A stretch of 32,000 bases of DNA from Microcystis aeruginosa NIES-2549 (lineage in GTDB: Bacteria; Cyanobacteriota; Cyanobacteriia; Cyanobacteriales; Microcystaceae): NCBI RefSeq assembly GCF_000981785.2, contig NZ_CP011304.1, forward strand, positions 3,630,001 to 3,662,000, in the 5' to 3' direction. Shown in pieces: positions 1-32,000 of this stretch; within the stretch, counting starts at the first letter, position 1, and each line of letters starts with the position of its first letter. The notes below the pieces were generated by a model. That model worked only from the letters and a program-made list of their open reading frames with translations. It was not told the origin of the DNA and made no database searches. The position numbers and the translations under genes were made by a program.

Positions 1-467
1 AATAACACGATCACCTGGGATTCAAAGGTGCCGAAACGTCTTAGATAGGCCGATTGATTGCGCGGTCCCCAAGAATTAGCCGAAGCATTGAGAACTTCCA
101 CCGAACCCGTCAGATTTTGGCCTAAATTTTTGGTGATTAAAGCAGCAATGGTCTCTTTTTGATCTGTCCACCAGGAGCCATTAGCGATCGAATCACCGAT
201 TAACATTATTCTCGTCGTCTCCGGGGGCCGTTGGGGTGTAATCGGATCGCTCCGCATCGAATACTGATTAACGGCGATAAAATTGGAAAACCGGCGCGTT
301 TGTTGATTAGGAGCCAAAAGATAGCCAATTTCGGCATCAGCTTTGTAAATAAGCGGATTACCGAACCCGAAGACAATTCTTAAAATAGCCTCAAGGAGAA
401 GGCCAAGGGCGAAAAGAACGCCTAGAATGATTAAAGACAGCCGAATGATACCAATTTCTAATAACAC
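1..467 (-). CDS. SGNH/GDSL-family hydrolase, 5' part only (gene runs off the window start)
   Basis: Minus-strand open frame from GTG at 467-465, with an in-frame TGA just upstream at 500-498, continuing past position 1. Translation VLLEIGIIRLSLIILGVLFALGLLL...TTRIMLIGDSIANGSWWTDQKE...VLNASANSWGPRN has an N-terminal hydrophobic helix and the GDS block I of SGNH esterases. It is absent from the ORF track because it lacks a stop inside the window. Confidence 0.55.
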   Translation of the reverse strand, partial: MLLEIGIIRLSLIILGVLFALGLLLEAILRIVFGFGNPLIYKADAEIGYLLAPNQQTRRFSNFIAVNQYSMRSDPITPQRPPETTRIMLIGDSIANGSWWTDQKETIAALITKNLGQNLTGSVEVLNASANSWGPRNQSAYLRRFGTFESQVIVL

Positions 468-489
468 GGATAGATGAGAGTTCGCTAAT

Positions 490-1810
490 TTTTGACATCC
501 TCACCGCCGTAAACGGACGGTGATTCCCAAACCTCACGATTTGAGTTTCTGCTTCTTTCCCGAAGGATTTTTCGCACCTGCCTTAACAGATTTACTCTGT
601 TCTGGTCATCAGGTCGCTCTACAGACTGACACCGCAAGCCCTGCGGCCAAAATATTTTTACTGGCGTTAATATCTCGGTCATGGTGAGTCCCACAGTCTG
701 GACAGTCCCATTCTCGAATATTTAACGGCATTTTTTCAGCAATATACCCGCAATTACTACACCTTTTAGAGCTAGGAAACCATCTATCTATTTCGATGTA
801 ATTTCTCCCATACCAACGGCATTTATAGGCTAATTGTCGGGTAATTTCTCCCCAACTAACGTCAGATATTGCCTGAGATAATTTAGGGTTTTTGACCATA
901 TTCTTGACGGCTAAATTCTCAACCACAATCGTTTGATTTTCACGAACTAATTGAGTGGTTAGCTTATGTAAATGGTCTTTTCTGTTATCAGTAATTTGAG
1001 CGTGAATCTTGGCTACTTTGATTCTTGCCTTTTCCCGATTTTTTGACCCTTTCTGTTTTCGAGAAAGATTTTTCTATGCTCTTCGCAACCTCTGATAATG
1101 TTTCTTAAAATGCTTAGAATTAGATACTTTATCGCCGTCGCTGGTAATCACAATGCTACTAATTCCTAAGTCAATTCCAATGGCTTTATCTGTTACTGGT
1201 AATGGCTTAATTGTTGGGTCATCAAATCTTATTGAGATATGCCAACGTCCAGAAGGATGTAATCTGACTGTTACTGTGCTTGGTTCACATCCGTCTGGTA
1301 TTTGTCTTGACCATCGAATAGGTAAAGGTTCTGTGCATTTAGCTAAATAGATTTGTCTGTCTTTAAATTTAAAAGCAGATTTGGTAAATTCGGCACTTCC
1401 TCCCTGATGTTTTTTCTTAAAGTTAGGATACTTAGTACGACCAGAAAAGAAATTGTTAAAAGCTGTTTGTAGGTGTCTTAACCCTTGTTGTAAAGGTACA
1501 CAGCTAACTTCGTTTAAAAAGTCTAATTCTTCTTGTTTTTTCCAATCGGTCAACATTGAAGAAGTTTGAGCATAGCCTACTCTTTCTTGCTTTTCGTACC
1601 AAGCTTGTGTTCGTTCGTGGAGAGCTTTATTGTAAACCAATCTTACACATCCCAAAGTGCGCCGCAATAGCGACTCTTGTTCGGGTGTTGGGTAAAATCG
1701 GTAAGAATAGGCTTTTTCCATGTCTTATATTTTAGCATATATTTCGTAAATGTGCTAATATTTAACAGCAAAGCCGCCGTAAAACGGCGGGGTTTCAGAC
1801 CCAAATTTTC
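490..1810 (-). mobile_element. IS200/IS605-family insertion sequence, tnpB-only (IS1341-like); ends approximate
   Basis: A TnpB/OrfB coding region is flanked by related subterminal hairpins on the same strand: 502-522 (CACCGCCGTAAACGGACGGTG) and 1774-1790 (CCGCCGTAAAACGGCGG). No Y1 transposase (tnpA) ORF lies between them. Exact termini cannot be set by eye. Confidence 0.7.
609..1721 (-). pseudogene. tnpB: tnpB (RNA-guided nuclease of IS200/IS605) interrupted by a single in-frame TAG
   Basis: ORFs 1074..1721 and 609..926 are in the same frame. The stretch between them reads through as ...HYQRLRRA*KNLSRKQKGSKNREKARIKVAKIHAQITDNRKDHLHKLTTQLVRENQTIVVENLAVKNM... The N-terminus MEKAYSYRFYPTPEQESLL is typical of OrfB. 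RuvC-like D (GIDLG), E (VVENL) and D (HDRDINASKNI) and the zinc finger CSNCG...CPDCG are all present. The only defect seen is TAG at 1076-1074. Confidence 0.85.
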
Positions 1811-1831
1811 GATGAAAAGGAGTTAAGGGCA

Positions 1832-1966
1832 ATGTCAGACTTAAATCGTGGCATTATGAAATTCGAGGGAGCCGATAAACCGGCAGTAGTGGCGATATCG
1901 TCGATTATCGTCATCGGTAGTATTATTGCTCTGATCCTTTGGGCAATGAAAGTCGCCTACATCTAG
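1832..1966 (+). CDS. small hypothetical membrane protein (44 aa)
   Basis: ATG at 1832 is preceded by AAAGGAG (1817-1823). Translation MSDLNRGIMKFEGADKPAVVAISSIIVIGSIIALILWAMKVAYI* has one clear C-terminal TM helix. It is below the ORF-track size cut-off, and I do not recognise a family. Confidence 0.35.
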   Translation: MSDLNRGIMKFEGADKPAVVAISSIIVIGSIIALILWAMKVAYI

Positions 1967-2000
1967 TTAGGGTTTGCGGCAAAAAGTTTCTCGTGGGGGC

Positions 2001-2035
2001 AGGGTGTAGGGTGTAGGGTGTAGGGTGTAGGGTTT
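2001..2035 (+). repeat. tandem heptamer (AGGGTGT)x4 + AGGGTTT; G-triplet array
   Basis: Direct reading gives AGGGTGTAGGGTGTAGGGTGTAGGGTGTAGGGTTT, preceded by GGGGG at 1995-1999. Confidence 0.9.
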
Positions 2036-2348
2036 TACCCATTTTCATCTGGTAAATTACCTAATTTTCAGGGAAAAAGTCCCTAAAATTTCCCCCCGAT
2101 CCCTCCAATGGCGGGTACTTTTTGATTTCCCAAAAGTCTAAAAGTCTTACCCAACAAGGTTTAGATTTATTCAGCAACATCTAGTTAACTAGATTATTTC
2201 GCTCACTTTTGGCATCACTCAGTTTAAGTTTCTTGCCATCACGATCTCACCTCTTGTCCCCTTGAGCCTGTAGGATAGGGTCAAGGGAGAAATTGCTAGT
2301 TCCCTCTATTGCGCTTGCTAGTCACACTCGACTCGAAACAGATCATCG

Positions 2349-4340
2349 ATGAGCAGATCAACTTCTGTTTTAACAGAACTGTTGCAGTTACTCCCCCAAT
2401 GGCGATCGCAGATGTACTTCAAAGTATCCCTGACCGCGCTATCCCACGCCATGGAGGATCAGGTTTTAGCGGAAGACGATCAACCATTAGTGATTGCCAG
2501 TTTTCAGCGTGAGCGCTTTTATCGTCAAGAGGCCCATCGCTATCGACGCATTGCCCACAAAAGCGGGCAAGTTTATGTTTTGTCCGCCCCAGAAACCGAT
2601 TTTAAGCATAGTTCCGACATTTACGAGACGATCGCTTTTCAACCGGAGGACAGTTTAGCCCAAGAATGGCATCTAGTGGTTATCGGTCACCATTATGCTA
2701 GTTGTTTGATCTGTCGGGAACGAACCCATCTGGTAGCCGAAGGGGAAAATAGGGCAGCTATGGATAATAATCGCCGTTTTGAGGGGATTTGGACGAGCGA
2801 TCGCCATGTAAGTCAACAGGCGGCCCAAATTCTTTTAAATCATATTCTCGATTATCGTCCTGAACTGGCGGAGAAAATTAGGCGCGCTCAAGAAGAATAC
2901 CTGATCTGTGAACTGACGGACAGGGACCATCAAGAGGAACCAGATCCCTTTGTCCAGCGATTGGTCACTTATTTGCAAGCGGGACAGTATAAACTGCTGA
3001 AAGCCAATCGTTCCCTAGCATCGAAAGAACACAAGGAAAGACTGATCAACTCGGTGACAGCGGCGATCCGTCGTTCCCTCGATCCGGAAGATATCCTCCA
3101 GGTGGCAGTGCGGAAATTGGGCGAGGGATTAGGGGTCTGTCGCTGCGTGGTCTATCGTTGTAAGGAAGCCGACATTAACGCCACCATCGAACACGAATTT
3201 TTAAACTCCGGCATTAGTTCCATCAAAGGACAAAAATGGCCCCTGAAAAATAATCCTCTTTTTCAGGAAGTGCTGGAATTGAGAGAATCCCTGAAAATCG
3301 AAGACGCTATTCACGATCCCCGTCTCCCCGGCGATTCCATTCAAAATCTCGTGCGGGAATGTTCCATCTATTCCTGGTTATTAGTGCCGATTTTTTACCA
3401 AAGTCGTCTCTTGGGAATGTTGGAACTGCATCACTGTGGACCCGATACCACCACTTGGAAAAGCGAGGATGTCGCCCTTGTGGATGCGGTGGCCACTCAA
3501 ATCGGAGTCGCCCTCATTCAAGCAGAAGCCTACGCTAATTTACAGGATTTAAACGAACAATTAGCCGCCCTCGATCGCACTCGTTCTAATTTAGTCGCCA
3601 TTACCGGCCACGAATTACGCACCCCCCTCTCCACCATTCAAGTCTGTCTAGAAAGTTTGGCCTCGGAACCGGATATGCCCGCGGAAATGCGCCAAATTAT
3701 GCTTGATACTGCCCTGAAAGATGCGGAACGAATGCGTAAATTAATCCAAGATTTTTTAACTCTTTCTCGCTTAGAAAGTGGCCGGGTTAATTGGAATCCC
3801 GAAGCTTTATCCCTATCGGAATGTGTGGAATTAGCCATCAGTCACGTTCACTCCTGCAATCTCGACAACGAAAACCCACAAATTATCAATCTTGTCCCCC
3901 CTAATCTGCCCTTTGTTTTAGCCGATGGCGAGTGGTTGGTGGAATTACTCTCCAAACTTCTCGATAATGCCTGTAAGTTTACCGGACGGGAGGGAAATGT
4001 CTCGATCGAAGTCGCTTCGGGAAAACCAAAAACTCTAGAAGTAACCATTTCTGACACTGGACGCGGCATCGAACCCAATCTTTTAGAACAGGTTTTTGAT
4101 CGCTTTTACCAAGAGGAGGGGGCCCTGCGACGCAGTGCCGGGGGAACCGGTTTAGGACTGGCTATCTGTCGTCAGATCGTTAATGGTTGGGGCGGCGAAA
4201 TTTGGGCAGAATCGAGGGGCAAAAATAACGGCAGTCAGTTTCATTTTACTATTCCAATATTTAAAGATAAAACTAACGATAATCCCCCAAATACCGCTCC
4301 GAAAAAATCCTCCCGTCGTCCTGCTAGTAAACGTAAATAG
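2349..4340 (+). CDS. sensor histidine kinase with N-terminal DICT-like domain and GAF domain
   Basis: 663-aa ORF. The N-terminal region (ASFQRERFYRQEAHRYRRIA...WHLVVIGHHYASCLICRE) resembles the DICT sensory domain. A central GAF-like segment is present (LGVCRCVVYRC...SWLLVPIFYQSRLLGMLELHH). Kinase motifs: H-box ITGHELRTPLSTI, N box LLDNACKFT, G boxes DTGRGI and GGTGLGLAI. Confidence 0.9.
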   Translation: MSRSTSVLTELLQLLPQWRSQMYFKVSLTALSHAMEDQVLAEDDQPLVIASFQRERFYRQEAHRYRRIAHKSGQVYVLSAPETDFKHSSDIYETIAFQPEDSLAQEWHLVVIGHHYASCLICRERTHLVAEGENRAAMDNNRRFEGIWTSDRHVSQQAAQILLNHILDYRPELAEKIRRAQEEYLICELTDRDHQEEPDPFVQRLVTYLQAGQYKLLKANRSLASKEHKERLINSVTAAIRRSLDPEDILQVAVRKLGEGLGVCRCVVYRCKEADINATIEHEFLNSGISSIKGQKWPLKNNPLFQEVLELRESLKIEDAIHDPRLPGDSIQNLVRECSIYSWLLVPIFYQSRLLGMLELHHCGPDTTTWKSEDVALVDAVATQIGVALIQAEAYANLQDLNEQLAALDRTRSNLVAITGHELRTPLSTIQVCLESLASEPDMPAEMRQIMLDTALKDAERMRKLIQDFLTLSRLESGRVNWNPEALSLSECVELAISHVHSCNLDNENPQIINLVPPNLPFVLADGEWLVELLSKLLDNACKFTGREGNVSIEVASGKPKTLEVTISDTGRGIEPNLLEQVFDRFYQEEGALRRSAGGTGLGLAICRQIVNGWGGEIWAESRGKNNGSQFHFTIPIFKDKTNDNPPNTAPKKSSRRPASKRK

Positions 4341-4378
4341 CGGCCAGTTGCCCGTTTAGTTTTGGCTCTTTACTCGTG

Positions 4379-4485
4379 ATACTAAATCCAGTTATTAAAA
4401 ACTGATTATGTATTCCCCCTTTTGCCTCTTGCCTCTTGCCTTTTGCCTATCCTGATATGTAGCATATACTTAACGGATTTAGTAT
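4379..4485. mobile_element. MITE-like element, copy 1 (terminal inverted repeats ATACTAAATCC / GGATTTAGTAT)
   Basis: The 107-bp unit begins ATACTAAATCCAGTTATTAAAAACTGATTATGTATTCCCCCTTTTGC and ends ACTTAACGGATTTAGTAT. A near-identical start and end recur at 7344-7438. Confidence 0.6.
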
Positions 4486-4610
4486 GACTTCCTATGCCTT
4501 TTCTTCATCAAAAACTAAATAAAAAAGCATTAAAAAAGAAGCATCAAATACCCAAGATATATAATAAACTTAAAAGAGTAATCAATTAGTCGTTTTTAGG
4601 TGAAAAAATT

Positions 4611-5816
4611 ATGGGACGCGCCAAGAGAGTGGTTTTAGCTTATTCCGGAGGAGTCGATACTTCCGTTTGTATTCCCTATCTCAAACAGGAATGGGGAGTG
4701 GAAGAAGTGATTACCCTAGCCGCCGATTTAGGACAGGGAGACGAATTAGGCCCGATTCAAGAAAAGGCCCTGCGCTGCGGAGCGATCGAATCCTTAGTAG
4801 TCAATGCTCAGGAAGAATTCGTCAAAGAATACGCTTTTCCCTCAATTCAAGCTAATGCTCTCTACGAAAATCGTTATCCCCTTTCTACCGCCCTGGCTCG
4901 TCCTTTAATCGCTAAATTATTAGTAGAGGCCGCCGAGAAATACGGGGCCGATGCCGTCGCTCACGGCTGCACCGGCAAAGGTAACGATCAAGTGCGTTTT
5001 GATGTGGGCATTATGGCCCTCAATCCTAGTTTAAAAGTTCTCGCTCCCGCCAGGGAATGGGGCATGAGCCGGGAAGAAACCATCGCCTACGGGGAAAAAT
5101 TCGGGATCGAGTCCCCCGTGAAAAAATCCTCGCCTTTTAGTATCGATCGTAACCTGTTGGGCCGCAGTATTGAAGCCGGTCCTTTGGAAGATCCGATGAC
5201 GGAACCCCCGGAAGAAATCTATCTCATGACCAAAGCGATCGCCGATACTCCCAACGAGCCGGAATACGTCGATATTGGTTTTAATCAGGGAATTCCCGTC
5301 AGTTTAAACGGAGAAAATCTCGATTCTGTCACGCTCATTAGTCAATTAAATGACCTAGTGGGTAAACACGGTGTTGGTCGGTTAGATATGATCGAAAACC
5401 GGGTAGTGGGAATTAAATCGCGAGAAATTTACGAGGCCCCAGCTTTATTAGTTTTAATTGATGCTCACCGGGACTTAGAAAGTTTGACTTTAACTGGAGA
5501 TGTTACCCAATATAAACGGGGAATTGAAGAGACCTACGGACAGTTAATTTATAAAGGATTGTGGTACAGTCCCTTAAAGGAAGCGATCGATGCTTTTATC
5601 CTCAAAACCCAAGAACAGGTAACGGGATCGGTGCGAGTCAAACTGTTTAAAGGTAACGCTAAAGTGGTCGGTCGTCAGTCAGTCAATTCCATCTATTCTC
5701 CCGATTTAGCTACCTACGGGGCCGAGGATCAATTTGATCATAAAGCTGCCGAAGGTTTCATCTATGTTTGGGGATTACCCAGCAAAGTTTGGGCTGAAAA
5801 AACTAGAGGGAAGTAA
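4611..5816 (+). CDS. argG: argininosuccinate synthase
   Basis: 401-aa ORF with the N-terminal ATP-pyrophosphatase motif [10 protein letters not shown] and the [12 protein letters not shown] signature. Full length is typical of ArgG. Confidence 0.97.
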
Positions 5817-5865
5817 TCAACAATTCTCCCCTAAGTAAGTGGTTTTTAATTCAGATCCTCCCAAG

Positions 5866-5893
5866 GTAGGGTTAATTCATGAATTAACCCTAC
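5866..5893. repeat. 28-nt perfect palindrome GTAGGGTTAATTCATGAATTAACCCTAC (REP-like hairpin or terminator after argG)
   Basis: Perfect inverted repeat 50 nt after the argG stop. A second family member lies at 29069-29096. Confidence 0.8.
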
Positions 5894-5921
5894 TATGACT
5901 GGACCAGGGGGGAATCAACAA

Positions 5922-5982
5922 ATAACTGATTTAAATTTGATCACCGATTTTATCAGACTTAGGATTGTTAATAAAATTAAAT
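5922..5982 (+). pseudogene. fragment of a relE/parE-family toxin gene (codons ~12-31)
   Basis: ATAACTGATTTAAATTTGATCACCGATTTTATCAGACTTAGGATTGTTAATAAAATTAAAT matches 8806-8866 of the intact toxin gene with a few substitutions. It translates ITDLNLITDFIRLRIVNKIKYN* versus ITDLDLITDFIRLRILNKIKW. Confidence 0.65.
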
Positions 5983-6011
5983 ATAACTAATGAAATTACT
6001 TTTTTAGAACC

Positions 6012-6427
6012 ATGCCAGCAAAAGATATTTACCATGAAGCCGTGAAAAATGCCTTAATTAAAGACGGTTGGAGTATTTTAGCTGATCCTGATAAAATTAA
6101 ATATAAAGATGTTGAATTTTTGCTGATTTAGCAGCAGAAAAACCTTTGGCTGCTGAAAGAAATGGACGTAAAATTGTTGTGGAAATCAAAAGCTTTTTAA
6201 GTCCCTCACCTATGAGATATTTTGAAATAGCTTTAGGACAATATATTTTATATCGAAATTTAATCAGTCTTACCGAACCAGAATATCAAATTTATCTAGC
6301 CATTAAAGACAGCATTTATGAAAATTTTTTCCAACGAGAATCAATTCAGGATATTGTGAAAATAAATCAATTACTTTTGCTGGTTGTTGAGATGGAAAAG
6401 GAGAAAATTTTACAATGGATAGACTAG
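6012..6427 (+). pseudogene. xisH: xisH-family gene (XisH, fdxN-element excision controlling factor family) with a frameshift in a T5 run
   Basis: ATG 6012 gives MPAKDIYHEAVKNALIKDGWSILADPDKIKYKDVEF, then LLI* with stop 6129-6131. Shifting one base at T5 (6117-6121) continues ADLAAEKPLAAERNGRKIVVEIKSFLSP... to the stop at 6427. The combined length of ~137 aa is typical of XisH. Confidence 0.75.
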
Positions 6428-6756
6428 AAAAATATCGCAATGCCATTAAAAAAGTATTAACAGAATATCACGAATGGGTTTCTGGTTCTGCTAATTTAGA
6501 TCAAGAAAGTTGTCTGGTTTTTGACGAGATACATGATCAGTATTTTTGGCTTTTTATGGGTTGGGAAGGCAAGAAAAAAATCAGGAATATTCAAGTCCAT
6601 ATTAGGATTAAAAATGAGAAGATTTATATTGAGGAGGATTGGACAGAGGAAGGTATCGCTACGGAATTATTAAGGGAGGGTATTTCTAAAGAAGATATAG
6701 TTTTAGCTTTTTACGATCTGGAAACTCGTAAGTTAACTGGGTTTGCTGTGAGTTAA
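6415..6756 (+). CDS. xisI: XisI family protein
   Basis: 113 aa, MDRLEKYRNAIKKVLTEYHEW...DQYFWLFMGWEGKKKIRNIQVHIRIKNEKIYIEEDWTEEGIATELL, typical of XisI. It overlaps the end of xisH by 13 nt, the usual xisH-xisI arrangement. Confidence 0.85.
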   Translation: MDRLEKYRNAIKKVLTEYHEWVSGSANLDQESCLVFDEIHDQYFWLFMGWEGKKKIRNIQVHIRIKNEKIYIEEDWTEEGIATELLREGISKEDIVLAFYDLETRKLTGFAVS

Positions 6757-6782
6757 GTTCTCGGTAAATCTTGCCTCGAAAT

Positions 6783-6834
6783 CTGAGGTTGATAAAAGAA
6801 GCTTAAAGGAGCTATTCTGTTACTTTTTAACCAG
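6783..6834 (+). pseudogene. fragment covering an antitoxin 3' end plus relE/parE toxin codons 1-9
   Basis: CTGAGGTTGATAAAAGA...GCTTAAAGGAGCTATTCTGTTACTTTTTAACCAG aligns to 8738-8800. It carries an ~11-nt internal deletion, and the toxin start ATG is changed to AGG. Confidence 0.55.
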
Positions 6835-6905
6835 TTTATCCCTATGGGTAACAAAAATTTGAGGTATAATTATAATATCTCTATAAACCCGCATAAAAAA
6901 AGTTT

Positions 6906-7292
6906 ATGGCTATTTCAATTACTTTAACTTTACCTGATGAGATTTTTAATCTAGCTCAATCCTTAGCCCATTCAATTAACCGTGATCTTAATGATATATT
7001 AGTAGAAGCGATAGCTTTTTCTATTAGTCCCAATTATCAAGGCGAAAAAATCTCATCCCTAAATTCATTATCAGATGAAGAAATTATCAAATTAACTCAA
7101 TTACAAATGGCATCAGAACAGGATCAAAGATTAAGCGAGTTGCTCAATCAACAACAAGAGAGGGATTTATCAACCTTTGAAAATACGGAACTTTGGTCAT
7201 TGATGCAAATTTATCAAATAAACTTGTTAAAGAAGGCACAAGGATTAAATGAAGCGGTTAAAAGAGGATTAATTTCACCCTTAGAAGCATGA
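6906..7292 (+). CDS. hypothetical protein (128 aa, helical; possible ribbon-helix-helix-like N-terminus)
   Basis: Clean ORF in an AT-rich accessory patch. Its stop overlaps the next ATG (ATGA at 7289-7292). No family is recognised with certainty. Confidence 0.55.
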   Translation: MAISITLTLPDEIFNLAQSLAHSINRDLNDILVEAIAFSISPNYQGEKISSLNSLSDEEIIKLTQLQMASEQDQRLSELLNQQQERDLSTFENTELWSLMQIYQINLLKKAQGLNEAVKRGLISPLEA

Positions 7293-7363
7293 ATCCTGTC
7301 CCTATTCCCGACTATATTAAAGATAAAATTCGCCAACAAGCTAATACTAAATCTGGTTATTAA
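7289..7363 (+). pseudogene. 5' remnant of a gene truncated by MITE insertion
   Basis: It is translationally coupled by an ATGA overlap. MNPVPIPDYIKDKIRQQA then runs into the MITE terminal repeat at 7344 and stops after NTKSGY*. The N-terminal pattern is reminiscent of small HNH endonucleases (weak inference). Confidence 0.35.
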
Positions 7364-7438
7364 AAACTGATTATTTATTCCCCCTTTTGCATGAGGTTCT
7401 CTCCTTTATAAGTAGCCTATACTCAACGGATTTAGTAT
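7344..7438. mobile_element. MITE-like element, copy 2
   Basis: ATACTAAATCTGGTTATTAAAAACTGATTATTTATTCCCCCTTTTGC...CTATACTCAACGGATTTAGTAT has the same termini and 5' ~47 nt as 4379-4485. Confidence 0.6.
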
Positions 7439-7662
7439 AATTGCTGATTGTCGGTATTCCTGCAAATGTAAGATGCACCAGGTCAATTTATTGCGGGGGA
7501 ACCTAGGAGCGAAGGTGATCATTTCGGTCAAAGAAATAAGTATAGGTAGAACCTCGCTTATCTGCATTCCAAGGTAGAACCTTGCAACCAGTCAAAAATA
7601 TTTATATAATCCAAAACTATCTTAAACATAAAAATCAATAAAAAATGATGATTAAATACCCC

Positions 7663-7691
7663 TTGACTTCCCCCCCCCCTTGTGATATTTT
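7663..7691 (+). promoter_or_regulatory. candidate sigma70-type promoter with a C10 tract in the spacer
   Basis: TTGACT (7663-7668), a 17-nt spacer containing C10 (7670-7679), then TATTTT (7686-7691). It lies ~75 nt upstream of the ATG at 7765. Confidence 0.35.
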
Positions 7692-7764
7692 TTGCTGTGG
7701 GATATTGGCGCAAAACTAGCGTTAAATATGACCATAATTTTCTCCTATTACTGTCATCGAATCC

Positions 7765-8460
7765 ATGAAAAAATTACTGACAATTTTAACCCCCTTGACT
7801 CTGATGGGGTTAGCTGGGGTTACTCCTGCTCAAGCGGCAATAGTAGCTGGTTGGAACGAATTTACTGCTTTTACGGCAACCTATCCCAAAGCGGCGGATA
7901 ATGTAGGTGCGAATATAACCAGCACTGGGTTAGATACCGCCGGGATAAATCGGTTGGGTGGTCCTCCTTTCTTGTTGGGTAATACGAGTTCTGGCGGTTG
8001 GAATACAGGTAGCACTGTTAATACCAGCCAATACGTCGAATTTGCCGTACAACCCGGTGCAGGTTTTCAAGTCGATTTTACTAACTTGCAACTCAATGCG
8101 AAGCAGGATGAAACGCGGCTAGATTTGGTCTTGCGCTCTAGTGTTGATGGGTTCACCAGTAATTTAGGGACACAAGTTAGCCTAACAGATAGCTTTAATA
8201 CCTACAGCTTTGATCTAAGCAGTTTAGCACCCCAAACCGGCCCGGTACAGTTCCGTCTCTATGGACTGAATGCTGACTCCTCCTTTATCTACTTCCATGG
8301 TGAAAACTCCGCTAATGTTACCGGGGGTGGGTTTGTGGCTCTTAATGGGGATATCACTGCTACTGGTGGCGGTGCTGTATCAACCCCGGAACCTAGTAGT
8401 ATAGTTGGTTTAATTGCTGTTGGTGCCTTGGGTGCCGCTTCCCTTCGTCGTCGGGGATAA
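7765..8460 (+). CDS. PEP-CTERM sorting-domain secreted protein
   Basis: Signal peptide MKKLLTILTPLTLMGLAGVTPAQA. The C-terminus VSTPEPSSIVGLIAVGALGAASLRRRG is a PEP motif plus TM helix plus basic tail. Confidence 0.85.
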   Translation: MKKLLTILTPLTLMGLAGVTPAQAAIVAGWNEFTAFTATYPKAADNVGANITSTGLDTAGINRLGGPPFLLGNTSSGGWNTGSTVNTSQYVEFAVQPGAGFQVDFTNLQLNAKQDETRLDLVLRSSVDGFTSNLGTQVSLTDSFNTYSFDLSSLAPQTGPVQFRLYGLNADSSFIYFHGENSANVTGGGFVALNGDITATGGGAVSTPEPSSIVGLIAVGALGAASLRRRG

Positions 8461-8473
8461 ATTATCCTTGGCA

Positions 8474-8498
8474 GGGGCAACTACAGAGGGGTTGCCCC
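8474..8498 (+). terminator. stem-loop after the PEP-CTERM gene
   Basis: GGGGCAAC (8474-8481) pairs with GTTGCCCC (8491-8498) around a 9-nt loop. No U-tract follows, so terminator function is uncertain. Confidence 0.4.
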
Positions 8499-8505
8499 GA
8501 TATCT

Positions 8506-8514
8506 TGATATAAT
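8506..8514 (+). promoter_or_regulatory. extended -10 element (TGaTATAAT) upstream of the TA pair
   Basis: TG at 8506-8507 and TATAAT at 8509-8514, ~43 nt upstream of the ATG at 8557. Confidence 0.3.
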
Positions 8515-8556
8515 CGGGAGTGATAGGTCAATTATCTTTTCTGAATAGGGGCAAAT

Positions 8557-8772
8557 ATGCAGATAAAAGACATGACTCCCCAAGAGTTACAAAGTTTAAT
8601 CCGTAATACAGTAGATGATACTCTAGATGAATACTTTGGTGATCCGGATGAGGGAAAACAAGTTAAGGAATCTTTTAAAGAAAAGTTATTAGAAATCCAA
8701 CAAAAAAGACTACAAGGAAGAGCGACTATTCCTGCAGCTGAGGTGGATAAAAGATATGGGATAGAACCTTAA
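8557..8772 (+). CDS. putative antitoxin of a relE/parE-type TA pair
   Basis: 71-aa acidic ORF whose stop (8770-8772) abuts the toxin ATG at 8773. Assignment rests on position and size. Confidence 0.6.
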   Translation: MQIKDMTPQELQSLIRNTVDDTLDEYFGDPDEGKQVKESFKEKLLEIQQKRLQGRATIPAAEVDKRYGIEP

Positions 8773-9033
8773 ATGAGCTATTCTGTTACTTTTGAACCAG
8801 AGTCGATAACTGATTTAGATTTGATCACAGATTTTATCAGACTGAGGATTCTTAATAAAATTAAATGGTTAGCTATCAACTTTGAACAGATAACTCCCCT
8901 ACCTCTTACGAGAGAATGGTCAGGGTTTTACAAATTAAGAGTAGGAGATTATCGGGTTATTTATGAATTTGATCGAGAGAGTAGGATAATTATTATTGTT
9001 AGAGTAGGTCATAGAAGTGAAGTTTATGACTAA
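8773..9033 (+). CDS. type II toxin, RelE/ParE family
   Basis: 86 aa. The C-terminal half WSGFYKLRVGDYRVIYEFDRESRIIIIVRVGHRSEVY is the characteristic RelE/ParE pattern. Confidence 0.8.
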   Translation: MSYSVTFEPESITDLDLITDFIRLRILNKIKWLAINFEQITPLPLTREWSGFYKLRVGDYRVIYEFDRESRIIIIVRVGHRSEVYD

Positions 9034-9248
9034 ATACTTACTAAAATAATTGGGATCAGCAATAAGCTAAGACGCATTTTAAACGCCTATCCTTAGAATA
9101 GCGAGATTATTTTCTAGTAAAAATTGCCAAAGACAGCCCAATTATTGACAAAATTATGGCAGCATAAATCGAGCGGTAGCCCTGATTAATTACGGCACGG
9201 CATATAATAAAAAATGGTCTCCCTAAACCAGTTGCCAAAATCGCCGCC

Positions 9249-10058
9249 ATGGACAGTCAATTACTCGATAAACTCGGACAATTACAAAACCTCTTACAAA
9301 CCAGTGAAAAGGCTCTGATTGCCTATTCTGGGGGCGTGGATAGCACCCTAGTGGCAAAAGTGGCCTATGATCTGCTAGGGAGTCAAGCATTGGCAATTAC
9401 GGCGGTTTCCCCTTCCCTACTGCCGGAAGAATTGGAAGAAGCGATCGCTCAGGCCGATTATATCGGTATTCCGCATGAATTGGTGGAAACCGAGGAAATG
9501 AATAACCCTAATTACACCAGTAATCCCGTTAATCGCTGTTATTTCTGCAAAAGTGAGCTACACGACACCCTTAAACCCCTCGCTCTCGCTCGTGGTTATT
9601 CCTACGTCATCGATGGCGTTAATGCTGATGATTTAAGGGATTATCGTCCCGGGATCCAAGCCGCTAGGGAGCGCGGCGCTCGTTCACCTTTGGCGGAAAT
9701 TGCTATCACAAAAAGCGAAGTTCGTCAACTATCCCGTTACTTAAATTTACCTTGGTGGGATAAACCGGCGCAACCCTGTTTAAGTTCCCGTTTTCCCTAC
9801 GGGGAGGAAATTAGCCTGGAGAAATTGCAAAGAGTCGGACGGGCGGAGATTTATCTGCGAAAATTAGGTTATCGTCAATTACGGGTGCGATCGAGCGGCG
9901 ATACGGCACGGATTGAATTACCAGCAGCAGAAATCCCCGACTTTATTAATCGGACAAATTTAAGCGAATTAGTCGCTGATCTGCAAAAATTAGGCTTTAT
10001 CTATGTCACCCTCGATCTAGAAGGTTATCAAAGCGGCAAGCTTAATCGAGTCCTCTAG
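9249..10058 (+). CDS. larE: LarE-like ATP-dependent sulfur transferase (adenine nucleotide alpha-hydrolase, TIGR00268-type)
   Basis: 269 aa with the PP-loop AYSGGVDSTLVA, and the conserved RCYFCK and PCLSSRFPYGEEIS segments seen in LarE homologues. Confidence 0.8.
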   Translation: MDSQLLDKLGQLQNLLQTSEKALIAYSGGVDSTLVAKVAYDLLGSQALAITAVSPSLLPEELEEAIAQADYIGIPHELVETEEMNNPNYTSNPVNRCYFCKSELHDTLKPLALARGYSYVIDGVNADDLRDYRPGIQAARERGARSPLAEIAITKSEVRQLSRYLNLPWWDKPAQPCLSSRFPYGEEISLEKLQRVGRAEIYLRKLGYRQLRVRSSGDTARIELPAAEIPDFINRTNLSELVADLQKLGFIYVTLDLEGYQSGKLNRVL

Positions 10059-10153
10059 GAGTGAGGTGATGGGAGATGGGGGTGGGGGGCTGACAGGTGT
10101 AGGTTTATTACAAAGAGGTGAGCAGTCACACACTCAGGGTGAGAAAATCAAGC

Positions 10154-11366
10154 TGGTGGTCTGTCAAGATGTTATTGACGGATACAATCTTTTTAATTTA
10201 ATTCGGGCATCTTCAGTGGTAAATCGCCAATCTACAGGAGCAGAATTTTCATTTCTGCGTTTTTCCCCAGCTGCTACTTCTTCTGTTAAGATTTCCTTGT
10301 CTTCAATACGCCGATCAAGGCACTGTCGGCTTAAAACACTCAACTCAATTTCAGCCATATTTAACCAACTTCCATGTTTAGGAGTATAATGAAACTCCAA
10401 TTTATCCAGAATGCGTCTTGCTTTGACTGGGGTAAAAGCTTGATAAAGAGATGCTTTGACATGAGTATTCAGATTATCTTGAACTACTTTAATTTTCTTG
10501 GCTTGAGGATGACGTTGAGCAACTAAATACTTCATTTGTTGGGCATAGTCAACAATCCTACGTTGGTCAGTAACTTCCATATATCTCCAACCCGTGAACG
10601 GCTCAAAAAACATGAATAAATTAGAAACTCCCTCTCGCTGATATTCATAATCAAAACGTTCGGACTTACCCGGTTCGGCAGCAATTGGCGAATTGATTTC
10701 TGAAATCAGTTGTTTTGAGGTCTCATCAAAACAAACTAAGGGATAATCTGGGTCATAGTTGCTGGTGTAAAGTTGTAACACTTCTGACCTTTGACAGACA
10801 AATTCGGCATTGGCTTGAGGTGGAATTACCCAAGATTCTTTTAACCAAGGTTTTATCTCGTTTTTTTTAAGACCTGTCGCACTGTTTCATAAGAAATGCT
10901 TTCTATGTATTCTAAAGTTACCATTTCCTCTGCCAGTAGTCGTAATGTCCAACGGTTATAACCTTGAGGCACTTGTGAGCAAGCCAGTGCGATTAAATGG
11001 GCTTCTGCTTCTCCGTCTATCTTTTTGAGCTTTAATGACTTTTTCGGACGAGGGTTAAGTGCATTTTCTAGGCTTTCTTCCACAAATCTTTGTCTGACTC
11101 TCTCAATGCTTCTGGTACTGATATTCAAGGCTTCACTGATTTGTTTATCTGTACAACCTCCATCGGGTTGATTGATATCTGCTTTCAGTAAAATTCGAGC
11201 ATGATTAATTTTTCTAGCGGAAGCTCTACCTGTTGTGGTTAGTTTGTTGAGACTCTTGCGTTCATCTTCAGTTAAGCAGACAATGTATTGTTTGGCTGGC
11301 ATTGTTTTTCGGGGTTAGCTTATTTACATTCCTATTATCCGACATAATTGCTTTGACAGACCACCA
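10154..11366 (-). mobile_element. IS630-family insertion sequence (~1.2 kb)
   Basis: Terminal inverted repeats TGGTGGTCTGTCAA (10154-10167) and TTGACAGACCACCA (11353-11366), with weaker similarity extending ~30 bp inward (TTAT..CGGATA). They enclose the IS630-type transposase. No clean TA duplication is visible on the left flank. Confidence 0.8.
10164..11302 (-). CDS. IS630-family DDE transposase, two frames joined by a -1 shift in an A8 run
   Basis: The HTH part 10853..11302 ends ...RQVLKKTR*. Slipping -1 in AAAAAAAA (T8 on plus strand, 10861-10868) gives ...VLKKNEIKPWLKESWVIPPQANAEFVCQRSEVLQLYTSNYD..., which continues into the DDE part (CFDETSKQL, VQDNLNTH, HGSWLNMAEIE) ending at 10164. 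Confidence 0.8.
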
Positions 11367-11453
11367 ATATTTTGTCGCCATCAGCTTTTAGCCACAATTC
11401 AATTGAGTATAAAATAATCTCAGAAAAAGCCTCCAGAAAATGTCAAATCAACC

Positions 11454-11990
11454 ATGAAAACAATCATTTTGATTTCTAGTCTATCTTTAACAATGGTAGT
11501 CGGTGCTTCCTGGGCAAAACCGAATATAGTTTTGGCTCAAACTTGTAATTACTTTGCCGGAACTGCTGTCACGGGAAAAAGCGTTAACATCGATTTATGT
11601 TCGATTGTTCCGGCTAGTTCGCGTAGTGTTGACTTTGTTTATTATTTAGGAAATCAACGACTGGTTAGCCAAGCTAATTGTGATAACGGAACTTGGACGA
11701 CTTTTCCCGAAAGACAAATTCATCGTCCCCGCTCTCAGGCGACTCAAACAATGCTAGAGGTGGTGTGTAGTTACAGATTCGATAGTTCTCAATCTACATC
11801 AAGAATCGCTACAGCAATAGTGTTTTCTCCACCATCAAATGTGAGAACGTCCCCCAATGGCAATATCATCTGTTCAGTCAGAGAACCTAGAACCATCAAT
11901 ATTTATGGTTCGGTTGGTCCTTGGTATTATACGGATGTCTGTGGAGAAATGGGTCTTATACATTCCAGTCAAATTAAATTTGACAAATAG
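11454..11990 (+). CDS. secreted hypothetical protein with C-terminal SH3b-like segment
   Basis: Signal-like N-terminus MKTIILISSLSLTMVVGASWA and several Cys. The C-terminal NVRTSPNGNIICSVREPRTINIYGSVGPWYYTDVCGEMGLIHSSQI resembles bacterial SH3 domains. Confidence 0.55.
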   Translation: MKTIILISSLSLTMVVGASWAKPNIVLAQTCNYFAGTAVTGKSVNIDLCSIVPASSRSVDFVYYLGNQRLVSQANCDNGTWTTFPERQIHRPRSQATQTMLEVVCSYRFDSSQSTSRIATAIVFSPPSNVRTSPNGNIICSVREPRTINIYGSVGPWYYTDVCGEMGLIHSSQIKFDK

Positions 11991-13662
11991 AGATCGCGTT
12001 TCTGCGGGAACACAGAAACGGGTAGAATCAATCAATGCAGTTGTTTTCTTTCGAGGTGTCATCATTACTAAGAAAGCTACCCGTTCCTTAGCCGGTATTG
12101 CCGGAATTGTCGCCGTTGCCACCTTAATCAGTAAGGTTTTTGGTTTAGTCCGCGAACAGGTAATCGCCGCTGCCTACGGTGTTGGACCAGTGGTGAACGC
12201 CTACGCTTTTGCCTACGTTATCCCCGGTTTTCTGTTAATTCTCCTCGGTGGTATTAACGGCCCCTTTCACAGCGCTTTGGTCAGTGTTTTGGCCAAAAGA
12301 GATAAATCCGAGTCCGCGCCGATTGTCGAGACTGTCACCACCCTAGTCAGCGCGATTTTATTAGCTGTCACCGTCTTTTTAATCGTTTTTGCCAATATTT
12401 TTATCGATGTTCTCGCCCCCGGTTTAGATGCCGCCACCCGTGCCATGGCCATTCAACAACTGCAAATTATGGCCCCCATGGCGGTTTTAGCCGGTTTAAT
12501 CGGCATCGGTTTCGGTACTCTCAATGCGGCGGATCAATACTGGCTACCGAGTCTCAGTCCGCTTTTTTCCAGTGTGGCGGTGATTATCGGGGTGGGTTTG
12601 CTGGCTTGGTTTCTTGGCGATCGCATTGATGAGCCGCAATATATTCAACTGGGGGGTTTTGTCCTCGCCGGCGGTACTCTCATCGGGGCGCTCTGGCAAT
12701 GGTTAGCACAAGTGGGCGCACAAGTCAAGTCAGGTTTAGGAAAATTAACATTTCGTTGGGATTGGCGGATACCGGGGGTGTCGGAGGTGTTGCGGGTGAT
12801 GATTCCGGCGACCTTATCTTCGGGAATGTTGCATATTAACGTTTATACTGACCTCTTTTTTGCTTCTTTTATCGAAAATGCCGCCGCTTCCATGCGTTAC
12901 GCCAGTTTTATCGTTCTCACGCCCTTGGGCATCATGTCCAACATGATTCTCGTGCCGTTTATGCCGATATTTTCTCGACTGACGGAACCGGAAAATTGGG
13001 GAGAATTGAAGCAAAGAATCCGTCAGGGTTTATTATTGACGGCTTTAACCATGTTACCCTTCACCGCTATCTTTATCGCCCTCGCTTTCCCGGTAGTGCG
13101 AGTTATCTATCAACGGGGTGCTTTTAATCTGGCTGCCTCGGAACAGGTGGTTCCCGTATTAATGGCCTACGGTTTCGGGATGTTTTTCTATCTCGGCCGC
13201 GATGTTTTAGTACGAGTGTTCTATGCCTTGGGTGATGGTGACACCCCCTTTAAGGTGAGTATGGTGAATATTTTTCTCAATGGTGTGCTGGATTTCCTCT
13301 TGTATAAACCTTTTGGTACTCCGGGGATTGTTTTAGCAACCGTGGGGGTTAATATCATTTCTATGGGCATTTTTACGGTAATTTTAAATCGTCGTTTAGG
13401 GGGTTTACCTCTGGGAGAATGGGGTTTATCCTTATTGGGATTAACGGTAATTACAATACTTTCTGGTGTTAGTAGTTGGGGTGCTAGTTGGGGTTGGGAA
13501 AAGGTTTTCGGTGCTGGTAATATTTTCTTGCAATTATTACAGTTGGGTTTGGCCTCGACCGTAGCGGTGGGTTTATTCCTCCTCGGTGCGATGTTATTGA
13601 AGTTACCTGAATTAGACCTATTAATCTCGCGATTTCGTCAGAAGTTCTTGAAAAAATCTTAG
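11935..13662 (+). CDS. murJ: lipid II flippase MurJ (MviN); start uncertain
   Basis: ...KKATRSLAGIAGIVAVATLISKVFGLVREQVIAAAYGVGPVVNAYAFAYVIPGFLLILLGGINGPFHSALVSVLAK is the canonical MurJ N-terminus, followed by a multi-TM body. The conserved region begins ~12070. In-frame candidate starts are ATG 11857, ATG 11935 and TTG 11980. No canonical start lies closer. Confidence 0.88.
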   Translation: MSVEKWVLYIPVKLNLTNRDRVSAGTQKRVESINAVVFFRGVIITKKATRSLAGIAGIVAVATLISKVFGLVREQVIAAAYGVGPVVNAYAFAYVIPGFLLILLGGINGPFHSALVSVLAKRDKSESAPIVETVTTLVSAILLAVTVFLIVFANIFIDVLAPGLDAATRAMAIQQLQIMAPMAVLAGLIGIGFGTLNAADQYWLPSLSPLFSSVAVIIGVGLLAWFLGDRIDEPQYIQLGGFVLAGGTLIGALWQWLAQVGAQVKSGLGKLTFRWDWRIPGVSEVLRVMIPATLSSGMLHINVYTDLFFASFIENAAASMRYASFIVLTPLGIMSNMILVPFMPIFSRLTEPENWGELKQRIRQGLLLTALTMLPFTAIFIALAFPVVRVIYQRGAFNLAASEQVVPVLMAYGFGMFFYLGRDVLVRVFYALGDGDTPFKVSMVNIFLNGVLDFLLYKPFGTPGIVLATVGVNIISMGIFTVILNRRLGGLPLGEWGLSLLGLTVITILSGVSSWGASWGWEKVFGAGNIFLQLLQLGLASTVAVGLFLLGAMLLKLPELDLLISRFRQKFLKKS

Positions 13663-13737
13663 GTTTAAGTTGCTGCCTCACTAGATTAAAGAAGGGTTAA
13701 ACCCTAGCTAATACCAAATCAGTTTTTAAGAGTCTGA

Positions 13738-14067
13738 TTAACTCCCTCCCTCCCTCGTAATTACTGTTGTAGGGGACGGAAGAATTTTTTCAATTTGCTC
13801 GCTCTCTTTTTGTTTAATGTCAAACAAATCCAATCGGATTTGAAGATTTAACCAAAAATCAGGAGAGACTTGCAAGTATTTAGCTAGTCTTAAAGCGGTG
13901 CTAGGGGTAATCCCCCGACGACCGTTGACGATTTCGTTAATTTGTCGGTAGGGAACTCCGATTGCGTCGGCAAGTTGACGTTGTGTGATTCCCATCGGCT
14001 GCAAAAATTCCTCTTTCAGCATCTGGCCCGGATGGGTGGGTCTTCTATGGGTAGGTATGCGAACCAT
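13738..14067 (-). CDS. higA: HigA-family antitoxin (XRE helix-turn-helix)
   Basis: HPGQMLKEEFLQPMGITQRQLADAIGVPYRQINEIVNGRRGITPSTALRLAKYL is the HigA/VapI HTH pattern. The gene lies 15 nt downstream of higB. Confidence 0.85.
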   Translation of the reverse strand: MVRIPTHRRPTHPGQMLKEEFLQPMGITQRQLADAIGVPYRQINEIVNGRRGITPSTALRLAKYLQVSPDFWLNLQIRLDLFDIKQKESEQIEKILPSPTTVITREGGS

Positions 14068-14082
14068 GCTTATACTCCTTTT

Positions 14083-14382
14083 TTAACTGGAATGATAATC
14101 AACGATTTCAACCATTTTTGCCCCGTTTACAGTCCAGATAAAACAGATACGGTACTGATCATTGATTCGGATACTATACTGACCTTGCCGATCACCGACT
14201 AAAACCTCTAAACGATTATTAGGTGGAACGCGGAGGTCATCTAGGGAGGTCGCCGAATCGACTAAATCGAGTTTTCGCCGGGCCACGTTCCATAAATTTC
14301 TAGGACAGACTTTCCGCGCTTTTTTTGTATCCTCACCGTTGAAAATATCTTCAGTAGCTGTATTCCTGAACGAGAGGATCAT
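14083..14382 (-). CDS. higB: HigB-family toxin (RelE/ParE superfamily killer protein)
   Basis: MILSFRNTATEDIFNGEDTKKARKVCPRNLWNVARRKLDLVDSATSLDDLRVPPNNRLEVL...YRICFIW is typical of HigB. The toxin-first order is characteristic of higBA. Confidence 0.85.
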   Translation of the reverse strand: MILSFRNTATEDIFNGEDTKKARKVCPRNLWNVARRKLDLVDSATSLDDLRVPPNNRLEVLVGDRQGQYSIRINDQYRICFIWTVNGAKMVEIVDYHSS

Positions 14383-14505
14383 AATAACACGGTAGCACGT
14401 TTATCATGTTAGACATTGTTATATCGGAAATGCCAGTTTCCTTGTTCTGACTTTCCCAACCGACGACCGACTCCTAACCGCAGTAAGAAGCTTTTTCAGC
14501 AAACC

Positions 14506-15156
14506 TTATTTATTTTTAGGAATTGGGGGCAGTTGCGGTGATTTTCGGCGAGAATTAGAACCGGATATTTTCGGGGGTAGGGGTGCAGAATTGCGATTAG
14601 ATAAACTTTGAAGGCTCTTTTTCATATTAGCAGGTTCTGGCAGTTCTAGAGTTACCCCTTCTCTAGCGGTCATTGTTTCCTCTGGTAGGCATAAATCAAA
14701 AACAAAGGCAGAATTATTGGTTAAATCGGCAAATTCTAATTTTACCATCTCTCGAGAGGATTCTAGTGCTAATAAAGGTTCAATTTCGGTTTTAATTAAC
14801 TGTTCTAATTGAGCCAGATAATTGATCTTAACAGGAGTAACAATTAAAGTTAACGTTTCTTGCCAACCTTGCCCCGCCAATTCTGCCAGAATATCCCCAT
14901 AACAGCGAATTTTCCAGCTACCTATTCCTAAATCTCGATAGGAAAAAATTTCTAGCCAACCCCCAGCATCCGATCGATAATAATGGGTATATCGTTCGCT
15001 ACTTTCGGGAGATTCGTAATCGATACGCACTTCAATATGAGCAAAAGGAGAATCCAGACGGGCCAAAAGACGATAGTTTCCCGAGACAATTTCTAGAGAA
15101 TTATTAGAAATTGTGCTTCCGTGATTCTCCCCTTGTTTTTGCAGTATAAATTCCAT
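14506..15156 (-). CDS. hypothetical protein (216 aa)
   Basis: Long clean ORF with a Pro/Ser/Lys-rich C-terminal tail. No family recognised. Confidence 0.55.
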   Translation of the reverse strand: MEFILQKQGENHGSTISNNSLEIVSGNYRLLARLDSPFAHIEVRIDYESPESSERYTHYYRSDAGGWLEIFSYRDLGIGSWKIRCYGDILAELAGQGWQETLTLIVTPVKINYLAQLEQLIKTEIEPLLALESSREMVKLEFADLTNNSAFVFDLCLPEETMTAREGVTLELPEPANMKKSLQSLSNRNSAPLPPKISGSNSRRKSPQLPPIPKNK

Positions 15157-15180
15157 AATCTTAGCCTAGGACTGATGTTT

Positions 15181-15285
15181 GGCCTCTTAGGTTTGGTGGG
15201 TAAAATGTATTCTAGGATACAGTCCCGCCAGCGAGCGAGTGGAACGAACCACAAAGACACAAAGGACACAAAGAATAAGAGAGCC
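15181..15285 (+). repeat. ~105-bp intergenic repeat, copy 1 (family shared with 18608-18826)
   Basis: GGCCTCTTAGGTTTGGTGGGTAAAATGTATTCTAGGATACAGTCCCGCCAGCGAGCGAGTGGAACGAACCACAAAGACACAAAGGACACAAAGAATAAGAGAGCC aligns along its length with 18608-18826 apart from scattered substitutions and the internal expansion in that copy. Confidence 0.7.
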
Positions 15286-15310
15286 TAATGTTTGCCCATG
15301 ACGCTAAAAC

Positions 15311-16591
15311 TTAGGATTTGTGCCGGGAGATTTGCGCTTTTAATTCCCTTGCTTGTGTCAATAAATCCGCTTGGGTTAGACTAATTTGTTCTTGGGTGGC
15401 CATCCATTTCAGTTGTACCGTGCCATTTTCAGCCTCAGCATCCCCCAAAATTATACAGCCCACGGCCTTAGCTCGATCGGCCCGTTTAAATTGTTTTCCG
15501 AAAGCGCTGCCGCTTAAGTCTAACTCAACGCTAAACCCCAATCCGCGTAATTGTTGCGCTAACACCACACTGCGGGCCTCAGCTTTTTCTCCTTTGGAGA
15601 CGAGATAAAAATCGGGAACCAAAAAAGATAAAGATTGCTTTTGTTGTAATAATATAATCAGACGTTCTAAACCGATCGCCCAACCCACTGCTGGCGTGTC
15701 TGGACCGCCTAATTGAGCTATTAAACCATCATAACGACCACCACCGCAAACCGTGGCTTGAGCGCCTAAATCATCGGACTGAATTTCAAAGGCCGTATGG
15801 GTGTAATAGTCCAATCCTCGCACTAAACAGGGATTAAGATTATAGATAACTCCCAAATCAGTTAGTAAAGATTGCACCCGTTCAAAATGCTTTTGAGAAT
15901 CACTGCCGAGATGCTCAAGAATACTGGGGGCATTCTCACAGATAATCTTGGTTTTCTCGTCCTTACTATCCAAAATTCGCAGGGGATTTTTTTCTAATCT
16001 CTGTTGAGAATCCGCGTCTAAATCAGCTTTGTAGGGAGTCAAATAATCTAGCAGGGCCTGACGATAATTTTGCCTATCTTGGGCATTTCCCAGGGAATTA
16101 AGGTCTAATTTTAGGTTTTCTAGCCCCACAGCTTTTAATATCTCGCTGGCAAGGGTAATTACTTCCACATCCGCCCTAGGGTCATCAGTTCCCAACAATT
16201 CGACCCCAATTTGATGAAACTGTCGCTGCCTACCCGCTTGCGGACGTTCATAACGAAACATCGGCCCCTTATACCAGAGTCTTTGTACTCCTCCGGCGGC
16301 CTGTAATTTGTGTTCAATGTAGGCGCGAACGACCCCAGCCGTTCCCTCCGGTCGCAAAGTCAGGGAACGTTGACCGCGATCAAAGAAAGTGTACATTTCT
16401 TTACCCACCACGTCCGTCGCTTCCCCGATACCCCGTTCAAAAAGTTGCGTCTGTTCAAAAATGGGAGTTCGTATCTCTTGATACAGCGCAGTCCCTAAAA
16501 TTCTGCTGGCAGTTTCCTCTAACCACTGCCAGTAACCGATCTCCGCCGGTAAAATATCTTTTGTGCCTCGGATTGCCTGGATTTCGCCCAT
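15311..16591 (-). CDS. hisS: histidine--tRNA ligase
   Basis: 426 aa. MGEIQAIRGTKDILP..., class II aaRS motifs (LRPEGTAGVVRAY, FRYERPQAGRQRQFHQIG, GGGRYDGL). Confidence 0.97.
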   Translation of the reverse strand: MGEIQAIRGTKDILPAEIGYWQWLEETASRILGTALYQEIRTPIFEQTQLFERGIGEATDVVGKEMYTFFDRGQRSLTLRPEGTAGVVRAYIEHKLQAAGGVQRLWYKGPMFRYERPQAGRQRQFHQIGVELLGTDDPRADVEVITLASEILKAVGLENLKLDLNSLGNAQDRQNYRQALLDYLTPYKADLDADSQQRLEKNPLRILDSKDEKTKIICENAPSILEHLGSDSQKHFERVQSLLTDLGVIYNLNPCLVRGLDYYTHTAFEIQSDDLGAQATVCGGGRYDGLIAQLGGPDTPAVGWAIGLERLIILLQQKQSLSFLVPDFYLVSKGEKAEARSVVLAQQLRGLGFSVELDLSGSAFGKQFKRADRAKAVGCIILGDAEAENGTVQLKWMATQEQISLTQADLLTQARELKAQISRHKS

Positions 16592-16611
16592 AGTTCTCTG
16601 TATTTTTATCC

Positions 16612-18522
16612 CTATTTGAACAATCTTAAACCGCTTAGAGTCACTAATACCGTCGATCCTTCATGACCGATAACACCCAGAGGTAAAGTTATATCACCGG
16701 CAAAATTGGCTATTAGCAATATGCCGATAAACGCGAGGGCGAAAGTGATATTCTGTTTAACGATGCGATTGGCACGACGACCAAGGTTAATCGCGCTGGG
16801 AATTTTGGCTAAATTATCGGACATAAGGATAATATCGGCCGTTTCCAAGGCCACATCACTACCAGCTTTTCCCATGGCAATCCCCACATTAGCCATAGCT
16901 AAAGCGGGCGCGTCATTAATGCCATCCCCCACCATAGCGACAGTGTGATATTTTTCTTGCAGATTTTGGATAACGCTTAACTTATCTTCTGGCAGTAAAT
17001 CAGCGTAAACTTCCTCAATACCGAGTTTTTCAGCGACTTGATCGGCACTTTGTTGATTATCACCCGTAATTAAAACGATATGTTCGATACCGATCTTTTT
17101 TAGCTGCTTCACCAGATTAACTGCCGATTCCCGCAGGGTATCGGCCACAGCGATCGCACCAAGTATCTGATTCTCTTGTACTACCCATACCAGGGTTTTG
17201 CCTTCTTTTTGTAAACGTTCGCGCATAGCTAGAATATTCTGGTCAAGATCAGTAATATGGTCACGAATATAGGCAAAATTGCCCACAGATACCGACTTAT
17301 CGGCAATTTTTCCCGTGATACCCCGTCCCGATACCGCTTGCACCTGATTAGCACTGAAGAAATTTATACCACGTTCCCTGGCTGTGGCGGTAATAGCGGA
17401 TCCGATGGGATGTTCCGAACAGGATTCTAGGGCTGCAGCCACCGCTAACACCTCATTTTCACTGACTGCATGGATAGGGATAATTTCCACCACTTGCAAC
17501 TTACCAAGGGTGAGAGTGCCGGTTTTATCAAAAGCGATCGCTCGTATGCGGCCGATCATCTCCAATCTTGCGCCATTTTTGAATAAAATCCCCTGTTTTG
17601 CGCCGTTAGCGATACCCGATAACAAAGCTGGCATAATTGAGGCCATTAAAGCACAGGGAGAGGCCACCACAAGAAAAATTAAGGCCCGATAGATAGTAGT
17701 TTCCCAGGTCCAACCCCAGAGAAAAGGCGGTAAAATCCCGAAAATTAAGCCCAAAATCACGATAATTTTCGCATAACCCCGCTCGAAACCTTCGATAAAC
17801 TCTTGGGAGGGAGGGGATTCATTTTGTGCTTTTTCTACCAAACGAATCACCCTCTCAATTAAGCGACTTTCGGGGGGAGTTTCCACCTTTAAACGTAGCA
17901 CTCCCGCACCGTTGAGAGTTCCCGCAAAGACTTCTTCACCGATGGTTTTATCCACGGGAAGGGATTCTCCGGTAATTGGCGCTTGATTGATGGGACTGTT
18001 TCCCTCCATAATAATGCCGTCAATGGGGATTAATTCACCCGGTTTGACCAAAACTGTGTCACCTATCCGTAATTGCTTGATAGGAACCTCTTTTTCCCTA
18101 TCTCCCGTGATTAATCTAGCAGTATCGGGAGTCATCGCCATGAGAGAACGAATATTGCGATCGGTTTTTGCCATGGCAATCTGTTCTAATGCACCACTAA
18201 TGGCGAAAATCAGGATTAAAACGGCTCCATCGATGATGAGATAGTAATTACTATCCCAGAGTCCCAAAATCGCCGCCCCCAAGGCCGCTACAATCATTAA
18301 CAGGTCCACATCCAGTTCTTTTTCCTCCCATAAAGTCGTCAATCCTGCTTGGGTACTCTCGTATCCTCCCACCAGATATGCGATCGCTAGTAGGATAAAA
18401 GCCGGGCCGATCAGATTAAGGTGTAGGCATAACCAACCAAAAAAGACTAAAATAGCGCAAATTCCTGCGGCAACTGCCGAGGAATACTCAGACAACCAAG
18501 AGGACGAGATACTCTGAATCAT
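16612..18522 (-). CDS. heavy-metal P1B-type ATPase, SPC / HEGxT subtype (CoaT-like, P1B-4)
   Basis: 636 aa with DKTGTLT, TGDN, GDGINDAP, the transmembrane SPC motif (VVASPCALM) and the C-terminal GHEGSTVLV. There is no N-terminal metal-binding domain. The stop lies 20 nt upstream of the hisS start, suggesting co-transcription. Confidence 0.9.
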   Translation of the reverse strand: MIQSISSSWLSEYSSAVAAGICAILVFFGWLCLHLNLIGPAFILLAIAYLVGGYESTQAGLTTLWEEKELDVDLLMIVAALGAAILGLWDSNYYLIIDGAVLILIFAISGALEQIAMAKTDRNIRSLMAMTPDTARLITGDREKEVPIKQLRIGDTVLVKPGELIPIDGIIMEGNSPINQAPITGESLPVDKTIGEEVFAGTLNGAGVLRLKVETPPESRLIERVIRLVEKAQNESPPSQEFIEGFERGYAKIIVILGLIFGILPPFLWGWTWETTIYRALIFLVVASPCALMASIMPALLSGIANGAKQGILFKNGARLEMIGRIRAIAFDKTGTLTLGKLQVVEIIPIHAVSENEVLAVAAALESCSEHPIGSAITATARERGINFFSANQVQAVSGRGITGKIADKSVSVGNFAYIRDHITDLDQNILAMRERLQKEGKTLVWVVQENQILGAIAVADTLRESAVNLVKQLKKIGIEHIVLITGDNQQSADQVAEKLGIEEVYADLLPEDKLSVIQNLQEKYHTVAMVGDGINDAPALAMANVGIAMGKAGSDVALETADIILMSDNLAKIPSAINLGRRANRIVKQNITFALAFIGILLIANFAGDITLPLGVIGHEGSTVLVTLSGLRLFK

Positions 18523-18607
18523 GGATCGATGGCAATTACTTTTCTCCCCATTCTAGAAAAAATTAGATCGATGCAGAAAACCCCTATGTGGTATTCACCG
18601 GTGCGAA

Positions 18608-18826
18608 GGCTCTCTTAGGTTTGCTGGTTAAAATGTATTCTAAGATACAGTCCTGCTGGCGAGGGAGTGGAAGGAACCACAGAGGCACAAAGGACACAAA
18701 GATCGATCACTACATTCAGTTAAACTGATCAGACAAAGAAGAGTGGAAGGAACCACAGAGGCACAAAGGACACAAAGATCGATCACTACATTCAGTTAAA
18801 CTGATCAGACAAAGAAGAAGAGAGCC
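18608..18826 (+). repeat. intergenic repeat, copy 2 (expanded)
   Basis: It has the same 5' ~90 nt and the same 3' ...AGAGAGCC end as 15181-15285, with extra internal sequence that includes a 2 x 76-bp tandem duplication. Confidence 0.75.
18665..18816 (+). repeat. perfect 2 x 76-bp tandem duplication
   Basis: GAGTGGAAGGAACCACAGAGGCACAAAGGACACAAAGATCGATCACTACATTCAGTTAAACTGATCAGACAAAGAA occurs at 18665-18740 and again at 18741-18816. Confidence 0.9.
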
Positions 18827-18836
18827 GTGCGAGTTA

Positions 18837-18923
18837 CGAGGAAGCGGAAAATTGGCTATTAGAGGACGAGTATGAACCCCGAAAGGGACGAATTTCGGCA
18901 GTAGAGATATAATTTCCTTATCT
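18837..18923 (+). repeat. 5' arm of the ~106-bp repeat that hosts intron copy 1 (3' arm at 21521-21538)
   Basis: CGAGGAAGCGGAAAATTGGCTATTAGAGGACGA...GGCAGTAGAGATATAATTTCCTTATCT is shared with 22091-22177. GAAGCGGAAA at the 5' end is complementary to TTTCCGCTT in the 3' arm. Confidence 0.6.
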
Positions 18924-21520
18924 GTGCGAAACGTTTAGGCATGAAATAGGGTTGAAATGCCTGAAATAACCGCCTAGTAAGGTCTTCAGTCCCCCGACTG
19001 AATCTAAGAGGTCAACCCAGACCAACCTTATAACTGTTTATATGTCCCGACGTTTAGTATCACCCGATACAAAATAGGCAAGGGGACTCAAGGTCAAAAC
19101 ACTTTGTAACAACTATTTACAATCGTTACAAAGGTGAGAGTAACGGCGATAGCCACCCCCAGTTTCAGAAGTCACAACCCTGAAATTGAAGCGGGGAACG
19201 GAAGGCTCCGAGGTGCAACCTAACACCAGCAGCGAGACCACTGCCAACAGCCCAGGATTAAGCGAAAGCTGAACGTCTGACATGAACCATCGTAACAATT
19301 AAGCAGTGAAATAAGGTTGACACACTGCGTTCAAAAGAACAAGGGGAATAAGTGAGGGACTTGATAAGCTACTCACACAGACCTTTTAAAGTACCCCGGT
19401 GGAAAAGACGAATCTAAAGGATGGAAAGCCCATATAAACGGAACGTGATAACCCCTTTCAGGCTCTGAGTATCGGTCGAAATACCCAGTAGTGAGAAGTG
19501 TAAGCGCAAGCCTTAAAGGGGGTGAGATGTAACCAAAAGCCAACGCTTGACGTTAATAGTCAAGATACGCTAACAGGTTACGGTTTGATTGTAAGGATAG
19601 AGTCTAGTAGGAGTCTATATGACGAAATCGAGAAAAGGTAAAGGGTTCGGGAAACCGAAAACCACTAAGACTACGAATGTATGGAAGGCTATCAATTGGG
19701 CGAAAGTCCAAAGATATGTCTTCAAGCTCCAAAAGAGGATATACCAAGCGGCTAAATCGGGACAGGATGCAAAGGTTAGAAGGTTGCAACGTCTATTGGT
19801 GAAATCGTACTACGCTCGTCTATTAGCGGTTCGCAAAGTAACCCAAGATAATCAAGGAAAGAAAACAGCAGGAGTTGATGGGAAGATAGTAATATCCCCA
19901 GAACAAAGGCTAAATCTAACCGAAGAAATTAAGGGAACACTTAAAGCAAAACCGTTAAGAAGGGTATGGATTCCTAAACCCGGCAGGGATGAAAAACGCC
20001 CATTAGGAATACCAACCATCAAAGACAGAGCTAGACAAGCGGTGATTAAATCGGCACTTGAACCAGAATGGGAAGCAAAAATGGAAGGAACCAGCTATGG
20101 TTTCCGACCCGGAAGGTCTGCCCATGACGCAATATCGAGGATATACCTCAGCATTAATAAGGGTAATTACTTTGTGTTAGATGCTGATATTGCCAAGTGT
20201 TTTGACCGAATTAATCACAACTTCCTACTGTCAAGAATTCATTGTCCCAGTGCCTTGAAAAGAGACATAAAACAATGGCTCAAAGCAGGAGTATTGGATA
20301 AAGGCGTATTTGAAGAAACAGAAACAGGGACACCACAAGGAGGGGTAATAAGTCCACTACTTGCTAACATCGCACTGGATGGAATGGCAAGATTAATCGA
20401 AACACTATTCCCCAAAAAGGGAAATGGTACAAATCAAGCTGTTTTAATAAGGTACGCCGATGATTTTGTGGTGATTTCACCTTCACTCGAAATCATTGAA
20501 CAGTGCAAAACTGCTATCTCCGAATGGTTAAAACCGATAGGATTAGAACTCAAACCAGAAAAAACCAGAGTGTGTCATACACTCAAACCCATTGAATATA
20601 ATGGAAAAACGGAAGAACCAGGATTTGACTTTCTAGGATTCAACATCAGACAATACCCAGCCGGAAAATATAAAGCGGGAAAAATATGTAAAGGAACACC
20701 CAAGACATTCCTAACACACATTAAACCTAGCCAAAAAGCAGTTAAAGCCCACACAGAAGCGATTAAAGGTGTAATCAAAAAACACAAAACCGCACCTCAA
20801 TCAGCCCTGATTAGTCGACTAAACCCAATCATAAGAGGATGGGGGAACTACTATTCAGGAGTAGTATCTATGGATACTTTCACAAAACTAGACCATACAA
20901 TCTGGTTGATGTTAAGGGCATGGACAGTATCAAGATGCAGAAAAGCGAACTACGAAAAGCTGAGAAATTACTTTAGACCGGGTACAGTTAAACTCAGCAA
21001 TGGGAAAGAAAGACAAGAATCCTGGTTATTTCAAACCAAAGACGGTCTCCACTTATGGCAACATAATTGGATACCAATTGTCAGACATACCTTAGCACGC
21101 TCCGACGCATCACCATTCGACGGAAATTGGACCTACTGGGCAACCAGAAGAGGACAAGCAATCGACACACCGACAAGAGTAGCCAAACTACTTAAGAAGC
21201 AACAAGGCAAGTGTAACCGATGTGGGCAATACTTCACCCCATCGGACTTAATTGAAGTTGACCACATCCACCCTCTCAGCCTAGGCGGAAAGGATGAATA
21301 TAAAAACCTTCAATTACTACACCGCCACTGTCATGATGAAAAATCAGCTTCAGATGGAAGCCTCGATATACCCACAAGACAAAGTATACAGGCAACCACA
21401 GAGAAGTCAAGCGGTATCCTTAACAAAGGAACAATCAAACTAGGAGCCGTGTGAGGTGAAAGTCTCAAGCACGGTTCTGAATGGGAGGGGAGGTCGGTGA
21501 CGACCTTCTCGACCCCTAAT
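18924..21520 (+). mobile_element. group II intron, copy 1 (2,597 nt, ORF-containing)
   Basis: The 5' end is GTGCG at 18924-18928. The IEP ORF starts ~695 nt in. A 34-nt domain V GAGCCGTGTGAGGTGAAAGTCTCAAGCACGGTTC lies at 21444-21477. A domain VI-like hairpin has a GTGA loop and an unpaired A 8 nt before the proposed 3' end ...CCCCTAAT (21520). Confidence 0.85.
19619..21454 (+). CDS. ltrA: group II intron-encoded protein: reverse transcriptase / maturase / HNH endonuclease
   Basis: 611 aa. RT blocks include PKPGRDEKRPLGIPTIKDR, FDRINH, GTPQGGVISPLLANI and YADDFVV. Maturase X motif RGWGNYY. C-terminal HNH CNRCGQ...VDHIHPLSLGG...LLHRHCH. Confidence 0.95.
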   Translation: MTKSRKGKGFGKPKTTKTTNVWKAINWAKVQRYVFKLQKRIYQAAKSGQDAKVRRLQRLLVKSYYARLLAVRKVTQDNQGKKTAGVDGKIVISPEQRLNLTEEIKGTLKAKPLRRVWIPKPGRDEKRPLGIPTIKDRARQAVIKSALEPEWEAKMEGTSYGFRPGRSAHDAISRIYLSINKGNYFVLDADIAKCFDRINHNFLLSRIHCPSALKRDIKQWLKAGVLDKGVFEETETGTPQGGVISPLLANIALDGMARLIETLFPKKGNGTNQAVLIRYADDFVVISPSLEIIEQCKTAISEWLKPIGLELKPEKTRVCHTLKPIEYNGKTEEPGFDFLGFNIRQYPAGKYKAGKICKGTPKTFLTHIKPSQKAVKAHTEAIKGVIKKHKTAPQSALISRLNPIIRGWGNYYSGVVSMDTFTKLDHTIWLMLRAWTVSRCRKANYEKLRNYFRPGTVKLSNGKERQESWLFQTKDGLHLWQHNWIPIVRHTLARSDASPFDGNWTYWATRRGQAIDTPTRVAKLLKKQQGKCNRCGQYFTPSDLIEVDHIHPLSLGGKDEYKNLQLLHRHCHDEKSASDGSLDIPTRQSIQATTEKSSGILNKGTIKLGAV

Positions 21521-21643
21521 TCCTTTCCGCTTTTCTTCAAAACCCTTATTCTGTATGCTGTTTAGCAAGAATTAGCGATCGCCGCTTAACCAACTCAGGC
21601 CCTAATAGGTAAAATATAAGCTGGGAGATTATAGTGAGAAGTT

Positions 21644-21850
21644 ATGAAGTTGACTGTAACACTTGACCGTGACGAGGATGGGGTTTGGGTTGTAGAATGC
21701 CCCAGTATTCCGGGTTGTGTCAGCCAAGGTCAAACGAGAGCAGAAGCTCTAGAAAATATCAGAGATGCGATTATCGCTTGCCTTGAAGTTCGTGCAGAAC
21801 GTGGACTACCGCTCACGATTGAAACTTGTCAAGTAGAGGTAATGGCCTAA
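21644..21850 (+). CDS. hicB: HicB-family antitoxin (UPF0150-type)
   Basis: 68 aa. MKLTVTLDRDEDGVWVVECPSIPGCVSQGQTRAEALENIRDAI is the HicB/UPF0150 N-terminal fold signature. The gene is immediately followed by hicA. Confidence 0.8.
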   Translation: MKLTVTLDRDEDGVWVVECPSIPGCVSQGQTRAEALENIRDAIIACLEVRAERGLPLTIETCQVEVMA

Positions 21851-21852
21851 TC

Positions 21853-22080
21853 ATGTCCTCTGCTCTTCCTGTTCTCAGCGGACGTGAAGTAGTCCGAATA
21901 TTTGAAACCTTTGGCTGGCAAGTTGCGCGTCAAAGTGGAAGCCATATCATTATGGTTAAGGAGGGTGAACAGGTAACACTCTCTGTTCCTGATCATCGTG
22001 AAGTGGCTAAAGGTACGCTTCGTAGTCTTATTCGTACTGCTGGAATTACTTTACAAGAATTTGTTTCTGGCATGAGATGA
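21853..22080 (+). CDS. hicA: HicA-family toxin (mRNA interferase)
   Basis: MSSALPVLSGREVVRIFETFGWQVARQSGSHIIMVKEGEQVTLSVPDHREVAKGTLRSLIR is typical of HicA/YcfA. I chose ATG 21853, 2 nt after the hicB stop, rather than the longer track ORF starting at 21826. Confidence 0.8.
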   Translation: MSSALPVLSGREVVRIFETFGWQVARQSGSHIIMVKEGEQVTLSVPDHREVAKGTLRSLIRTAGITLQEFVSGMR

Positions 22081-22090
22081 ACAAACAAGT

Positions 22091-22177
22091 CGAGGAAGCG
22101 GAAAATTGGCTATTAGAGGACGAATTTGAACCGGTAGAGGGACGACTTTCGGCAGTAGAGATATAATTTCCTTATCT
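22091..22177 (+). repeat. 5' arm of the host repeat for intron copy 2 (3' arm at 24775-24792)
   Basis: Collinear with 18837-18923 at a constant offset of 3,254 nt. Seven substitutions cluster in one 23-nt patch. Confidence 0.6.
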
Positions 22178-24774
22178 GTGCGAAACGTTTAGGCATGAAA
22201 TAGGGCTGAAATGCCTGAAATAACCGCCTAGTAAGGTCTTCAGTCCCCCGACTGAATCTAAGAGGTCAACCCAGACCAACCTTATAACTGTTTATATGTC
22301 CCGACGTTTAGTATCACCCGATACAAAATAGGCAAGGGGACTCAAGGTCAAAACACTTTGTAACAATTATTTACAATCGTTACAAAGGTGAGAGTAACGG
22401 CGATAGCCACCCCCAGTTTCAGAAGTCACAACCCTGAAATTGAAGCGGGGAACGGAAGGCTCCGAGGTGCAACCTAACACCAGCAGCGAGACCACTGCCA
22501 ACAGCCCAGGATTAAGCGAAAGCTGAACGTCTGACATGAACCATCGTAACAATTAAGCAGTGAAATAAGGTTGACACACTGCGTTCAAAAGAACAAGGGG
22601 AATAAGTGAGGGACTTGATAAGCTACTCACACAGACCTTTTAAAGTACCCCGGTGGAAAAGACGAATCTAAAGGATTGAAAGCCCATATAAACGGAACGT
22701 GATAACCCCTTTCAGGCTCTGAGTATCGGTCGAAATACCCAGTAGTGAGAAGTGTAAGCGCAAGCCTTAAAGGGGGTGAGATGTAACCAAAAGCCAACGC
22801 TTGACGTTAATAGTCAAGATACGCTAACAGGTTACGGTTTGATTGTAAGGATAGAGTCTAGTAGGAGTCTATATGACGAAATCGAGAAAAGGTAAAGGGT
22901 TCGGGAAACCGAAAACCACTAAGACTACGAATGTATGGAAGGCTATCAATTGGGCGAAAGTCCAAAGATATGTCTTCAAGCTCCAAAAGAGGATATACCA
23001 AGCGGCTAAATCGGGACAGGATGCAAAGGTTAGAAGGTTGCAACGTCTATTGGTGAAATCGTACTACGCTCGTCTATTAGCGGTTCGCAAAGTAACCCAA
23101 GATAATCAAGGAAAGAAAACAGCAGGAGTTGATGGGAAGATAGTAATATCCCCAGAACAAAGGCTAAATCTAACCGAAGAAATTAAGGGAACACTTAAAG
23201 CAAAACCGTTAAGAAGGGTATGGATTCCTAAACCCGGCAGGGATGAAAAACGCCCATTAGGAATACCAACCATCAAAGACAGAGCTAGACAAGCGGTGAT
23301 TAAATCGGCACTTGAACCAGAATGGGAAGCAAAAATGGAAGGAACCAGCTATGGTTTCCGACCCGGAAGGTCTGCCCATGACGCAATATCGAGGATATAC
23401 CTCAGCATTAATAAGGGTAATTACTTTGTGTTAGATGCTGATATTGCCAAGTGTTTTGACCGAATTAATCACAACTTCCTACTGTCAAGAATTCATTGTC
23501 CCAGTGCCTTGAAAAGAGACATAAAACAATGGCTCAAAGCAGGAGTATTGGATAAAGGCGTATTTGAAGAAACAGAAACAGGGACACCACAAGGAGGGGT
23601 AATAAGTCCACTACTTGCTAACATCGCACTGGATGGAATGGCAAGATTAATCGAAACACTATTCCCCAAAAAGGGAAATGGTACAAATCAAGCTGTTTTA
23701 ATAAGGTACGCCGATGATTTTGTGGTGATTTCACCTTCACTCGAAATCATTGAACAGTGCAAAACTGCTATCTCCGAATGGTTAAAACCGATAGGATTAG
23801 AACTCAAACCAGAAAAAACCAGAGTGTGTCATACACTCAAACCCATTGAATATAATGGAAAAACGGAAGAACCAGGATTTGACTTTCTAGGATTCAACAT
23901 CAGACAATACCCAGCCGGAAAATATAAAGCGGGAAAAATATGTAAAGGAACACCCAAGACATTCCTAACACACATTAAACCTAGCCAAAAAGCAGTTAAA
24001 GCCCACACAGAAGCGATTAAAGGTGTAATCAAAAAACACAAAACCGCACCTCAATCAGCCCTGATTAGTCGACTAAACCCAATCATAAGAGGATGGGGGA
24101 ACTACTATTCAGGAGTAGTATCTATGGATACTTTCACAAAACTAGACCATACAATCTGGTTGATGTTAAGGGCATGGACAGTATCAAGATGCAGAAAAGC
24201 GAACTACGAAAAGCTGAGAAATTACTTTAGACCGGGTACAGTTAAACTCAGCAATGGGAAAGAAAGACAAGAATCCTGGTTATTTCAAACCAAAGACGGT
24301 CTCCACTTATGGCAACATAATTGGATACCAATTGTCAGACATACCTTAGCACGCTCCGACGCATCACCATTCGACGGAAATTGGACCTACTGGGCAACCA
24401 GAAGAGGACAAGCAATCGACACACCGACAAGAGTAGCCAAACTACTTAAGAAGCAACAAGGCAAGTGTAACCGATGTGGGCAATACTTCACCCCATCGGA
24501 CTTAATTGAAGTTGACCACATCCACCCTCTCAGCCTAGGCGGAAAGGATGAATATAAAAACCTTCAATTACTACACCGCCACTGTCATGATGAAAAATCA
24601 GCTTCAGATGGAAGCCTCGATATACCCACAAGACAAAGTATACAGGCAACCACAGAGAAGTCAAGCGGTATCCTTAACAAAGGAACAATCAAACTAGGAG
24701 CCGTGTGAGGTGAAAGTCTCAAGCACGGTTCTGAATGGGAGGGGAGGTCGGTGACGACCTTCTCGACCCCTAAT
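22178..24774 (+). mobile_element. group II intron, copy 2 (2,597 nt)
   Basis: Same boundaries as copy 1 (GTGCG at 22178, ...CCCCTAAT at 24774). I saw only three substitutions in the 695 nt 5' of the ORF. The IEP translation is identical. Confidence 0.85.
22873..24708 (+). CDS. ltrA: group II intron-encoded RT/maturase/HNH protein (identical to 19619..21454)
   Basis: The 611-aa translation is identical to copy 1 in the ORF track. Confidence 0.95.
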   Translation: MTKSRKGKGFGKPKTTKTTNVWKAINWAKVQRYVFKLQKRIYQAAKSGQDAKVRRLQRLLVKSYYARLLAVRKVTQDNQGKKTAGVDGKIVISPEQRLNLTEEIKGTLKAKPLRRVWIPKPGRDEKRPLGIPTIKDRARQAVIKSALEPEWEAKMEGTSYGFRPGRSAHDAISRIYLSINKGNYFVLDADIAKCFDRINHNFLLSRIHCPSALKRDIKQWLKAGVLDKGVFEETETGTPQGGVISPLLANIALDGMARLIETLFPKKGNGTNQAVLIRYADDFVVISPSLEIIEQCKTAISEWLKPIGLELKPEKTRVCHTLKPIEYNGKTEEPGFDFLGFNIRQYPAGKYKAGKICKGTPKTFLTHIKPSQKAVKAHTEAIKGVIKKHKTAPQSALISRLNPIIRGWGNYYSGVVSMDTFTKLDHTIWLMLRAWTVSRCRKANYEKLRNYFRPGTVKLSNGKERQESWLFQTKDGLHLWQHNWIPIVRHTLARSDASPFDGNWTYWATRRGQAIDTPTRVAKLLKKQQGKCNRCGQYFTPSDLIEVDHIHPLSLGGKDEYKNLQLLHRHCHDEKSASDGSLDIPTRQSIQATTEKSSGILNKGTIKLGAV

Positions 24775-24793
24775 TCCTTTCCCCCTTTCTTCG

Positions 24794-27700
24794 ATGCTAT
24801 CCTTACTAAAAAAGCTCTGGAATTGGCTAAAATCGCTCTTTATTGCCAGTCCAAAGGCAATTAACCCCAAAGAAGTCAAAAATACTCCTCCAGAACCCAG
24901 CGATGGGGAATATGAAGGGATATTGATGGGGTTATTCGAGCAGGTGGCGGCGGGAACCACTACCGGCGGGTTACGGGGATGGCTATACAGTCGCCATTGT
25001 GACGATAAAAAGCTGGCGCGGTGGTTAGAGGTCAAAAGCGAGGAATGGCTACAGTATCCGGAAGATTATCAAACTTTAGGGCGGGATCTGGCGGCTTTAG
25101 GGAAGGTGATGACGGGAAATCTGGGGGAAGTGTCCCAACGGATTAGCCTCCAGTTACGCGACGCGGTGAGGGATGTTTCCGGTGTGGAGGGGGAAAATCT
25201 ATGCCCAAAGGAGACGGATTTAACGGAAGTGGTTCAGGATGCCGAATTCTGGTTTGAGCAAGGAAACCAGAAATACATGAATGGGGATTTTATCGGCGAG
25301 ATCGCATCCTACGATCAAGCTTTAGAATTTAAACCCGATGACCCTGATGCTTGGAACAACCGAGGGGTTGCGTTAGGTAATTTAGGCAGATTTGAACAAG
25401 CGATCGCATCCTTTGATCGAGCTTTAGAAATTAAACCCGATTACCATCAAGCTTGGGACAACCGAGGGATTGCGTTGCATAAATTAGGCAGATTTGAACA
25501 AGCGATCGCATCCTACGATCGAGCTTTAGAATTTAAACCCGATTTCCATGAAGCTTGGATCAACCGAGGGGTTGCGTTAGGTAATTTAGGCAGATTTGAG
25601 GAAGCGATCGCATCATATGATCGAGCTTTAGAAATTAAACCCGATTTACATCAAGCTTGGTACAACCGAGGGATTGCGTTAAGGAATTTAGGCAGATTAG
25701 CAGAAGCGATCGCATCCTACGATCGAGCTTTAGAAATTAAACCCGATGACCATGAAGCTTGGAACAACCGAGGGATTGCGTTAAGGGATTTAGGCAGATT
25801 AGAAGAAGCGATCGCATCCTACGATCGAGCTTTAGAAATTAAACCCGATTTCCATGAAGCTTGGTACAACCGAGGGATTGCGTTAGGTAATTTAGGCAGA
25901 TTAGAAGAAGCGATCGCATCCTACGATCAAGCTTTAGAATTTAAACCCGATAAGCATGAAGCTTGGAACAACCGAGGGATTGCGTTAGGTAATTTAGGCA
26001 GATTGGCAGAAGCGATCGCATCCTATGATCGAGCTTTAGAAATTAAACCCGATGACCATGATGCTTGGAACAACCGGGGGGTTGCGTTAGCTGATTTAGG
26101 CAGATTTGAACAAGCGATCGCATCTTATGATCGAGCTTTAGAAATTAAACCCGATTTCCATCTAGCTTGGTACGGCCGAGGGTGGGCCGTTTGTTCTCTG
26201 AGTAAAAATCGCGTTTCTACTCCCAGTCTAGAAGCTCTCATTTACCGTAAACCGATAGTAGCCCTTAATGACCGAGAACCCCATATTTTCGCCCTCCGGG
26301 AGGCACTTACCCACCTCATTCAAGGATCGCCTCCGTGGGGGCAAATTTATCGCTATCTAGGGGAAGCTTATCTGAAACATTCCCAGTATAAAGAGAATGC
26401 TAGTCCCTATTGGCGCGAAGCGATCCGACATTATCAAATCGCTTTACCGATTCTCAGCGAAAAAGACTTCCCCGAAGATCATTTAGAAATTCTGCAAGGA
26501 TTGATCCGCGCTCATCTTTCCCTACAGGAAATCCCTGAAGCGCGATTCTATCAACAACAGGGGCGCCACCTTTTTACCAGACTACGCGCCCAGAAACGCG
26601 ATAAACCGGCTTTTGAGAGAAAATTCAGCAGTTTTAGTCACCTAGAAATCGATTTACTGATCGAGGAAAATCATCCTCTAGACGCAATTGAACAGGCAGA
26701 ATTTTATAAAAATCGTTGTTTGACTTGGATTCTCGATAATTGGCAAGAAAACCCCACCAGTCCCGATTATGCCACTATCCAAAGCCTGACAGGTCCGAAT
26801 AAGGCGATTATTTACTGGTATCTCAGCGAGGACAATCTCACCACCTTTATTATCACCCCAGAGGCTGATCCCGTCATTGTCGAGCCAGAACAACGCCGTC
26901 AACCAGCGCGACAGTTTCGGACTTGGTTAACTGAATGGGATAAACAATACCTTGACTATGCCAGTAAAAAAGAAACGGAGAATAAACAAAATCACCCCTG
27001 GAGATTGTCACTTAACAGCCGTTTTGCCCAATTAAAGCGGATTTTACAGATCGATAAAATTCTCGAACCTTTGCCAGTTTCCGTTGATTCCCTGATTCTC
27101 ATCCCCCACCGGGATCTGCACCGCTTCCCCCTACATACCCTCTTCCCCGAAAAATACACCGCCACCTATCTCCCCTCTGCTCAGGTCGGTTTGCGTCCCC
27201 AGTCCGGCGATTCCTCCTATTCTCCCCTCCTCAGCGTCGAAGACCCCAAAACGGAACAAAAACCCATGGATTTCGCCCAACTGGAATCAGCGATTATTAG
27301 CCATATCCTGCAACCGAGCCAGAGAATTAGCACGAAAAAGGCCTCACGGGAAAACGTCCGCAACGCCCTCGAAAATGCCCATAAAACCTTTCATTTCACC
27401 GGTCATGGCTATTATGACTCTTTTCGCCCCCAAGCCTCTGCGATCGCCCTTAGCGATGGCTTATTGACCGTCCGGGATATCCGTGCGCTGAACCTCTCTA
27501 GTTACCGTCTCGTCTGTCTGGCTGCCTGTGAAACCGCTCTCACCGGTAAGGATGGCATTACTACCGAATACGTCGGCCTCGTCAGTGCTTTCTTGGCAGC
27601 CGGTGCGACTAATGTGGTCAGTACCCTCTGGCCGGTGAAGGAGATTTCTAGTGCTTGGTTTATGATTAACTTCTATCAAAGATTATTAGCGGGTGAATCC

Positions 27701-27934
27701 CCGGCCCTAGCTCTGAAAAATACACAAAATTGGTTAAAAAATATCACTTGGCAGCAACTAGCTAACTGGATCGAGCAACTTGGACAACTTCCCGACCTAA
27801 TGGAATGGGTCGATCGACTGGAGGCGCGGGCGGCGAATATTTTAAAGGAAGGCAGTACAATAGGGCTAGATCAGCTAACAGAATACAGTGATCCTTACTA
27901 TTGGGCAGCCTATACCCTGACTGGACAGGACTAA
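24794..27934 (+). CDS. TPR-repeat protein with C-terminal CHAT (caspase-like) protease domain
   Basis: 1,046 aa with ~10 TPR units (consensus AWNNRGIALGNLGRLEEAIASYDRALEIKPD). The C-terminal region carries a caspase-type His (FHFTGHGYYD) and Cys (LVCLAACETALTG), as in CHAT domains. Confidence 0.9.
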   Translation: MLSLLKKLWNWLKSLFIASPKAINPKEVKNTPPEPSDGEYEGILMGLFEQVAAGTTTGGLRGWLYSRHCDDKKLARWLEVKSEEWLQYPEDYQTLGRDLAALGKVMTGNLGEVSQRISLQLRDAVRDVSGVEGENLCPKETDLTEVVQDAEFWFEQGNQKYMNGDFIGEIASYDQALEFKPDDPDAWNNRGVALGNLGRFEQAIASFDRALEIKPDYHQAWDNRGIALHKLGRFEQAIASYDRALEFKPDFHEAWINRGVALGNLGRFEEAIASYDRALEIKPDLHQAWYNRGIALRNLGRLAEAIASYDRALEIKPDDHEAWNNRGIALRDLGRLEEAIASYDRALEIKPDFHEAWYNRGIALGNLGRLEEAIASYDQALEFKPDKHEAWNNRGIALGNLGRLAEAIASYDRALEIKPDDHDAWNNRGVALADLGRFEQAIASYDRALEIKPDFHLAWYGRGWAVCSLSKNRVSTPSLEALIYRKPIVALNDREPHIFALREALTHLIQGSPPWGQIYRYLGEAYLKHSQYKENASPYWREAIRHYQIALPILSEKDFPEDHLEILQGLIRAHLSLQEIPEARFYQQQGRHLFTRLRAQKRDKPAFERKFSSFSHLEIDLLIEENHPLDAIEQAEFYKNRCLTWILDNWQENPTSPDYATIQSLTGPNKAIIYWYLSEDNLTTFIITPEADPVIVEPEQRRQPARQFRTWLTEWDKQYLDYASKKETENKQNHPWRLSLNSRFAQLKRILQIDKILEPLPVSVDSLILIPHRDLHRFPLHTLFPEKYTATYLPSAQVGLRPQSGDSSYSPLLSVEDPKTEQKPMDFAQLESAIISHILQPSQRISTKKASRENVRNALENAHKTFHFTGHGYYDSFRPQASAIALSDGLLTVRDIRALNLSSYRLVCLAACETALTGKDGITTEYVGLVSAFLAAGATNVVSTLWPVKEISSAWFMINFYQRLLAGESPALALKNTQNWLKNITWQQLANWIEQLGQLPDLMEWVDRLEARAANILKEGSTIGLDQLTEYSDPYYWAAYTLTGQD
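25343..26158 (+). repeat. 8 x 102-bp near-identical tandem repeats (coding TPR units 2-9)
   Basis: Units start at 25343, 25445, 25547, 25649, 25751, 25853, 25955 and 26057. Each contains ...GCGATCGCATCCTA(C/T)GATC(G/A)AGCTTTAGAA(A/T)TTAAACCCGAT.... Confidence 0.9.
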
Positions 27935-27937
27935 CTT

Positions 27938-28477
27938 ATGGAAATCCCCAAAGCAATTATCGATCTTGAAGCGCTGCTAATCGCCCTCGCACAGCAGACT
28001 GAACCTTTGCCAGAATATCTACAGCGATCGCTCAAAGAAATTGAACGATTATTAAGGGAAGAACAACCCCAGGCAGCAACACAATTGCGGCAACTTGTCA
28101 AGGATTTTCCCCCCCTAGAAAAAGCTTATAAAAAAGCGATCGAAGAGTTAGACGCAGCCTATGCTAACCAAGAATGCGCCAAAAGTTTAAGCGTCACTTT
28201 TCCCGATAGTTTAGATTTCGAGGCCCTATTTATTAATGATGTTATTCCTAGCCAAGATTGGGTAAAAACTGCCCAAAAATTAGCCCGATCCCCCCTTGAT
28301 CGCGAGGGTGCTGATTCCCCTCGATTTTGGGATAAAGCCGATCGCCTGATGGTGGTAACGGTGGGAGGTGCAGCCCTAGGGGGATCGATTGCGGGAGTTT
28401 ATGGCGCGGTTATTGGTGCGATATTAGCGGCCGGCTGCGGATGGTATATTACCTTTAGGAAAGCAAAATCAGCATAA
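27938..28477 (+). CDS. hypothetical protein with C-terminal glycine-zipper transmembrane helix
   Basis: The ATG lies 3 nt after the CHAT gene stop. 179 aa with a helical, charged N-terminal ~135 aa, then VVTVGGAALGGSIAGVYGAVIGAILAAGCGWYITFRKAK (repeated GxxxG). Confidence 0.65.
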   Translation: MEIPKAIIDLEALLIALAQQTEPLPEYLQRSLKEIERLLREEQPQAATQLRQLVKDFPPLEKAYKKAIEELDAAYANQECAKSLSVTFPDSLDFEALFINDVIPSQDWVKTAQKLARSPLDREGADSPRFWDKADRLMVVTVGGAALGGSIAGVYGAVIGAILAAGCGWYITFRKAKSA

Positions 28478-28484
28478 ATTTTTG

Positions 28485-28793
28485 ATGAAGATTGTTAACA
28501 TTGAAAACTTTCTTTTGTTAATCGGAACCTTGGTTATTACCGCAAGCGTGGCGCTGGTTACAAAAAAACAGCCAAGACGGGGAAACAATAAATCTTATCT
28601 AGAAATTCTTTTTGTTTCTGGGTTAAGTTTATCGGCTGTATTGGCAATATCTAAGGTGGTCTATAAAGTGTTAACTGATGAAAATTTTCAGAATTGCCTT
28701 GGCTCGGATAGTCAAATCCTTCTTTTGTTAGCTGCTGTTCTCGGTATCTTTATTTCTATTCAAGAGATTTGTAAATTATTTGAAGCGAAGTAA
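28485..28793 (+). CDS. small integral membrane protein (about three TM helices)
   Basis: ATG 28485 (the track ORF starts at TTG 28482) lies 7 nt after the preceding stop. Three hydrophobic segments: FLLLIGTLVITASVALV, ILFVSGLSLSAVLAI, ILLLLAAVLGIFISI. Confidence 0.55.
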   Translation: MKIVNIENFLLLIGTLVITASVALVTKKQPRRGNNKSYLEILFVSGLSLSAVLAISKVVYKVLTDENFQNCLGSDSQILLLLAAVLGIFISIQEICKLFEAK

Positions 28794-28826
28794 TAGGAAT
28801 GCCAGCTTTATCCATATCCAAAAGTT

Positions 28827-28848
28827 ATACTAAATCCTGTTGAGAAGG
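28827..28848. repeat. solo MITE terminus (ATACTAAATCCTGTTGAGAAGG)
   Basis: It matches the reverse complement of the right end of the 7344-7438 element (ATACTAAATCCGTTGAGTATAGG). No partner terminus was found nearby. Confidence 0.45.
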
Positions 28849-28852
28849 TTTT

Positions 28853-29118
28853 GATCCCCCCTTGATCCCCCCTTAATAAGGGGGGCGCTGATCCCCCCTT
28901 GATCCCCCCTTAATAAGGGGGGCGCTGATCCCCCCTTGATCCCCCCTTAATAAGGGGGGCGCTGATCCCCCCTTGATCCCCCCTTAATAAGGGGGGCGCT
29001 GATCCCCCCTTGATCCCCCCTTAATAAGGGGGGCGCTGATCCCTCCTTGATCCTAGGGTTGATTCATTGTAGGGTTGATTCATGAATCAACCCTACTACC
29101 CTTAATAAGGGGGGTGCT
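28853..29118 (+). repeat. 37-bp tandem array: five perfect units plus a sixth unit split by an insertion
   Basis: The unit GATCCCCCCTTGATCCCCCCTTAATAAGGGGGGCGCT starts at 28853, 28890, 28927, 28964 and 29001. The sixth is GATCCCTCCTTGATCC (29038-29053) ... CCCTTAATAAGGGGGGTGCT (29099-29118). Each unit holds a CCCCCC-TTAATAA-GGGGGG hairpin. Confidence 0.9.
29054..29098. mobile_element. palindromic mini-element inserted in the sixth 37-bp unit
   Basis: TAGGGTTGATTCAT + TG + TAGGGTTGATTCATGAATCAACCCTAC + TA. The core palindrome GTAGGGTTGATTCATGAATCAACCCTAC (29069-29096) belongs to the same family as 5866-5893. Confidence 0.6.
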
Positions 29119-29147
29119 GATGATTTTTAACACCTACCTACTTAAAA

Positions 29148-29924
29148 CTACATTCCCATAATTTCGTAACCGGAATCTACATAAATAATCTGACCGGTAA
29201 TACCACTAGCAAGATCACTGGCTAAAAAAGCGGCCGTATTTCCCACCTCAATTTGTGTCACCGTGCGATGTAAAGGAGCGATTTCTTCCACATGATGGAT
29301 CATATCAAGAATTCCCCCCACGGCCGAAGATGCTAAGGTGCGAATTGGACCGGCGGAAATACCATTAACTCGGATCTTTTGGCCACCTAATTCGGCGGCT
29401 AAATAGCGAACACTCATTTCTAAACCAGCTTTTGCCACCCCCATTAAATTATAGTTAGGAATTACCTTGACACCGCCGAGATAGGTAAGAGTGATAATAC
29501 TTCCCCCTTCCGTCATCAAAGGTTTAGCCGATCGAGCTAGACGGGTTAGGGAAAAAGTGCTAATATCTAGGGATTTAGTGAAAGCTTCCCGAGGGATGGC
29601 GGTAAAATCGCCCGTTAAACCCTCTTTATCGGCAAAAGCGAGACAGTGAATCAAAATATCCAGTTTACCCCATTTTTCCGCCACTGTAGCGAAAGTATCT
29701 TCTACCTGTTGGTCATTTTGGACATCGCAGGGGACATAAAAAGCGGGATTAAGTTCATCGGCCAATTCTCGCACTTTTTTCTCAAAACGGCCCTTTTCGT
29801 CGGGGAGATAGGTGACACCGATATTTGCACCAGCTTGATGGAGTTGTTGGGCAATTCCCCAAGCGATCGAGCGATTATTGGCAATTCCCGTCACTAGGGC
29901 GTTTTTTCCCGTTAAATCTAACAT
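29148..29924 (-). CDS. fabI: enoyl-[acyl-carrier-protein] reductase (NADH) FabI
   Basis: MLDLTGKNALVTGIANNRSIAWGIAQQLH... is the canonical FabI N-terminus. At 258 aa from ATG 29924 it has the normal size. The track ORF extends 38 codons further upstream, probably spuriously. Confidence 0.93.
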   Translation of the reverse strand: MLDLTGKNALVTGIANNRSIAWGIAQQLHQAGANIGVTYLPDEKGRFEKKVRELADELNPAFYVPCDVQNDQQVEDTFATVAEKWGKLDILIHCLAFADKEGLTGDFTAIPREAFTKSLDISTFSLTRLARSAKPLMTEGGSIITLTYLGGVKVIPNYNLMGVAKAGLEMSVRYLAAELGGQKIRVNGISAGPIRTLASSAVGGILDMIHHVEEIAPLHRTVTQIEVGNTAAFLASDLASGITGQIIYVDSGYEIMGM

Positions 29925-30138
29925 AGTTCTCGTTTCTCTTACAAAAATCTCCCCAATAGCCGACCCCAGCGAGATTCGGTATAATAGGGATACAGATAAC
30001 GGGGCAGCAATGATCACCCCTCCCCCATTGTCTGGCAAAAAGCGCCCAAAACTTTTCCCAGTTTAGGCAGCGGTTGTGTTTAATAGAGGTGACACTCGTT
30101 GCATAATAAAAACAATTTTCCCCTTTTTTGGATGTGAG

Positions 30139-30816
30139 ATGGACTTATCCCTAATACAAGACAAACCCCTAGCAGATGTGTTCCGTCGAATCGGCAGCGG
30201 CAATTTCCCCCCGGTGGTGGAATTGTTCGAGCGTGGCAAAACGATCTTTTTCCCTGGAGATCCCGCCGAAAGAGTCTATTTTTTGCTGAAAGGAGCCGTT
30301 AAGTTGTCGCGAGTCTATGAAGCGGGAGAGGAAATTACCGTGGCTCTACTGCGGGAAAATAGCGTCTTTGGTGTGCTATCCTTACTCACCGGCCAGCGAT
30401 CGGATCGTTTTTATCATGCTGTGGCTTTTACTCCGGTAGAATTACTCTCGGCCCCGATCGATCAGGTAGAAAGATCCCTGCGCAATAATCCCGATTTATC
30501 AATGTTGATGTTGCAGGGGTTGTCCTCGCGGATTCTGCAAACGGAAATGATGATCGAAACCTTGGCTCACCGGGATATGGGTTCCCGTTTGGTCAGTTTT
30601 TTATTGATTCTCTGTCGTGATTTTGGGGTTCCCACCACCGATGGCATCCGGGTGGATCTAAAATTGTCTCACCAAGCGATCGCAGAGGCGATCGGTTCTA
30701 CCCGCGTCACTGTCACCCGTTTATTGGGAGAGCTGCGGGATCAGGAAATGGTCTCAATTCACAAGAAGAAAATTACCGTCCATAATCCCGTCGCTCTCAG
30801 TCAACAATTTACCTAA
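30139..30816 (+). CDS. ntcA: global nitrogen regulator NtcA (CRP/FNR family)
   Basis: [19 protein letters not shown]...[46 protein letters not shown]...[12 protein letters not shown]...[11 protein letters not shown]. At 225 aa it matches the NtcA length and HTH. I chose ATG 30139 over the track's GTG 30076. Confidence 0.95.
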
Positions 30817-30823
30817 ATTCTGG

Positions 30824-32000
30824 ATGACTAGCGCTTATATTTTGGTTTTGGCCATCGTGGTTTTAGGTGGTCTGATAGCGGCTGTTGGCGATCGCATAGG
30901 GAGCCGTATCGGTAAGAAAAGGATGCGTTTATTTAATCTGCGTCCGAAACAAACCGCAACTTTAATGACGATTGTAACGGGAATTTTGATCGCCGGTTCG
31001 ACTTTAATCGTCTTGTTTGCTTCTAGTAAATCCCTGCGTCAAGGGGTTTTTGAACTGGATCGCCTTTTAAATGAACGTCGTGCCGCTATTAAGGATTTGG
31101 AAAGTCAGGTAAGAAAAACCACCGAACAAAAAAATCAGGTGGAAAAGGCGTTAAAAACGGCTAAAAGTGAACAGATAGCCGTGCAGAAACGTCTAGAGGT
31201 TCTTAACAAAAATTATCAAGCTTCTCGTCAACGTTTGCGATTAGTTTCGGGACAGTTGGAAAAGTTTCGGAAGGAAGTGGCTAATTTAAACAATGAACGA
31301 GTTATTTTAACTAATCAAAAGGCACAGTTAACCAGTCAACGGGATCAATTGTTCCAACAAAAATCAATTCTTTCTGGTCAGATAAATCAACTACAAACCA
31401 CCGTTAAAGTTAGAGATAAAGAGTTAGCTAATCAACAAAAGTTATTAACGGCCAGACAAGCGCGACTTCAACAGTTAGAAACCCAGCAAAAAACCCTACA
31501 GCTAGAAATTGATCGCCGGGATCAACGTATTGGAGAACTCGATAGCTCGATCGTCGATAAAAATTTAGCTTTGGAACAGCGCGAGGGAAAATTAAAAGAT
31601 TTAGAGACCCAAATGGCTTTTCTTAAGCGGGAAGTGGAAGTTTTAGAACAATACTATCAAACCTATCAAGAATTGCGGGAAAAACAAATCGCTATTTTCC
31701 GGGGACAGGTGTTATCTTTTGGAGCTTTTCGTATTGTTGATCCCCAAGCTATTGTCACCGTTATCGATAAGTTATTGCGAGAAGCGAATATAAATGCTAT
31801 CCGTGCCACCCAACCGAATCAGCCTAATTTTGACCAGCGTTTAGTTAAGATCACAAAAGCACAGGTAGAACAGTTAAGTCAACAATTACAGGACGGTAAA
31901 GAATATGTGGTGAGAATTCTTTCAGCAGGTAATTATGTCTTAGGAGAAACCGAGATTCGTGTCTTTGCTGATGTGGTTCCCAATCAAAGAGTTTTTGAGG
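30824..32000 (+). CDS. DUF3084-like membrane-anchored coiled-coil protein (3' end beyond window)
   Basis: ATG 30824 opens a frame that runs to the window end. MTSAYILVLAIVVLGGLIAAVGDRIGSRIGKKRMRLFNLRPKQTATLMTIVTGILIAGSTL is followed by ~250 aa of Q/K/E/L-rich coiled coil. Confidence 0.65.
   Translation, partial: MTSAYILVLAIVVLGGLIAAVGDRIGSRIGKKRMRLFNLRPKQTATLMTIVTGILIAGSTLIVLFASSKSLRQGVFELDRLLNERRAAIKDLESQVRKTTEQKNQVEKALKTAKSEQIAVQKRLEVLNKNYQASRQRLRLVSGQLEKFRKEVANLNNERVILTNQKAQLTSQRDQLFQQKSILSGQINQLQTTVKVRDKELANQQKLLTARQARLQQLETQQKTLQLEIDRRDQRIGELDSSIVDKNLALEQREGKLKDLETQMAFLKREVEVLEQYYQTYQELREKQIAIFRGQVLSFGAFRIVDPQAIVTVIDKLLREANINAIRATQPNQPNFDQRLVKITKAQVEQLSQQLQDGKEYVVRILSAGNYVLGETEIRVFADVVPNQRVFE

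Follow-up and report, generated by a model that had tools for sequence, protein, structure and literature searches.

Group II introns that fill several copies of one target within a single bacterial genome have been described before. RmInt1 of Sinorhizobium meliloti homes into multiple genomic copies of ISRm2011-2 (PMC1802570), and the TeI3/TeI4 families of Thermosynechococcus elongatus, which are defined by their EBS sequences, comprise introns with an encoded protein (IEP) that are present as near-identical copies at several sites of one chromosome (PMC2882425). In Arthrospira, at least 150 group II intron copies are found (PMC2853384), and Arthrospira/Limnospira platensis carries the IEPs closest to those of Microcystis outside this genus (about 78-82% identity and the same RVT_N-RT-GIIM-HNH architecture).

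The locus described here lies in a 32,000-nt stretch of Microcystis aeruginosa NIES-2549 DNA (the window), in which two near-identical group II introns bracket a hicBA pair. It resembles the RmInt1 system in that several copies of one repeated target have been filled in a single genome, probably by retrohoming, and in that filled and empty target copies coexist among strains. It differs from that system in that the RmInt1 IEP is devoid of D and En domains, whereas the Microcystis IEP has an HNH domain, and in that RmInt1 targets a dispersed insertion sequence, whereas the Microcystis targets are a local 105-nt gene-end/5' UTR duplication flanking hicBA. The T.el4h maturase-RT of the T. elongatus family, known from an RNP structure (PDB 6ME0), is the closest solved relative of the Microcystis IEP (E = 4e-101). 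Compared with TeI3/TeI4, the present genome has far fewer copies (three seen, against at least 150 in Arthrospira), neither twintrons nor ORF-less derivatives were seen, and the host is mesophilic. The twin insertion is ordinary behaviour of mobile group II introns and reveals no new mechanism. The genome papers on NIES-2481 and NIES-2549 do not discuss these introns ('intron' has 0 matches in the text of the NIES-2481 paper), and a title-level literature search found no paper with Microcystis and 'group II intron' jointly in its title.

Anatomy of the paired introns

The two blocks, 18837-21538 and 22091-24792, run collinearly with a constant offset of 3,254 nt and differ at 12 of 2,702 nt in a base-by-base comparison: (i) seven differences are in the 5' arm (18870, 18872, 18879, 18880, 18881, 18883 and 18892 in block 1 numbering), (ii) three are in the 2,597-nt intron (copy 1/copy 2: 18952 T/C, 19113 C/T and 19423 G/T), and (iii) the remaining two fall in the 3' arm, at 21529 and 21531 (block 1 numbering). 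The arms, with 9 differences in 105 nt, are diverged ~70 times more than the introns, with 3 in 2597 (Fisher p = 2.9e-11), and positions -31 to +8 around both insertions are identical between the blocks. Over the 100 nt flanking the blocks on either side, identity is only 30% and 28%, and a repeat search of the window recovered the same block pair. On full alignment, the offset, the arm/intron/arm sizes and the 7+2 arm changes given in an earlier note on this DNA are all exact. The three intron substitutions that it listed turn out to be the only ones in the entire intron, the IEP translations that it called identical are so (611 aa each), the DNA beyond the arms is as unrelated as it had claimed, and Pfam agrees with its reading of the 552 bp between the blocks as hicB-hicA. 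The unequal divergence of introns and arms, on which it had based its reading of the locus, likewise holds over the full length.

Window positions 18314-25454 are base-identical to a stretch of the NIES-2481 chromosome, the NIES-2549 annotation lists the identical IEP three times, and the assemblies of both strains are PacBio assemblies from a 20-kb library. The paired arrangement is, therefore, not an assembly artefact.

Table 1. Features of the locus in window coordinates.
Feature	Position	Strand	Remarks
Gene X, N-terminal remnant	18523-18587	+	ATG 18529; MAITFLPILEKIRSMQKTP...; matches 5' end of intact gene
Filler replacing middle of gene X	18588-18836	+	Alignment with H1 alleles
Perfect 76-nt tandem units in filler	18665-18740, 18741-18816	+	Repeat search
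5' arm 1	18837-18923	+	Final 24 gene X codons (allele A), ending EDEYEPRKGRISAVEI and stop; TAA 18910-18912, then 11 nt
IBS2 / IBS1 in 5' arm 1	18910-18916 / 18917-18923	+	TAATTTC / CTTATCT; exon side of putative pairing
Group II intron copy 1	18924-21520	+	2,597 nt, GTGCG...AT; T at 18952, derived C at 19113, ancestral G at 19423
Putative EBS2	19182-19188 (copy 2, 22436-22442)	+	GAAATTG; complementary to 5' exon -14 to -8
Putative EBS1, hairpin loop	19362-19368 (copy 2, 22616-22622)	+	TGATAAG; would pair with 5' exon -7 to -2
IEP, copy 1	19619-21454	+	611 aa: RVT_N, RT with YADD, maturase (GIIM), HNH endonuclease
Domains V and VI, copy 1	21442-21520	+	Rfam RF00029, full-length 1-77/77
3' arm 1	21521-21538	+	TCCTTTCCGCTTTTCTTC
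hicBA cassette	21539-22090	+	hicB 21644-21850 (68 aa), hicA 21853-22080 (75 aa)
Promoter-like site	21586-21615	+	Consensus match only
5' arm 2	22091-22177	+	Second copy of gene X 3' end (allele B), ending EDEFEPVEGRLSAVEI and stop
Group II intron copy 2	22178-24774	+	IEP 22873-24708, domains V-VI 24696-24774; identical to third copy
3' arm 2	24775-24792	+	TCCTTTCCCCCTTTCTTC; 1 nt ahead of TPR-CHAT start codon
TPR-CHAT protein gene	24794-27934	+	1,046 aa, Pfam; 5' untranslated region includes original target copy

Judged from their sequences, both elements are complete mobile IEP-encoding group II introns with an intact RT/maturase/HNH protein. Their boundaries, set by gap-free alignment with the empty allele L026, have the conserved GUGYG/AY form (GTGCG at both 5' ends, CTAAT at both 3' ends), and both domain V-VI segments match RF00029 at 59.1 bits (gathering score 40) with the AGC triad, the GAAA loop and an A at the place of the bulged (branch-point) A of the consensus. 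The IEP, whose ORF terminates 12 nt inside the domain V match, has the Pfam domains RVT_N, RVT_1, GIIM and HNH, a YADD motif at residue 279, and an NCBIfam TIGR04416 match of 340.9 bits against a cutoff of 300; the public label of the intron ORFs, "retron-type RNA-directed DNA polymerase", is corrected by the present analysis. The two introns are predicted to be splicing-competent, with exon junctions 18923/21521 and 22177/24775.

As to further intron copies, which the earlier note had suggested looking for, at least one is present in the same genome (L002, 3306-5902); it is identical to copy 2, its flanks are unrelated to those of the pair, and all three copies share an identical IEP. Mobility is indicated by these three copies with at most three differences together with 62 precise empty sites in other strains. 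Relative to related introns, copy 1 and copies 2/3 each bear a derived substitution of their own, which points to separate descent from a common master.

A duplicated gene end as target

The arms are the coding end of a gene, here called gene X, plus the spacer to the TPR-CHAT start, 105 nt in all, duplicated locally around hicBA; the frame and the substitutions (two synonymous third-position changes, Y/F and I/L) fit a coding sequence. Intact gene X encodes 102 aa and ends in arm sequence (L003, L005, L006 and L014); it has 97 homologues across cyanobacteria, is conserved among genera and matches no family in Pfam or NCBIfam. In the window haplotype gene X is disrupted. The 76-nt tandem unit of the filler occurs in 1 to 5 copies in other strains, and the filler segment 18612-18702 has an 89% copy at 15184-15274 of the window. 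In unduplicated alleles the empty site lies immediately 5' of the TPR-CHAT ATG, and in the window 5' arm 1 ends at the intron insertion point. An incidental 29-codon ORF from 22077 overlaps the hicA stop codon and runs into 5' arm 2.

The A and B alleles of the arm occur in either arm and in unduplicated sites of other strains, and the arm differences are an old A/B allelic dimorphism, not a measure of the time since duplication. The excess of arm over intron divergence is explained by this dimorphism, which recombination between strains has shuffled; the introns, by contrast, derive recently from a single master sequence. A dispersed ~106-bp repeat family was considered and rejected: in a degenerate-codon scan of contigs from other genomes all Microcystis matches fell at the same locus, and every arm copy recovered from these genomes and from metagenomes has the same neighbours, a P-type ATPase gene on one side and the TPR-CHAT gene on the other. 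Of the earlier proposal that the introns homed into copies of such a family, the two separate homings stand and the family does not, the arms being a local duplication of the end of gene X.

Complementarity scanning of the introns against the target suggests candidates for both exon-binding sequences (Table 1). The putative EBS1 would form six Watson-Crick pairs with the target and the putative EBS2 seven pairs, one of them G.U. At position -1 of both window sites the putative EBS1 is faced by a U.U mismatch and, given this mismatch, the window target may not be an optimal homing site. In related introns the same columns of the EBS1 loop read TACTAA alongside 5' exons ending AGTA, a co-variation, and the stem shows a compensatory change from GTGAG/CTCAC to GTAAG/CTTAC; the local fold of the hairpin alone is not significant (z = -1.6). 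The EBS2 segment is hypervariable relative to related introns within a conserved context, a complementarity of this kind is reachable by chance (about 0.2 to 0.7 hits expected in domain I), and the sites of related introns show no pairing with their equivalent of the segment. When up to one mismatch is allowed, the 15-nt target occurs within the 32-kb window at the two occupied sites only. A homing-site consensus sought from related Microcystis introns (IEP ~91% identical), which precede ndhS and an RPE65 gene, failed; these introns have a different EBS family and other sites.

Empty sites and the order of events

The earlier note had made independent homing depend on the existence of intron-less target copies, and these are abundant: in other Microcystis genomes and metagenomes the junction of TTCCTTATCT and TCCTTTCC is uninterrupted in 62 site copies at 47 loci. 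None of the 62 copies carries an intron and intron ends are absent from all of these loci, although occupied sites may be under-represented in metagenome contigs because multi-copy introns break short-read assemblies; no contig ending in intron sequence was found. The haplotypes with empty sites are very diverse, some of them being unduplicated and having an intact gene X, and occupied sites were found in NIES-2549 and NIES-2481 only. If both sites had been filled early in Microcystis, every other sampled strain would have had to lose the introns precisely. Intron loss by cDNA recombination is possible in principle, and nothing specific to this locus speaks for such a history. Against it stand the absence of introns from all 62 sites across such different haplotypes and the recent arrival implied by the introns themselves, which show 3 differences in 2,597 nt, copy 2 being matched exactly by the third copy. 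We regard early occupancy as vanishingly improbable.

Many of the other strains have the arm-hicBA-arm arrangement without introns (L012, L010+L008, L015, L026, L033, L036, L009, L055, L059 and others). Locus L026 is the counterpart of window positions 16906-25229 with both introns deleted: the alignment is gap-free, there are two mismatches in arms and cassette, and the A/B arm alleles are as in the window. The duplication, therefore, predates the introns. Plain segmental duplication, in which a single homing was followed by duplication of the arm-intron-arm block, arrival of hicBA between the copies and divergence of the arms, would account for collinear direct repeats with sharp ends. However, this scenario has to accommodate intron-less alleles with the same junctions in many strains, one of them the exact counterpart of the window allele, by two precise intron losses per other lineage. 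Moreover, the arms are far more diverged than the introns they enclose and their differences are pre-existing population alleles. This makes the scenario extremely unlikely. The earlier note had also argued against segmental duplication, correctly as regards the intron block, which intron-less arm-hicBA-arm alleles show not to have been duplicated; the empty target, by contrast, was duplicated beforehand.

Combining the anatomy of the blocks with the empty sites and the third copy, we conclude that the target was duplicated first, with the insertion of hicBA, and that two separate homings followed; we consider this the best explanation of the locus and hold it with high confidence. In this model, the 552-bp hicB-hicA cassette would have inserted just 5' of the TPR-CHAT gene in the Microcystis population and duplicated the adjacent 105 nt, i.e. 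the last 24 codons of gene X, the stop codon and the spacer. Since this stretch holds a good intron target, the insertion would have made two targets on the same strand, 657 nt apart. The intron would later have entered each target separately, in the NIES-2549/NIES-2481 lineage only, likely by RNP-mediated retrohoming in which reverse splicing guided by EBS2/IBS2 (-14 to -8) and EBS1/IBS1 (-7 to -2) is followed by HNH cleavage and reverse transcription. A further insertion of this intron gave the copy at the third, unrelated site.

Alternatively, a single retrohoming could have filled one arm, from which gene conversion or ectopic homologous recombination then copied the intron into the other without any further RNP event. 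The arms offer flanking homology for such DNA-level copying, and the identity of positions -31 to +8 around both introns is consistent with it. However, the markers at -32 and at +9/+11 still differ and agree with L026, the allele before invasion, so that a conversion tract could have reached no further than 31 nt 5' and 8 nt 3' of the intron. In E. coli, RecA-type recombination requires a minimum of some 20 to 30 bp of homology, far more than 8 nt. In addition, copy 1 and copy 2 each have a derived substitution of their own, and an intact RT-HNH protein together with a third copy at a site lacking arm homology argues that the element moves without flanking homology. Taken together, these points leave DNA-level copying very unlikely, and we favor two separate homings.

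The hicBA cassette between the introns

In the cassette hicB precedes hicA with a 2-nt gap, and both match their families above gathering scores (hicA, PF07927, E = 1.2e-19; hicB, PF15919, E = 6.6e-09). By family and by adjacency of the two small genes the pair corresponds to a HicAB type II toxin-antitoxin module, with toxicity and neutralisation as predicted functions; the HicB match to PF15919 is confined to profile positions 3-56 of 123. A promoter and terminator scan gave consensus-level matches, no more than in shuffled sequence, and a repeat search of the cassette borders found neither inverted repeats nor other transposon-like ends. The same cassette with the same junctions is present in intron-less strains. 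As possible origins of the cassette insertion with its duplicated 105 nt, we considered Campbell-type integration of a one-arm circle and homology-facilitated illegitimate recombination. L034, L047 and L056 share the background with disrupted gene X (H2) and have single-arm alleles lacking hicBA, which may be either ancestral or collapsed; their existence indicates that absence of hicBA at the locus is viable.

Chromosomal toxin-antitoxin modules stabilise flanking DNA, for example in superintegrons, and reduce the loss of neighbouring DNA. The earlier note applied this concept to hicBA between long direct repeats; in such a reading, cells that lose the cassette by recombination between the introns or between the arms would be killed by stable HicA, and the toxin-antitoxin pair would in this way stabilise the paired introns. 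The family matches of hicA and hicB fit this proposal, as does the base identity of the arrangement in two distinct strains; NIES-2549 and NIES-2481 are, however, close relatives, so that persistence says little. HicB comprises just the N-terminal half of its Pfam model, the cassette is equally retained in many strains that lack the introns and have just the 105-nt repeats around it, and, unlike in the superintegron precedent, alleles without the module occur naturally at this locus and are viable. On balance, the proposed retention of hicBA through addiction is speculative and appears unlikely.

A bolder reading, drawn purely from the geometry, is that the introns and the hicBA 'exon' constitute a composite unit. 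Splicing from 5' splice site 1 to 3' splice site 2 would leave out hicBA and give the TPR-CHAT mRNA its ancestral 5' UTR back, and the lariat so formed, or a circle arising by recombination between the introns, could re-enter an empty target with hicBA as cargo, HicA addiction penalising its loss. We consider this highly improbable and retain the model of a duplicated target followed by two homings.

The locus is a clean natural case in which alleles from the population directly reveal what happened first: insertion of a cassette duplicates a target and a retroelement fills both copies, so that the 105-nt repeats around a toxin-antitoxin pair became 2.7-kb repeats. NIES-2549 and NIES-2481 are thus a convenient system for intron homing, intron-mediated deletion and any toxin-antitoxin stabilisation in a bloom-forming cyanobacterium.

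The introns and their targets

Set against each other with a shift of 3,254 nt, the two intron-bearing blocks differ at 12 positions: seven in the 87-nt 5' arm, three in the intron (18952, 19113 and 19423) and two in the 18-nt 3' arm (21529 and 21531). The counts and the three intron positions are exactly those given in the earlier note, and two observations made there also stand: the arms are more diverged than the introns (9/105 vs 3/2597; Fisher p = 2.9e-11), and sequence outside the arms is unrelated, with identity down to ~30% just beyond the block ends. From -31 to +8 around the insertion point the two arms are identical, and this stretch spans the region that a group II RNP normally reads.

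Each block carries one complete, 2,597-nt group II intron with a 5' end GTGCG, a 3' end AT and a full-length match to Rfam RF00029 (domains V-VI; 59.1 bits vs a gathering score of 40). The intron-encoded proteins (IEPs) of copies 1 and 2 are identical; the 611-aa protein contains RVT_N, RT (YADD at residue 279), maturase and HNH domains, scores above the NCBIfam group II RT/maturase equivalog cutoff and has the T.el4h maturase-RT (6ME0, E = 4e-101) as its closest solved relative and Limnospira/Arthrospira proteins (~82% identity) as its nearest relatives outside Microcystis. Tested for membership at the level of sequence, the element classes as a predicted mobile group II intron. Public annotation calls the ORFs retron-type RT; NIES-2549 has three annotated copies of this exact IEP, and NIES-2481, whose genome paper makes no mention of introns, has it too.

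At least one more intron copy, the third, is present in the same chromosome (L002, a locus in CP012375.1 of NIES-2481, 3306-5902); it is identical to copy 2 and lies between TAATTGTTCTATTA and A in flanks unrelated to the arms. Measured against related Microcystis introns, intron position 190 (19113) is derived in copy 1, which has C there, and position 500 (19423) is derived in copies 2 and 3, which both have T. Because each side has its own derived substitution, copy 1 and copies 2/3 descend separately from one master sequence, and the intron is, as read from these copies, independently mobile. The third copy, at ~2.91 Mb, runs antisense to the minus-strand genes on either side of it (one for a methyltransferase, the other C2185-like) and reaches a few nt into both gene calls; transcripts of these genes could not splice it out.

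With regard to target recognition, a hairpin loop (TGATAAG) is complementary to 5' exon positions -7 to -2. Related introns have TACTAA at the same alignment columns and 5' exons ending in AGTA, and the stem has a compensatory change; that loop and exon change together supports the loop as the putative EBS1. GAAATTG, which pairs with positions -14 to -8, is a weak match alone, and we infer it as a candidate EBS2 from this pairing and its position in a short hypervariable patch amid conserved sequence. At position -1 both window sites have a U.U mismatch and the third site an A-U pair. A sister family in other Microcystis strains (L016-L025) has a 615-aa IEP (~91% identical) and the EBS1 loop TACTAA, is found directly 5' of ndhS and an RPE65-family gene, and includes several 5'-truncated copies (L019-L021, L024, L025).

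Features of the intron-hicBA-intron region (window positions)
Feature	Position	Remark
Copy of filler part, beside hisS	15184-15274	89% identity
Tract differing from NIES-2481	15695-18313	32 positions
Tract identical to NIES-2481	18314-25454	whole intron-hicBA-intron region
Aligned to L026	16906-25229	introns removed
Gene X, first ~20 codons	18529-18587	remnant
Filler	18588-18836	unrelated to gene X
Filler part	18612-18702	copied beside hisS
Tandem repeat	18665-18816	perfect, 2 x 76 nt
Block 1	18837-21538	
5' arm mismatches	18870-18892	seven
Intron copy 1	18924-21520	
Candidate EBS2	19182-19188	GAAATTG
Putative EBS1	19362-19368	TGATAAG
hicB	21644-21850	above Pfam threshold
hicA	21853-22080	above Pfam threshold
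29-codon ORF	22077-22166	MNKQVEEAENW...VEI
Block 2	22091-24792	
Intron copy 2	22178-24774	
Rpn-family cassette in other strains	24775-24905	corresponding position
TPR-CHAT gene	24794-27934	

The arms as the end of gene X

The 5' arm reads in frame as ..EEAENWLLEDE(Y/F)EP(RK/VE)GR(I/L)SAVEI and then a stop codon, and its seven differences (two synonymous third-position changes, Y/F, I/L and RK/VE) look like coding-sequence variation. A degenerate codon pattern for AENWLLED(D/E), run against a single genome of each species, showed that in other Microcystis genomes the arm forms the C-terminal end of an intact gene of 102 aa, here gene X, placed between the same P-type ATPase and TPR-CHAT genes as in the window; the uninterrupted junction is TAATTTCCTTATCT/TCCTTTCC..TTC G ATG, with the insertion 11 nt past the TAA stop codon. 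Gene X encodes a conserved hypothetical protein with homologues in many cyanobacterial genera (55-68% identity) and no family match in Pfam or NCBIfam. On the copies recovered from other genomes and metagenomes, the ~106-bp repeat family proposed in the earlier note is therefore rejected as a dispersed repeat: the supposed 105-nt repeat consists of the 3' end of gene X and a spacer that stops 1 nt before the TPR-CHAT start codon. Since arm variants A (GAGTATGAACCCCGAAAG) and B (GAATTTGAACCGGTAGAG) each occur at either arm position and at unduplicated sites, arm divergence is an old allelic dimorphism shuffled by recombination and does not measure time since duplication.

In the window haplotype the middle of gene X is replaced by filler, leaving the 5' remnant and the last 24-27 codons. 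The filler part copied in the spacer beside hisS suggests a small dispersed repeat. The 76-nt unit varies in the population: one copy in L012 and L047, two in the window, L010 and L026, at least three in L033 and L056 and five in L034.

Intron-less alleles and the order of events

Arm-hicBA-arm alleles with the same cassette junctions and without introns are present in L012, L010+L008 and L015. A look-up of the exact HicA protein identified the metagenome scaffold L026, which aligns without gaps to the window minus both introns, with only 2 mismatches in arms and cassette and with the window's allele in each arm; L026 is the pre-invasion allele. A metagenome scan with the 28 nt preceding the insertion point added 36 loci. 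In total, 47 pooled genome and metagenome loci contain 62 copies of the target site, an intron follows 0/62 of them, and intron ends are absent throughout these loci, although short-read assemblies may under-represent occupied sites. The loci divide into five architectures: intact gene X with a single site and the TPR gene, either alone or with a second (Rpn-family) cassette; intact gene X with arm, hicBA, arm; disrupted gene X, with one to five 76-nt units, with arm, hicBA, arm; and disrupted gene X with a single arm and the TPR gene, lacking hicBA (L034, L047, L056).

The many intron-less alleles, together with the near-identity of the introns, contradict both duplication of an intron-bearing block and ancestral occupancy followed by repeated precise intron loss. 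Had gene conversion copied the intron between arms, its tract could have reached no farther than 31 nt on one flank and 8 nt on the other, as the window still has the L026 markers at -32 and +9/+11; so short a tract is implausible for homologous recombination, and conversion is unnecessary given the intact RT-HNH protein and a third copy without arm homology. Independent homing rather than segmental duplication, as the earlier note had it, is thus supported by the intron-less L026 allele, with gene X ends in place of a repeat family as targets.

NIES-2549 and NIES-2481 are close relatives. Each was assembled from PacBio data of 20-kb libraries, so an assembly artefact does not account for the 2.7-kb repeat pair. 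Within the window their 32 differences all fall in hisS and the P-type ATPase gene; next to an identical intron region, this looks like a recombination tract ending at the hot-spot edge.

hicBA and an apparent cassette hot spot

Recombination between the 2.7-kb direct repeats could readily delete hicBA. Toxin-antitoxin modules can stabilise neighbouring DNA; nevertheless, we consider it improbable that hicBA stabilises the paired introns against collapse. In many strains hicBA is retained between mere 105-nt repeats, and the hicBA-less alleles on the disrupted-gene-X background may be either ancestral or collapsed. The ATG of the 29-codon ORF overlaps the hicA stop codon (ATGA); this ORF most probably arose by accident with the duplication, since in L009 and L012, where the junction is 8 nt longer, a stop codon closes the frame.

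In several loci a hicB fragment is fused straight to the arm at GAAGTTCGA/CGAGTATG (L043 ~1065-1136, L049 ~897-997; also L030, L051, L058, L060). In other strains this 9-nt junction stands after the Rpn-family gene as well, which points to nested deletions and rearrangements reusing breakpoints. This second cassette, found in many strains and absent from the window's strain at this locus, encodes a 266-aa Rpn-family recombination-promoting nuclease/putative transposase (DUF2887) and lies ~110 nt into the TPR-CHAT gene (L061, reverse strand, 1-1300; L006 4882-7967; L059 768-2760). It is flanked by ~160-nt direct repeats consisting of site positions -31 to +18 and the first 106-111 nt of the TPR-CHAT gene, and forms tandem arrays in some cases and lies downstream of hicBA in others; in L059, both cassettes together give three intron-target copies in one locus.

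By analogy the mechanism would be ordinary for mobile group II introns: the NIES-2549 intron behaves like RmInt1, which fills multiple ISRm2011-2 copies (PMC1802570), and like the multi-copy intron families of Thermosynechococcus (PMC2882425) and Arthrospira (PMC2853384). The locus appears to be a hot spot of cassette insertion in which every cassette gain multiplies the intron target, and population data document the intron invasion of this locus unusually well.

Follow-up and report, generated by a model that had tools for sequence, protein, structure and literature searches.

A TPR-CHAT protease and two small membrane proteins form a conserved three-gene cassette in cyanobacteria

The genes for a TPR-CHAT protease (ORF1) and two small proteins (ORF2 and ORF3) form a three-gene cassette that is conserved across cyanobacteria. 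We describe the copy found in a 32,000-nt stretch of the Microcystis aeruginosa NIES-2549 genome, which we call the window. The three genes are inherited together at close spacing, the protease retains an intact catalytic dyad, and ORF2 is modular. The best explanation, which we hold with middling confidence, is that a cytosolic TPR-CHAT cysteine protease works with a two-protein membrane unit.

The three genes lie on the forward strand of the window. ORF1 (24794-27934) encodes 1046 amino acids and corresponds to AKE66033.1/WP_046663081.1 by exact-sequence look-up. ORF2 (27938-28477) encodes 179 amino acids, and ORF3 (28485-28793) encodes 102 amino acids from its ATG, or 103 from an alternative TTG start at 28482. 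ORF1 and ORF2 are 3 nt apart, ORF2 and ORF3 7 nt apart, and the coordinates agree with those of the sequence-only reading, which had described three same-strand reading frames at 24794-28793. ORF2 and ORF3 are genuine genes and not chance reading frames, since their frames stay uninterrupted across Microcystis strains, with dN/dS of 0.46 each, and distant cyanobacteria also encode homologues. Just upstream, 19 nt before the ORF1 start, ends a group II intron (22178-24774, forward strand) with a reverse-transcriptase ORF at 22873-24708; it is identified by an Rfam RF00029 match at 24696-24774 and by reverse-transcriptase, maturase and HNH domains in Pfam. The corresponding site is empty in L005 and L007. 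The intron is strain-specific and outside the module, yet within the module's 5' leader.

ORF1 has four regions, all on the forward strand. The N-terminal region (24794-25183) is helical in the AF2 model, with a basic, Trp-rich amphipathic helix at residues 1-17 (helix H2-17) and a helical bundle (NTD) at residues ~37-128 (H37-128), both at pLDDT of about 77-87. These ~130 residues have no Pfam match at E<1, in line with the unassigned N-terminal region of the sequence-only reading. The NTD belongs to part of the family only: it is kept in L002, L011, L018 and L020, and missing from L023-L029. The TPR array (25220-26206) consists of nine units and a capping helix, modeled at pLDDT >90, and many Pfam TPR families match it at residues ~150-470. 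Eight of the nine units are near-identical (mean pairwise amino acid identity among units is 80%), and at the DNA level TRF reports a 102-nt period with 8.7 copies and 88% matches. The copy number differs between strains, and Microcystis ORF1 lengths range from 837 to 1080 amino acids. The segment that follows had been described as a linker of ~330 residues; it is instead a conserved helical middle domain (MID, 26279-26770), followed by the beta strands that open the protease fold. A custom MID HMM matches every orthologue (E 1e-66 to 1e-142), and AF2 gives a pLDDT of about 87-96 for residues 500-600.

The CHAT domain (26771-27931) matches Pfam PF12770 at residues 761-1045 with an E-value of 1.3e-42 and 146.6 bits, well above the gathering cut-off of 24. 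The motifs FHFTGHG, containing His871 (codon 27404-27406), and AACET, containing Cys912 (codon 27527-27529), align with the catalytic His (CHG) and Cys (ACET) motifs of Csx29. Both residues are invariant in 14 orthologue segments, and invariant or nearly so across orthologues. The profile match together with the aligned caspase-type His and Cys places ORF1 in the CHAT family, so the proposal of a TPR-CHAT protein with an intact dyad stands. From dyad conservation and the alignment to Csx29, ORF1 is predicted to be an active cysteine protease. AF2 models the CHAT domain itself poorly (pLDDT 30-60). ORF1 lacks a transmembrane segment and shows no evident signal peptide.

ORF2 joins two modules, a head and a glycine-zipper tail. 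The head (27938-28186, forward strand) is a conserved four-helix bundle at residues 10-82, with pLDDT of about 90, and terminates in the family motif Y-x-x-Q-E-R-x-K-S. The window allele replaces the nearly invariant Arg of this motif with Cys80 (codon 28175-28177). Of 118 Microcystis clusters, 99 have Arg at residue 80 and 19 have Cys, and the Cys80 alleles co-occur with an intact protease. Directly past the ERxK motif the AF2 model has a low-confidence loop. The middle helices and a disordered linker follow (28187-28324, forward strand; low pLDDT at residues 120-141), and at the linker site other strains carry one to five in-frame copies of a 21-aa repeat, with ORF2 length variants of 179, 194, 215, 236 and 257 amino acids. 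The C-terminal membrane module, or C-module (28325-28477, forward strand), is defined by conservation and combines an FWDKADR motif with a glycine-zipper helical hairpin, so the glycine-zipper helix noted earlier at the end of ORF2 is present. No ORF2-family member matches a Pfam glycine-zipper profile above the gathering score; for Gly-zipper_Omp, Gly-zipper_YMGG and Rick_17kDa_Anti, the one match in 42 members is to Gly-zipper_Omp (E 0.005). Judged by these profiles, the resemblance is one of composition and motif only.

ORF3 has the three hydrophobic segments expected from the earlier description of a ~102-aa protein with three transmembrane helices. Searches of Pfam, NCBIfam, PADLOC and PDB find no relative for either ORF2 or ORF3, and ORF2 has no sequence or fold similarity to the solved structures searched, including any Csx30 chains or anti-sigma domains among them. 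ORF2 and ORF3 are members of undescribed families. When six distant third-gene products were combined into an HMM, it matched ORF3 with an E-value of 5e-14 among 293 window ORFs.

An exhaustive profile search takes ORF2 beyond the status of a Microcystis-only orphan. It finds about 140 representative clusters in cyanobacteria, about 45 of them full length, including members in Nostoc, Calothrix, Leptolyngbya, Chamaesiphon, Acaryochloridaceae, Pseudanabaenaceae and Thermoleptolyngbya. The sequence-only reading had staked its hypothesis on conserved linkage to CHAT genes and had seen the three tightly coupled genes as one module. Both hold: in 14 of 16 independent lineages the gene immediately upstream of the ORF2 head is an orthologous MID-CHAT (TPR-CHAT) gene, at a spacing of -4 to +31 nt that includes 3-nt gaps and 4-nt overlaps, while the flanking genes differ. 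An ORF3-family gene lies downstream in 14 of these lineages. Two lineages (L014 and L022) retain ORF2 and ORF3 without CHAT, which suggests that the membrane pair may act alone. On the Planktothrix plasmid p4, a CHAT gene is followed by the ORF2 head alone, without the membrane tail. The tail in turn occurs alone or fused to other heads: Ser/Thr kinases, HTH_25 (lineage L038), CHAT-TIR, and a phycobiliprotein-like protein that adjoins psaAB. An ORF3-family gene is downstream in four of five such contexts (E 1e-20 to 1e-34). CHAT linkage tracks the head of ORF2 and not its tail, and in 18 of 21 lineages the gene after a C-module gene belongs to the ORF3 family. This bears out the proposal of ORF3 as a partner of ORF2; the other role suggested for it, an immunity protein, finds no support.

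All eight Microcystis genomes examined carry the cassette at one fixed site (hicA ... fabI-ntcA). The three genes have dN/dS of 0.23-0.46 versus 0.03-0.04 for the adjacent fabI and ntcA, and so evolve at roughly ten times the rate of their neighbours. Toxin-antitoxin genes are often close by, such as HicA in the window and others in L016, L018, L022 and L023. A conflict or defence role is plausible, the indirect hints being this faster evolution, the variable TPR copy number, the toxin-antitoxin neighbours and a plasmid-borne copy. The cassette has no match in phage records, and its neighbourhood contains no conserved gene for a sigma factor or another regulator in any lineage examined.

The cassette matches no catalogued system in PADLOC or NCBIfam, in line with the distinct architecture proposed earlier. 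In the Craspase of type III-E CRISPR, the TPR-CHAT protease Csx29 cleaves Csx30. Both systems have a TPR and CHAT protease with a His/Cys dyad and a dedicated small partner encoded nearby, and phmmer relates Csx29 to ORF1 (E about 1e-6, catalytic motifs aligned). However, ORF1 scores 62.5 bits on the NCBIfam Csx29 model NF041237 against a cut-off of 300, and ORF2 is predicted to be membrane-anchored. Genes for Cas7-11 (gRAMP), Csx30, Csx31 and RpoE are absent from the window ORFs scanned and from related loci, and no CRISPR-like array lies near the module in a tandem-repeat scan of 18000-32000 and a direct-repeat scan of 18000-25200. More generally, Cas and gasdermin families find no match among the window ORFs scanned, a set outside which several ORFs of at least 90 aa fall, and to that extent the earlier statement of no cas or gasdermin-like gene holds. 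A gasdermin and protease system is also set aside at the level of the partners: ORF2 and ORF3 have no Pfam match, and ORF2 is modelled as helices throughout, a fold that matches nothing in the PDB. Borvo (BovA) is a single-gene CHAT defence system. The CHAT domain of ORF1 matches PADLOC BovA (E 1.3e-12), but the match is limited to model positions 509-706 of 711, the CHAT part, and the cassette has three genes conserved together, with ORF2 and ORF3 homologues downstream of CHAT. It thus falls outside Borvo.

Three other systems share parts of the design. In the EACC1-caspase systems a caspase-superfamily peptidase is accompanied by a small membrane protein with a helix rich in small residues or glycine, for which its describers propose membrane sensing and not just anchoring (Kaur, Burroughs, Iyer and Aravind 2020; PMC7159879). 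The likeness to our cassette is the pairing of peptidase and small membrane protein. EACC1 systems, which occur chiefly in actinobacteria and proteobacteria, place the small gene 5' of the peptidase gene and the caspase domain at the N-terminus, ahead of variable C-terminal effectors, whereas here CHAT is C-terminal after the TPRs, and there are two partners, both 3', in cyanobacterial hosts. With gene and domain order reversed, the published description sets the cassette apart (PMC7159879). DdvA, an anti-sigma factor of Myxococcus xanthus (PDB 8ROT; PMC11506125), likewise unites TPR-CHAT with a membrane span and a small helical bundle, and ORF1 matches the 8ROT chain (E 1.8e-5). DdvA is a single chain with a periplasmic TPR-CHAT, an incomplete active site and an adjacent cognate ECF sigma gene; the cassette has its parts on separate proteins and a complete dyad, and no sigma gene at any locus examined, so it is not a DdvA-type anti-sigma system. 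Finally, HetF, a CHAT protease of the cyanobacterium Anabaena, cleaves one specific small substrate, PatU3, after Arg117 (PMC9457339). ORF1 likewise is a cyanobacterial CHAT protease, and the ORF2 head ends in a nearly invariant Arg-x-Lys. The window ORF2 differs in having Cys at the candidate position, and the ORF2 and ORF3 profiles match no described family.

In the protease-plus-membrane-unit explanation, the ORF2 head would be a dedicated protease partner (substrate, pseudosubstrate or adaptor), and the hairpin would sit in the membrane together with ORF3, as a generic anchor or sensor that may be reused with other cyanobacterial proteins. The head would bind the protease and keep it at the membrane, and a signal via the membrane unit, the variable TPR array or both would turn proteolysis on. 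More speculatively, a cut between head and anchor could uncouple the head, and the protease with it, from the membrane. By analogy with HetF and PatU3, the best candidate site is after Arg80 (the P1 residue), at the end of helix 4; the Cys80 alleles with intact protease suggest that Arg80 is not the cleavage site, or that cleavage is dispensable there. Candidate outputs are signalling, in stress or in development, and phage defence.

The sequence-only reading took ORF2 for a pro-effector that, once cleaved, would release a toxic glycine-zipper helix. In its abortive infection form, the TPRs would sense phage, CHAT would cut ORF2, and the freed peptide, with or without ORF3, would permeabilise the membrane. 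We consider this unlikely. CHAT proteases do act in defence, as Csx29 does and as the weak BovA match recalls; the tail resembles a glycine zipper and gives scattered matches, all below threshold, to Gly-zipper_Omp, Bacteriocin_IIc and C19orf12; one cassette copy is plasmid-borne, a CHAT-TIR protein bears the same tail, and the rapid evolution, variable TPR number and toxin-antitoxin neighbours all fit. Yet the part of ORF2 tied to CHAT is the head, which can occur without the membrane tail, and the same tail with ORF3 recurs behind Ser/Thr kinases, an HTH protein and a phycobiliprotein-like protein beside psaAB, which is odd for a latent toxin. The fixed site in Microcystis and the lack of any phage-record match, or of a PADLOC system match for ORF2 and ORF3, also count against it. 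Recurrence behind kinases, HTH, CHAT-TIR and phycobiliprotein-like heads fits an anchor or sensor and not a latent pore-forming peptide, and the likelier part for ORF2 and ORF3 is that of a tether or sensor serving the protease at the membrane, not of a concealed toxin.

There are two further readings. In one, which we regard as quite improbable, the ORF2 head is a securin-like pseudosubstrate that holds the CHAT protease inactive and membrane-bound, while the real substrates would be other proteins that the TPRs recognise. The tight spacing and overlapping stop and start codons suggest a stoichiometric complex, tolerance of R80C is easier to explain if the head merely binds than if residue 80 is an obligate cleavage site, and CHAT belongs to the separase-related branch of the caspase fold, an assignment credited to Aravind and Koonin (2002); the persistence of ORF2 and ORF3 after CHAT loss is left unexplained. 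In the other, which also seems to us decidedly doubtful, the head holds some cytoplasmic factor captive at the membrane until a CHAT cut frees it to alter gene expression, in the manner of anti-sigma factors or Csx30. The layout of helical bundle, linker and membrane anchor parallels that of anti-sigma factors, the single chain of DdvA carries TPR-CHAT together with a TM helix and an anti-sigma bundle of three helices (PMC11506125), and the HTH_25 head on the same anchor suits a tethered-regulator design, but this has to contend with the missing regulator gene beside the cassette and with the absence of ORF2 similarity in the solved-structure libraries.

Beyond a protease working with a membrane unit, the portable pair itself, an FWDKxDR glycine-zipper hairpin with an ORF3-family protein, could be a previously unrecognised sensor of membrane state wired to interchangeable outputs, a tentative reading that we rate as rather unlikely. 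The outputs may be Ser/Thr kinases, HTH regulators, TIR and, via the ORF2 head, the TPR-CHAT protease. If so, the window cassette would be the protease-output version, a caspase-like switch sensing membrane damage or phage, and information would flow from the membrane to the protease, opposite to the direction first proposed.

The cassette consists of three forward-strand genes whose coordinates and spacing are exactly as the sequence-only reading had described: the TPR-CHAT gene ORF1 (24794-27934, 1046 aa by ORF call), ORF2 (27938-28477, 179 aa) after a gap of 3 nt, and ORF3 (28485-28793, 102 aa from its ATG) after a further 7 nt. An exact-sequence look-up identifies the ORF1 product as AKE66033.1/WP_046663081.1 of Microcystis aeruginosa NIES-2549, a record whose sole annotation reads "TPR domain protein, putative component of TonB system". 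ORF1 is a genuine CHAT protease. Pfam places a CHAT domain at residues 761-1045 (E 1.3e-42), together with strong TPR matches, and residues His871 and Cys912, which fall on the CHG and ACET catalytic motifs when aligned to Csx29 structures, are invariant across 14 orthologous segments. There are nine units in the TPR array, with a mean identity of 80% among eight of them, and the underlying DNA is a 102-nt tandem repeat (8.7 copies, 88% matches). Within Microcystis, TPR copy number is variable and the length of ORF1 goes from 837 to 1080 aa. The TPR array, the CHAT domain and the His/Cys dyad proposed from sequence alone all hold, but the supposed linker of 330 aa proves to be a helical, conserved domain (MID). 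The N-terminus, left unassigned at that stage, does belong to no known family; its ~130 aa nonetheless form a helical domain (NTD) that only some family members have, and before this domain comes an amphipathic helix that is basic and rich in Trp. In a full-length structure model from 14 sequences, the NTD, TPR and MID regions are good and CHAT is poor.

When only ORF2 and ORF3 serve as queries, word-indexed searches find matches in Microcystis only, as does a profile search of genome contigs with a narrow ORF2 alignment. An exhaustive HMMER search with the ORF2 profile collects 140 representative clusters, about 45 of them full length. The named hosts from a second profile search are Nostoc, Calothrix, Leptolyngbya, Chamaesiphon, Acaryochloridaceae, Pseudanabaenaceae and Thermoleptolyngbya, where all members are "hypothetical" and without a Pfam domain. 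We scanned the contexts of divergent ORF2-family members with home-made HMMs for MID, CHAT, ORF2, ORF3 and NTD. An orthologous TPR-MID-CHAT gene lies immediately upstream in 14 of the 16 independent lineages with an ORF2 head (the N-terminal part of ORF2), at a spacing between -4 and +31 nt; in most cases the two genes are 3 nt apart or overlap by 4 nt. Of the other two lineages, L022 has CHAT reduced to a 72-aa remnant, beside what reads in the sequences as a probable inserted VapBC-like pair; L014 has the head and no CHAT. The flanks vary by lineage (clpB/holA, guanylate cyclase, ureE, efp/accB, a plasmid) while the upstream CHAT gene is retained, so the cassette is self-contained. The linkage to CHAT genes on which the sequence-only reading depended is thus conserved, and its view of a conserved, uncharacterised module is strongly supported. 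By tblastn, an ORF2-family member has no match in phage records and one match only among plasmids. In L002 (8930-9242) and L003 (2841-3153), two short ORFs of 80 and 45 aa lie 3' of ORF3; they match the ORF2 head weakly (E 3e-5 and 1e-4) and have the appearance of a decayed second copy.

The order hicA - ORF1 - ORF2 - ORF3 - fabI - ntcA is kept in seven other Microcystis genomes, as far as their contigs reach. In the window, the HicA toxin gene is upstream of ORF1 and of the second copy of a group II intron (22178-24774, 2.6 kb), which is inserted directly behind a TATAAT-like box, 19 nt from the ORF1 ATG. The site of this intron is empty in other Microcystis strains, which identifies it as a strain-specific passenger. 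It is 99.6% identical to the first copy (18924-21520); each has a 611-aa RT/maturase/HNH ORF and is inserted in a ~105-nt target that is itself duplicated, with 87 nt of it 5' of the intron and 18 nt 3'. Just upstream of the first copy, positions 18665-18816 are a perfect tandem duplication of 76 nt. With the two introns and two transposase genes, a truncated IS605 OrfB-type gene (1074-1721) and a DDE_3 gene (10164-10781), both on the minus strand, mobile elements are abundant in this part of the chromosome. Downstream of the cassette, a 37-nt palindromic tandem repeat (28852-29053; 5.5 copies, CCCCCCTTAATAAGGGGGG palindromes) is followed by a convergent fabI-like gene and then an ntcA-type regulator. 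Two overlapping ARAGORN tRNA-Asn (att) calls at 28872-29027 are artefacts of this repeat. Promoter and terminator scans gave nothing above shuffled sequence, and none of the window ORFs scanned matches a Cas or gasdermin family. Within Microcystis, dN/dS is 0.23-0.46 for ORF1, ORF2 and ORF3, compared with 0.03-0.04 for fabI and ntcA, values that indicate purifying but relaxed selection on the three genes.

The AF2 model of ORF2, from a 42-sequence alignment, starts with a confident four-helix bundle at residues 10-82 (the head, pLDDT about 90), followed by a low-confidence loop (84-90) and two shorter helices; residues 120-141 are disordered, and residues 130-177 are modelled as a helical hairpin (the glycine-zipper tail). 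The head is best conserved in the motif Y-x-x-Q-E-R-x-K-S, with which helix 4 ends. Codon 80 (28175-28177) is TGC (Cys) in the window and Arg in more than 90% of the family; the Cys80 allele occurs in 19 of 118 Microcystis clusters, spread over several linker-length variants. The linker tolerates between 0 and 5 in-frame copies of a 21-aa unit whose source is a Microcystis palindromic DNA repeat. Positions 28280-28310, in the linker, contain a core of the G/C-run palindromic repeat family to which the 37-nt repeat downstream of the cassette also belongs; elsewhere in Microcystis (e.g. L006, 8340-8420) the repeat is expanded in frame, with 1-5 copies of the 21-aa unit (SPLPPLIRGVPTGGGIPLD..) and ORF2 lengths of 194-257 aa. 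ORF2 has no family in Pfam, NCBIfam or PADLOC. Its model has no relative in the PDB by Foldseek (best E 2.8), and its profile finds nothing meaningful among PDB sequences (the GGA1 GAT domain appears at E 0.05). Matches of residues 26-75 to giant proteins are to TPR_12/TPR_10 repeat proteins, a helical-hairpin likeness with no shared domain. A homotypic adaptor (EAD-like) pairing of the ORF1 NTD with the ORF2 head is rejected by hhalign, which finds the two unrelated (probability 0.8%).

Judged by its gene contexts, ORF2 consists of two independently travelling modules, the head with CHAT and the tail with ORF3. The FWDKxDR-glycine-zipper tail is also found alone, and it forms the C-terminus of Ser/Thr kinases, an HTH_25 protein, a CHAT-TIR protein and a phycobiliprotein-like protein. 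Among the five examinable contexts in which the tail has no ORF2 head, an ORF3-family gene comes next in four (E 1e-20 to 1e-34); L032 is the one without. Over all lineages with an ORF2-type tail, an ORF3-family gene is directly downstream in 18 of 21. The exceptions are L032 and the subtype of L001 (1924-3485) and L030 (3-998), where ORF2 continues for ~100 aa beyond the membrane hairpin and the third gene encodes a ~236-aa membrane protein unrelated to the ORF3 family. In the Planktothrix agardhii plasmid p4, the gene next after the orthologous TPR-CHAT gene encodes a protein of 130 aa that corresponds to the ORF2 head alone (E 4e-21), with ERxK kept. It is these tail contexts and the head-only protein that assign the head to CHAT and the tail to ORF3. 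By profile comparison, the third gene is homologous across lineages, though too divergent for word searches; when the 293 window ORFs are searched with an HMM from six distant third-gene products, ORF3 is hit at E 5e-14. The ORF3 profile finds nothing meaningful among PDB sequences (a 24-residue match to a nitrile hydratase subunit, E 9e-4).

Directly after psaA-psaB, L031 (5383-6471) encodes a protein of 264 aa in which a phycobiliprotein-like domain (Pfam Phycobilisome, E 8e-7) is combined with an ORF2-type glycine-zipper module at the end; the next gene is of the ORF3 family. This protein may be a membrane-tethered phycobiliprotein paralogue. L036 (4001-5869) and L037 (2526-4394) encode a 523-aa protein that combines a short CHAT-like domain, a TIR domain and an ORF2-type C-terminal module; an ORF3-family gene is next, and transposase and resolvase genes are nearby. 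The two genes look like a separate candidate conflict gene pair.

What is directly observed is that the genes are linked, that the dyad is intact and that ORF2 is modular; binding between ORF1 and ORF2, cleavage and the nature of the signal are inferred. In the account to which we give about an even chance, ORF2 and ORF3 together would form a membrane unit, the cytosolic ORF2 head would recruit and regulate the TPR-CHAT protease, and ORF2 would be cut between head and anchor. The candidate site, after Arg80, is taken from the analogy with HetF, which cuts PatU3 after Arg117 (PMC9457339). Cys80 in the window allele leaves two options: a scissile site other than Arg80, or a cleavage-resistant variant in the strains with Cys80. 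A membrane anchor or sensing unit is favoured because the tail recurs on kinases, an HTH regulator and a phycobiliprotein, where a latent pore-forming peptide would be unexpected. The same recurrence disfavours the earlier proposal that cleavage frees a toxic glycine zipper, and we regard as unlikely a pro-toxin model of abortive infection in which cleaved ORF2 releases a pore-forming glycine-zipper peptide. Cleavage could also release a regulator tethered at the membrane by the ORF2 head, as with anti-sigma factors or Csx30, or ORF2 could be a securin-like inhibitor; we consider both of these quite improbable. The rivals overlap, since each requires a direct interaction of ORF1 with the ORF2 head.

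The nearest known architecture is DdvA, an anti-sigma factor beside its sigma gene that fuses a helical bundle, a TM helix and TPR-CHAT in one protein (PMC11506125); in the cassette these parts are distributed between two proteins, and there is no linked sigma gene. The nearest concept is the EACC1-caspase pair (Kaur et al. 2020), from which the cassette differs in gene order, domain order, taxa and families. ORF1 is neither a Csx29 nor a Borvo BovA. Against Csx29 it scores 62.5 bits for a cut-off of 300, and Cas7-11, Csx30, Csx31 and RpoE are not found among the window ORFs scanned or in related loci. The likeness to BovA is limited to the CHAT domain, and the cassette is not a gasdermin system. 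The literature searched yielded no description of the cassette or its two small-protein families, which appear to be undescribed. The cassette is a variant of a known theme, that of a caspase-like protease with a dedicated partner.

Cyanobacteria, like other bacteria that are multicellular or colonial, very commonly encode TPR-CHAT proteins; to our knowledge, no more than a few of these (Csx29, HetF, DdvA) have a known substrate or partner. The blooms of Microcystis aeruginosa are toxic, and both phage defence and programmed cell death are ecologically important in them. With this cassette, a large orthologous TPR-CHAT group gains a specific, co-inherited partner, which makes questions of partner and substrate directly testable. 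Two unannotated protein families are defined, one of them a reusable membrane module common to kinases, TIR and phycobiliprotein-like proteins, which bears on how cyanobacterial signalling enzymes are tethered or gated at membranes.
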